In this document: piece after piece, positions 1-52,388 of the stretch
Layout of the letters: each line of letters opens with the position of its first letter
How positions within the stretch are numbered: position 1 is the stretch's first letter
NCBI GenBank assembly: GCA_963649755.1
Contig: CAVJJQ010000001.1
Location: 1-52,388 of the forward strand
Length of the DNA stretch: 52,388 nt
From: a bacterium
GTDB lineage: Bacteria; Bacillota; Clostridia; Lachnospirales; Lachnospiraceae
Direction of reading: 5' to 3'
Notes under the pieces: generated by a model
Told to the model about the DNA's origin: nothing
What the model saw: the letters and a program-made list of their open reading frames with translations, nothing else
Databases searched by the model: none
Translations under genes and position numbers: made by a program

Positions 1-78
1 CTTCGCTCGGCCACCTCTCCCAAAGGGAGAGGCAAGCCCTGCCCTTGGCTCTCCCGCGCGGAGCAATTTCCTATATAG
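1..78. repeat. REP-like palindromic element, copy 1 (truncated by window start)
   Basis: Bases 1-55 are identical to 52281-52335. Contains hairpin CCTCTCCC-AAA-GGGAGAGG and the tail GCGGAGCAATTTCCTATATAG shared with 15742-15762. Confidence 0.9.
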
Positions 79-79
79 T

Positions 80-113
80 AAAAAAGGATGAGTCACTGTG
101 GATTCATCCTTTT
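80..113 (-). terminator. Rho-independent terminator of glpK
   Basis: AAAAGGATGA...TCATCCTTTT inverted repeat just past the glpK stop, with a U-tract on the minus strand. Confidence 0.8.
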
Positions 114-119
114 ATTTTT

Positions 120-1628
120 CTAATCTTCTTTATTCATTTCTTCGCCGTAAACCCTTGCGCACTTAACCGCTACGTGCCAGCCCTTTAAAAGAGCTTTGAC
201 GCGTGCCTCTTCCATGGTAGGTGTAAATTCACGGCCAAGCTTCCAGTTTTCCTTAATCTCGTCAAGGCTGTTCCAAAAGCCGACTGCAAGTCCCGCAAGG
301 TATGCGGCTCCGAGAGCCGTTGTCTCTATACATTTAGGCCTGATTACATTTAGATTCAAAATATCCGACTGGAACTTCATGAGGAAGTTGTTGGCGCTTG
401 CTCCGCCGTCTACCTTGAGCGAAGAAAGCTTTATGTGCGAATCCTGCTCCATGACCTTCAATACGTCGTAGGTCTGATAAGCAATCGATTCAAGCGTTGC
501 TCGGATGAAGTGTTCCTTTTTGCAGCCTCTCGTAATGCCTACTGCCGTGCCTCTTGCGTACTGATCCCAGTACGGAGCGCCAAGGCCCACAAAAGCAGGT
601 ACCAAATACATGCCTGCGGTATCCGGCACAACGGTTGCAAATTCTTCCGTCTGGCGTGCGGATTCGACGAGTCTCATCTCGTCTCTTAACCACTGAACGC
701 TTGCGCCTGCCACGAATACCGAGCCTTCAAGTGCATACTCGGGTTTGTCCGAAATACCTGCGGCAATGGTAGTGACGAGTCCGTTATCCGAAAAGACTGC
801 CTTGGAACCTGTATTCATCAGTAAGAAGCATCCCGTTCCGTAGGTGTTCTTTGCGTCGCCTTCATCAAAGCAGCACTGTCCGAAAAGTGCGGCCTGCTGG
901 TCGCCTGCCGCTCCCGCAATGGGAATCGGGCCTCCGAGTACGAAAGAATCGGTCTCTCCGAAGACACTGCTTGACTTACAAGCCTTCGGAAGCATAGACA
1001 TGGGAATACCGAAATAGTCGCAAAGCTCTTTATCCCATTCAAGGGTATTTATATTGAAGAGCATGGTACGTGACGCATTGGTATAGTCTGTTGCGTGGAC
1101 TTTGCCCTTTGTAAGGTTCCAAATGAGCCAGGTATCAACCGTTCCGAATAGGAGTTTTCCTGCCTCGGCCTTTTCTCTTGCGCCCTCGACATTGTCAAGG
1201 ATCCATTTAATCTTTGTGGCGCTGAAATAAGCATCGGGAAGAAGTCCGGTCTTCTTACGTATGATTTCGGGCATCTCGGTCTGCTTGATGGTCTCCACGT
1301 AATCTGCGGTTCGCTTACACTGCCATACGATTGCATTGTAAACGGGCTCGCCGGTTTCTTTATCCCAGACTATGGCGGTCTCACGCTGATTCGTAATTCC
1401 TATTGCGGCAATTTCCGTATAATCGGCATTGACAAGTGCCATTGCCTCAAGGCAAACCGCAAGAGTTGATGACCAGATTTCCATGGCATTGTGCTCGACC
1501 CAACCGGGCTTGGGATAAATCTGCGTAAATTCACGCTGTGCCATGTTTACGATGGCACCTTGTTTGTCAAAAAGAATGCATCTCGAACTCGTAGTTCCCT
1601 GGTCGATTGACATTATGTATTTTTTCAT
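120..1628 (-). CDS. glpK: Glycerol kinase
   Basis: [26 protein letters not shown] and KNTYGTGCF motifs. Start moved to MKKYIMS (ATG at 1628, SD-like GGGGTG upstream). Confidence 0.97.
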
Positions 1629-1805
1629 GTAACACCCCTGTTTGTCATGATTAAAATAGTCGTATCTGTTCAGAACCACCTGAACAGATACGAGATTCGG
1701 CGATGCTGTCGCATTTAAAAATCGCCGGATCTTTTCAAACTATACGTTTTTTTGTACAGCTTTGGCAGCAAGTGCTTCAGCCTGTGCTGAACTGTTACAA
1801 ATAGT

Positions 1806-2171
1806 CTATTCAATATTCTTTGTAATGATGAGGTCCGAGCCCGTGCCGCAGATATTTTCTTCCACTACGTCTCCGATGTGCACCGGTGCCTTGACCGAAA
1901 GTTCTTTAAGTCTGTTTGCAATATCGAAAATCCTGTCTTTCGGAATAACAGTTTTCGTCTTTACCGATACCACAAGGTTCTTTCTGTTTGAAACACAGAC
2001 GGTTCCGGTTACGACTCTTGTAGGGTTGGTGACCTCGTCTATTGCGTAAAGCTCGCCCCTTTTGCAGGTATTACCCGTGACTTTCACGGACTCTCTGTTT
2101 CCCGGTTCAAAGGTTACGGTCAGTTGACACCCCATAGGGCATCCGATACAGGTTAAATGTCTTGTCTCCAT
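1806..2171 (-). CDS. DUF1667-type small Cys-rich (Fe-S) subunit
   Basis: CIGCPMGC...GNTCKRG motif; typical third gene of clostridial G3P dehydrogenase clusters. Confidence 0.85.
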   Translation of the reverse strand: METRHLTCIGCPMGCQLTVTFEPGNRESVKVTGNTCKRGELYAIDEVTNPTRVVTGTVCVSNRKNLVVSVKTKTVIPKDRIFDIANRLKELSVKAPVHIGDVVEENICGTGSDLIITKNIE

Positions 2172-2181
2172 ATGTTCCTCC

Positions 2182-3444
2182 CTAAGCTGTCTCTATGGCG
2201 ATTCGAATCTCGTCATGCACGTCCATTGATTCAATATCGGATTTTTTGATGATTACCTGCTCCATTTCGCCCGGAGCACAGATCTGCTTCTTGCGTCTTT
2301 GCAAACACTTATCACCGAGATATACGCAGATTTCGGGATTTTTGTAAACGTTTGAAACCCTGAATCTGACGGTTAGCAAATCTTCAAGTCTTGAAGGATG
2401 AATCTTTACGGGTACCGTGTATCTGACACCGTTTCCGGTCTTTATGAAGATTTCGGGTTCAGTCGTTCTTGCTCCTTTAGAAAGAACGTATTCTGCGGCA
2501 TGCTTTCCCGCTTCGGAAGCTTCCTTGGATACAAAGTCCACCAGGTCGTGCACGTGAAGCACGTTTCCGCAGGCAAATACACCCTCGACTGAGGTTTCAA
2601 GACTTTCGTCAACCTTTGCGCCTCCCGTAACGGGGCTTAATTCAACGCCCATCTTGTCGGAAAGCTCGTTTTCAGGCAAAAGTCCGCAGGAAAGAAGAAG
2701 CGTATCGCAAGGAATTTCCTCTTCCGTTTCCTTAATGGGTTGATTCTTCTCATCTACCTTTGCGATTGTAATGCTTGTAACCCTATCCTTACCCTTGATG
2801 TCCACAACCGTTGTCGAAAGCTTAAGCGGAATGCCGAAATCGTCAAGGCACTGTACAATGTTTCTTTTTAAACCGCCCGAATAAGGCATCAGCTCGCAAA
2901 CCGCCTTTACGTGTGCGCCCTCCAAAGTCATGCGGCGCGCCATGATAAGGCCGATGTCGCCCGATCCGAGTATTACGACTTCCTTGCCCGGAAGCTTACC
3001 CTCGATGTTTACATATCTCTGAGCCGTTCCCGCGGAATAAATGCCGGCAGGTCTGTAACCGGGAGTATTCAAGGCTCCTCTCGGACGCTCCCTGCAGCCC
3101 ATGGCGAGGATAATCGACTCCGCCTCTATCGTAAAGATACCCTTATCCTTACTCATGGCAGTGATGACCTTGTCATTGGAAACATCTATTACGATAGTCT
3201 GAAGCATAGCTTCGATACCGCGCTTATTTACTTCATCAATAAATCTGGCTGCGTACTCGGGTCCCGTAAGCTCCTCCTTGAAGGTATGAAGTCCGAAACC
3301 GTTATGTATGCACTGATTCAATATCCCTCCGAGAAGCGAATCTCTCTCGAGAATCAGAATATCCTTTTCACCGTTATCATAAGCCGAAACGGCTGCTGCA
3401 AGTCCTGCGGGGCCGCCTCCGATGATTACTATTTTTCGTTTCAT
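2182..3444 (-). CDS. NAD(P)/FAD-dependent oxidoreductase (G3P dehydrogenase partner subunit)
   Basis: GGGPAG FAD motif, GGILNQCIHNGFG, GSGDIG, GNVLHVHDLVD. Confidence 0.88.
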   Translation of the reverse strand: MKRKIVIIGGGPAGLAAAVSAYDNGEKDILILERDSLLGGILNQCIHNGFGLHTFKEELTGPEYAARFIDEVNKRGIEAMLQTIVIDVSNDKVITAMSKDKGIFTIEAESIILAMGCRERPRGALNTPGYRPAGIYSAGTAQRYVNIEGKLPGKEVVILGSGDIGLIMARRMTLEGAHVKAVCELMPYSGGLKRNIVQCLDDFGIPLKLSTTVVDIKGKDRVTSITIAKVDEKNQPIKETEEEIPCDTLLLSCGLLPENELSDKMGVELSPVTGGAKVDESLETSVEGVFACGNVLHVHDLVDFVSKEASEAGKHAAEYVLSKGARTTEPEIFIKTGNGVRYTVPVKIHPSRLEDLLTVRFRVSNVYKNPEICVYLGDKCLQRRKKQICAPGEMEQVIIKKSDIESMDVHDEIRIAIETA

Positions 3445-3454
3445 ATGCGACCTC

Positions 3455-4885
3455 CTATAAACTCTTGTGCTCCGATAAAAATTCGGAACCCTCGCCGTGC
3501 TTAGTAATCTTCACAATATCCGTGCCGAGCTCTCTTGCAAGGATTTCAAGAGTCTTCGGTGAACAGAAACCTGCCTGACACCTGCCCATTCCCGCACGGG
3601 TTCTTCTCTTTACGCCGTCCAAGGTCGTGGCTCCCAAAGGTCTCTTGATCGCATCAACGATTTCGCCTTCCGTGACGAGCTCACAACGACAAACAACATT
3701 TGCGTAGAGAGGATTTTTCTTTATCAAGGCTTCTTTCTCGGCATTTGTGGCAAGAGCCATGTTTGGAATACCTGTTCTCGTGGAAATAAAGTTTTCTTTT
3801 TCCGATGCTCCGAGGATTTTGGCTGCTTCCTTTGCCACATACTCGCCTATTGCAGGTGCTGCGGAAAGCCCGGGGGATTCGATGCCGGCTACGTCATAAA
3901 AGCCCTTGACACTTGACTCACCGATTATGAAATCGTCTCCGTCGGGATGAGCACGAAGCCCTGCAAAAGAAGTGATAACACTTCTGTACGGAACCGCTTC
4001 AACGCTTCTTGCAGCTGTTTTCTGAAGGCTGTCAAGACCTTCTTTTGTGGTATTTACCTCTTCTTTATCGTCCGTATCCGTTGCGGTGGGACCGAGCAGT
4101 AAATTTCCGTGAACGGTAGGTGTTACCAAAACGCCCTTGCCGTAAGCTCCCGGAAGTTGGAAAATCGTAGACGAAACAAGGTTTCCGACCTTCTTGTCAT
4201 ACAGGCAGTACTCGCCTTTACGAGCCTGAATGTGAAGCTTGTCGTCGCAGACCATGTTGTGAAGCTTGTCTGCGTAAACGCCCGCTGCATTTATGACCAT
4301 CTTGGCCGTATATTCGCCCTTTGATGTAACAACCGTAAAGGTGTCATCCGTTTTCTTTATATCCGTAACCTCTTCGTCAAGCTTAAACTCGACACCGTTG
4401 ACGTTTGCGTTCTCAGCCATCGCGATGGTCAAATTAAACGGACAGACGATTCCGCCTGTGGGTGCAAATAGCGCAGCCACGACTTCTTTTGAAATATTGG
4501 GTTCTTTCTTTCTGATTTCATCACCCGAAAGAATTTCCAAGCCTTCGACGCCGTTCTTTATGCCCCGTTCTTTAAGCTCTTCAAGCTTATGAGTGTCGGC
4601 TTCGTCAAAGCAAAGAACAATTGAGCCGTTTCTCTTGTAAGGAAAATCAAGTTCTTTTGACAGAGCTTCCATCTTCTTACTGCCAAGCACGTTGAAATAA
4701 GCTTTCTTTGTGCCCGGAAGCGCATCAAAGCCCGCATGTACTATTCCGCTGTTTGCCTTTGACGTTCCTTCGCAGACATCGGATGCTTTCTCTATAACCG
4801 TTATTTTTAAGGAGTAGCGGGAGAGTTCCCGCGCTATAGACGAGCCCGTAACACCGGCTCCGATTATTATTACATCGCTATACAT
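3455..4885 (-). CDS. FAD-dependent oxidoreductase, GlpA/LhgO-like, with C-terminal BFD-like [2Fe-2S] domain; probable glycerol-3-phosphate dehydrogenase
   Basis: GAGVTG, GTSKANSGIVHAG, CRCE...RAGMGRCQAGFC; in operon with glpK. Confidence 0.85.
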   Translation of the reverse strand: MYSDVIIIGAGVTGSSIARELSRYSLKITVIEKASDVCEGTSKANSGIVHAGFDALPGTKKAYFNVLGSKKMEALSKELDFPYKRNGSIVLCFDEADTHKLEELKERGIKNGVEGLEILSGDEIRKKEPNISKEVVAALFAPTGGIVCPFNLTIAMAENANVNGVEFKLDEEVTDIKKTDDTFTVVTSKGEYTAKMVINAAGVYADKLHNMVCDDKLHIQARKGEYCLYDKKVGNLVSSTIFQLPGAYGKGVLVTPTVHGNLLLGPTATDTDDKEEVNTTKEGLDSLQKTAARSVEAVPYRSVITSFAGLRAHPDGDDFIIGESSVKGFYDVAGIESPGLSAAPAIGEYVAKEAAKILGASEKENFISTRTGIPNMALATNAEKEALIKKNPLYANVVCRCELVTEGEIVDAIKRPLGATTLDGVKRRTRAGMGRCQAGFCSPKTLEILARELGTDIVKITKHGEGSEFLSEHKSL

Positions 4886-4929
4886 TTCTAACCCTCCGTT
4901 TGGAAACTACTTTTCTGATTTCCGTTTCC

Positions 4930-4958
4930 ATTATAGTCTTTTTCCCTTGTTTTTTCAA
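4930..4958 (-). promoter_or_regulatory. SigA-type promoter of the glycerol operon
   Basis: TTGAAA-17-TATAAT on the minus strand, followed by a TGGAAAC...GTTTCCA inverted repeat (possible operator). Confidence 0.65.
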
Positions 4959-5120
4959 ACATTTCGGCCTTGTCACTTCCACCAAAAATGGAGGGTGAAA
5001 TTTAGTTACTATTCACATACGGAGACTCGATAAAACTTTTTATGAGATAACGTATCTGTATTTCGATTTAGAATTTAAGCTTGTTCTCAATGAGGGTTTG
5101 AAACAATTCAGAGATATGAC

Positions 5121-5149
5121 TTGTGAACGATTAATTTAGATGTTAAGAT
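5121..5149 (+). promoter_or_regulatory. SigA-type promoter of the DUF3990 module
   Basis: TTGTGA-17-TAAGAT with an extended TG. Confidence 0.5.
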
Positions 5150-5217
5150 GAGGTCGAATAGCAGAAAGGCATTAAGCGATCTATTCTTTTTTCGGCTAAA
5201 CTAATGGAGAAGGCATT

Positions 5218-5442
5218 ATGAACACAAGAGATAAAGAAGTATTAAATATGCAACTGACACTGATTCCGTTGTTGTCAAATGCATGGGGGAAAAATTACAG
5301 TGATTTGGCTGATGTCTTCGAAAAATATGACGTTCTAAGTTACATAGATGTTTGTTATGAAAATTACAATTCGACAGGTAACCAAGGAATCATTGACGAT
5401 CTTAAGGATTACATTGAAATGCAGGGAGGCGTTATCTCATGA
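5218..5442 (+). CDS. Small helical protein, DUF3791-like
   Basis: 74 aa, good RBS (GGAGAAGG). FEKYDVLSYIDVCYE...G..GIIDDL resembles DUF3791 partners of DUF3990. ATGA overlap with the next gene. Confidence 0.6.
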   Translation: MNTRDKEVLNMQLTLIPLLSNAWGKNYSDLADVFEKYDVLSYIDVCYENYNSTGNQGIIDDLKDYIEMQGGVIS

Positions 5443-5996
5443 AAAGACTTTATCATGGTTCGCTAAGTCTATTTGATGAAATAGATTTGTCTGAGAGCAA
5501 GGGATACAAGGATTTCGGCAAAGGCTTTTATGCGTCGTCAGTGGAACAGCACGCTGAAAAACTTGCAGTTAGGAATAAAGAAATATTGATAAAACGTCAA
5601 AATATTTTAAAAGCAAGAAATCCCAAGTTGAAATCGGACCCGATAATAGCATATCGCTATAATCTGATTTTTGATGAACAGATAGAGGATTTGGCTGTGA
5701 AGGAGTTCTTAACCGCTGATGCAGAATGGTTGCGTTTTATTGTCGCAAATAGAAAGAGTCCTGTATCAGTACATAATTATGATATTGTTATCGGGCCAAC
5801 GGCTGATGCACAGACTACAATGATTATCAACGAATATTTGGATGAACTTGAAAGTTCGTGCTTCAGAGATGATGTATGCGCCAAAGTAATTAAAGAATTA
5901 ATGCCGGAAAATTTGCCAAAACAATATTTCTTCGGAACAGAAAGAGCATTGAATACCCTTAAGTTTGACAAAATCAAAAGGCAGGTGATTTCATAG
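5439..5996 (+). CDS. DUF3990 family protein (ADP-ribosyltransferase-like motifs)
   Basis: LYHGS...DFGKGFY, EWLRFIVANR, YDIVIGPTAD and QYFF.TERAL..L signature. Confidence 0.85.
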   Translation: MKRLYHGSLSLFDEIDLSESKGYKDFGKGFYASSVEQHAEKLAVRNKEILIKRQNILKARNPKLKSDPIIAYRYNLIFDEQIEDLAVKEFLTADAEWLRFIVANRKSPVSVHNYDIVIGPTADAQTTMIINEYLDELESSCFRDDVCAKVIKELMPENLPKQYFFGTERALNTLKFDKIKRQVIS

Positions 5997-6241
5997 TGTT
6001 GCAACAAACTGATGTAAAAAAAGTAATTAGGGTTATATCTTCCTATTTAGTAGAAAAGCTTATGAATTATAAAAATATAACGCGTGATGAAGCTATAGAA
6101 TTGCTCATGAAGACGGCTTGCTATGAGGCTCTTATGAATCAGGGAACCGATTTATATTTGGAGTCAAGGGAAGCTGTTTGGAACATGCTGAAAGAGGAAT
6201 TGGATGGTAACCCATGCAGTATACTGAACGTATTAGCATAG
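5996..6241 (+). CDS. Small helical protein, DUF3791-like (second partner)
   Basis: 81 aa, GTG start overlapping the previous stop; EAIELLMKTACYEALMNQGTDLYLES pattern. Confidence 0.6.
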   Translation: MLQQTDVKKVIRVISSYLVEKLMNYKNITRDEAIELLMKTACYEALMNQGTDLYLESREAVWNMLKEELDGNPCSILNVLA

Positions 6242-6291
6242 CATCTGTATCAAAATAAAATTTTCTTTGTAAGCATTTGAATTAGAAGATA

Positions 6292-6322
6292 AAAAGGCGG
6301 CATGCATTGCATGTCGCCTTTT
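6292..6322. terminator. Bidirectional terminator
   Basis: AAAAGGCGGCATGCA-T-TGCATGTCGCCTTTT between convergent genes. Confidence 0.8.
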
Positions 6323-6370
6323 GTGTACTTAAAATTTCTTCAAGTAATTATTTACTGCCGTTAAGAAGGA

Positions 6371-9300
6371 TTACTTGTCTTCCTCAACCTTGGCTGCGTT
6401 CTTCTTTACCTGATGACGTCTGTAGAGCTCTGCGCCTGTTGTGCCGAGAGCAAGTACGATGAGGATCCACCACCAGCTCATAGCCTCTTCGTCAACTGCG
6501 GGAGCAAGAGGAGTTTCGGAATCGTCAATTACTACTGCTTCGTCAACCTTCTCGGGCTCTGCAGTCTTCTCTTCTTCAACGGTTTCTGCCAAAGGAGTTT
6601 CCTCTTCAACGATGGTAACTTCTTCCTCTACGGGTGCAGCGGCTACCGTACGAACTGCTGCGGGTGCTGCTGCAGGAGTAGCGGTAACTACAGTTGCGAT
6701 AGGAGTTGTCTCTGTCGTAACGGGAGTATCGTCGTCGTCATCTTCTTCTGCAGGAGGAGTAAGTCTTTCAACTGCTCTTCTGTAAGCCTCACGAGCTTCT
6801 TCTGTAAGTTCCTTAACTTCGTCGTAGTCTTCCTCGGCATCATCAAGCTTTTCCTTTGCGGTATCCAACAATCCCTTAAGTTCACTTAAAGTACCGTCAC
6901 TGTCAAATTCTTCATTTGCTCTGAGAAGATTTTCAATCTCATTCTGCAAGGTCTCTACATCCGTTACTGCCTGCTTTAAAGCCTCCTGAGCCTTTGTAAG
7001 TTCACTCTTAAGGTTCTCGTATGCATCCTTCTTACCCTGTGCATCGAAAAGCCATGAACGGAATTTAGTATCTGTAAGCTCATTCATGTAATTACCGGCA
7101 TTATAGTTTGCATTGCTTAAATAAGTCTCTTCAAGACCGTTTCCGGACTGTTCTACTGTCTTAACAACTTCGTTGTTGGTAGTTACGTCAGTCTTGGTGC
7201 CGGAATACTCAATCCAATAAAGATAACTGCTGGGAGTTGCCGTTGCCTTTATATTTGTGGCCTTACCTGTATTACCGTCATCCTTACTCTCTGCGGCTTC
7301 CTTCTGTGCTTCTGCCTCAATAGCCTTTATTGCGTCAGCCTCATTATCACATTGAATAGTCTTTGAAATCGAATTTGTAGGAACGTAATATACTGTAGCA
7401 GTCTTTGTATCCCAGTTCCAACTAACTATGCCGGCATAGTAACCACCTTCGGCTTCAATCTGTTGCTTGATAAGTGCCTCAATCTTATCTTTATTGGTCT
7501 CACCACCCACAAAGATGTACTTCATTACATCCTTGATTCCATCCCATGTTGAATAGTTCACCGATTTACTTTCTGTTTTAGCATAAGTAACGGTAATTTC
7601 ACCATTGACATAGTAGTCTTTATCTACCCGGTCAGCCTTTTTTTCAGTTATCGTAAGTGTATCGTTCTCACTAATTCTATATTCTTTATGGTTCTCTTCA
7701 AACGTATGCTTGCTTCTTTCGTCTTCTACGAAACCCTTAGCACCATAAGCTTTTCCCATGAATTCACCAGACTTGTCAAACTTCTTGTTGTTATACTCTG
7801 TATAGTCTTCAAAAGAAACAACATACGTAGCCTTTGCATTGTAGGAAGTAACCTTGCTTTCGTCATTGGTGGTTACTGAACCCTCATCCAGGCCTTTTTC
7901 GGCAAGCTCTTTTTCAGCTTCTTCCTTAGAAGCATATTCTTCAGTCTTGTCTGTTACAGTTTCAACAGTCTTAGTAATAACATTAGCCGTTGTAGTATAG
8001 GTTACTGTACCGTCTGCAAATTTAATCGTAACATTCTGAGTATCCTCATCAATATCAACTGAGGTAACAACCTTTCCGTCAGCCGAAGTAGTCGAACTTT
8101 CTGTAACGAGATTGTTTGTAGTTACATCATCGCCAAGAACTACATAATACAAGAGTTTGCCGTCCTCGTCTTTAAACTCAACCGCTGTTCCAGCATTAAC
8201 CATACCGTTAATTTCGGACTCTTCATAAGCTACTACATTGTCGTTTGCGTCCTTGTAAGAATAGGTAAGTGTCTTTTCAAAGATCTCAACGCCGGTCTTG
8301 TCATCATTTAATGCGTAGTTATAGTACTTGGTCTGCTCGTTGCCGTCTGCATCCGTATAGGTAACCTTACAGTAGTTGTACTCATTCTGATCTTCAAACG
8401 TTGTAAACTGATCAACCGTTACATTTGAACCTTTTTCTACTTCCGGGATGTAATAGTTCTCCATAATATCATAGAACAGTTCATTGTACGTATTCCAATC
8501 TGTAGTCTTTACAGACTCATCCTCTGCGGTTTTCTTAACAGCCTCTTCCTGGCAAAGGATATCGTAAGCCGCATCCTTCTGAAGCTCTGCTTCTGCTGCC
8601 TTAAGCTGTTCCTCAAGGAGAGCTGCCTTTGCTTTTGCAGCCTCAAGTTTTGCGTCTGCGTCATCGGCATTTGCCTTGGCATTATTCAAAGCATCTGTGT
8701 AAGCCTGCTGAGCCTTTTCCAAATCTGCTGCCGCAGCAGTATAAGCTGCTTCTGCAGCTTCGTATTCAGCCTTTGCATTCTCGTAAGTATCTGTAACTTC
8801 TTTTTCGGAAGCTTCTGCTTCGTCGAGAGATTCCTTTGCGGATGCGATCGTGGTAGCTGCGTTAATCTCTTCAATATTTTCGCTGATACCTGTCTTTGCT
8901 TCTTCGGCAATCTCATTGAAACCTGAAACATCCCGGGTTCCGATGATTGAATCCGTTACATTGTTAGCTGAAACTGCTGCATTATTCATAACAGCAATAT
9001 CGGCATCTTTAACAATTGCGGCATCCTCTGCATCGGCAAGGTCGTCCTTAACTTCATATACGGCATTTCCTGCAGCTGCTGTGTTTGCACTGATGTCCTC
9101 TACGGTTTCCTGAATAGGTGTAACTGCCTTATCTTCAGTATCATTTGTAAGCTTCTCAAGCTCCTCTACAGCTTCAGCTGCTTCTTCAACGGCTGTATCT
9201 GTGTCCTTAATGCTCTCGCTTGCCTTAACCTCTGCATCCTGAGCAGTATCAACTTCCGAATGCTTTTCCTCTGCCGGTGCTACAACAGTAGCGTTGTTGT

Positions 9301-9436
9301 CATCATTGACATCGTTTGTAAGAGTTCCGTCTCCCTCAGCCGCAAATGCGCCCTGCGATGAAAGAAGCATACTTGCGCTGATTCCGATTGACAAAGCCTT
9401 GATGACCTGCTTTGAAGTGCGAATGTTTTTCTTCAT
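6371..9436 (-). CDS. Large acidic surface protein: signal peptide, two coiled-coil blocks, doubled ETPLA motif, C-terminal TM anchor
   Basis: Signal ending AFA-AE; Ala/Glu/Lys heptad regions; IVEEETPLA and IDDSETPLA, then SWWWILIVLALG and a basic tail; no LPXTG. Confidence 0.85.
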   Translation of the reverse strand: MKKNIRTSKQVIKALSIGISASMLLSSQGAFAAEGDGTLTNDVNDDNNATVVAPAEEKHSEVDTAQDAEVKASESIKDTDTAVEEAAEAVEELEKLTNDTEDKAVTPIQETVEDISANTAAAGNAVYEVKDDLADAEDAAIVKDADIAVMNNAAVSANNVTDSIIGTRDVSGFNEIAEEAKTGISENIEEINAATTIASAKESLDEAEASEKEVTDTYENAKAEYEAAEAAYTAAAADLEKAQQAYTDALNNAKANADDADAKLEAAKAKAALLEEQLKAAEAELQKDAAYDILCQEEAVKKTAEDESVKTTDWNTYNELFYDIMENYYIPEVEKGSNVTVDQFTTFEDQNEYNYCKVTYTDADGNEQTKYYNYALNDDKTGVEIFEKTLTYSYKDANDNVVAYEESEINGMVNAGTAVEFKDEDGKLLYYVVLGDDVTTNNLVTESSTTSADGKVVTSVDIDEDTQNVTIKFADGTVTYTTTANVITKTVETVTDKTEEYASKEEAEKELAEKGLDEGSVTTNDESKVTSYNAKATYVVSFEDYTEYNNKKFDKSGEFMGKAYGAKGFVEDERSKHTFEENHKEYRISENDTLTITEKKADRVDKDYYVNGEITVTYAKTESKSVNYSTWDGIKDVMKYIFVGGETNKDKIEALIKQQIEAEGGYYAGIVSWNWDTKTATVYYVPTNSISKTIQCDNEADAIKAIEAEAQKEAAESKDDGNTGKATNIKATATPSSYLYWIEYSGTKTDVTTNNEVVKTVEQSGNGLEETYLSNANYNAGNYMNELTDTKFRSWLFDAQGKKDAYENLKSELTKAQEALKQAVTDVETLQNEIENLLRANEEFDSDGTLSELKGLLDTAKEKLDDAEEDYDEVKELTEEAREAYRRAVERLTPPAEEDDDDDTPVTTETTPIATVVTATPAAAPAAVRTVAAAPVEEEVTIVEEETPLAETVEEEKTAEPEKVDEAVVIDDSETPLAPAVDEEAMSWWWILIVLALGTTGAELYRRHQVKKNAAKVEEDK

Positions 9437-9468
9437 AATAAAATTCTCCTTTTCTAAACAATGTCTCC

Positions 9469-9789
9469 CTATTTATCCTCATCCAATGCAATGTGCTCAA
9501 ACAGATACGAAAGCACTTCATTGGTGAATTTCTTGGCACTGAGTGCAGCTGTGATGCTGCCGTCTTCCTCTACATCCTCTCTGATAACGTCTGCGTACAT
9601 GATAACCGTTTCGGCTACTATGATCACATCCTTGTTCAGTAAGGACTTGTTTCCCTTCGGAAGCTTAACCGCTATCCCTAAGGGGCTTAGGTTTACTACG
9701 TCTGCGTAAATCTTTTCAAGAGTGTCGCAAACAACGATTACACTGTTTGCCTTGTAGTCGACTCTCGAAATCCGCCTTCTTTCTTCCAT
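9469..9789 (-). CDS. Stand-alone PilZ domain protein
   Basis: RRISR (RxxxR) and NLSPLG ([D/N]xSxxG) c-di-GMP-binding motifs. Confidence 0.88.
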   Translation of the reverse strand: MEERRRISRVDYKANSVIVVCDTLEKIYADVVNLSPLGIAVKLPKGNKSLLNKDVIIVAETVIMYADVIREDVEEDGSITAALSAKKFTNEVLSYLFEHIALDEDK

Positions 9790-9806
9790 TTTTGAAAACC
9801 TCCCGT

Positions 9807-10127
9807 TTACACTAATTGTTCCGTAAGATAAGCTTCTGCTTTGACTATCTCATCGTTAATCGCTCTGATGGAAACCGGAACCTTCCTCGCTACTCCCATC
9901 GAACTGTACAAACTCTTTAAGTAATTCGCCCTCTCGTTCCTCTTTGAAATCCAAAGTCCGAAGCAAAGAAGAAGGATCGTAACCATTACCAAGGCAACCG
10001 CCGTTCCGTAATAATTCGTACCCGGAATACTTCCTGCCAAGGGTGTTTCCTCCTCTTCTATAACCACCAGGCTATATGAAGAAAGAAGAACCTTATCAAT
10101 TAAGTTTGTAAACAATGATGAAAACAT
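9807..10127 (-). CDS. Small membrane protein with IEEEETPLA motif
   Basis: VIEEEETPLAG followed by TM helix AVALVMVTILLLCFGLWI and basic residues; RBS GAAAGG. Confidence 0.75.
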   Translation of the reverse strand: MFSSLFTNLIDKVLLSSYSLVVIEEEETPLAGSIPGTNYYGTAVALVMVTILLLCFGLWISKRNERANYLKSLYSSMGVARKVPVSIRAINDEIVKAEAYLTEQLV

Positions 10128-10154
10128 AAGCTTAACTTGCCTTTCTATAAATAA

Positions 10155-10182
10155 AGACTCTCCAAAATTTAAGAAAGGTTCA
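10155..10182 (-). promoter_or_regulatory. Putative ECF-sigma promoter
   Basis: TGAACC-16-GAGTCT on the minus strand, 27 nt upstream of the 10127 start; matches the ECF AAC / GTC pattern. Confidence 0.6.
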
Positions 10183-10280
10183 TATTTTTAAAAAATATTT
10201 TTAATTCTGTGTTAATATATATCTAACGAGACATAAAAGTCAAGTTTTCTACCTATATATAGTATATTTCGGAGGTTCTT

Positions 10281-10517
10281 ATGAAGGAACAGCTTAAACG
10301 ATACAGAAAAATAAAGGCTATCGAGCTCATCGTCTTCCTGGTAATGGAAATAGTTTTTTTATGCATACTCATATCCAACAAGACCATGCGTTCAAGTATA
10401 TTCATGGACAAATCGTTATTTATACTTTGCGCAATTGCCTATACCTCGATAGTATTCACTTTTGCTACACTGATATATGACTTTATAAAGCTTCGAAACC
10501 TAAGCTACAAAGAATAG
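10281..10517 (+). CDS. Small two-TM membrane protein
   Basis: 78 aa, strong RBS GGAGG, two hydrophobic segments. Confidence 0.7.
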   Translation: MKEQLKRYRKIKAIELIVFLVMEIVFLCILISNKTMRSSIFMDKSLFILCAIAYTSIVFTFATLIYDFIKLRNLSYKE

Positions 10518-10534
10518 ATAAAGGTCTGAGATTA

Positions 10535-11092
10535 ATGGAAGAATCACACGCAAGCCTTGCGGAATATGTGAGGAAAGCACAGGCAGGCGATTCGGATGCC
10601 TTTACCTACCTTTTTGTACAGACAAATGCAATGGTCATGAGATATTGCAGGACTTACCTTAAGGATGAAGCACTCGCCGAGGATGCCTTGCAGGAAACTT
10701 ATCTTTCCGCATTCAGAAAAATAAACGATATAAAGGATCCCATGCTCTTTGTCGCATGGCTCAAACAGATAGCCTGTCACGTTTGCTATGACATGACTGC
10801 GAAATATCTGTCAAAGCAAAATGAGCTCACTGATGAAGTAATCTTAGAAACCGTAATGGATTCAAACGAATCGGTAAGTCCCGAGGAAAGCTATTTCTCA
10901 AAAGATGAAAAAAAACGCTTAAGAGAAGCCTTAGATAAGCTTCCTCCCAAAGAAAAAGAAATAATCATGTTAAGGTTCTACCGAGATTTAAAGATTGATG
11001 AAATAGCTTTAGCCGTTAATCTGAGCAAATCTACGGTCAAACGGGCTATACAGTCGGGAACCGAAAACCTTAAAAAGCTCATGGACGGTTAA
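10535..11092 (+). CDS. ECF-family RNA polymerase sigma factor
   Basis: Region 2 (AEDALQETY...FVAWLKQIA) and region 4 (LP...IIMLRFY.DL.I.EIA..V.LS.STVK) only; 185 aa. Confidence 0.93.
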   Translation: MEESHASLAEYVRKAQAGDSDAFTYLFVQTNAMVMRYCRTYLKDEALAEDALQETYLSAFRKINDIKDPMLFVAWLKQIACHVCYDMTAKYLSKQNELTDEVILETVMDSNESVSPEESYFSKDEKKRLREALDKLPPKEKEIIMLRFYRDLKIDEIALAVNLSKSTVKRAIQSGTENLKKLMDG

Positions 11093-11111
11093 TTAAACGC
11101 AAGGATTTTGT

Positions 11112-11594
11112 ATGAAGAAAGAAGATTTGGCAAGTCAGGAGAAAATGCTTTCCGAAATATTCAAGGAACTTAACAAGGCTCCCGGAAAGTCAAGCATAAA
11201 AGAGATAAAGAAAGAAGCACGGAAGAGATTTTTTAAAGATAACTTCCTTATTATGATTACCGCAGTTGCAATGGTTGTGACTTTGGTGCTTCCCTTTCTT
11301 TTTCCGCACAGTCATTCCGTGGTGTCCGTTGATTCCATGGAGAGAAAATTAAGTATCGCTTCCTCGGAGATGACGGAAGATTCCTTTAAAATTTCTTTTT
11401 CCGGTGCGGAAATCGACACGGATTCTTCGTATATGCTCGGAGATGATAATAGTTGTATATCTCCTTCATATTATAATAAAGAGACGAACACTATTGAATT
11501 TCCGTACGATTTTAAAGAGTACAATATTTACATTTACGATATATACGGGCGCAGCATTCATCTGTTGCTGACACCCTTAAACCAGAGGTCATAA
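11112..11594 (+). CDS. Single-TM protein, probable anti-sigma factor
   Basis: Basic cytoplasmic N-terminus, one TM, beta-rich external domain; directly downstream of the ECF sigma. Confidence 0.6.
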   Translation: MKKEDLASQEKMLSEIFKELNKAPGKSSIKEIKKEARKRFFKDNFLIMITAVAMVVTLVLPFLFPHSHSVVSVDSMERKLSIASSEMTEDSFKISFSGAEIDTDSSYMLGDDNSCISPSYYNKETNTIEFPYDFKEYNIYIYDIYGRSIHLLLTPLNQRS

Positions 11595-12574
11595 TGGCGA
11601 AAAGAAGGCTTTTACTTCTCATAGCTTCATTAAGTTTACTTACAGCCTGCGGAGGCACTTCGGAGGGCTTGGTAAGTGTGCCGTCAAGCACTGATACTTC
11701 GACCACGACGATAGAGACAGACAGTACGACCCTTTCGGATACGGAAGTCAAAGAAAAGCGCGACAATACGCCTTTATGCCTTGAACCCACGGCTCCCGGT
11801 ACCTTAACAACCGGCAATGAATATGCAACGGTTGATTATTCCAATGCGACCGAAGGCTATATAATGGTTGATTATCTCGGAAGCGTATCGAAGGTCAAGC
11901 TTCAGCTGACGGGTCCCAACAGTGTCACCTACACCTATGACCTTACAAACGGCTATGCCGCCTTTCCTCTGACGAGTGGTGACGGTGACTACACCGTAAG
12001 CGTCTGTGAAAATATCGAGGGCACGAAGTATGCGCTCTCCTTTACCACGACACTTTCTTTTTCCGGAATTTCCGAATTCGGACCCTACCTCTATCCGAAC
12101 CGGTACGTGAATTTCAACAGTTCCTTAAAGACGATAGAAAAGGCTAAAGAACTTGCGGACAACTGCTACTCGGACCTTGATGTCGTTTCCAACGTCTACA
12201 ACTACGTGATTGACAATATTACCTACGACTACGATAAAGCAAACTCCGTTAAATCCGGATACATTTCCTCGGTCGATGAAATACTTGAAAGCGGGACGGG
12301 CATCTGTCTCGACTATTCATGCGTCATGACGAGCATGCTAAGGAGCGAGCGAATTCCGACGCGGCTTGAGGTCGGATACGTCGGAGAGGACATGCTGTAT
12401 CACGCCTGGATAAGCGTTTACCTTAAGGATGTCGGATGGGTAAACGGTATCATCCAGTTTAACGGCTACGAATGGTCCTTGATGGACCCGACCTTCGGAG
12501 CCAGCACCTCCGATGAGACCTTGAAAGAGTACATCGGCACGGGCGACAATTACTCTGTTAAATATGTTTACTGA
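11594..12574 (+). CDS. Transglutaminase-like (Cys-His-Asp) lipoprotein
   Basis: Lipobox LTAC; GICLDY, YHAW and MDPT triad motifs intact. Confidence 0.9.
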   Translation: MAKRRLLLLIASLSLLTACGGTSEGLVSVPSSTDTSTTTIETDSTTLSDTEVKEKRDNTPLCLEPTAPGTLTTGNEYATVDYSNATEGYIMVDYLGSVSKVKLQLTGPNSVTYTYDLTNGYAAFPLTSGDGDYTVSVCENIEGTKYALSFTTTLSFSGISEFGPYLYPNRYVNFNSSLKTIEKAKELADNCYSDLDVVSNVYNYVIDNITYDYDKANSVKSGYISSVDEILESGTGICLDYSCVMTSMLRSERIPTRLEVGYVGEDMLYHAWISVYLKDVGWVNGIIQFNGYEWSLMDPTFGASTSDETLKEYIGTGDNYSVKYVY

Positions 12575-12588
12575 TAAAGGGGACTATT

Positions 12589-13635
12589 ATGAAAAGTCAA
12601 AGAAAACTCACTTCCGAAGAACTCTCTTCTTTCTTTACGCAGACGGCTATCCTGCTTCATGCGGGCATCACGCCGGTTGAAAGCATGCGAATACTTTTGT
12701 CGGATACGACCGACGCCTCTTCAAAAGAGCTGCTTCAGGAAATAATAGACTCTATAAATAAAGGAAATTCCTTTGCCGAAAGTCTAAATGAAACTGGGGT
12801 GTTCCCGGTCTACGTATTTAATACGGTAAAGCTTGGCGAGGAAGCAGGTCTTATCGATGAGGTAATGCAGTCGCTTGCAAACTATTATGAGCGTGAGAGC
12901 CAGATTGCGGACAGTGTAAAGAGTGCCGTCACCTACCCCTTGGTGATGATTGTCATGATGCTTGCCGTTATCATCGTACTCATCACAAAGGTGCTTCCGA
13001 TATTCAATCAGGTATTCGTGCAGTTGGGTTCCGAAATGACGGGCTTTGCCGCTTCCCTTATGAGGGTCGGAACTACGCTCAATTCCTATTCGCTTGTATT
13101 CATCATAATACTCGCGGTAATCGTGCTGCTTTCCCTCTTCTTTGCAAAGACGGAAGTCGGACGCACATCATTTAAAAAGATTATAAATAAGCTTCATATT
13201 TTCAAAAACTTTTATGCCGGCATTGCTGCAGGCCGTTTCGCCTCCGGTATGGCAATTTCGCTATCCTCCGGTCTTGATACCTTCGGAAGCCTTGATATGG
13301 TTTCCTCCCTTGTCGAGCACAAAGAAACCGAAGAGAAGATCAACATCTGTAAACAGGAAATTCAGAAGGGGACCGATTTCTCCGAAGCACTTAAAGACGC
13401 ACAAATTTTCTCAAACGTAGACAACCGTATGGTTGCGGTCGGTTTTAAGTCCGGTAACGTAGAGGAAATTATGAACAGAATAGCAAATGAGTACGAGCAA
13501 AAAACCGAGAAGAAGCTCTATGCCATCATTTCCGTTATTGAGCCGACACTCGTTATTATTCTTTCACTGATAGTCGGGCTGATACTGTTATCGGTAATCA
13601 TGCCTCTTATGGGAGTTATGTCAACAATCGGTTAG
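12589..13635 (+). CDS. Type II secretion F / PilC family platform protein
   Basis: Two T2SSF repeats (LLHAGIT...GEEAG...AVTYP; SGL...GFKSG...IEP) with three TM segments. Confidence 0.92.
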   Translation: MKSQRKLTSEELSSFFTQTAILLHAGITPVESMRILLSDTTDASSKELLQEIIDSINKGNSFAESLNETGVFPVYVFNTVKLGEEAGLIDEVMQSLANYYERESQIADSVKSAVTYPLVMIVMMLAVIIVLITKVLPIFNQVFVQLGSEMTGFAASLMRVGTTLNSYSLVFIIILAVIVLLSLFFAKTEVGRTSFKKIINKLHIFKNFYAGIAAGRFASGMAISLSSGLDTFGSLDMVSSLVEHKETEEKINICKQEIQKGTDFSEALKDAQIFSNVDNRMVAVGFKSGNVEEIMNRIANEYEQKTEKKLYAIISVIEPTLVIILSLIVGLILLSVIMPLMGVMSTIG

Positions 13636-13643
13636 GAGCATAA

Positions 13644-13970
13644 ATGACACGTTTTTCAAAGTTTAAAAACAGCATAACCGGCTTTCATCTGTCAGTGCTC
13701 ATATTTATTGTGTTGTTTTTCTTTTTCCTGCGGATGATTTCGGGGATTTCAAGCGACACACTTGAACGCGAGGAAGAAAGCTTAAAGACCGCCCTTAACC
13801 GTGCAATAGTCTCCTGCTACTGCATCGAGGGAACCTATCCTCCGAGCCTTGACTACATAGAGGAGCACTATGGGCTCATTTACGATAGCGAAACGTTCTT
13901 CGTAGACTACACTCCCATCGGTTCGAACATCTATCCCGATGTTACGATTTTGAGAAGGGAGGGTGAATGA
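13644..13970 (+). CDS. Pilin-like protein with N-terminal TM
   Basis: N-terminal hydrophobic helix, then AIVSCYCIEGTYPPSLDY, reminiscent of the GspG-like Y..D.G.YP..L pattern. Confidence 0.7.
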   Translation: MTRFSKFKNSITGFHLSVLIFIVLFFFFLRMISGISSDTLEREEESLKTALNRAIVSCYCIEGTYPPSLDYIEEHYGLIYDSETFFVDYTPIGSNIYPDVTILRREGE

Positions 13971-14452
13971 TGCATAAGGACAGCAAACGACACACCATCG
14001 ACGTCCTGTTCGTAATAACCCTCTTTGCCGTCTTTGCGATGTCGATTATGACGCTTACGGGTATAGGGGCTTCCGTTTACGAAAAGATTCAGGCTTCAAT
14101 GAGCGAGAATTACGACTCAAGAACCGCGTTTTCGTACATCAGCAATAAACTCCGCCAGAGCGACACAAACGGAAATATAAGCCTCGGAAACTACGGAGGG
14201 ATAAATGCCGTCATTATTTCCGAAGAAATCGACAATGTGACATACAACACTTACCTGTACTGCTACGACGGGTATTTAAAGGAGCTTTTCACACGCGCCG
14301 GTCAGGAGTTTGACCTTGAGTACGGCACGAATATCCTGGAGCTTGATTCATTTGACGCTTCATACGAAACCGACACGCTTATAAGGTTTGAGCTAACACC
14401 CAAAGATGGGGATAAAGAAACCGTTTTTGTACATATTTCATCACTTGATTAA
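13967..14452 (+). CDS. DUF4860-type pilin-like protein
   Basis: IDVLFVITLFAVFA N-terminal helix, RTAFSYISNKLRQSD, YLYCYDGYLKELF. Confidence 0.75.
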   Translation: MMHKDSKRHTIDVLFVITLFAVFAMSIMTLTGIGASVYEKIQASMSENYDSRTAFSYISNKLRQSDTNGNISLGNYGGINAVIISEEIDNVTYNTYLYCYDGYLKELFTRAGQEFDLEYGTNILELDSFDASYETDTLIRFELTPKDGDKETVFVHISSLD

Positions 14453-14464
14453 AGAGGTAAGACC

Positions 14465-14839
14465 TTGCGTAAATCCAAAAGTGCTTTGTTCCTGATGGAA
14501 TTAATAATCATAATTTTCTTTTTTGCCCTGACAAGTGCGGTATGCCTGCGCGTCTTCGTGACAGCGCATATAAAGGCGTCGGAGACTAAGGGTCTTAACT
14601 ATGCCATTCTTTGGGCAGACAATGCCTTTGAGTGCTTCAGGGAATATAAGGACGACACAGAAATGGTTGAGCATACTCTTGCGAATGCCTTTACGCTTAC
14701 GGATTACAGCTATGAACTTTCTTTTTCCGAGGATGACGACTTTGTGTATATGGACTATTCCTTTTATGAGGAAGACGACCATACTTTAATTTACAGCTAC
14801 ACCTTTAAACAGCATATTTTAAAGGAGAGCGAAGAATGA
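14465..14839 (+). CDS. Pilin-like protein (FLMELII N-terminus)
   Basis: KSALFLMELIIIIFFFAL resembles a type IV pilin helix with Glu5 but lacks the Gly of the cleavage site; TTG start with RBS AGAGG. Confidence 0.7.
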   Translation: MRKSKSALFLMELIIIIFFFALTSAVCLRVFVTAHIKASETKGLNYAILWADNAFECFREYKDDTEMVEHTLANAFTLTDYSYELSFSEDDDFVYMDYSFYEEDDHTLIYSYTFKQHILKESEE

Positions 14840-15273
14840 GTAAAAAGAAACGCGAATTTACCTTAAATATCGGGATTTCATCGATCCTATTCATCTTCAT
14901 AATCTTAGCCCTGGTATCCTTTGCAACGCTTTCTCTTTCAAGTGCGATGAGTGACTACAAGCTGACTTCAAGGCTTATATCGAATTCGGAGAGCTACTAT
15001 GCGGCTTGCGAGGAAGCGGAAGAAGCCTTAAGTGACTGTGATGAGACGCTTTCGACATTGTATGCGACAGGGATTTCAAGAGCGGGATATTATGAGAAGG
15101 TAGGCAAAAAGAAAACCTTTACGATTCCGGTGACGGATATTCAGACCCTTAATATTGAGATAAAGATTCTTTATCCGGAGGAAGCAGGTGAGAATTTTTA
15201 CGAGATTACATCATTCAATGTACTCACCACCGGCGAGCTTGAATATGATGACGGGCTGAATGTGTACAAGTAG
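14836..15273 (+). CDS. Minor pilin-like (PilX-like) protein
   Basis: Basic leader, GISSILFIFIILALVSFATLSL helix, then SYYAACEEAE. Confidence 0.65.
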   Translation: MSKKKREFTLNIGISSILFIFIILALVSFATLSLSSAMSDYKLTSRLISNSESYYAACEEAEEALSDCDETLSTLYATGISRAGYYEKVGKKKTFTIPVTDIQTLNIEIKILYPEEAGENFYEITSFNVLTTGELEYDDGLNVYK

Positions 15274-15302
15274 TTGAAATGCAGGGAAAAATGTGTTACA
15301 TT
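15274..15302 (+). promoter_or_regulatory. Promoter of putative antitoxin RNA
   Basis: TTGAAA-17-TACATT with extended TG; no protein-coding gene recognised between it and the terminator hairpin. Confidence 0.65.
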
Positions 15303-15308
15303 TGCTTT

Positions 15309-15397
15309 GAAAAGAGGTGTCACCGATAGACGGTTGACCCGATAATGTTTTTGGCTGAAATGGCCGCTCAACTTATCAGGATGGGGCGGCTATTTCT
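15309..15397 (+). ncRNA. Putative type I antitoxin antisense RNA
   Basis: About 90 nt between the promoter and hairpin GAAATGGCCGCTC...GGGGCGGCTATTTC; overlaps the 3' end of the convergent small ORF. Confidence 0.55.
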
Positions 15398-15488
15398 GCG
15401 TCTTATTAATATCTTTACCTAAAGAATATCCCATTCCAAAGCAAGTTAAGCCAAAGCTTACAATTGCTATAAAGTCAAAAATACTCAT
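15390..15488 (-). CDS. Putative type I toxin, 32-aa single-TM peptide MSIFDFIAIVSFGLTCFGMGYSLGKDINKTQK
   Basis: Hand-translated (below the ORF track cutoff); strong SD GGGAGG, hydrophobic core, charged C-tail, long structured 5' leader. Confidence 0.7.
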   Translation of the reverse strand: MSIFDFIAIVSFGLTCFGMGYSLGKDINKTQK

Positions 15489-15601
15489 AGGCTCAGCCCT
15501 CCCTTCATGTAATTCCCTTTCGGGTTTCTATGTGATCGGAGGGTCACAGTCCCTCCGCAGAGGGTCGACCGCCTACCGTTATGGTGGCACCCAAGTAAAG
15601 T

Positions 15602-15615
15602 CTAACATATGTTCG
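15602..15615 (-). promoter_or_regulatory. LexA-like (SOS) box overlapping the extended -10 of the toxin gene
   Basis: CGAACATATGTTAG versus Firmicute consensus CGAAC-N4-GTTCG (1 mismatch); overlaps TGtTAGACT at 15599-15607. Confidence 0.45.
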
Positions 15616-15626
15616 ACAAAAATAAA

Positions 15627-15762
15627 AGAGTTTCGCTTGCGAAACTCTCACGCCGTCCTCGCCCTCTCCGTCCTCGCTTCGCTCGGCCACCTCTCCCAAA
15701 GGGAGAGGCAAGTATTAGGTGCAGCCTCTTGGCTCTCCCATGCGGAGCAATTTCCTATATAG
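15627..15762. repeat. REP-like palindromic element, copy 2
   Basis: AGAGTTTCGC-TT-GCGAAACTCT hairpin plus 51-bp core; 15627-15712 matches 52180-52265; tail matches copy 1. Confidence 0.92.
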
Positions 15763-15768
15763 CAATAA

Positions 15769-15794
15769 AACCCCGGAAATCAATTTCCGGGGTT
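15769..15794 (-). terminator. rpoC terminator
   Basis: AACCCCGGAAAT-CA-ATTTCCGGGGTT perfect hairpin with a U-tract on the minus strand. Confidence 0.85.
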
Positions 15795-15808
15795 AATTTT
15801 TTTATATT

Positions 15809-18800
15809 TTATTCTTCTGAATCATCCGCCTCGGCAGTTTCTTCTTCGTAAACTACCTCTTCGGGAAGGACTTCACTTAAGTCTTCATCCTTGGGTTCCG
15901 TAGCAGGCTCAGCGCCTTCTTCGGCCATGGCATCCTGCATTGCCTTCATCATTTCCTCATATCTGTTGTCAGATGAGAGCTCAACGTCACGGTAACGCTT
16001 CATACCGGTACCTGCGGGAATCAACTTACCTAAGATGACATTTTCCTTAAGTCCGATAAGCGGATCAACCTTACCCTTGATGGCTGCCTCGGTAAGAACC
16101 TTGGTAGTCTCCTGGAAGGAAGCGGCTGACAGGAAGGAATTTGTAGCAAGAGCGGACTTGGTGATACCAAGGATTACTCTTGTACCTTCTGCAGGGTTCT
16201 TGCCTTCTTTTTCAAGTGCTTCGTTGATGTCTTCAAAATCAAGGATATCCATCATGGTGCCGGGAAGGATATCTGAGTCTCCGCCGTCTTCGACTCTTAC
16301 CTTCTTGAGCATCTGACGTACGATGACTTCGATATGCTTGTCGTTGATATCAACACCCTGAAGTCTGTATACACGCTGAACTTCTCTTAAGAGATAATCC
16401 TGAACTGCTCCGATACCCTTGATCTTTAAGAGATCGTGAGGGTTAACGGAACCTTCGGTAAGCTCATCGCCTGCTTCAAGTACCTGTCCGTCCGTTACCT
16501 TGATACGTGAGCCGTAAGGAATTAAGTAACCCTTGCTCTCGGAGGTCTCGGGATTGGTAATGAAGACTTCACGCTTCTTCTTGGTGTCCTTTATCTCGCA
16601 TACGCCGCCGAACTCCGCAATGATTGCAAGTCCCTTGGGCTTTCTTGCTTCGAACAATTCCTCTACACGGGGAAGACCCTGTGTGATATCGCCGCCGGCA
16701 ACACCACCGGTATGGAAGGTTCTCATCGTAAGCTGTGTACCGGGTTCACCGATTGACTGAGCTGCGATAATACCAACTGCTTCGCCGACCTGAACTGCTT
16801 CGCCGGTTGCCATGTTTGCACCATAACACTTTGCACAGATACCTGTGTGTGAACGACAGCAAAGAATGTTTCTAACCTTTATACGAGCATTAACGTTTAA
16901 ATTGCCTTCTTCATCTACGATAGGATTTCCGTTAACATCAATACCGGACTTCATAATCTTAGCCGCACGGCTGGGATTAATCATGTGGTTCTTCTTAACG
17001 ATTAAGTTGCCATCCTTGTCGTAAATATCGTTGCAGGAATACCTGCCCTGAATTCTGTCCTTTAAGCCTTCAATGGTTTCCTTTCCGTCCATGAATGCGT
17101 ATACATCCATTCCGGGGATTTCATCTCTGCCTTCGGAACAGTCAATTTCACGAATGATAAGTTCCTGTGATACGTCAACCATTCGACGGGTTAAGTAACC
17201 GGAGTCTGCTGTTCTGATAGCCGTATCGGAAAGTCCCTTACGGGCACCGTGAGCTGACATGAAGTATTCAAGTACGTCAAGACCTTCACGGAAGTTTGAC
17301 TTAATGGGAAGCTCAATGGTACGTCCGGTTGTATCGGCCATAAGTCCACGCATACCGGCAAGCTGCTTTATCTGCTGGTTTGAACCACGGGCACCCGAGT
17401 CAGCCATCATGAAGATGTTGTTGTATTTATCAAGACCCGAAAGAAGGTCATCCGTAAGCTTTTTATCTGCCTGAGTCCAGGTTTCAACGACTGCACGGTA
17501 TCTTTCTTCTTCCGTAACAAGACCACGTCTGTAGTTCTTTGCAATCTTGTCAATGGTCTGCTGTGCATCCTCAAGAATCTGAGGCTTGGAAGCAGGAACC
17601 GTCATATCGGATACGGAAACGGTCATAGCCGCACGTGTCGAATACTTGTAACCCGTAGCCTTGATAAGGTCAAGTGTTTCGGCGGTAACTGATGCACCGT
17701 GAACATTGATAACCTTTTCAAGAATCTGCTTTAACTGCTTTCTTCCTACATGGAAATCAACTTCCGGAAGAAGAGCATTTTCTTTCTTTGTACGATCTAC
17801 ATAGCCCAAATCCTGAGGAAGTATCTCATTGAAGAGAAGACGTCCCAAAGTGGTCTCTATGATACCTTCAACGGTTTCGCCTTCAAAGCTTGCGCTTCTT
17901 CTTACATAGATAGGCTGATGAAGGGTGATCTCCCTATTTTCATAAGCAAGTAAAGCTTCGTTGGTAGAATTGAAGTATCTGCCAAGCATATCAATCAGAC
18001 GGCAGGTAACGATACGATTTCTCTCGGGATCGACATTAACCTTGATGATTGAATTGATATCAAGACCGTTGCCTAAGTCCTTAACCGCTGCCTTTGCGTC
18101 GTCAATTGAAGCAAATTCCTTTACAACCTTGCTCTCGATTTCGCTGTCCTTTGAAAGGTCAACCCATCTCTTCATGGTCAGGTAGTAAATACCGAGAACC
18201 ATATCCTGAGAAGGAACGGCAACGGGGCCACCGTCCGAAGGCTTCAAGAGGTTATTGGGAGAAAGAAGCAGGAATCTGCATTCTGCCTGTGCCTCCTGGC
18301 TCAAAGGAAGGTGCACTGCCATCTGGTCACCGTCGAAGTCGGCGTTGAAGGCTGTACATACAAGGGGATGAAGCTTAATAGCCTTACCTTCTACAAGGAT
18401 GGGCTCGAAAGCCTGAATACCCAGTCTGTGAAGTGTAGGAGCACGGTTAAGCATAACGGGATGCTCCTTGATAACGTCTTCCAAAATATCCCAAACCTGA
18501 GAATCAAGTCTTTCAACAAGCTTCTTTGCATTCTTAATATTCTGTGAGATGCCGCGTCCTACAAGTTCCTTCATTACGAAGGGCTTGAAAAGTTCGATAG
18601 CCATCTCCTTGGGAAGACCGCACTGGTAAATCTTAAGTTCGGGACCTACTACGATAACGGAACGTCCGGAGTAGTCTACACGCTTACCTAAGAGGTTCTG
18701 ACGGAAACGTCCGCCCTTACCTTTAAGCATATCGGAAAGTGACTTTAATGCTCTGTTGCCGGGACCGGTTACGGGACGTCCGCGTCTGCCGTTATCGATA

Positions 18801-19723
18801 AGGGCATCAACGGCTTCCTGAAGCATTCTCTTTTCGTTCCTGACGATGATGTCGGGAGCGCCGAGCTGTAAAAGTCTTGCCAAACGATTGTTTCTGTTGA
18901 TAATACGTCTGTAAAGATCGTTTAAATCCGAAGTTGCAAAACGTCCGCCGTCAAGCTGAACCATAGGACGTAAATCCGGAGGAATAACCGGGATAACGTC
19001 AAGAATCATCCATTCGGGCTTATTGCCGGACTCTCTGAAGGATTCAACGACCTCAAGTCTCTTGATGATACGTGCTCTCTTCTGTCCGGTTGAGCTTTCA
19101 AGCTCCTCACGAAGTTCTTTTGACTCTGCCTCAACATCAATAGCCTGCAAAAGCTCCTTGATGGACTCGGCACCCATTCCCGCACGGAAATGCATGCCTG
19201 CTTCTTTGGCTTCCGTATACTCTCTTTCGGAAATAACCTGCTTGTAAGCAAAGTTCGAATCTCCGGGATCGAGTACTATATGTGAAGCAAAGTACAATAC
19301 CTTTTCAAGTGTCCTGGGAGAAAGGTCAAGGATAAGACCCATTCTCGAAGGAATGCCTTTAAAATACCAAATATGCGAAACCGGTGCTGCAAGTTCGATA
19401 CGTCCCATACGCTCTCTACGAACGTTTGACTTGGTAACTTCAACGCCGCAGCGGTCGCAGATAATACCTTTGAAGCGAATCTTTTTGTACTTACCGCAAT
19501 GACATTCCCAGTCCTTGCTGGGTCCGAAGATTCTTTCACAGAACAAGCCGTCCTTTTCGGGCTTTAAGGTTCTGTAGTTGATGGTCTCGGGCTTTGTAAC
19601 GATACCAAATTCCGGATCATCTCCACGTCTGGACCACTCCCTGATCTTCTCAGGGGATGCTAAACCGATCTGAATTTTATCAAATGTCATCGGCTGATAT
19701 GTATCATTCTTTATTTCAGACAT
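15809..19723 (-). CDS. rpoC: DNA-directed RNA polymerase beta' subunit
   Basis: NADFDGDQM active site, N-terminal Zn finger, [13 protein letters not shown] trigger loop. Confidence 0.99.
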
Positions 19724-19761
19724 TTATGGCGCTCCTTTACAATTCTTTTTCTGGGTTTACT

Positions 19762-22700
19762 TTACTCATCGAAGTCTTCGGAAAATTCTTCTGCTTCCTC
19801 AGATTCGTCGTAATCATCCGAATCAACCAACTCTCCGTCCTTAAACTCCTGAGCAGTGAAGCCGCCTGCTGCTGCAAACCCTTCGCTTTCGTAGGTGCGG
19901 TTTCTTCTATTGTCACCCTCAAGCTCAACACTTGAGAAGCTTGTGTTTCCGTATTCGGAAGCCTCGGTTAAGGTAACCTCGGTGTTATCGTCTCTTAATA
20001 CCTTGATATCAAGTCCGAGTGACTGAAGTTCCTTCAACAATACCTTGAAGGATTCGGGTATGCCGGGCTTAGGAATGTTCTCACCCTTGATGATTGCCTC
20101 GTAGGTCTTTACACGGCCGACTACATCGTCGGACTTAACCGTAAGGATTTCCTGAAGGGTATATGCTGCACCGTAAGCTTCGAGTGCCCAAACTTCCATT
20201 TCTCCGAAACGCTGTCCGCCGAACTGTGCCTTACCGCCGAGAGGCTGCTGGGTAACCAATGAGTAAGGGCCTGTTGAACGAGCATGAATCTTATCGTCTA
20301 CAAGGTGATGGAGCTTCAAGTAATGCATGTGTCCTATTGTGGTAGGACCGTCAAACAATTCACCGGTACGACCGTCACGAAGCTGAACCTTACCGTCTCT
20401 CGAAATCGGAACACCCTTCCAAACCGCTCTGTGAGCTCTGTTTTCTGAAAGGTAATCGTATACTTCGGGAAGAAGTTCATCCTTGTGAAGGCTTTCAAAT
20501 GTAGGTGCCTTTTTATCAAATTTTTCGCCCTTGGACTCAGCCTCGGCCTTAGCCTCCGCCTCATCGAAAGGAAGATTTACATAATCGTTTGCAAGCTCAA
20601 GGGAATCACCGATATCCTTTTCGTTTGCACCGTCAAATACGGGAGTTGCAATGTTGAAGCCCAATGCCTTTGCAGCAAGTGAAAGGTGGATTTCAAGCAC
20701 CTGACCTATATTCATACGTGAAGGTACGCCCAAGGGGTTAAGTACGATATCAAGCGGACGACCGTTGGGAAGATAAGGCATATCTTCAACCGGAAGTACC
20801 CTTGAAACGACACCCTTGTTACCGTGACGTCCGGCCATCTTGTCGCCGACGGAAATCTTACGCTTCTGAGCTATATAAACTCTGACGGATTCGTTTACCC
20901 CGGGTGAAAGCTCATCGCCATTCTCGCGGGTAAATACCTTTGCGTCTACAACGATTCCGTATTCGCCGTGCGGTACCTTTAAGGAAGTATCTCTGACTTC
21001 ACGTGCTTTTTCACCGAAGATTGCTCTTAAAAGCTTTTCCTCCGAAGTAAGCTCGGTCTCTCCCTTGGGAGTAACCTTTCCGACAAGAATATCGCCGGCT
21101 CTTACCTCTGCACCGATTCTGATGATTCCGCGCTCGTCAAGGTCCTTTAAGGCATCCTCACCGACACCGGGAACATCACGGGTAATTTCTTCGGGTCCTA
21201 ACTTTGTATCTCTGCTTTCCGCTTCATATTCTTCAATATGAATGGAAGTATAAACATCATCCTGAACAAGACGCTCCGACAGTAAAACGGCGTCTTCGTA
21301 GTTGTAGCCTTCCCAAGTCATAAAACCGATAAGAGGGTTCTTTCCGAGTGCAAGCTCACCGCCGGAAGTAGAAGGTCCGTCAGCGATTACCTCACCCTTT
21401 TCAACTCTTTCGCCCTTATTTACGATAGGCTTCTGGTTGTAGCAGTTTGACTGGTTGGAACGTTCAAACTTGGTAAGCTTGTATTCCTTCTTTTCACCAT
21501 TGTCCTGGTCGATAATGATGAGGTTTGAAGAAACATAGCTTACAACGCCGGATTCCTTGGCAACAACGCAGACACCCGAGTCAACGGCTGCCTTAGGTTC
21601 CATACCGGTACCTACTGCGGGAGCTTCGGTCATCATAAGCGGAACTGCCTGACGCTGCATGTTTGATCCCATGAGGGCACGGTTTGCGTCGTCGTTCTGC
21701 AGGAAAGGAATAAGTGCGGTAGCTACCGAGAATACCATTCTCGGCGACACATCCATGAAGTCGAACATCGTGGTGGGATATTCCTGTGTTTCCTCTCTGT
21801 AACGACCCGAAACGGTCTTCTTTACGAAGGTTCCGTCAGGATTTAAGGCTACGTTTGCCTGTGCTACGTGGTAATTGTCTTCTTCGTCCGCAGTCATATA
21901 TACAACTTCATCGGTAACCCTGGGATTTAAAGGATCGGACTTGTCGACCTTTCTGTAGGGTGCTTCGATAAAGCCATAAGTATTGATGCGTGCATAAGAT
22001 GCAAGCGAGTTAATAAGACCGATGTTGGGACCTTCGGGAGTTTCGATAGGACACATACGGCCATAGTGTGTATAGTGGACATCTCGAACCTCGAAGGATG
22101 CTCTTTCACGTGAAAGACCGCCGGGACCGAGTGCCGATAAACGTCTCTTGTGAGTAAGCTCACCGAGAGGGTTGTTCTGATCCATGAACTGTGAAAGCTG
22201 TGAAGAACCGAAGAATTCTTTAACAGCTGCCTGTACGGGCTTGATATTAATGAGTACCTGAGGAGTAACTTCCTCGGTATCATGAGTCTGCATACGCTCA
22301 CGTACAACTCTTTCAAGTCTTGAAAGACCTATACGATACTGGTTCTGTAAGAGTTCGCCGACAGCACGGATACGTCTGTTTCCGAGGTGATCGATATCGT
22401 CGTCGTTGCCGATACCATACTCAAGATGCATATTGTAGTTGATGGAAGCAAAGATATCCTCAACCGTGATGTGCTTGGGAACAAGCTCATGCATATTTCT
22501 CTTGATGGCATCAAAAAGCTCATCCGGCTTGTCCGAATACTCATCCAAGATTCCCTTAAGTACAGGATAATAAACAGCTTCGGTAATGCCGAGTTCCTTG
22601 GGATCGCAGTCTACGAATGCCGTGATGTCAACCATAAGGTTAGAAAGAACACGCTCCGCACTCTTTTCCTCTGTCTGAATCATTACATAGGGAACAGCTG

Positions 22701-23673
22701 AGTTCTGAATCGCATTTGCAAGCTCCAGAGTAACCTTGGTGCCTTTCTCCGCGATAATCTCACCTGTTGTGGGGGCGATAACATCTTCTGCCAGAATCAT
22801 ATTGCGGATACGATTCTTGAAATGAAGCTTCTTATTGAATTTATATCTGCCTACGCGGGCCAAATCATAACGCTTGGGGTCGAAGAACATTCCCTCAATA
22901 AGACTCTTTGCGTTCTCTTCGGAAAGAGGTTCGCCGGGACGAATCTTCTTGTATAACTCAAGTAAACCTTCTCTATAGTTAGTGGAGGTGTCCTTTGCAA
23001 AAGAAGCTGTGAGCTTTTCTTCCTCACCGAATACTTCGGTAATCTCTTCGTTGGTACCAAGTCCCAATGCACGAAGTAAAACCGTAACGGGAACCTTACG
23101 GGTCCTGTCTACGCGCACGTAAAAGACATCGTTTGAGTCTGTTTCATACTCAAGCCATGCACCTCTGTTGGGGATAACGGTTGCATTGTACAAACGCTTA
23201 CCGATCTTGTCGTGCTGAATATCGTAATAGATACCGGGGGAACGAACCATCTGGCTGACGATTACACGTTCAGCACCGTTGATTACGAATGTTCCGGTCT
23301 CCGTCATCAAAGGAAGGTCACCCATGAAGATATCATGCTCGATGATAGCTCCGGTTTCCTTATTGCAAAGACGTACCTTGACCTTTAAGGGAGCCGCATA
23401 TGTGGCATCTCTTTCCTTGCACTTCTCGATCGTATACTTGGCATCTTCCCTGCAAAGCTCTGAATCAACGAATTCAAGGCTTAAACGTCCGCCGAAGTCT
23501 TCGATAGGAGAAATGTCGTCAAATACCTCTTTAAGTCCGTCCTTAAGGAACCATTCATAGGAATCCTTCTGGACTTCAATAAGGTTGGGCATTTCCAAAA
23601 CTTCTTTTTGTCGTGAATAACTCATACGTATGTTTCTGCCTGCGGCTACCTTACGTATTCTGTTTTTTTCCAT
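19762..23673 (-). CDS. rpoB: DNA-directed RNA polymerase beta subunit
   Basis: [37 protein letters not shown] at 23673 preferred over GTG at 23679 from SD spacing. Confidence 0.99.
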
Positions 23674-23765
23674 AGACACTCACCCCGTTCTTATGAATTA
23701 ACCGCTTTTTTTAATGCTAAAAAAGGGTACAAAAAACCAATTCACTCCACAATAGAGCAACCTAC

Positions 23766-23794
23766 ATTCTATAACAATCGTTTTTCGGAGTCAA
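23766..23794 (-). promoter_or_regulatory. SigA promoter of rpoBC
   Basis: TTGACT-17-TAGAAT. Confidence 0.7.
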
Positions 23795-23839
23795 GGGGGA
23801 AATTTGAGAAATTTTTGAAATTCAATATACAAGAGCATC

Positions 23840-23869
23840 AAAACGCGTTCCGCAAGCGGAACGCGTTTT
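23840..23869 (-). terminator. Terminator after the hybrid kinase
   Basis: AAAACGCGTTCCGC-AA-GCGGAACGCGTTTT perfect hairpin. Confidence 0.85.
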
Positions 23870-26108
23870 ATACATACTTTGCAATTGTTTCATAAAGAAG
23901 CTTCGGTTCAATGGGCTTTGAAAGGTGCTCGTTTAAGCCTGCATCCAAGGAAGCCTGAACATCCTTTGAAAATGCATTTGCGGTGAGTGCAATAATCGGA
24001 ATCGTCTTTGCGTCTTCCCTTTCCATTGCGCGTATTCGCTTCGTAGCCGTAAGTCCGCTCATAACAGGCATTCTGATATCCATGAGGATGATGTCGTAGT
24101 ACCCCGGCTCATGCATTGTAAAGGCTTCGAGAGCTTTTTCGCCGTTCACCGCCGTCTCGGGAATCATTCCCTTCTTTTCAAGGATTGCCACTCCGATTTC
24201 GCGGTTTATATCATTGTCTTCGGCAAGAAGTACTCTGAGGCCCGATAAATCTTTTTCGGAAAGATTATTGTTTTCTTTTTCCTTGAGACCGCAGACCTCT
24301 ACATTTAAGCTAACCCTAAAGGTCGTGCCCTTGCCCTGTTCGCTCTTTACGGAAATCTTTCCGCCCATCTTTTCCACAATACCTTTGACAATCGGAAGTC
24401 CGAGTCCGGTACCCGAAAGATGTGAATCGACTTCGGTTGATTCCTGCATAAAGGGTTCAAACATGTGCTTCTGGAACTCTTCGCTCATGCCGATTCCGTC
24501 GTCTTTAACGGAAAAAGAAAGCTTTGCGATATTACCTACGCGTTCCCTTTCACGGTAGGCAAAGACTATGTGTCCGCCCTTTTTCGTATACTTAACCGCA
24601 TTGGACAGAAGATTTATGAAAATCTGAGTAATTCGCAGTGGATCGGTCAAAATGCAATAATCGTTCGGAATGCTCGACCTGATTTCAAAATCAAGTCCCT
24701 TTTGCATGCACATGGGACCTATCATCGTATCGATTGCTTCCCAGAACTCACCAAATGAGTACTCCACCTGATTTAATGCAAACTTGTCCTGCTCAATCCT
24801 CGAAATATCGAGGACATCGTTTATGAGCTGAAGGAGGAAATGTCCCGAGTAGTTAACCTTACTGATATAATCGCGCATTACATCCGGGTTGTTCACTTCA
24901 TCAAGCATCAGGCCCGAAAGTCCGAGAATTGCATTCATGGGCGTTCGCATCTCATGGCTCATTCGTGTCATGAACTCGCTTCTTGCATTTACCGCAGCCT
25001 CACGTTCCTTTAAAGCCTTATCAAGCCTTGCCTTTGCGCGGCTCTCGTTCTTAAATGCTTCGGTAACGTCCTGCTTTACTATGTAAATATAGTTCCGTCC
25101 GTTGTCGAGGAAAGAACATTTATAGAATTTCTTTAAGTCCTCGCCGCCTTTTCCTTTTTCATTGATCAGGAAATCATATCTGTACTGCTCGGCAAGAATA
25201 TCCTTCATATAAGGAAGTCTTGTAAGCATCTCGGCGCGTTTTTTGTCATGGCCGTAGGCATGCGCCAGGATATTTTTTTCAACCTCTTCCTCGTAGGAAG
25301 GGTTGAAACGTCCTCTTATCTGATCGGAGGCATCGAACACGAGCGTTCCGTAATTCTTGGTTTCGATGCACATTACAAAGTCGTAGTTCTGCTCGAGTGC
25401 TCTCTTTAAAACCGAAATCAGGATTCTGTCCTCAGTGATGTCCTCGGCCGTGATGAGTGCAAGCATTTCGCCCGTCGCGGGATGCATCTTCACAAGACAC
25501 CCCATGTCAAGCCAGTACTTGTAGCCTTCGTCAAATACGAAGCCGCCCACAACCTGTGGTGCACGCTTTACTCCCTGATTGTACAAAGAAATCATGGCAT
25601 CAGGGTTAAGTAACTTACCCATTTCGCGTCTGGTACGCGGATCAAGCGATGCATCGAGTATCATGTTTCTGACCGTGTCCCACTCCATTCCCTCTGAAAT
25701 AGGGAACAGGCTGTTTCCGCTCACATGGCTTATCCTGTTTCTCGTAATATTAACTATAAAAGAAAATTCCTTTCGGCTTCTTTTAAAACTTCCCGTCAGA
25801 ATCCCGTAACGGTCTCCGACCTTTAAGTCCTTTATGGAATCAACTTCCGAATCCTTCTCTTCAAAAAGAAAGATTTCATCGTCGGTGCATTTGAACCTTA
25901 CATAAAGAAGCCTTGCTATTATGATTGAAAGCGCAATCAGCATAATATGCCCGACTACGAACAGATACTTGTATCTTTCATCGGTAAACAATTGAAGCAC
26001 CAGGCTGAAAAAGATGAGCGCAGTAAAGAGTACTATACAGAACTGCAGTCCGTAAGTACCCTTTTTTGATATCTGCTTTTTCAAAGCCTCAGTGCTTCTT
26101 TTTACCAT
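23868..26108 (-). CDS. Hybrid sensor histidine kinase / response regulator
   Basis: 2 TM, SHEMRTPMN H-box, NLLSNAVKY, DDGIG, GTGLGL, receiver AEDN...LMDIRMP...KP. Confidence 0.95.
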   Translation of the reverse strand: MVKRSTEALKKQISKKGTYGLQFCIVLFTALIFFSLVLQLFTDERYKYLFVVGHIMLIALSIIIARLLYVRFKCTDDEIFLFEEKDSEVDSIKDLKVGDRYGILTGSFKRSRKEFSFIVNITRNRISHVSGNSLFPISEGMEWDTVRNMILDASLDPRTRREMGKLLNPDAMISLYNQGVKRAPQVVGGFVFDEGYKYWLDMGCLVKMHPATGEMLALITAEDITEDRILISVLKRALEQNYDFVMCIETKNYGTLVFDASDQIRGRFNPSYEEEVEKNILAHAYGHDKKRAEMLTRLPYMKDILAEQYRYDFLINEKGKGGEDLKKFYKCSFLDNGRNYIYIVKQDVTEAFKNESRAKARLDKALKEREAAVNARSEFMTRMSHEMRTPMNAILGLSGLMLDEVNNPDVMRDYISKVNYSGHFLLQLINDVLDISRIEQDKFALNQVEYSFGEFWEAIDTMIGPMCMQKGLDFEIRSSIPNDYCILTDPLRITQIFINLLSNAVKYTKKGGHIVFAYRERERVGNIAKLSFSVKDDGIGMSEEFQKHMFEPFMQESTEVDSHLSGTGLGLPIVKGIVEKMGGKISVKSEQGKGTTFRVSLNVEVCGLKEKENNNLSEKDLSGLRVLLAEDNDINREIGVAILEKKGMIPETAVNGEKALEAFTMHEPGYYDIILMDIRMPVMSGLTATKRIRAMEREDAKTIPIIALTANAFSKDVQASLDAGLNEHLSKPIEPKLLYETIAKYV

Positions 26109-26116
26109 ATATTCCT

Positions 26117-28861
26117 TTACTGTTTTTTTACGAAACGGATGTTCTTTATCTCCATTCCGTCCTGGCCGAACAAAATTCCAAGGTAAAGATTGATGCTCAG
26201 TGATGACTCAAGGTCAAGCTCCTCCACAGTGAATTCATTGTCGGTTCCCTTTTTGGAAATGATCTTTTTGGGAATACCGTTTATGCTTAGGGTCATCGGA
26301 ATCTGAGCATTAAGTGAACCCTTTGCACGCACCTCAAAGCGCATTGCAAATTTCTTTTTCTCGGTAAAGCTTATGAAGAGACGGTTAAGAACGCCCTTGT
26401 GTGTGTCGATAAGGCTTTCGTCAACCGTTGTGCCTTCGCTCGCAACTACCGTAAATTCATTAATCTTTTCAACGGACTCATCCTTGGGAGCATTCAAGAC
26501 CTCCCATTCCTCGGTTTCGCCGCAGGCTCTTGCAAAGGCCCTCGTCTTCATAGCTGCGGTCAGAATATGGCGCACGTTTCTCTGAAGCTCGGCTCTTGTG
26601 TAAATGCCGTTCTTTAAGCCTTCCTCCGAATCGTCGTCATTGTCGTTTCTGACTACGTCCGAGGTGACCATGTAAATATCGTTTCCGCCCCTTATCATGA
26701 AAGAGGTCTTCTTGCGGTTTGCCTCTCCGCCTTCTTCGGCGATGGTGGTCCACCAGTCGGTTTCAAGAAGGCCGTCATATTTCCAGTCATCCCTTACGAC
26801 CATGATATTCTGCTCGAAACTTGCGGAAGTATGAGTTCCGTTTAAGATGCCGTACGAGGTCATGATATTGTAAGCCTTGCCCTCTTTAACCGCAATCTCA
26901 AATCCCTTTAGGTAAATTTCACGAAGCGCTCTCTTGGAAATGACGCTGTTGCTTTCGTTTCTGCCTACTTCCTGATTGTTGCAGGAGAAATGCTTGACAG
27001 TGCCGGTTACCTTGCTCTTATGAAATCCCTTAAGCTCGGCCGCAGCCATCTTACCTGTCAAAATTGGGTCTTCGCTGAAGTACTCGAAGTTGCGTCCGTT
27101 CAAAGGACTTCTGTGAATGTTCATGCCCGGTCCCAGGAGCGAATCAACCTTGTTCATGCGCATTTCTTTGCCCATGTATTCATAAAAGTCGCTTACCAAA
27201 TCTTTATCAAAGGAGCAGGCAAGGCACACACCGTTAGGTCCCTGAAAGGCCTTCGTGCCCACGTCAAGGCGCATGCCGCTCGGTCCGTCCGAACAGCATA
27301 CCGAAGGGATACCATAGGAAATCAGTTCATCCGTCACGCCCGCAAAGGCTGCTGCCGTACCGGGTGTTACCTTGGGAGAGCACATTCCCTCACCCCTTGT
27401 CATATGTATCATATCGATATCGGAAAGTCCGCCTATGAAGGTGTCCATATCGATTTTGCCGTCTCTTACATCTTTAAGAGTGTAACTCTGCTTTCCTGCA
27501 TAGGGAATTTCCTTAAGTTTCTTTCTCTCTTCGGATATCCAATGCTCGGTATTGTATTTACGAACAGGTACGGTTTCATACGAAACCTTTCCTTCAATGT
27601 TTACCATTCTTTCAAAAGATTCAGTCGGTGAGAGGGCATCGCTTGTAGTCTCGACCAAGACATTTTCGGAAAGAGCTATGGCACCCAATAAGGAAGCGAA
27701 TCGCACGTCGCCGCCTTCGTACAGCTCATACATGCCTTCTTCGAGCACCCATGAGTTTTCAAAACCCGTAACGCCGGTATCGTCATAGGAAGAAAGTGCG
27801 TTAACGGAAAAAGAAATCGTTACTTCATCACTTTCACCCGGATTTAAAAGCTTACTCTTTTCAAAGTCGACAAGCTCCCTTAAAGGCTTTTTAAGTGCGC
27901 CATCGGGTTTCTTTACGTAAATTAAAACAGCATCCTTACCGGGCACGCTTCCGGTATTTGTAACAGTTACGCTGCATGTAACCGTCTCACCGTCAAAGCT
28001 GATGCCGCCCTCATGCTTAAAAGTCGTATAGGAAAGCCCGTATCCGAAAGGATAAAGAACCTTATCCTGATTGAAGGTTTCAAAATATCTGTAGCCTACG
28101 TAGATGTCCTCGACATAGACGTTCTTAAGTCTGTCTCCGAAGTTTCCGTGGCAGGGATAATCCGATATATCACAGGCAATCGTATCTGCCAGACGTCCCG
28201 AAGGATTGACCTTCCCGGTGAGCACATCGGCAGCTGCGTTTCCGCCTTCAATGCCGCCCTGCCATACATAAAGAACACCTGCGGGATTAAATTCCTTTAC
28301 CCACTTCATGTCGATAATGTTGCCTGAATTTATCACTACGACAAGCTTTTCAAAGTGCTTTGAAAGAACCTCCAAAGCCTTTCTCTCATCGTCTCTCAAA
28401 AGGTAACTGCCGGGCTCATCCACATTATCCTTGTCCTCGCCTGCAAGTCTTCCGATTACAAAGACTGCAATGTCATTCTTCTTGGCATCACCGGCAATAT
28501 CGCTTTCTTTAAGCTCCATTTCGACCTGGCTGAAGGGTTCGCCTGCCCAGCCTACCCCTCTGTCAAAAGGATGGTCCTTGAGCCATTCGGTGTAGCGTTT
28601 TTTAACGTCCTCATCTAAACAAACTCCGGCATTTTTAAGCCCGTCCGTAATGTTTACCGTGTAAGGCACATTAACCATGCCGCCCGATCCCGATCCGCTC
28701 TTGATATAGTCAAACTGCGTACGTCCGTAAAGGGCGACTTTTTCACCCTTGCCAATCGGCAAAGCTTCTTTATCATTCTTAATAAGAACGCAACCTTCGG
28801 CACCTGCTTTTCTTGCAAGCGACTTATATTCATCCCAGTCAAAAATCAGCTTTTTGTTCAT
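26117..28861 (-). CDS. GH3 beta-glucosidase (sandwich domain first, barrel last)
   Basis: EGCVLIKN, YVGYRYFET, YPFGYGLSYT in the N-half; SDGPSG, GRNFEYFSEDP, KHF and TDWW in the C-half. Confidence 0.93.
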   Translation of the reverse strand: MNKKLIFDWDEYKSLARKAGAEGCVLIKNDKEALPIGKGEKVALYGRTQFDYIKSGSGSGGMVNVPYTVNITDGLKNAGVCLDEDVKKRYTEWLKDHPFDRGVGWAGEPFSQVEMELKESDIAGDAKKNDIAVFVIGRLAGEDKDNVDEPGSYLLRDDERKALEVLSKHFEKLVVVINSGNIIDMKWVKEFNPAGVLYVWQGGIEGGNAAADVLTGKVNPSGRLADTIACDISDYPCHGNFGDRLKNVYVEDIYVGYRYFETFNQDKVLYPFGYGLSYTTFKHEGGISFDGETVTCSVTVTNTGSVPGKDAVLIYVKKPDGALKKPLRELVDFEKSKLLNPGESDEVTISFSVNALSSYDDTGVTGFENSWVLEEGMYELYEGGDVRFASLLGAIALSENVLVETTSDALSPTESFERMVNIEGKVSYETVPVRKYNTEHWISEERKKLKEIPYAGKQSYTLKDVRDGKIDMDTFIGGLSDIDMIHMTRGEGMCSPKVTPGTAAAFAGVTDELISYGIPSVCCSDGPSGMRLDVGTKAFQGPNGVCLACSFDKDLVSDFYEYMGKEMRMNKVDSLLGPGMNIHRSPLNGRNFEYFSEDPILTGKMAAAELKGFHKSKVTGTVKHFSCNNQEVGRNESNSVISKRALREIYLKGFEIAVKEGKAYNIMTSYGILNGTHTSASFEQNIMVVRDDWKYDGLLETDWWTTIAEEGGEANRKKTSFMIRGGNDIYMVTSDVVRNDNDDDSEEGLKNGIYTRAELQRNVRHILTAAMKTRAFARACGETEEWEVLNAPKDESVEKINEFTVVASEGTTVDESLIDTHKGVLNRLFISFTEKKKFAMRFEVRAKGSLNAQIPMTLSINGIPKKIISKKGTDNEFTVEELDLESSLSINLYLGILFGQDGMEIKNIRFVKKQ

Positions 28862-29313
28862 GCGTCTCCCTCTTCGGATTCGGTGGTTTTCTTTTTCCTG
28901 AATACCAAAAGTTTAGAAAATACGTAATTTAAAATTGTGACAAATACTGCGGAAATAAGGGTCGTTACGTAAACGTTGATGTTGAGTAACGGTCCGCAAA
29001 CCTCCGTTATGAGAAGGTCAAGAAAGAAAGTCGATAAACGCGAGCCCCAGAATTTAATGCATTCCGACCAAAAGGGCCCTTTTGATTTAAAAACAAACTT
29101 TCTGTTAAAAGGATATGCAAAAGCAACGCCCGAAACCCAGCTTACAATGCTCAAAACCATGGTCTCCATCGCGGTGGGAACCGTGGGGTTTCCGTACACT
29201 AAAAAGTTCCATAAGAATTTACATACCCAGGAGAAAATCGTGGTAGCCACACCGACTATCAGATAGACTATGATTTCCTCGTATTTTTTATAAAGCTCTT
29301 TAATTTTTTCCAC
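28858..29313 (-). CDS. GtrA family membrane protein
   Basis: YLIVGVATT, FAYPFNRKFVFKS, LNYVFSKLLVF. Confidence 0.9.
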   Translation of the reverse strand: MEKIKELYKKYEEIIVYLIVGVATTIFSWVCKFLWNFLVYGNPTVPTAMETMVLSIVSWVSGVAFAYPFNRKFVFKSKGPFWSECIKFWGSRLSTFFLDLLITEVCGPLLNINVYVTTLISAVFVTILNYVFSKLLVFRKKKTTESEEGDA

Positions 29314-29337
29314 TAATAATGCTCCTTAGCTCGTCAC

Positions 29338-30498
29338 TTATTTAATGACAAGGTCTGACCAGGTATCCTGAGGGCAGATGCCGATATAGGTCTTTCCGGT
29401 ATTTAATGTAATCTCTTCGCCATCGGAAAGTCTGTAGAACTTCGTAAGTGAAGCCTGATCTTCTTTTTCCCACTTAATGGGTACTGCATAGCCGTTTGTG
29501 CAATAGTAGCCAAAGTTCGTGGTGCCGATTCCCATGTACATCATGTAGCCTTCACCGTACTCGATAAGAGGAGTTGCATAAAGAATGACATTTTCAAACT
29601 CAAGGCCTCTCTCGTCATCGTAAAGAGCATCCGTGTACTCGTCGTCATACTCGGAATAAACGTAAACGCCCTTTTCTTTGTCATAGGTAAGGGTTGATTC
29701 ATTGTGAGGGAAGTTGGGCTTTATAACGGAAGCTGAGATTGCATCTGTTTCATCTTCCAGAGAAAGTTCTTCGTCGGAGAAAGTAAAATGCTCTCCTTCA
29801 TAGTAATCATTGTACTCAAGGTCATAGCCTGCATCTTCGATTCTCTCAAGGACGCTTGAATATGACTTGCCGGCGAACTCGCCCTTTCCGGTGTAGTGCT
29901 CATTGGTAGCATATTCTTCATAGAAGCTTGCTTTTCCTCTGTCGATACGAGCAAAGCCGCCGCTTAAATGGTTGGTGGCATTCTCATACGAAAGCCACTC
30001 ATTGATGAAATAAGGGCCGCCGTCATGAAGCAAAATTGCATTGTATTCGCTGAACAGGTAGCAGTTGGTAGGACGTGTGCTTCTGATGTTTCCGATCTGC
30101 TCAACGTTCTGCCAATCCTTAAAGATACACATAAGACGTGTGATGCGTCCGTTAAGTGTGGAATTTACCATTTCGTAAACAATGTCCGCATCGGAAGTTC
30201 CGTAATGGGGAAGTGCGGTTTTTTCATTGTCTATCATGACAGCGATGGGACGCTGATCCTTGATATCATTTGAAATCCATTCGTTTGTAAGCTCGCTTCT
30301 GTAGGAGTTTTCGGGAATAACGTTTTCATCAGCCTCTTCCTTGGTCTCCTCGTCGTCAACAGTGATCGGCTCCTCGGAAATTACCAAAGCATCTTCCTTG
30401 ATTGAAAGTGATGTCGACTCCGTTGTTTCCCCCGAACCGCATGCTGCAAGGGCAAGCGTCATAATAATCGCAAGCCCGCCGCTGATAAGTTTTTTCAT
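29338..30498 (-). CDS. DUF3048 family lipoprotein
   Basis: Lipobox LAAC; RPIAVMIDN, ADIVYE, ITRLM, IRSTR, LNTGKTYI. Start moved to MKKLISGG (30498). Confidence 0.85.
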   Translation of the reverse strand: MKKLISGGLAIIMTLALAACGSGETTESTSLSIKEDALVISEEPITVDDEETKEEADENVIPENSYRSELTNEWISNDIKDQRPIAVMIDNEKTALPHYGTSDADIVYEMVNSTLNGRITRLMCIFKDWQNVEQIGNIRSTRPTNCYLFSEYNAILLHDGGPYFINEWLSYENATNHLSGGFARIDRGKASFYEEYATNEHYTGKGEFAGKSYSSVLERIEDAGYDLEYNDYYEGEHFTFSDEELSLEDETDAISASVIKPNFPHNESTLTYDKEKGVYVYSEYDDEYTDALYDDERGLEFENVILYATPLIEYGEGYMMYMGIGTTNFGYYCTNGYAVPIKWEKEDQASLTKFYRLSDGEEITLNTGKTYIGICPQDTWSDLVIK

Positions 30499-30634
30499 GA
30501 AAAAATACCTCGTAGTTTTATTTGTGCGTAAGCACTCATCTATTCTACCTAAATTGGAATGAATATTCAACGCAAACTTGATTATTTCGGGTGCAAATTG
30601 TATCATTTGTTTAAGTAAATGCGGAGGCAAAAAG

Positions 30635-31207
30635 ATGTCATCACTTACCAAGCAGGCCATAATCGACTGCACCATAAGTCTTGCAGAACAGAAGCCTATC
30701 AAGAAGATAACTGTAAACGACATAGTAAAGGGCTGCGGTATCACCCGAAATACCTTTTACTATTATTATCATGATATTTACGATGTATTGGATCAGATGC
30801 TGATTTCGCAGATAGAAGAACTGCGTGAAAAGAATGTCGGAAATTACGACAAATTTTTGTTTGATTTGATTGAACATGCATCCATGTACAAAAAACTCTG
30901 GAGAAACCTTTACAAGTCCATGGGACACGAAAATCTCCAGCACTACGTGCAAAAAAAAGTTCATTACCTCTTCAAAGAGGGTATTGAGAATCAAGTCGGT
31001 GAAGGCGCCCTAAGCGACACGGACATGGAAATCCTCTGTGCATTCTACGAGGAAGCTATCTTCGGAGTCCTTGCGCGCTGGCTCAGAGGCGACGCAACCA
31101 TCAGCACCCGCGAAGAGCTCCACGACTTCACCGAAAGACTGAGAGTCCTCTTCAACGGAGTCTTGCCCTTGATGGTGTCGAATGCGAAAGAAAGTAAAGA
31201 AAAGTAA
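30635..31207 (+). CDS. TetR/AcrR family transcriptional regulator
   Basis: KITVNDIVKGCGITRNTFYYYYHDIYD helix-turn-helix; start at MSSLTK with RBS GGAGG. Confidence 0.92.
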   Translation: MSSLTKQAIIDCTISLAEQKPIKKITVNDIVKGCGITRNTFYYYYHDIYDVLDQMLISQIEELREKNVGNYDKFLFDLIEHASMYKKLWRNLYKSMGHENLQHYVQKKVHYLFKEGIENQVGEGALSDTDMEILCAFYEEAIFGVLARWLRGDATISTREELHDFTERLRVLFNGVLPLMVSNAKESKEK

Positions 31208-31241
31208 AACCAGGCTTCGATTCACCTATCTAATCTAAATC

Positions 31242-31398
31242 GCTCCGATTCACCAAAGGCTACGTGTTTTCAGACGTGCTGACCATTCCGGCGAGCCCAT
31301 TAAACCAAAAATCGTGTTCGGGTACGGCCTCCACGATTTTTAGGTCTCACCTCCATAGCACTCAAAAGAAAACACGTCAGCCTTTGTGCAATCGGAGC
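31242..31398. other. Long nested inverted-repeat element (structured RNA or MITE-like)
   Basis: Pairings GCTCCGATT/AATCGGAGC, CAAAGGCT/AGCCTTTG, ACGTGTTTTC/GAAAACACGT, GTGCT/AGCAC, AAAAATCGTG/CACGATTTTT. Confidence 0.6.
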
Positions 31399-31399
31399 T

Positions 31400-32044
31400 C
31401 TATTTTTTTTCTTTCCTCAGCGAGAACTTACTCTCCGTTCCGGCCTTCAATTTCTTAAAGTTCGGATAATGACGAACTATTACGAGTAAAGCAGAAACCA
31501 AACAGAGTATCCATACCCAGCAGCTGTCCGGCTTTAAAAAGAAAAGCGCTATCGGACAGGTAATGGAAGCTGTACAGGAGGCAACGGACATGTATTTCCA
31601 GATTGCAAGCACTATGAAGAATACGAGCATGGCGATGAGCGCCATTCTGTAATCCACAAACCACGTGGTCGCAAACCCTGCCATAAAAGCCTTCCCGCCT
31701 TTAAAGCCATACCATATCGGGAAGCAGTGTCCGAACATTGCAAAGAATCCCGAAAATGCGGCTCCGAATTGCCACATGTCATAAGTATTCTTAAGAATTA
31801 CTGCCGAAATGCATACCGGAAGCGCAGCCTTTATGATGTCAAGAAGCATTACGCTCCATGATAAAGGATTGTTTCCGTAGACTCTCTTAAAGTTCGTAAA
31901 TCCCGGATTCCCGCTTCCTTTTTCCCTGATGTCTTCATGATATACAAGCTTTGACATGATGATTGCGGGGTTTACTCCGCCTATCAGGTAGCTTACAACG
32001 GCAATTGCCAATAATATTAATATAAGCGTTAAAGTTTCGTTCAT
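31400..32044 (-). CDS. plsY: Acyl-phosphate:glycerol-3-phosphate acyltransferase
   Basis: SYLIG, DIREKGSGNPGFTN, LDIIK, GHCFPIWYGFKGGK, RH.PN motifs. Confidence 0.93.
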   Translation of the reverse strand: MNETLTLILILLAIAVVSYLIGGVNPAIIMSKLVYHEDIREKGSGNPGFTNFKRVYGNNPLSWSVMLLDIIKAALPVCISAVILKNTYDMWQFGAAFSGFFAMFGHCFPIWYGFKGGKAFMAGFATTWFVDYRMALIAMLVFFIVLAIWKYMSVASCTASITCPIALFFLKPDSCWVWILCLVSALLVIVRHYPNFKKLKAGTESKFSLRKEKK

Positions 32045-32052
32045 TTAAACTC

Positions 32053-33717
32053 CTATTCGGCTACGAGCAGGAACTGATATACGTCCTGTTTGCCGTCCGA
32101 TTCAACCGCTTCGATGCAGGGGTTTATCGACTTTGCATAGCTTGCCAAAGCATTCGATACGCTCTCGTCACAATCCTTTCCTCTGATTACAAGGAGGATG
32201 TCATGATTTTTAAGATTCAGTCTGTCAACCGTTTCCTTTGCCGCATCAATCAGCTCTTTCTTTGAAGAAACAACTTCCTTTTTAAGAATTCCTATGTACT
32301 CGCCCTCTTTGATATCAATACCGTTAAGAGAAGCATCGCGTATACTCTTCGAAATTTCCGCTGTTTCAACGCCTTCCATGGAGGCCTTCATGGACTCTTC
32401 GATTTCCGCGGGTGAAAGTCCGTCCATATCGAGCATTCCGAGGATTGCGTAGGCATCGCCGATCGAATGGGTCGGAATTACGTGAACATTTGACTTATCG
32501 TATAAAGAAGCTGCCTGTGAGGCTGCCATAAGTATATTTCCGTTGTTTGGAAGCACGAAGATATCGTCGGCATTTACGCGGTCAAAGCTCTGGATAAAGT
32601 TCTCTGCGGAAGGATTCATGGTCTGTCCGCCGAAGATCACCTCATCAACACCCATGTTAATGAAGTCGTTCTTGATGCCCTCACCGTTTGCAACGACAAC
32701 AATACCGAGCTTCGAACGCTTCTTGGGAGTTAAATCCTTGTCCGATTCGCTTGCGGCGCCTGTTTCAAGATTGTTGTGCTGAAGCATCATGTTTTCAATC
32801 TTGATGGTCAAAAACTCGCCGTACTGCTGGCAGAACTCAAGCACCTTGTAAGGTGTCATCGTGTGAACATGCATCTTGACAATGCTTCCGTCCTTTATGC
32901 AGACGATGGAATTTCCTATGCTCTGAAGGAAATCCCTGATAATGTTTACATCAAAGTTTTCATAATCGCACTTTGAGCTCTGAAGTCTGAGTAAGGTCTC
33001 TGTGCAGTATCCGAACTGAAGCTCCGATTCCGGTCCGAAAGCATCCAAGTCTAAAGAAACTGACTTTTTAGTTTCTTTTTCATCGAAAGCCACATCCGTT
33101 TCGTCGTACTCGCCTGTCAGATAGTTGGCCATACCCTCTGCAATGTACACAAGACCCGCTCCGCCCGAGTCAACAACGCCCGCCTCTTTCAATACATGAA
33201 GAAGATCCGGTGTTCTCTCAAGCGACTGTTTGGCGCTGTCCACGAAGTGTTCCATGAACTCGTCGGGCTCTTCGCATCCAGCCTCGCAGGCTCCGTTTGT
33301 AGCATCCTTTGCAACCGTGAGAATCGTGCCCTCGGTAGGTGTCATGACCGAATCATAGGCTCTCTTTACGCCTGACTTGAAGGCTTCTTCCAAAGCCTTC
33401 GTGTCTGCAAGGTCGAGTCCTTCAAAACCGTCCGCAATGCCTGCAAAGAACTGAGAAAGAATAACTCCCGAATTGCCTCTTGCATTAAGCAGCATTCCCT
33501 TTGCGACCTTTTCGGCAGCCTCGGAAATAGACTCCGTATCGTTGATCTCGACATCGGCTCCGCCGCGCAGAGTCATCATCATGTTGTCGCCGGTATCACC
33601 GTCTGGAATCGGGAATACATTCAAATCATTTACTTCGTTTACGAATCTTTTTAAGTGGCGGGCTCCTACGCCGATCATCTCGGCGTAAGCGCGTCCGTTA
33701 AGCTCATGTGCTATCAT
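32053..33717 (-). CDS. fakA: DAK2-domain fatty acid kinase subunit A
   Basis: NDLNVFPIPDGDTGDNM, ARGNSGVILSQ, YCTE, KMHVHT, GGQTMNPS. Confidence 0.9.
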   Translation of the reverse strand: MIAHELNGRAYAEMIGVGARHLKRFVNEVNDLNVFPIPDGDTGDNMMMTLRGGADVEINDTESISEAAEKVAKGMLLNARGNSGVILSQFFAGIADGFEGLDLADTKALEEAFKSGVKRAYDSVMTPTEGTILTVAKDATNGACEAGCEEPDEFMEHFVDSAKQSLERTPDLLHVLKEAGVVDSGGAGLVYIAEGMANYLTGEYDETDVAFDEKETKKSVSLDLDAFGPESELQFGYCTETLLRLQSSKCDYENFDVNIIRDFLQSIGNSIVCIKDGSIVKMHVHTMTPYKVLEFCQQYGEFLTIKIENMMLQHNNLETGAASESDKDLTPKKRSKLGIVVVANGEGIKNDFINMGVDEVIFGGQTMNPSAENFIQSFDRVNADDIFVLPNNGNILMAASQAASLYDKSNVHVIPTHSIGDAYAILGMLDMDGLSPAEIEESMKASMEGVETAEISKSIRDASLNGIDIKEGEYIGILKKEVVSSKKELIDAAKETVDRLNLKNHDILLVIRGKDCDESVSNALASYAKSINPCIEAVESDGKQDVYQFLLVAE

Positions 33718-33732
33718 ATTTGCCTCGTATTT

Positions 33733-34620
33733 TTATGCTTCTGCCCTGTAAGTTACTTCCTTACCGAATGCCCAAAGTCCGATTGCATCGGGTCCTATTG
33801 AAGCACCGATAATGGGTCCTATAACAATGGGAATGATTCCCTTACAATTAATCTTTTCTTTCACCATGTCAGATAAGGTCTTAATCTCTTCGTCGCTGCA
33901 GTCTGCATGTGCGAGGAAGATGAACTGTTCTTCGGGATTTTCAATTGCATCTGCCATGAGGTTTACCATCTCGGTAAAGGATCCCATTCTGCCCTTTGCC
34001 TTCTTGATAGGTGTCTGTGCGCCATCGGCATCTGCCGTAAGAATAGGCTTAACACCCATAAGGTTTCCGAAGAATGCCTTTGAAGCGGTTACACGACCTG
34101 CTCTCTTTAAGAAATCAAGTGTGTGAACTGCGCAGAACTCGTTTACATTGTTTCTTTTTGCCTTGACGGTATCGACGATCTCGTCAAAGGACTTGCCTTC
34201 TCTGTTAAGCTTTGAAGCAAGAATGCCAAGCATTCCTTCACCGATGCAGGCGTTAAGTGCATCGATACACTCGATTCGTCTGTCGGGATAATCCTTCAAA
34301 ATCTCACGTGCGGTTACAAAACCGGTGTTTACGGAACCGGACTGCTTTAAAGCGCAGCCGATGTAAATAATGTCCATACCCTGATCAAGGTATAAAGTAA
34401 AAATTCTCTTAAACTCTTCAACGGGAACCTGAGTCGTGGTAATCCTCTCGCCGTTTCTTAAGGCTCCGTAAAGTTCCTTGGGTGAGAAATACTCCCATCT
34501 TAAAGAAGCCTGAGTCTGTACTCCGTCACGAACGGTGTTCATGTGGGCATAATCAATATCATATTCATCAAGTAAGTCGCCGGTTAAATCGGCACAGGAA
34601 TCAACAATTATCTTTATCAT
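33733..34620 (-). CDS. DegV family fatty-acid-binding protein (FakB-like)
   Basis: IIVDSCADL, TTQV, LDFLKRAGRV, VKPIL, IGPIIGASIGP; start at MIKII (34620). Confidence 0.92.
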   Translation of the reverse strand: MIKIIVDSCADLTGDLLDEYDIDYAHMNTVRDGVQTQASLRWEYFSPKELYGALRNGERITTTQVPVEEFKRIFTLYLDQGMDIIYIGCALKQSGSVNTGFVTAREILKDYPDRRIECIDALNACIGEGMLGILASKLNREGKSFDEIVDTVKAKRNNVNEFCAVHTLDFLKRAGRVTASKAFFGNLMGVKPILTADADGAQTPIKKAKGRMGSFTEMVNLMADAIENPEEQFIFLAHADCSDEEIKTLSDMVKEKINCKGIIPIVIGPIIGASIGPDAIGLWAFGKEVTYRAEA

Positions 34621-34738
34621 ATTTTCCTCCGTATTGGGGCTTAACCCCGTTTTATACAGATTGCGGCACACTTTGCTTCACAATCTTACAGTCCGTATTG
34701 TATTTTTTTGTTTTTAAAGTCGTAAGATACAAAAAAAG

Positions 34739-34765
34739 GGTTTTGCACAAATTTTGTGCAAAACC
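34739..34765 (-). terminator. Terminator of the oxidoreductase-hyp operon
   Basis: GGTTTTGCACAA...TTGTGCAAAACC hairpin followed by T7 on the minus strand. Confidence 0.65.
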
Positions 34766-34867
34766 TCGTTTTTGTACAACTATAAAAAAATAACACGATA
34801 CAAATCACGTAGCATTTAACGATGACATGCTTAACTGCTCACTTTTACAGGCAGCAATCACCCTGCT

Positions 34868-35542
34868 TTACTGCTCGGTCTTTAAACTCTTTACTGCTCT
34901 CCTCACCCAGTCCGCAAGCTCATCCATGCCTTCGCCGGTCTTTGCGCTTAAGCTTATAATCTCGCCCTTCGGATTAAGCTTTCGGATGCGTTCCTTAGCC
35001 TTATCAAAGTCAAAATCAAAATAATCCTTCGTATCAATCTTTGAAATAACCGTAAGGTCCGAAATACTGAACATCAAAGGATATTTCAAAGGCTTATCGT
35101 CGCCCTCGGGGAGCGAAAAGAGCATCATGTTCTTATGAGCTCCCGTATCAAACTCGGCGGGGCAGACAAGATTTCCGATGTTTTCAAGAAAGATGATATC
35201 AAGACCTTCCGCATTAAACTCATCTATTGCTCGCCTTGTCATCTCGGCATCGATATGGCAAAGACCGCCGTTGTGTATCTGCAAAGCCTTAACTCCTGTT
35301 GCATCTGCAACCTTTGTGGCATCAAGGCTTGTCTCGATGTCAACGTCCATTATGCCTATCTTAAACTCATCCTTAAGAAGGTTTACAAGGCTTGTAAGTA
35401 AGGTAGTCTTTCCGGATCCCGGAGCCGACATGATGTTCAGCATAAAAGTCCCGGAAGCCTTTAATCTTTCCCTTAAAGTTAAAGCCTCCCTGTTATTGTC
35501 AGCATAGACATTTTCATGAATCTCAATAACCCTGACAGCCAT
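34868..35542 (-). CDS. hypB: Nickel incorporation GTPase HypB (copy 2)
   Basis: APGSGKTT, GGLCH, ENIGNLVCPAEFD, EGDDKPLKYP, SKID. Confidence 0.93.
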   Translation of the reverse strand: MAVRVIEIHENVYADNNREALTLRERLKASGTFMLNIMSAPGSGKTTLLTSLVNLLKDEFKIGIMDVDIETSLDATKVADATGVKALQIHNGGLCHIDAEMTRRAIDEFNAEGLDIIFLENIGNLVCPAEFDTGAHKNMMLFSLPEGDDKPLKYPLMFSISDLTVISKIDTKDYFDFDFDKAKERIRKLNPKGEIISLSAKTGEGMDELADWVRRAVKSLKTEQ

Positions 35543-36205
35543 TTAAAGCACCCCCTGTTCTTTCAACCGGTTCTTTAAATAATCCGTCCAGGCTTCAAAA
35601 CCCTCGTCATTCTTTGAGGAAATCATAAAGATTTCGGCCTTCGGATTTAACTTGTGGATGCGCTCCTTGCAAAGGTCGACATCAAAATCAAATACGGAAA
35701 GGGCATCGATTTTATTGATAAGCACAACGTCCGAAACGGTATAAACAAGCGGATACTTTGCAGGCTTGTCATCGCCCTCGGGCACTGAAAGAATCGTGAT
35801 TGAAAAATGTGCTCCGGTATCGTACTCCGCGGGGCAGACAAGATTTCCCACATTCTCGATAAAAAGAAGGTCGACATCGTCCGTTCCGAGTGCGTCAAGT
35901 CCCTGCTTTGTCATCTTCGCATCCATATGGCACATGCCGCCCGTATGAAGCTGAACCGCTTTCCCGCCGGCATTCGAGATCGTCTCGCAGTCAACACTTC
36001 CGTCAATGTCACACTCCATCACTCCGATGCGTACGTCTTTCTTTAAATGCCCTATCGTGCGGACAAGGGTCGTTGTTTTTCCGGATCCCGGAGAGGACAT
36101 CACGTTTATCATGAGTTTCTTTTTCCCTTTAAGCTCACTTCTGATGCCGTCCGCGGTCACCTCGTTGTCTTTAAATATGCCCTGTTTCAATTCAAGGATT
36201 GTCAT
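35543..36205 (-). CDS. hypB: Nickel incorporation GTPase HypB (copy 1)
   Basis: SPGSGKTT, GGMCH, ENVGNLVCPAEYD, EGDDKPAKYP, NKID. Confidence 0.93.
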   Translation of the reverse strand: MTILELKQGIFKDNEVTADGIRSELKGKKKLMINVMSSPGSGKTTTLVRTIGHLKKDVRIGVMECDIDGSVDCETISNAGGKAVQLHTGGMCHMDAKMTKQGLDALGTDDVDLLFIENVGNLVCPAEYDTGAHFSITILSVPEGDDKPAKYPLVYTVSDVVLINKIDALSVFDFDVDLCKERIHKLNPKAEIFMISSKNDEGFEAWTDYLKNRLKEQGVL

Positions 36206-36545
36206 ATACGCCTATCTCTTTTATGGTAAATTCATTGCCGCGAAGCAGGTAAGTGTTCTCACTCTTGCAATGGGGACAAATCTTTCCGTACTCAACGGTG
36301 GGATATTCCTGCTTACAGTCTTCGCAAAATGTCACTGCGGGAAGCGTCTCTATGTTGAGACTTGCGTCCTTTGTGACCTCTTCTTTTTTACGTGCCCAGT
36401 TCCAGCAATCAATAAGCTGTTCATGAATTACGCCTGAGACCTCACCGATCTCAAGCGTAACAAAATCAATCTTATCAACCGCATTCTCCAGGGCCACTTT
36501 CTTTACGTCCTTTAAGACGTAAAACGTAACTCCCAGTTCGTGCAT
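36192..36545 (-). CDS. hypA: Nickel metallochaperone HypA
   Basis: N-terminal MHE nickel motif, two CxxC (CEDC, CPHC), GNEF.IKEI. Confidence 0.95.
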   Translation of the reverse strand: MHELGVTFYVLKDVKKVALENAVDKIDFVTLEIGEVSGVIHEQLIDCWNWARKKEEVTKDASLNIETLPAVTFCEDCKQEYPTVEYGKICPHCKSENTYLLRGNEFTIKEIGVYDNP

Positions 36546-36555
36546 CTTTAACCTC

Positions 36556-39384
36556 TTAGTGCTCTATCTTCTTGTGAGTGATCATGTTGCCGATACGCTT
36601 CATCTGGTAAGGAAGAATAGCCTTAAACTTGTCCTCGGCAACGACCATCGTCGAGCATTCCGGATGGTCTCTGTGCAGGCTGATGGCATCAAAGCCGCAC
36701 TTTGTGGTGCATATACCGCAGCCGATACACTTATTCGTATCAACAACCGTCATACCGCAGCTTAAGCATCTTGCGGTTTCTTTCTTAACCTGCTCCTCTG
36801 TAAGCGTTACCTTGTAATTTGAGAAGGTATTCTTGGGAAGGCTGTCATTGTGACCTTCGTACTGCTTGGGTGCTCTGTCATAGCTCTCAACGAGGATATC
36901 GTCCGTATCAAGTGCCTTGAACTCCCAACGGTTACGTCCCGTAACCATATGACCGCCGCGTACGTATCTGTGCATGGACTCTGCCGCAATCTTGCCCTGT
37001 GCAATTGCATCGATTGCAAACTTGGGTCCGGTATAAACATCGCCGCCTACGAAGATATCGGGCTGGCCTGTCTGGAAGGTAAACTTGTCTGCAACAATTG
37101 CAGGTCCCTTAAACTCAACTTTTTCGTCTTTTACAAGGTCTCCCCATACGGAAGCCTGTCCGACTGCAAAGATTACTCTGTCGCAGTCAATCTTAATTGT
37201 TTCATTTTCATCATAGGTAGGAGCGAATCTGCCCTCTGCATTCTTAACGGAGAGACACTTCTTGAAGATAATGCCTACGACCTTGCCGTTCTCCGTAAGA
37301 ATTTCCTTGGGACCGTATCCGCACTGAAGCTTGATACCGTCTTCCTTCGCTTCCCTAACCTCTTCGGGTGATGCGGGCATCTCTTCAGGGGACTCAAGGC
37401 AAAGCTCGTGAACCTCGCTTGCTCCGTTTCTTGCGGAAACCCTTGCTGCATCGATTGCTACGTTTCCGCCTCCGACTACGACTACGCGGCCCGTGTATTC
37501 CTTGCCGCCGCAGTTTGCATCGTGCAGATATTCGATAGCCGTCATGGTGCCTTCCGCATCGTCACCGGGTACTCCGGGACGTCTGCCTGCCGAGCATCCG
37601 ATTGCGATATAGAATGCCTTGTAGCCCTGCTCTCTTAATTCGGATAAAGAAATATTCTTGCCAACCTCAACACCTGTCTTAATCTCAACGCCCATCTTAC
37701 GCATTACGTCGATTTCGGCTGCGATGACGTTCTTTTCAAGCTTATAGGAAGGGATACCGTAGCGAAGCATTCCGCCGGGCTCCTCATATTTTTCAAATAC
37801 GGTAGGCTTGTAGCCTCTCTCCGCAAGATAGAAAGCAGCGGTTAAGCCTGCGGGGCCGCCTCCGATGATGGCAAGCTTCGTATCAAAGCCGTCCTTGTAA
37901 ATGGACTGGGTGCTGGCGGGAACGACCTTTTCGGGGATGTATCTGGTCTCTGCCTTCAAATCCTGCTCTGCGATAAATCTCTTTACCGCATCGATTGAAA
38001 TGCATTCGTCAATCTTGCCTCTCGTGCAGGCATCCTCACAGCGGCGGTTACAGATGGCACCGCATACTGCCGGGAAAGGATTCTGCTTCTTGATAAGAGC
38101 AAGAGCTTCTTTATACTTGCCCTGAGCGGCTTTCTTTAAGTAACCCTGAACCGCAATGTGTGCGGGGCAGGCTGTCTTGCAGGGTGAAGTACCGGTTTCG
38201 TGACAGTTGATACGGTTGTTGTCACGATAGTTGTAATCATACTTATCCTCGCCCCACTTCGTGGCATCGGGAAGCTCGTGCTTGGGATACTTAACTTCCG
38301 ATCCGTCTGCCTTACAAAGCTTCTGGCCAAGCTTTAATGCACCTGCGGGACAATACTCAACGCATCTTCCGCATGCAACGCACTTATCCTTGTCAACGTG
38401 AGCCACATAAGCGGAACGTGACATATTCGGGGTATTGAAAAGCTGTGAAGTACGTAATGCATTACAGATTTCAACGTTACAGTTACAGATACCGAAGATC
38501 TTATTCTCACCGTCGATGTTGGTAATCTGGTGTACGAAGCCGTTATCCTCGGCACGCTTTAAGATGTCGAGAGCCTCTTCCTTGGTGATGTCGTGACCCT
38601 TTCCGGTCTCACGGCAGTAATCTGCGAAATCGCCTACGCCGATGCACCAGCCGTAATCGTCGTCCGCACAACCGTCATCGATTGCCTTTCTGGATGCACG
38701 GCATGAACATCTGCCGACACCGATCTTTCCTTCGTACTTTGAAAGCCAGTAGGAAAGCTTTTCGATATCAATGGCCTCATTCTCCATGGAGATAGCCTTT
38801 TCAACCGGAATAACGTGCATTCCGACACCGGCACCTCCGGGAGGAACCATCTGGGTAATTCCCTTAAGCGGGATATAAGTCATTCTTTCAAAGAAGGCTG
38901 CAATATCGGGATGATCCTGTAATCTCTTGTTGGCAGGGTCCTTTACATCCTTCATCTCTTCCATGTTGAAAAGCTCTGCAGAGCCCGGTACAAACATGGG
39001 AAGTATATAACGTCTCTCGGACTGCGGAGCGGTACGTCCGTTATGATCGTAATGATAGCCGTAATCGTACTCTAAAAGTCCGATATAGCTCATTTCGTCA
39101 AGAAGCTTTTGGAACTGCTCCTCGCCGTCTGAAGTAATATTGTTTAACTGACAGAGTTCACCGAAGGTGTAAGGCTTTCTCTTGTCCATTTTAAGCGCTA
39201 CATCCGCCATTTCATCGGTAATGATCTCGGCAAGTCCCCAATACTCCGGATCCTCAACCTTGACTCCGCCGAAAATATGTCCCGCAACGTCCGTTATCTT
39301 GCGTCCGAGCTTGACGATTTTCTCCCTGGCGGGGTTGTCGTGTTTGTGGTTGGCTTCCCACTTTTCGTAATTTTCAAAATCCAT
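36556..39384 (-). CDS. Multi-Fe-S, FAD/NAD(P)H oxidoreductase (GltD-like core with a Cys-rich N-terminal domain)
   Basis: CVACGRCVEYCP, PCKTACP...CGAICNRRCEDAC, GGGPAG, GGGNVAID, RCLSCG, CIGCGICTTKC. Confidence 0.9.
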   Translation of the reverse strand: MDFENYEKWEANHKHDNPAREKIVKLGRKITDVAGHIFGGVKVEDPEYWGLAEIITDEMADVALKMDKRKPYTFGELCQLNNITSDGEEQFQKLLDEMSYIGLLEYDYGYHYDHNGRTAPQSERRYILPMFVPGSAELFNMEEMKDVKDPANKRLQDHPDIAAFFERMTYIPLKGITQMVPPGGAGVGMHVIPVEKAISMENEAIDIEKLSYWLSKYEGKIGVGRCSCRASRKAIDDGCADDDYGWCIGVGDFADYCRETGKGHDITKEEALDILKRAEDNGFVHQITNIDGENKIFGICNCNVEICNALRTSQLFNTPNMSRSAYVAHVDKDKCVACGRCVEYCPAGALKLGQKLCKADGSEVKYPKHELPDATKWGEDKYDYNYRDNNRINCHETGTSPCKTACPAHIAVQGYLKKAAQGKYKEALALIKKQNPFPAVCGAICNRRCEDACTRGKIDECISIDAVKRFIAEQDLKAETRYIPEKVVPASTQSIYKDGFDTKLAIIGGGPAGLTAAFYLAERGYKPTVFEKYEEPGGMLRYGIPSYKLEKNVIAAEIDVMRKMGVEIKTGVEVGKNISLSELREQGYKAFYIAIGCSAGRRPGVPGDDAEGTMTAIEYLHDANCGGKEYTGRVVVVGGGNVAIDAARVSARNGASEVHELCLESPEEMPASPEEVREAKEDGIKLQCGYGPKEILTENGKVVGIIFKKCLSVKNAEGRFAPTYDENETIKIDCDRVIFAVGQASVWGDLVKDEKVEFKGPAIVADKFTFQTGQPDIFVGGDVYTGPKFAIDAIAQGKIAAESMHRYVRGGHMVTGRNRWEFKALDTDDILVESYDRAPKQYEGHNDSLPKNTFSNYKVTLTEEQVKKETARCLSCGMTVVDTNKCIGCGICTTKCGFDAISLHRDHPECSTMVVAEDKFKAILPYQMKRIGNMITHKKIEH

Positions 39385-39534
39385 TCCTTCACCTCATATA
39401 GTTTGCTATTGCTAACTCCCGTAAGAGCAATAAAGCGACGCAAAGCGCCGCAATTTCGTATTGATTATATTAAATTTTTCTAAATAAGTAAATCGGTTTC
39501 GGGAAAAATATTGGTAAATGTGCAATAAAATTTT

Positions 39535-40122
39535 CTAACTGTTTAACTCCCGTTCGTCAATATTAACATTTCTGAGTACCAGAATTATTAAAACCATGAA
39601 AATGCACGTAAGTATGAGCATTATCAGAAACGCAATATCGTTTTTTAAGAAAATCCAGTCATCATAGACCGCACGGTAAATAAACTCCGCTATCAAAGCC
39701 ACGAACATAAAAAGAAAAACAGCCGGCGCACTTCTGTAAATGCGGATAATGCTGTGCATATAACGGTCACGCTTCATGGGTTTACAATTAAACGGAAGCG
39801 AGCAGACTCCGAGAAACAAATAAAGAAGCGGTATAAGCCCTATCGCCGTAGGCATTGAAACAAAGGCCCACCAGGCCGTTGTGTGGGACATGGAAACCGC
39901 CGCACCTGCCGTAATCAAAGCCGCAACCGAAATAAGGGAAACTGCCGCAAACCTAAGTCTCACACTTTTTTCCGGGTCCATGAATTTTATCATCGGGCCC
40001 ACATAAGTGGTGCGTTCCCTGGTTTTACCCTTTTCGTCCTCGTAGAGTTCGGTTTTATAGTCATTAACATATTTCAGCGAGTCCTTTAGTTTAAAGAACT
40101 CGCCGTTAAAAAATACACCCAT
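39535..40122 (-). CDS. Four-TM hypothetical membrane protein
   Basis: Four hydrophobic helices; directly downstream of the ABC operon with RBS AGGTG. Confidence 0.75.
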   Translation of the reverse strand: MGVFFNGEFFKLKDSLKYVNDYKTELYEDEKGKTRERTTYVGPMIKFMDPEKSVRLRFAAVSLISVAALITAGAAVSMSHTTAWWAFVSMPTAIGLIPLLYLFLGVCSLPFNCKPMKRDRYMHSIIRIYRSAPAVFLFMFVALIAEFIYRAVYDDWIFLKNDIAFLIMLILTCIFMVLIILVLRNVNIDERELNS

Positions 40123-40135
40123 ATTTAATCTTCAC

Positions 40136-41734
40136 CTAAAACTTATTCGGCTCTGCCTTGTACTCGAATAAATAGTTCTTATTCTCATCAAGCTTCCTCT
40201 CGGGGAAGTGGCATGCACAGAAGTGTCCGGGTTCAATCTCCGTTAAAGGAGGAGCCACACGCCTGCACTTATCCGTTGCCATGTAGCAGCGCGTACAGAA
40301 TTTACAACCCTCGGGAGGATTAACAGGGCTCGGAATGTTTCCTTCGAGGATGATTCTTTCTTTATCCGCGGAATCGGGATCCGTCGTGGGAATCGAAGAA
40401 AGAAGGGCAACCGTGTAAGGATGGCGCGGATCGTCGAAAATCGTCTTCTTGTCCGCAAGCTCCACGATATTTCCTAAATACATTACCACGATTCTGTCGG
40501 AAATAAACTTAACGACCGACAAATCGTGAGAAATAAACATGTAGGTAAGGTTCTGTTTTTCCTTAAGCTCCTGAAGCAGGTTAATGATCTGAGACTGAAT
40601 GGATACGTCAAGAGCGGATACGCATTCGTCGCATACCACGAACTTGGGCTTAACCGCCAAAGCTCTTGCTATACAGATACGCTGTCTCTGACCGCCCGAA
40701 AACTGGTGAGGATATCTGTGGAGCATGTACTCCTGAAGTCCGCACTTTTCCATCGTGTCCACGATGTACTCACGCATTTTGGCCGATCCATGCTTAAAGA
40801 AATGGTGTGTAACAAGACCTTCTTCAATAATCTGGCCCACCGTGAAACGGGGATTCAGTGAAGAGTAAGGATCCTGGAAGATAATCTGCAAGTCTTTCCT
40901 TAAGGCTCTCATTTCCCGGTAGGTAAGGCGTGCAAGGTCTATTCCGTCATCAAGCATATCTTCGTGCTTTTTAAACTCTTCATCGCCTGAGTACTGCTCT
41001 TTAATCTTTGAAAGCTTGTCCTTCAAAGCGCCGATGCTCTTTTCGTGTCCGTCAATTATGGCATCCAGTTCTTTAAGTTTACCTGAAAGCTTATCAGCCT
41101 TTTCCTTAGTGCCTTTGTCGTCAGTACCCTTTGAAATGAGGTGCTCTAAGTGCTCATACTCGACGTTAATAAGCTGTCTTTTTTCCTTTACTTTGTTTCG
41201 TTTTTCTTCTTCCTTGAAGATTTCAAGCAAGAGTCTTCTTCCCTCGGCATCGTCCCTTACGGTGAAGCCTCCGAGAATCTTTACAAGGTTGCTTAAAGCG
41301 GTTTGCTCCTCGCACTTTGCGATATTTAAATCCTGAAGGAGATAAAAGTCTGCTCCGTCCTCGCCACCGGCATCCGCTACCTTCTTTTCAAGTGTTGCCA
41401 CTTTGCTGCGTGCATGGGACAGTTTCTTTTCGTACTTTTTGTAATTTACGATGGTATCCTTCACATAGGAGGGAGTAAGCTCGCTTAAGGTCGTTCCGTA
41501 GTAAAGAGTGCAGCCTGCCGTCTGAGGGTAAAGCTGCAGTAAGACACGTCCGAGCGTGGACTTTCCGCATCCCGACTCTCCTACGACGCCTAAGGTTTCG
41601 CCTTCGTAAATATCTATCGTAATGTCTTCATTTGCCCTGACATAAAGCTGCTGCTTCTGAAAGATGGAGGACTTTGCAACAGGGAAGTACTTTTTTAAAT
41701 TAGTGATTGACAGTAATTTTTTTGTGTTCTGCAC
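40136..41734 (-). CDS. oppF: Oligopeptide ABC ATPase, OppF-like, with long helical insertion
   Basis: GESGCGKST, IFQDPYSSLNPR, FSGGQRQR, C-terminal PPEGCKFCTRC Fe-S motif. Confidence 0.88.
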   Translation of the reverse strand: MQNTKKLLSITNLKKYFPVAKSSIFQKQQLYVRANEDITIDIYEGETLGVVGESGCGKSTLGRVLLQLYPQTAGCTLYYGTTLSELTPSYVKDTIVNYKKYEKKLSHARSKVATLEKKVADAGGEDGADFYLLQDLNIAKCEEQTALSNLVKILGGFTVRDDAEGRRLLLEIFKEEEKRNKVKEKRQLINVEYEHLEHLISKGTDDKGTKEKADKLSGKLKELDAIIDGHEKSIGALKDKLSKIKEQYSGDEEFKKHEDMLDDGIDLARLTYREMRALRKDLQIIFQDPYSSLNPRFTVGQIIEEGLVTHHFFKHGSAKMREYIVDTMEKCGLQEYMLHRYPHQFSGGQRQRICIARALAVKPKFVVCDECVSALDVSIQSQIINLLQELKEKQNLTYMFISHDLSVVKFISDRIVVMYLGNIVELADKKTIFDDPRHPYTVALLSSIPTTDPDSADKERIILEGNIPSPVNPPEGCKFCTRCYMATDKCRRVAPPLTEIEPGHFCACHFPERKLDENKNYLFEYKAEPNKF

Positions 41735-42713
41735 TGTTTCTTTCCTCCTTTACAGGGTAGAAGCACCTGATCTTCTGGTTGTCGCTTACGGAAAGAAGCT
41801 CAGGTTCTTCATTTAAGCACTTCTCGGTACAATATTTGCATCTGGGCGCGAATTTGCAGCCCTTGGGAAGTGCAAGCGGGTGAGGTACGACACCGGGGAT
41901 AGGCTCAAGTCTTTCCGCATCGGTATCAAGCCTCGGAATTGAATTCATAAGGCCTTCCGTGTAAGGATGGCTCATGGTCTGCTTGTGGAAGATGACGTCC
42001 GAAGGCGCATGCTCTACGACCTGTCCGCAATACATAACGGCTACGTCATCCGCCATCTCGTTGATGACGCCTAAGTCATGGGTGATGAAAATAATCGAAG
42101 CATTTGTAGATGCCTTCAGATTGTTCATAAGCTTAAGAATCTGTGCCTGAATGGTAACGTCAAGGGCCGTCGTGGGCTCATCGGCAATTAAAATCTTCGG
42201 CTTGCATGCAAGTGCCATGGCAATCATGACTCTCTGACGCATACCTCCCGACAACTGGTGAGGATACTGCTTGACCACCACCTCGGGATTGGGAATCTGT
42301 ACGTCTTTTAGCATCTTAACCGCTTCAAGGTGTGCCTGCTTCTTAGTCATTCCCTGATGTATGATGAAAGGCTCGGACAACTGCCTCTCTATAGAAAAAA
42401 CGGGATTCAAGCTCGTCATGGGTTCCTGGAATATAACGGAAATCTCGTTTCCTCTGATCTTGCACATTTCGCTCTGCGAAAGCTTTGTAAGGTCACGGCC
42501 TTCAAGTAAGATTTCACCGCTCTCTATATAACCGTTTCCGTCAAGTAACTGCAAAATGCTCATCGCGCTTACTGATTTTCCGGACCCGGACTCTCCTACG
42601 ATACCGATTGTTTTTCCTGCTTCAAGGGAATAGGAAACACCGTTAACTGCCTTAACAATACCCTTTTTCGTAGTAAAGAAGGTATGTAAATCTTTAACTT
42701 CCAATAATGCCAT
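41700..42713 (-). CDS. oppD: Oligopeptide ABC ATPase, OppD-like
   Basis: GESGSGKS, FQEPMTSLNP, LSGGMRQR, DEPTTALD. Confidence 0.92.
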   Translation of the reverse strand: MALLEVKDLHTFFTTKKGIVKAVNGVSYSLEAGKTIGIVGESGSGKSVSAMSILQLLDGNGYIESGEILLEGRDLTKLSQSEMCKIRGNEISVIFQEPMTSLNPVFSIERQLSEPFIIHQGMTKKQAHLEAVKMLKDVQIPNPEVVVKQYPHQLSGGMRQRVMIAMALACKPKILIADEPTTALDVTIQAQILKLMNNLKASTNASIIFITHDLGVINEMADDVAVMYCGQVVEHAPSDVIFHKQTMSHPYTEGLMNSIPRLDTDAERLEPIPGVVPHPLALPKGCKFAPRCKYCTEKCLNEEPELLSVSDNQKIRCFYPVKEERNSAEHKKITVNH

Positions 42714-42727
42714 TTTACGTATCCCCC

Positions 42728-44716
42728 TTACTTTTCATTCGTGGACTTAGGGTCCATGACGTCACGAAGCGTATCGCCGATTGTATTGATACATACGGCC
42801 GTGAAGCACAAGATTACGGAAGTAAATACCCACTGCCACCAGAAGTTGATGGCTGCGGTCGCATTGCTGGCTCTTGTCAGCATGTTGCCCCATGAAGGCT
42901 GAGGGTACATAACACCGAAGCCAAGGAAGGAAAGTGAAGTTTCCGTCTGCATGGAAGCCGCAAAGCTTAAAGTAATATTTACCAAAATTACCGAGAATAC
43001 ATTCGGAAGTATATGCTTAAACGCAATTCTTGAGCTCTTAACACCCATTGCCTGAGCAGCCGTTACATACTCGGACTCTCTCGCAACAAGTATCTGGGCA
43101 CGGGTGATTGAAGCAAAGCCGGGCCAGCTCAAGACGCCGAGTACTACCATCATCATGAGTAACTTTTGATTCTGGCTGATGGCGGTCTGCGCAAGAAGTG
43201 AGTTCATGATCAGCATGAACGGATACAGAGGAAGTGAACTGAATACTTCCGCAATACGCATTAGAAGAATATCAACCCAGCCGCCTGCGTAACCTGAAAT
43301 GGTACCGATTGATACGCCCAAGATTACCTCAATGATAACGGCTATCAAACCGAAGGTCATGGTAACACGTCCGCCGGCTACAACTCTTTCAAAGATATCC
43401 GCACCGACATCGTCCGTACCGAACCAGAAGCCTTTAAGGCCCCAGGCCGTCATATAGTCGCCATTTGCGTCAACCGCATAGCTCTGGAAGCCGCCCGTGT
43501 AAATCTTTGCAACTCCCGTTAAACCTTCGGGTTCCTCTGCCTGATAGTAGTGGTCTCCGCCGAAGGAATAAACATTTCCGAGACTGGTAAGTACGGTATA
43601 GTGATAGTTTCCTGCCTGAATGTCAACAACGTACTCGCCGTCCTTGAAGGTAGGAACATCGATGCTGTCTGCGACAAAGTCACCTGCCAAAGCAATGGAT
43701 CCGTCATCAAGGAGCAGGCAAACGCTTGCCGTGGTTGCGGTCATCGATTCAATCTTACGTCCGTTTAAGAACGTAAACATCTTGGTGGTCTCGCCTGTAA
43801 GTGAAGTGCGGGCCATATCGTAAAGTCCGCGGGTTCCGGTGTAAACCGAATTTCTGTCGTCGGTAAGTCCGACTATATAGTTGAGGGTAAAGTCAATATC
43901 CTCGATATTGTCCTTGCCTATGAAGCTGTCCATATTGGGATAGGTCTGCTTGTTGCCCCATACGTAGACGGTGCCGTCATCCATCAGTAAGGCCGTAGCC
44001 TGATAGCCGCAGGTAAGCTTCTTGATATGCTCGACTTCAATTTCACCGTTTAATACGACGTCGGGTACACAGGCAATATTGGGATTTTCCAAAAGAGCAT
44101 CCGTAACGGCGTACTGTCCGAAACGGTTTGAACCCCAGCCGTAAAAGTTTCCGTCATAGTCGAAGGCAACCACATGGTCAACACCGGCTGCGACAATTGC
44201 GATATCAGCGTTCTGAACCTCTTCGGGGATATCCTTTACGTTTAAGCCGGTAGCTCCGATTTTCGAAGCTCCCCATACATAAACGTCACCCGAATTTGAA
44301 AGTCCCACGGAAAAAGAACCGTAGCTGTCGATTTCCTTAATATCGTTCTTTAATTCGTCCGGAACCGACATCATGGTGCGGTTCGGAGGGATGTTCTTTA
44401 ATGTGGTCTCCGTATATGAATCCGAATACTTCTCCATGAAGTTAGGAACAATGAAGACGATAAGGAACATAACGATTACGACAATAACCGAAACAACGGC
44501 AAATTTACGCTTGACAAAAGTATTGAACATCTGCCTTCCCGGGCTGATGATAAGGTCCGAATCGTCAGGAACGTTTTCTTTGGCTTCTGTCTCTTCTTTT
44601 TCTTTATCCTTGTTTAAAAACCACTTTTCCTCGTACTTTTGTCCCATGAACCAGCGCACGAACCAGCGTGCAAGGACTCTGAACGGATTTTCTTTTTTGT
44701 GACTAACTTTGCTCAT
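42728..44716 (-). CDS. oppC: ABC permease, OppC-like, with inserted RCC1-like repeats
   Basis: FGTDDVGADIF, EYVTAAQAMG EAA loop, PQPSWG; repeated G..H..A...DG.VY.WG units. Confidence 0.88.
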   Translation of the reverse strand: MSKVSHKKENPFRVLARWFVRWFMGQKYEEKWFLNKDKEKEETEAKENVPDDSDLIISPGRQMFNTFVKRKFAVVSVIVVIVMFLIVFIVPNFMEKYSDSYTETTLKNIPPNRTMMSVPDELKNDIKEIDSYGSFSVGLSNSGDVYVWGASKIGATGLNVKDIPEEVQNADIAIVAAGVDHVVAFDYDGNFYGWGSNRFGQYAVTDALLENPNIACVPDVVLNGEIEVEHIKKLTCGYQATALLMDDGTVYVWGNKQTYPNMDSFIGKDNIEDIDFTLNYIVGLTDDRNSVYTGTRGLYDMARTSLTGETTKMFTFLNGRKIESMTATTASVCLLLDDGSIALAGDFVADSIDVPTFKDGEYVVDIQAGNYHYTVLTSLGNVYSFGGDHYYQAEEPEGLTGVAKIYTGGFQSYAVDANGDYMTAWGLKGFWFGTDDVGADIFERVVAGGRVTMTFGLIAVIIEVILGVSIGTISGYAGGWVDILLMRIAEVFSSLPLYPFMLIMNSLLAQTAISQNQKLLMMMVVLGVLSWPGFASITRAQILVARESEYVTAAQAMGVKSSRIAFKHILPNVFSVILVNITLSFAASMQTETSLSFLGFGVMYPQPSWGNMLTRASNATAAINFWWQWVFTSVILCFTAVCINTIGDTLRDVMDPKSTNEK

Positions 44717-44727
44717 TTCCGCCCTCC

Positions 44728-45771
44728 TTACTTACTGATACGTACTCTCGGGTCAACAAGCCCGTAGCACAGGTCGATTACGATATTTGCAAAAAGTCCT
44801 ATGAATGTATAAAGAACCTGTAAAAACATTATCAGGTCATAGTCGGCGTTGAGTGTTGCGGAAAGAAGCATCTGTCCCATTCCTTTAAAGCCGAACATGG
44901 ACTCCATGATCATGGCGCCGGATATGATTCCGAAGAAGCCGCCTACGATGATGGAAACAAGCGGAACAAGGGCATTTCTCCATGCGTGTGAATAAATGAC
45001 CGCCTTTTCCCTAAGTCCCTTGGCGCGTGCCGTACGGATACAGTCAAGGCTAAGCGCATCTATCATTGAAGCACGCGTGATACGCGTAATACTTGCAAGA
45101 GATGAGAAAACAAGGCAGATGGTAGGAAGGGTAATGTGCCAGAGCACGTCCTTCGCATTAGCCCACCCGGTAAGCGTTGATCCGGGCGTCTTCATGCCGG
45201 ATACGGGGAACCACCCGAGTATTGAGCAGAAGAACACGATAAACAAAATGTAAATTATAAAGCTGGGGGTTGAAAAGCCGATAAGTGAGAACACCTGAAC
45301 GCCTCTGTCAAAGCGCGAGCCTTTTTTGACGGCACATTTGATTCCGAGAGGAATGGTGATTCCCAAGACGGCAATTTCGGAAACAAGGCCTATGAGCATT
45401 GAATTCCTGAGAGCCGGTCCCACGACATTCACAACGGGTGCGGCATACTGATAGGAATATCCGAAGTTGCCCTGGAAGATACCGTTTAACTTTCCGTCAT
45501 AGAAGGGAGCAAGACCGAGCCATCTTAAGTAAAGAACGACATTATTGTCCGTGTCCGTTCCGTACATACGCTGGTATTTAAGGTATAACTCGTCAAATTT
45601 GGTATCTCTCTCCGATGCGGAAATAGAATTTTTGATACTGTTGAGCTCTGTCTTTGCGTCAGTGTAGGCGCGGTTTGCAGGCATCAACTGATACAGATTG
45701 AAAAGAATGAATGTGAGCAGTATGAAAACCGCAAGCATATAGAAGCATCTTTTTGCAACGTACCTTCCCAT
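44728..45771 (-). CDS. oppB: ABC permease, OppB-like
   Basis: GNFGYS, HITLP, RTARAKGL, HAWRNA, LVDPRV; start at MGRYV (45771). Confidence 0.92.
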   Translation of the reverse strand: MGRYVAKRCFYMLAVFILLTFILFNLYQLMPANRAYTDAKTELNSIKNSISASERDTKFDELYLKYQRMYGTDTDNNVVLYLRWLGLAPFYDGKLNGIFQGNFGYSYQYAAPVVNVVGPALRNSMLIGLVSEIAVLGITIPLGIKCAVKKGSRFDRGVQVFSLIGFSTPSFIIYILFIVFFCSILGWFPVSGMKTPGSTLTGWANAKDVLWHITLPTICLVFSSLASITRITRASMIDALSLDCIRTARAKGLREKAVIYSHAWRNALVPLVSIIVGGFFGIISGAMIMESMFGFKGMGQMLLSATLNADYDLIMFLQVLYTFIGLFANIVIDLCYGLVDPRVRISK

Positions 45772-45808
45772 TGGTGTTACCTCTTTCAGATTTTTTATGA
45801 AAACGGAG

Positions 45809-45906
45809 TATAGGATTAGGGTATAGAAAGAAAGCCTTTTTTCTTTCAACACCTTAATCCTATAAAATCGGAGCCCGGAGGGCAAACGCCCTCTCCGGAA
45901 CTCCGA
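45809..45906 (-). promoter_or_regulatory. Intercistronic stem-loops after the binding-protein gene
   Basis: TATAGGATTAGGGT/ACCTTAATCCTATA and CGGAG.CCGGAG/CTCCGG..CTCCG hairpins between oppA and oppB. Confidence 0.55.
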
Positions 45907-45914
45907 AAAACTAT

Positions 45915-48179
45915 TTACTTGTTAAGCCAGTAAACATCAGCATAGTCCTTGATGTAGTAGTTCGAATAATCGGAATACATTGAAGGATCGATTGTGTTGT
46001 AGTAAGCATAATCGTAAACTGCTGAGTTAAATCCTGTTGCAAAGTTGAATGCACAGTACATAGGTGAACCTGAATAGTAACCGTAAACAGCTGCCTGATA
46101 AAGCTCGTCAAGCATGGGTGCGAAATCACCTGAGGTGTTGTAAACAACCATACCTGCTGCGGTTATGTTTTCATTTTCCTTTAAACCGGTCTGAAGCAAA
46201 TCGGTAAACTCGTTGTTGGTAGTGCCATACCAGTTGATTACAAGAGGCATGTAGCAGTAGTCACCGATTTCAACGGTCTTGTAAGTACCGTCAACTGACT
46301 GATAGTTCTTGTCGTTGTCTGAAATGATAGAAGTAGGAATTCTCTTATAACGTACGCCTTCGGTATACTCAGAACCGTCTGCTGCATAGGTCCAGCCGTT
46401 CTCTTCGAGAACTGCGATAGCTGAGTCAACTGAGGTTGCATATGCGTTAAGGGTCATACCCTGTTCAACAGCCTTCTCATACATCCAGGAACCTGTGTAG
46501 TAAGGTCCGTCAACAACACCGCCGTAACCGCCTGTGAAGTCCTTTGCGAACTGTCCGCGGTTCATGCAGTATGCAATTGCCTGACGTACTTCGGTAAACT
46601 GAACCGGGCCGTAGTCAGCACGGAACTGAAGCTTACCATAGCCTGCACGGCTGTAGTGAATGTAAGCTGCCTTGCCGTCTGAAGAATCTGCATAAGCCAA
46701 AGCTTCATCGGTAGCTGCACCGCCTGTGATTCCTGCAAGAACATCGATACCGCCTGCCTTGAAGTCTTCAAGCTGGGTATCTGAAACAATCTTCTTGTAG
46801 GTAATCTTCTCGATTGAAGGAACTACTCCTTCATAGTTTCCTGCAAAGTACTCGTTCTTTGTAAGAACTGCACTTGAGTCTGTCTCGTCAAATGATACTA
46901 CGCAGTAAGGGCCTGAATAAGGATACTTTGCGTAAACATCTGCGCTTGTTGAGGTGCAAGCCTCTTCAATCTGGTCTGCTACAACGTAGCTTCCGTCATC
47001 GTTCTTTGCATAGAAAGAATCTGAAAGGTAACATCCGTCACCGTCATCAAGAATCTCTGCATCGCCAAGGAACATGGGTGCATAGTATGCTGAGAATGAT
47101 GCATAGGTAATGTCATAGAAGTAAGGAATGTAGTCTGCTCCGATTGTTACAGAGAAGGTGTAATCATCAATCTTGTGAAGACCTGCAAATACCTTGGTGC
47201 CTTCTGTTGAATCGGGACCTGTGTATGCAAGGTAATCAGCCTGTCCTAATACAGAAAGGGACTGAACCTGATAGCCTGATGCTTCTGTAGCAACTACGGT
47301 ATTGAATGCCATAGGGAATGCAAGATAGTCATCAGCTGTTACTTCGCTGCCATCGGAGAACTTAAGTCCTTCCTTGATGGTGATTGTGAAGGTCTTGGAA
47401 CCGTCATCGTTAACAACTTCGTCGTGAGAAGCTACAACAGTATCGTTCCAGGCATATCCGCCTTCTTTTGTCTTTGCAACGGTGTCAAGTCCGGTTGTAA
47501 GAGTCTGAACATCAAGATCGGATGCGCCGGGGTTGGATGAACCGAAGCTTGAATAACGGAACTTACCGCTAAGCTCGGTTACGGAACCGATAATGATATC
47601 ATTGTCTGCCTTAGATGAAGTCCAGTCGATCAAAGCATCTGCGGGATCCCAGTAAGGGTTTGTGGGATGCTCTTCAACTCCGCCGATTTCGGTGTTGTAA
47701 ACATCGTAGTACTCATTTGAGTAAAGCGGAACTTCGGGCATTAAGTAGTTCCAACGGGTGATGTAAAGTCTCCACCATGCTGCATAAACATCATCGGTGG
47801 TCTCATACTCACCTGCGGGCTCGTCATTGTAAACCATTGCCATTGAAAGGAAGTCAAGACCTAAAAGATGCTGCTCCCCGTCAACTGTGATGTAAGCAAA
47901 TCCTGTATCGGGATCCTCTGTTACATCAGCGATTGTAATGTCCTTACCAACTGCTTCATAAAGAGAAGTATAGTCAGTTCCATACTCCTTGCTTGAAAGG
48001 GACATTACGTCAAACTCGTCGCACCAATATTCATCAGCGGGATCGGTAACAGTTTCCGAAACGCTTGAATCAGTGCTCTCACTTACGCTTGCGGTAGTGT
48101 CTCCGCAGGCAGTAAGCATGCCTGCAGTCATTGCCAAAGCAAGTACAGCTGCAAGGCTTTTCTTCATTGCCTTTTTCAT
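45915..48179 (-). CDS. oppA: Family 5 ABC substrate-binding lipoprotein, OppA-like
   Basis: Lipobox LTAC, TFTITIKEGLKFSDGSEVTADD, YSGPY, EVRQAIAYCMNR; start at MKKAMKK (48179) with RBS GGAGG. Confidence 0.88.
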   Translation of the reverse strand: MKKAMKKSLAAVLALAMTAGMLTACGDTTASVSESTDSSVSETVTDPADEYWCDEFDVMSLSSKEYGTDYTSLYEAVGKDITIADVTEDPDTGFAYITVDGEQHLLGLDFLSMAMVYNDEPAGEYETTDDVYAAWWRLYITRWNYLMPEVPLYSNEYYDVYNTEIGGVEEHPTNPYWDPADALIDWTSSKADNDIIIGSVTELSGKFRYSSFGSSNPGASDLDVQTLTTGLDTVAKTKEGGYAWNDTVVASHDEVVNDDGSKTFTITIKEGLKFSDGSEVTADDYLAFPMAFNTVVATEASGYQVQSLSVLGQADYLAYTGPDSTEGTKVFAGLHKIDDYTFSVTIGADYIPYFYDITYASFSAYYAPMFLGDAEILDDGDGCYLSDSFYAKNDDGSYVVADQIEEACTSTSADVYAKYPYSGPYCVVSFDETDSSAVLTKNEYFAGNYEGVVPSIEKITYKKIVSDTQLEDFKAGGIDVLAGITGGAATDEALAYADSSDGKAAYIHYSRAGYGKLQFRADYGPVQFTEVRQAIAYCMNRGQFAKDFTGGYGGVVDGPYYTGSWMYEKAVEQGMTLNAYATSVDSAIAVLEENGWTYAADGSEYTEGVRYKRIPTSIISDNDKNYQSVDGTYKTVEIGDYCYMPLVINWYGTTNNEFTDLLQTGLKENENITAAGMVVYNTSGDFAPMLDELYQAAVYGYYSGSPMYCAFNFATGFNSAVYDYAYYNTIDPSMYSDYSNYYIKDYADVYWLNK

Positions 48180-48352
48180 AATTATCCTCCCTTGAAAAAG
48201 ATTTGGCATCTGCCATGGATTTAATTAAAAACGTCTAAGTCTTAAAGCTTTATCACTACACTTGATTAAAACGATAAAGTTTAAGACTATATGGAAAAAG
48301 GGGGCACTACAATAGTATGTCCCCTCTTTGGCACGTCCTTAACTATTTGAAC

Positions 48353-48381
48353 ATAATAATGAAATGTTTTTAAAATGTCAA
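48353..48381 (-). promoter_or_regulatory. SigA promoter upstream of the opp operon
   Basis: TTGACA-17-TATTAT. Confidence 0.7.
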
Positions 48382-48394
48382 GATGAATTGCGAT

Positions 48395-50434
48395 TTATTC
48401 TTTATTTCTTTTTATGAGGAGATATCCGTACTTCGGTATCTTTACCTTACCCTTAAGCTTTTCGCCGGTAAGTATATTTACGGCTTCTTCCTTGAAGGCA
48501 ACACTTCTTTCGTCGCTCATGTAGTTCAGTAAAAAGAACACGTCTCCCCTCTTTGCAAGTTCAATCCTCTCGTCAGCCTTTATGAAATCCTTATAGGGGT
48601 TCTTGACGCCCGTAAGCTTTGTGAAGTAATTTACTGCAGCCTCGTTGAATACGGATCCATAATAGTAAACCTTTCCTTTTCCGTATTCGTGTGCTGTCAT
48701 GGCGATATCGCCTTCGTAGTAATCACTTCCGTATCGACCGATTGCGTTTGCCTTCGAGTCTTCGGAAAGCCTGTCTGTGAAAAGTTCTGCTTTCAGGGTT
48801 TCTTTATCCGTCAGAACATCGACTCCGTCCATATCAGGCACTATAAATGAATATTCCTTTACATCCGCACCGGACAAATCTTTAAACTCGCCGGGAAGAA
48901 TGTCCGTCACGCACCTTCCGTTTAAGTCTTTCTGGCCGGACCTGGCTCCGAGTATCAGTATTCCTCCGTTTTTAACGTATTCTGAAAGCTTCCCAACTCT
49001 TTCTTTATCCGTGATAAGGGGATGAGGATAAAACAAAACTTTGTATTTATCCAAACCGTACGATTCCCCACCATCGTAAAAATAAACATAGTCAAATGGT
49101 GTGTGTGACTTCTGAAGCGCCGTAAACAAAGCATTTTCGCTTGCCTCTTCAAACGAAGCATGCCACTTATCAATCTCCGAATCAAAGTTATTGTCGTAAT
49201 CCCTTAAGATACCGACTTTAGCCTTGTATTCCTTGCCTGCAATTTCCTTAAGCTTTCCTGTGAGAGCTCCGATTTTTGCAACTTCCTTTAAACGTTCATT
49301 GTCCCTGCCGGAATAATCAAGAATTCCGTGCCAGTACATTTCCGTTCCGAAGGCTGCCGTGCGCCATCTGAAGTAGCTCACGTAATCTGCTCCGTGAGCG
49401 ATACTCTGCATGGTCCAAAGGGCGATCTGACCGGGACGCGGATTTGAAACGCCGGGCCAGATATTCCAGCCGTTTGCACCGGTCTGCTGCTCCATAATGC
49501 CGAATATATGCGAAATGCTTCTTGCTTCCGAAAGATTCTTACTCCACCACCTGTCCTTGAACTCTTCTTTAAAATGCTTCTCACCTACACGGTTAGGGAA
49601 GTTCGGATAGGAATCGTAGGTGTAGAAATCAAGGCTCTCCTTTGTCATTGCGTGATTGTCAAGGTGACCGAAAAGACCATTTGTGGTGATGAAATCGTCG
49701 GGCTTTATGTATTTTCTAAGGATATCCGACTGCTCCTTTAAAAAGCTTCTCGCACTGTCAGATATGAACCTGTAATAATCAAGCATCTGATGAGGATTCT
49801 GCGCTGTATTCACTGTCGGTCTCGGAACGAAGATTTCATCAAAATCGGTGTAGGTCTGATTCCAAAAGTCGGTTCCCCAGGCCGCATTTAATGCATCCAA
49901 ATCTGCATATTTATGCATGAGCCATTCTCTGAAAGCAAGCGTGTCGCTTTCGGAATAGAAGACGTTCGTTTCGCAGTTTATCTCATTGTCAAGCTGCCAG
50001 CCGATTATACATTTCCTTTTTGCATAGTGCTCGGCAAGCTTTTCCGTAATGATGCGGGATTTTTCCCTGTAAATCTTCGAATTGTAATTGTAATGTCTGC
50101 GCGAGCCGTGCCTAAAGAGATTTCCGTTGATGTCGCAGTTTAATACGTCCGGATATTTCTTTGTAAGCCAAGCGGGAGGCGTTGCGGTAGGGGTTCCGAA
50201 GATTACCTTCATGCCCTTTTCATCGCACAAATCCAAAAACTCATCAAAGAAAGAATAATCAAACTTGCCCTCGGAAGGCTCCGTCTTATTCCAGGCAAAC
50301 TCGGCAATCCTTATTACCGTAATGCCTGCCTTTAACATTCTGTCAAGGTCCGATGTCCAAAGAGCCTTATCCCACTGCTCGGGATAATAGCAGGTGCCAA
50401 GCCTTATGTCTTTACAGTTTAAAATGTGTTTCAT
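48395..50434 (-). CDS. GH42 beta-galactosidase
   Basis: YYPEQW, IRIAEFAW, TPTATPPAW, WQLDNE (acid/base), IMEQQ (nucleophile), YFRWR; start at MKHIL (50434). Confidence 0.95.
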   Translation of the reverse strand: MKHILNCKDIRLGTCYYPEQWDKALWTSDLDRMLKAGITVIRIAEFAWNKTEPSEGKFDYSFFDEFLDLCDEKGMKVIFGTPTATPPAWLTKKYPDVLNCDINGNLFRHGSRRHYNYNSKIYREKSRIITEKLAEHYAKRKCIIGWQLDNEINCETNVFYSESDTLAFREWLMHKYADLDALNAAWGTDFWNQTYTDFDEIFVPRPTVNTAQNPHQMLDYYRFISDSARSFLKEQSDILRKYIKPDDFITTNGLFGHLDNHAMTKESLDFYTYDSYPNFPNRVGEKHFKEEFKDRWWSKNLSEARSISHIFGIMEQQTGANGWNIWPGVSNPRPGQIALWTMQSIAHGADYVSYFRWRTAAFGTEMYWHGILDYSGRDNERLKEVAKIGALTGKLKEIAGKEYKAKVGILRDYDNNFDSEIDKWHASFEEASENALFTALQKSHTPFDYVYFYDGGESYGLDKYKVLFYPHPLITDKERVGKLSEYVKNGGILILGARSGQKDLNGRCVTDILPGEFKDLSGADVKEYSFIVPDMDGVDVLTDKETLKAELFTDRLSEDSKANAIGRYGSDYYEGDIAMTAHEYGKGKVYYYGSVFNEAAVNYFTKLTGVKNPYKDFIKADERIELAKRGDVFFLLNYMSDERSVAFKEEAVNILTGEKLKGKVKIPKYGYLLIKRNKE

Positions 50435-50463
50435 ATGTACCCTCCGTGAGTTTCTTCTTATAT

Positions 50464-50955
50464 TTAATCCATATGAATTCCCGCGTCCAAACAAATATCT
50501 TTTAAAAGAAGCGGCTTATAGCCGATTAAATTTGCTGAGATATTTTTGTGCTTACATTCCGGCACATCAATCCGGCTTCCGCTGTGTATATGACCGTGAA
50601 TATTTATGCAAAAATCAAGTCCTTTCACCGGTTCATGAGAAAGTAGTATTTCCCTTGAAATAAAAACAGGACCCGTGTAAACCTCGTCAAAATATTTCTC
50701 ATAATCGTGGCGTCTGTCATGATTTCCTATGATAAGTATTTTGAGTGCGGCATCAATCTCATCGATATAGGATGGCTTTCCCACATCACCGAGACTGATA
50801 AACACGTCGTCCTTTGTAACAAGATTATTTATATTCTTAAGTATTTCGGCCGGGCAAAGCCATTCCGGCCTGTCCTTGTCATCAAAATGAGTGTCCGAAA
50901 TTACATAAACGTTTCCTTTGTCAAACCAATGTCTGAATACAGGGTAAATGTTCAT
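50464..50955 (-). CDS. Calcineurin-like metallophosphoesterase
   Basis: SDTHF, LGDVG, GNHD, SHEP, HGHIH. Confidence 0.88.
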   Translation of the reverse strand: MNIYPVFRHWFDKGNVYVISDTHFDDKDRPEWLCPAEILKNINNLVTKDDVFISLGDVGKPSYIDEIDAALKILIIGNHDRRHDYEKYFDEVYTGPVFISREILLSHEPVKGLDFCINIHGHIHSGSRIDVPECKHKNISANLIGYKPLLLKDICLDAGIHMD

Positions 50956-50993
50956 ACGTGCCTCCGCTTACCCTATTGTAGCATAGATTTTTC

Positions 50994-52103
50994 TTACTCC
51001 ATATTCTTAACCGTAACTTTATTTTTACCGGTACGTTTTGATTCATACAAAGCCTCATCTGCAACCTCAATAAGATTGTGGATGTTGTCCGTGGTGACCG
51101 AGGGAGAAGGTGCTACACCCACACCGACGCTTACCGTTACATGGAAAGTCTCACCATTATATGTGATTTCCGTCTGTTCAATCGCAGCGCGTACTTTTTC
51201 CGCGGTCTCGGCAGGCACGTGACCGCACTGCATTAAGAGCAAGAATTCCTCACCGCCCCAACGGCAGAAATGGCTGTGTTCGCACATGACTCTAAGCGGA
51301 ACGGACGCGATGGTCTTAAGTACAAAATCGCCGCATTCATGCCCCCAGGTATCGTTTACGTGCTTGAAATTATCAATATCAAGCATGATGATTGCCGTAT
51401 TCTGTCTTCTGTTTCTTACAAGCAGATTGTCAAAGTATTCCTGCATACCGAAACGATTGAAAAGCCCGGTCAAAGCATCATGTCGATAAAGAAACTCATA
51501 TTTGGAATTTGCTTCTTTCATCTTTGTATGCGTTTCCCGGCGGACATACTCCATAATTACCGCGATGGCAAGCATGGAAATATAAAGGAATGGAAAACGC
51601 AGCATGAAAGTTTCGTTGTATTCATACTGCAAAAGGCTTTTGCCGGCCGGTGTCCAAAGCAAGAACATCAACATCGCCTGCGCTGCAAGCGAAAATAAAG
51701 TGCCGCCTTTTAAACCAAATATCAAAAGCGAAAAGCTCGGCACAAGGCATATCCAGAGAGCGCTGAAACCGTCGGGATTACCGCTGACGATAAAGTATCC
51801 AAGCAAAGCCAAAGCTTCGAATCCGAAAATCAAATGCAAAGCATGATCCGCTTTCCCGGTAATTAAAGTAAGCACCAAATTTCCGGCACATAAAATGCTG
51901 AATAAAAGTGTTATTCTTCCAAGGACGAATTCCTCGGTGAAGACATTGACGATTGTCATGATTAAGGAAATAAGAGAAACGGCACCGTTTATGATGATAA
52001 AAAGGAGTCGCATCCTCCTTCTGTCTGAAATAAGCGACTGCCTAGCCATCTCCATTAAATTTGCATATGTCTTCTTGTTGAATATACTTTTTAATCCTCT
52101 CAT
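50994..52103 (-). CDS. Membrane-bound diguanylate cyclase
   Basis: About 6 TM helices, DALTGLFNR, DIDNFKHVND..GH..GD, RWGGEEF, ADEALY. Confidence 0.94.
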   Translation of the reverse strand: MRGLKSIFNKKTYANLMEMARQSLISDRRRMRLLFIIINGAVSLISLIMTIVNVFTEEFVLGRITLLFSILCAGNLVLTLITGKADHALHLIFGFEALALLGYFIVSGNPDGFSALWICLVPSFSLLIFGLKGGTLFSLAAQAMLMFLLWTPAGKSLLQYEYNETFMLRFPFLYISMLAIAVIMEYVRRETHTKMKEANSKYEFLYRHDALTGLFNRFGMQEYFDNLLVRNRRQNTAIIMLDIDNFKHVNDTWGHECGDFVLKTIASVPLRVMCEHSHFCRWGGEEFLLLMQCGHVPAETAEKVRAAIEQTEITYNGETFHVTVSVGVGVAPSPSVTTDNIHNLIEVADEALYESKRTGKNKVTVKNME

Positions 52104-52179
52104 AGGTAACGACCTTTACATTAAAATGTACTCCGTGTTATTACATTCTAACAAACGGTTGTTTTCGAGGCATTAAAAT

Positions 52180-52388
52180 AGAGTTTCGCTTGCGAAACTC
52201 TCACGCCGTCCTCGCCCTCTCCGTCCTCGCTTCGCTCGGCCACCTCTCCCAAAGGGAGAGGCAAGCCCTCTCCGTCCTCGCTTCGCTCGGCCACCTCTCC
52301 CAAAGGGAGAGGCAAGCCCTGCCCTTGGCTCTCCCCTTGGCTCTCCCTCCCTTGGCTCTCCCTCCCTTGGCTCTCCCTCTGGGAGAGC
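52180..52388. repeat. REP-like palindromic element, copy 3, with internal tandem expansions (truncated by window end)
   Basis: 51-bp core twice (52214-52264, 52265-52315), CCCTTGGCTCTC(CCT) four times, then hairpin GCTCTCCC-TCT-GGGAGAGC. Confidence 0.92.

Follow-up and report, generated by a model that had tools for sequence, protein, structure and literature searches.

A four-gene unit of an IsrA-type iron-sulfur flavoprotein, HypA, and two HypB proteins as a candidate nickel enzyme system

Nickel enzymes are of few kinds (about nine or ten). To our knowledge, only two clients of HypA and HypB have been proven. The locus analysed in this work raises the question of which enzyme is served by one HypA and two HypB proteins that are encoded directly after an iron-sulfur flavoprotein, in a window (the whole stretch of 52,388 nt that was analysed) without hydrogenase or urease genes. 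A sequence-only reading of the window had proposed that the maturation proteins serve the cysteine-rich domain of the flavoprotein.

Organisation of the four-gene unit

The unit consists of four open reading frames (ORFs) on the minus strand (Table 1). The gap between the enzyme gene and hypA is 10 nt, hypA and hypB1 overlap by 14 nt, and hypB1 and hypB2 abut. These ORF coordinates bear out the gene order and the junctions described in the sequence-only reading. The terminator which that reading placed after the second hypB is likely, as a pattern match only; the hairpin lies between hypB2 and the convergent degV, and terminator-like sites as a class are not enriched (5 versus 4.6 in shuffles). 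The promoter match is located about 80 nt upstream of the enzyme start codon and also occurs in loci L003 and L021. A conserved leader RNA or riboswitch was considered and rejected: the best Rfam match (E 0.087) is far under gathering, the fold z is -1.0, and conservation stops at L003.

Table 1. Features of the four-gene unit and domains of its enzyme.
Feature	Position	Strand	Characteristics	Basis
IsrA/clade 9-type Fe-S flavoprotein (enzyme)	36556..39384	-	942 aa	ORF, profiles, motifs, alignment
Winged-helix subdomain of enzyme	about residues 55-131
Cys6 domain of enzyme	C226, C228, C247, C300, C302, C307; H285
Split 2x[4Fe-4S] ferredoxin of enzyme	C335-C345, C886-C896
DPD-II-type cluster domain of enzyme	C402-C453 with C873, C876
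FAD/NAD(P) domain of enzyme	about residues 503-797
hypA, nickel metallochaperone	36192..36545	-	117 aa; MHE and two CxxC; sole hypA of the genome
hypB1, G3E GTPase	35543..36205	-	220 aa; ECD, HTGGMCH, KPAKYP, NKxD
hypB2, G3E GTPase	34868..35542	-	224 aa; DVD, HNGGLCH, KPLKYP, SKxD; 47% identical to HypB1
Hairpin, likely bidirectional terminator	34738..34766		12-13 pairs, T runs on both sides	pattern match only
Sigma-70-like promoter match	39464..39492	-	TTTACT-17-TATAAT, 10/12	pattern match only

The enzyme and its kinship with IsrA

The enzyme has 16 conserved cysteines for four canonical [4Fe-4S] sites and matched PF14691, PF00037, and PF07992. Its Nfn-family core is 28-39% identical over about 440-510 columns to the NfnABC, StnC, NfnI, and GltD structures, and its scores are below every NCBIfam cut-off for NfnB/GltD/DsrL/DPD enzymes. 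The FAD/NAD(P) and 2x[4Fe-4S] core is shared with that module (NfnABC 9BOV, StnABC 8OH5, NfnI 5JCA, and GltD 6S6S), whereas the N-terminal winged-helix and Cys6 domain and the split ferredoxin are additions of the enzyme.

Residues 1-325 exhibit no match in Pfam or NCBIfam. Against solved structures, the Cys6 region acquired 0 matches with phmmer, and the matches of the profile search were confined to the winged-helix and ferredoxin parts. Foldseek returned none at E 0.001 from a model that did not fold the Cys domain alone, and the VIA structural rows cover only model residues 7-117. The ESM Atlas returned only unnamed or Fer4 clusters, all under 0.9. No second, stand-alone copy of the Cys domain was found in the host genome.

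The six cysteines and H285 are kept in 82-84 of 84 aligned rows, and this conservation extends down to about 35-45% identity. The N-terminal Cys/His motifs that the sequence-only reading pointed out thus stand in part. The "C..D" of one motif is not a conserved ligand because position C239 is cysteine in 49 and valine in 30 of the 79 close homologs, and D242/D243 vary.

This DNA is not the origin of the nickel hypothesis because the hypothesis has already been published. IsrA ("clade 9"), its 988 homologs, and the link to hypA and hypB have been described, and nickel has been proposed at the six-cysteine site (Kronen et al., 2023; PMC10134865). Acetobacterium wieringae ISORED-2 is the host of IsrA (VUZ27132.1), a putative isoprene reductase (PMC10134865). 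The enzyme exhibits the clade 9 traits, namely full-length homology, a Cys6 site with two CxC motifs, four [4Fe-4S] sites with FAD/NAD(P), and hypA/hypB neighbours. It is 62% identical over 925 columns to P0392 (WP_005358529.1), which is present beside IsrA in the tree file s0005.pdf; the identity of this file as the clade 9 tree (Fig. S4) was inferred from its content, and 1 of 11 accessions looked up was present. Two Faecalibacillus homolog accessions are absent from the file and five other Faecalibacillus entries are present.

IsrA and the enzyme have in common a length of about 900 aa, an unannotated N-terminal domain, the DPD-II and FAD/NAD domains, and adjacent hypA/hypB. Their two CxC motifs are 74 residues apart in both proteins (C180/182 and C254/256 in IsrA; C226/228 and C300/302 in the enzyme), and the ferredoxin motif exhibits the same 46-residue offset. 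IsrA proper is marked by a specific 26-aa insertion at 756-782 and by at least 77% identity; motif offsets of 46 at the N-end and about 29 at the C-end suggest that the enzyme lacks it. The operons differ: isrA-hypA-hypB-ferredoxin-hypA for IsrA, and enzyme-hypA-hypB-hypB without ferredoxin here. The five-gene isr operon with a second hypA and a 350-aa ferredoxin is absent here, the genome having one hypA. Both hosts lack NiFe hydrogenase, and the IsrA host also lacks hypCDEF; this host, unlike that of IsrA, also lacks CODH/ACS and Lar.

The enzyme is thus a further member of the IsrA family published in 2023, and this family is probably a new kind of nickel enzyme. The family is known but uncharacterised. 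In the literature that was found, with subscription journals mostly outside the scope, there is no nickel measurement or other biochemical test of IsrA and no account of DUF5692 beyond Kronen et al.

HypA, the HypB pair, and their distribution

HypA acquired 102 bits for PF01155 (cut-off 28.9) and 69.9 bits for TIGR00100, under its cut-off of 88.1. HypB1 and HypB2 pass TIGR00073 at 239 and 234 bits (cut-off 121). The motifs read earlier from the sequence, MHE and both CxxC in HypA and the P-loop and CH-x30-C metal site in both HypBs, are all present, and K-Y-P is also kept. The HypA/HypB systems that serve [NiFe]-hydrogenase and, in Helicobacter, urease (PDB 2HF8, 4LPS, 2WSM) share MHE, two CxxC, and CH-x30-C with this unit, and their HypBs are likewise type 1, without the N-terminal metal motif. 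In contrast to those systems, two HypBs are in tandem here, and hypDEF, a large subunit, and urease were not found in the genome.

No catalytic or metal residue is lost in either HypB. HypB2 as a degenerate GTPase (SKxD for NKxD) was rejected, since the solved HypB 4LPS has SKAD. Judged from their sequences, HypB1 and HypB2 are old paralogs that are each conserved separately, and this part is in favour of the HypB heterodimer of the sequence-only reading. However, the intact residues of both copies speak against it, and most relatives have a single hypB. Tandem pairs are also found without this enzyme, beside hydrogenase-maturation genes, for which reason tandem hypB as a mark of this enzyme was rejected. 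The heterodimer is therefore unproven and not enzyme-specific. We regard it as an option with a somewhat less than even chance and not as a family requirement. No account of tandem hypB heterodimers was found among the papers listed, with subscription journals mostly outside the scope.

The metal that is delivered may differ from nickel. HypA and the HypBs may serve the enzyme while the Cys6 site holds an all-iron cluster, like the P-cluster or double-cubane, or Zn or Co, with the chaperones repurposed or acting as an assembly aid. The IsrA site has also been likened to P-cluster and double-cubane sites (Kronen et al., 2023; PMC10134865). The HypB metal site accepts Ni or Zn and HypA of M. maripaludis can hold iron at its CxxC site, and no CbiM or NiCoT-type importer was matched in the host genome. 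Nevertheless, the Ni-specific N-terminal His2-Glu3 is kept in 31/31 aligned HypA copies, and a HypB of the same subfamily follows hypE at two hydrogenase loci (L102 and L117). We consider this explanation unlikely. In favour of nickel, CbiM-family Co/Ni uptake genes are located downstream of the enzyme in L056 and L058.

The distribution was analysed in 250 genomes of the same family, with each genus represented once and a completeness of 90% or more, related genomes not being independent samples. The full enzyme was identified in 45 genomes; in all 45, hypA is present within 5 kb of an enzyme copy, and a hypB is present in the genome. Among the 212 HypD-less genomes, hypA was identified in 35/35 with the enzyme and 2/177 without it. 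The latter may be an undercount because family searches miss some copies (no HypA match in 14 and no HypB match in 16 of 38 HypD-positive genomes). In G057, one of these two genomes, hypA-hypB directly follow the gene of a free-standing 442-aa protein that carries the Cys domain of the enzyme; in the other, hypA is at a contig end. No adjacent hypA is present at 10 of 66 loci, and for each of these loci hypA is located elsewhere in the genome. The Cys-domain fold does not always need hypA, since three genomes (G072, G165, and G233) with more distant stand-alone relatives have none.

The enzyme-hypA-hypB-hypB order was identified in 17 of 80 loci, and those 17 genomes exhibit 0 hydrogenase, 0 urease, and 0 CODH over cut-off. 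Cultured Faecalibacillus isolates (L008, L012) carry the same unit, also without a match to these three.

In the host genome (226 contigs, 95.5% complete), the profile search exhibits no match to PF00374, PF01924, PF00449, PF03063, PF09861, PF01969, and PF03598. NiFe hydrogenase, HypD, urease, CODH, ACS, and Lar are all without match, and so are the HypD-, HypE-, HypF-, and Ech-like proteins of L102 (tblastn, 1e-6); HypC, Ni glyoxalase I, acireductone dioxygenase, and Ni-SOD were outside the scope of the client search. The absence of hydrogenase, urease, and hypDEF noted for the window holds in the searches of the genome as well. The one hypA and two hypB of the genome are all within this unit.

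The enzyme may instead mainly transfer electrons or act as a sensor. It would then resemble the NAD(P)H:ferredoxin unit of Nfn and supply a partner enzyme, and the metal-loaded winged-helix/Cys6 part would be a switch and not the place where a substrate binds. Its core fold and winged helix are consistent with this. In addition, 30-32 of 80 loci have, directly upstream, a cassette that encodes a CooC-like ATPase, a pair of HGD-D subunits, an activator dependent on ATP, and a CdhC-like protein. However, the cassette is absent from the host genome and the 17 four-gene loci, IsrA is the sole isoprene-induced redox enzyme in A. wieringae, and in many relatives a separate regulator, of GntR or another type, is present, which makes this explanation improbable. 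No account of the cassette was found in the literature, with subscription journals mostly outside the scope.

It is very improbable that HypA and the HypBs have only the promoter in common with the flavoprotein and serve another nickel enzyme, such as a hydrogenase missing from the assembly or a member of a family outside the searches: the host assembly is 4.5% incomplete, HypD is present in 10 of 45 enzyme genomes, and tandem hypB is found by hydrogenase genes, but NiFe hydrogenase, urease, and CODH are all without match in 29/35 HypD-less enzyme genomes as well as in 17/17 four-gene genomes, and hypA is rare in genomes that have neither the enzyme nor HypD.

Proposed function and its meaning

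We favour, at slightly better than even confidence, a unit in which HypA and the HypBs load nickel into the Cys6 site and the enzyme reduces C=C bonds with NAD(P)H. The proposal that HypA/HypB serve the Cys-rich domain is strongly supported on the genomic side by the lack of another client in the searches and by hypA/hypB tracking the enzyme across the family; as stated above, it is not new. By analogy to hydrogenase maturation, HypB would bind nickel at CH-x30-C, GTP turnover would hand it to the MHE site of HypA, and HypA would pass it to the enzyme; HypB1 and HypB2 may act as a heterodimer. By analogy to Nfn, GltD, and DPD, electrons would pass from NAD(P)H to FAD, the four [4Fe-4S] clusters, and the Cys6 site. 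The YRR motif marks NADPH users among such flavoproteins, and NADH is the likelier donor because YRR is replaced by CLE in the enzyme.

The analogy to IsrA points to an unactivated or conjugated alkene as substrate, for a gut organism probably dietary and not isoprene. The substrate does not follow from family membership, since no isoprene reduction is seen in Acetobacterium strains whose homologs are 47-49% identical. Fatty-acid biohydrogenation in the host was rejected: an oleate hydratase (L089) and an amine-oxidase-fold protein (L106), each an enzyme neighbour at 1 of 117 loci, have no tblastn match in the host genome.

A wider claim, that of a new Ni-Fe-S alkene reductase class of gut anaerobes, with the Cys6 domain as third HypA/HypB client, with HypB1:HypB2 heterodimer loading in this branch and arisen more than once, is doubtful as a whole. 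What is new in this work is the family-wide counts of enzyme and hypA/hypB co-occurrence and the recurrence of the four-gene order. The value of this unit is as a clean test case: it consists of four genes, the searches exhibit no further nickel client, and cultured isolates carry it too. If true, the favoured function would add a third client of HypA/HypB and a new metallocentre chemistry in 45 of the 250 genera that were sampled from this gut family.

Co-occurrence of the enzyme with hypA and hypB

In the family sample (250 same-family genomes, one per genus, in which kin are not independent), the N-terminal domain of the enzyme was matched in 49 genomes, 45 strongly, in full-length enzymes, and four weakly, in short proteins. 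Each of the 45 carries hypB as well as an enzyme copy with hypA no more than 5 kb away (51 of 60 copies overall). The hydrogenase-maturation marker HypD was found in 38 of the 250 genomes, ten of which carry the enzyme. Among the 212 HypD-less genomes, hypA occurs in 35/35 with the enzyme versus 2/177 without it, and hypB in 35/35 versus 1/177, with only 11 HypB candidates scored per genome. In the enzyme-less, HypD-less genome that has both genes (G057), they follow the gene of a stand-alone protein that shares the Cys domain. The 35 HypD-less enzyme genomes include one with a hydrogenase subunit, one with urease and five with CODH; 29 have none of these. HypA and HypB were unmatched in 14 and 16, respectively, of the 38 HypD-positive genomes, which points either to hits missed by the searches or to a different role for those hypD clusters.

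Among the best 80 of 131 related loci, the order enzyme-hypA-hypB-hypB occurs in 17 and a single hypB in about 25. hypA is next to the enzyme in 56 of the 66 of these loci with at least 1.5 kb downstream, and it lies elsewhere in the genome in all ten others. Hydrogenase was searched for in 50 of the 80 genomes and matched in 0/17 four-gene genomes versus 8/33 others; urease and CODH gave no match over the cut-off in the same 17, whose completeness is not given.

The enzyme, hypA and hypB are all unmatched in a genome of the same genus (G271), and the G+C content of the unit is 47.9% versus 43.8% for the source genome (G000), a pattern consistent with acquisition by transfer or with loss in some lineages.

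The Cys domain and its proposed metal

The available sections of Kronen et al. 2023 (PMC10134865) describe an isoprene-induced 901-aa oxidoreductase of Acetobacterium wieringae, IsrA, which shares its operon with a ferredoxin gene, a single hypB and a pair of hypA genes; the genome is described there as lacking NiFe hydrogenase and hypCDEF. HypA is reported as a neighbour of 73%, and HypB of 56%, of 988 IsrA homologs, and nickel is proposed at the six-cysteine site (Cys6, "cluster V"). The CxC pairs and ferredoxin motif given for IsrA correspond to those of the window enzyme at a constant 46-residue offset. The homolog P0392 (WP_005358529.1), 62% identical to the window enzyme over 925 columns, is present in the accompanying tree file. 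Two 2026 preprints on Pelotomaculum, in their available parts, still term IsrA putative. The nickel enzyme suggested by the sequence-only reading is not new as an idea, having already been proposed for this family (PMC10134865).

The stand-alone proteins of loci L083 and L084 consist of the Cys domain and a ferredoxin with no flavoprotein part, and hypA-hypB follow them, which suggests that the Cys domain is the client of HypA/HypB. More distant stand-alone types (L085-L087) have no hypA. We consider it probable, by a modest degree, that the chaperones load nickel into Cys6, that electrons would pass from NAD(P)H through FAD and four [4Fe-4S] clusters to this site, and that the enzyme would reduce an alkene there. 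That Cys6 holds another metal is unlikely but the strongest alternative; CbiM and NiCoT importers gave no match in G000, a small point against nickel. An electron-transfer or sensing module is improbable, and a hidden nickel client is the least probable. Among the nickel-related proteins that the search covered, G000 (226 contigs, completeness 95.5%) has no match to NiFe hydrogenase, HypD, urease, CODH/HCP, LarA, LarC or ACS beta, and no tblastn match to the HypD-, HypE-, HypF- and Ech-like proteins of locus L102. For NiFe hydrogenase and urease, this extends to the genome assembly what the sequence-only reading noted for the window. G000 has one FeFe-hydrogenase domain match, one hypA, two hypB (both in the unit) and a single copy of the enzyme N-terminal domain.

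Neighbouring genes

A conserved upstream cassette abuts the enzyme in 30-32 of the best 80 of 131 loci (L015, L017-L020, L022-L027 and others) and is absent from G000. The cassette, with its CooC-like ATPase (Pfam CbiA, CxC motif), is a second candidate Ni insertase adjoining the enzyme. The inverted repeat is possibly an operator or a leader hairpin. The TetR-like to DegV group is not conserved beside the unit in the other loci among the best 80 of 131. DUF5692 is a common neighbour at loci of the IsrA-type family.

Features of the window, the source genome and related loci
Feature	Location	Strand	Remark
TetR-like, PlsY-like, DAK2/FakA-like and DegV genes	window 30578-34671	+	converge on the unit; "-like" names presumed from motifs
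Unit	window 34868-39384	-	
G+C-rich inverted repeat	window 39435-39451		just past promoter match; perfect in L003
Opp-type ABC operon	window 39535-48209	-	directly upstream of unit; includes SBP_bac_5 (family containing NikA)
195-aa membrane protein	within window 39535-48209	-	just upstream of unit; no Pfam match
DUF5692 gene	G000:C40:14605-15711		54% to L033 protein; unlinked to unit
Cassette: CbiA-Pfam ATPase (CxC motif), two HGD-D subunits, BcrAD/BadFG activator, 240-aa CdhC-like protein			upstream of enzyme
cbiM/cbiQ-type Co/Ni ECF transporter genes	L056:10016-11759; L058:3634-5377		immediately 3' of enzyme gene
Stand-alone 442-aa protein	L083:4714-7116		
Stand-alone 369-aa protein	L084:4263-6468		
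Oleate hydratase (MCRA) gene	L089:8636-10405		directly upstream of unit
Amine-oxidase-fold FAD protein	L106:9186-10643		directly upstream of unit; presumably resembles fatty-acid isomerase

The two HypB paralogs

HypB1 (16 rows, support 100/99, L063 outside) and HypB2 (17 rows, support 100/100) form separate long-branch groups spanning Lachnospiraceae, Coprobacillaceae and others, with identities of 75% within HypB1, 71% within HypB2 and 48% between the groups. Both retain the P-loop, CH-x30-C and K-Y-P, in agreement with the P-loop and CH metal ligand read earlier from the sequence; CH-x30-C is given as a conserved HypB site in the available part of PMC13202556. Tandem hypB-hypB was found in 11 of the 58 HypB-positive family genomes among the candidates scored (loci L099 and L102-L111); four pairs adjoin the enzyme, two adjoin hypD (G106 and G060) and the remainder lie apart. 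The enzyme is unmatched in two of these genomes, G060 and G144.

In 29 hypB pairs, from about three lineages only (20 from one), the G4 motif is NKxD in 27 of the 28 readable upstream copies and S/TKxD in 25 of 28 downstream copies; single hypB have Asn at this position in 41 of 43. Given the few lineages and the SKAD at G4 of the solved HypB 4LPS, S/TKxD is read as a signature of the second HypB and not as function loss. The downstream HypB of one lineage (L104, L106 and L111) carries Cys-Ala where other copies have the Cys-His metal pair and so lacks the His ligand, a loss that would suit a heterodimer. The unit is a further member of a published yet uncharacterised enzyme kind, and its doubled hypB is a modest local variant.
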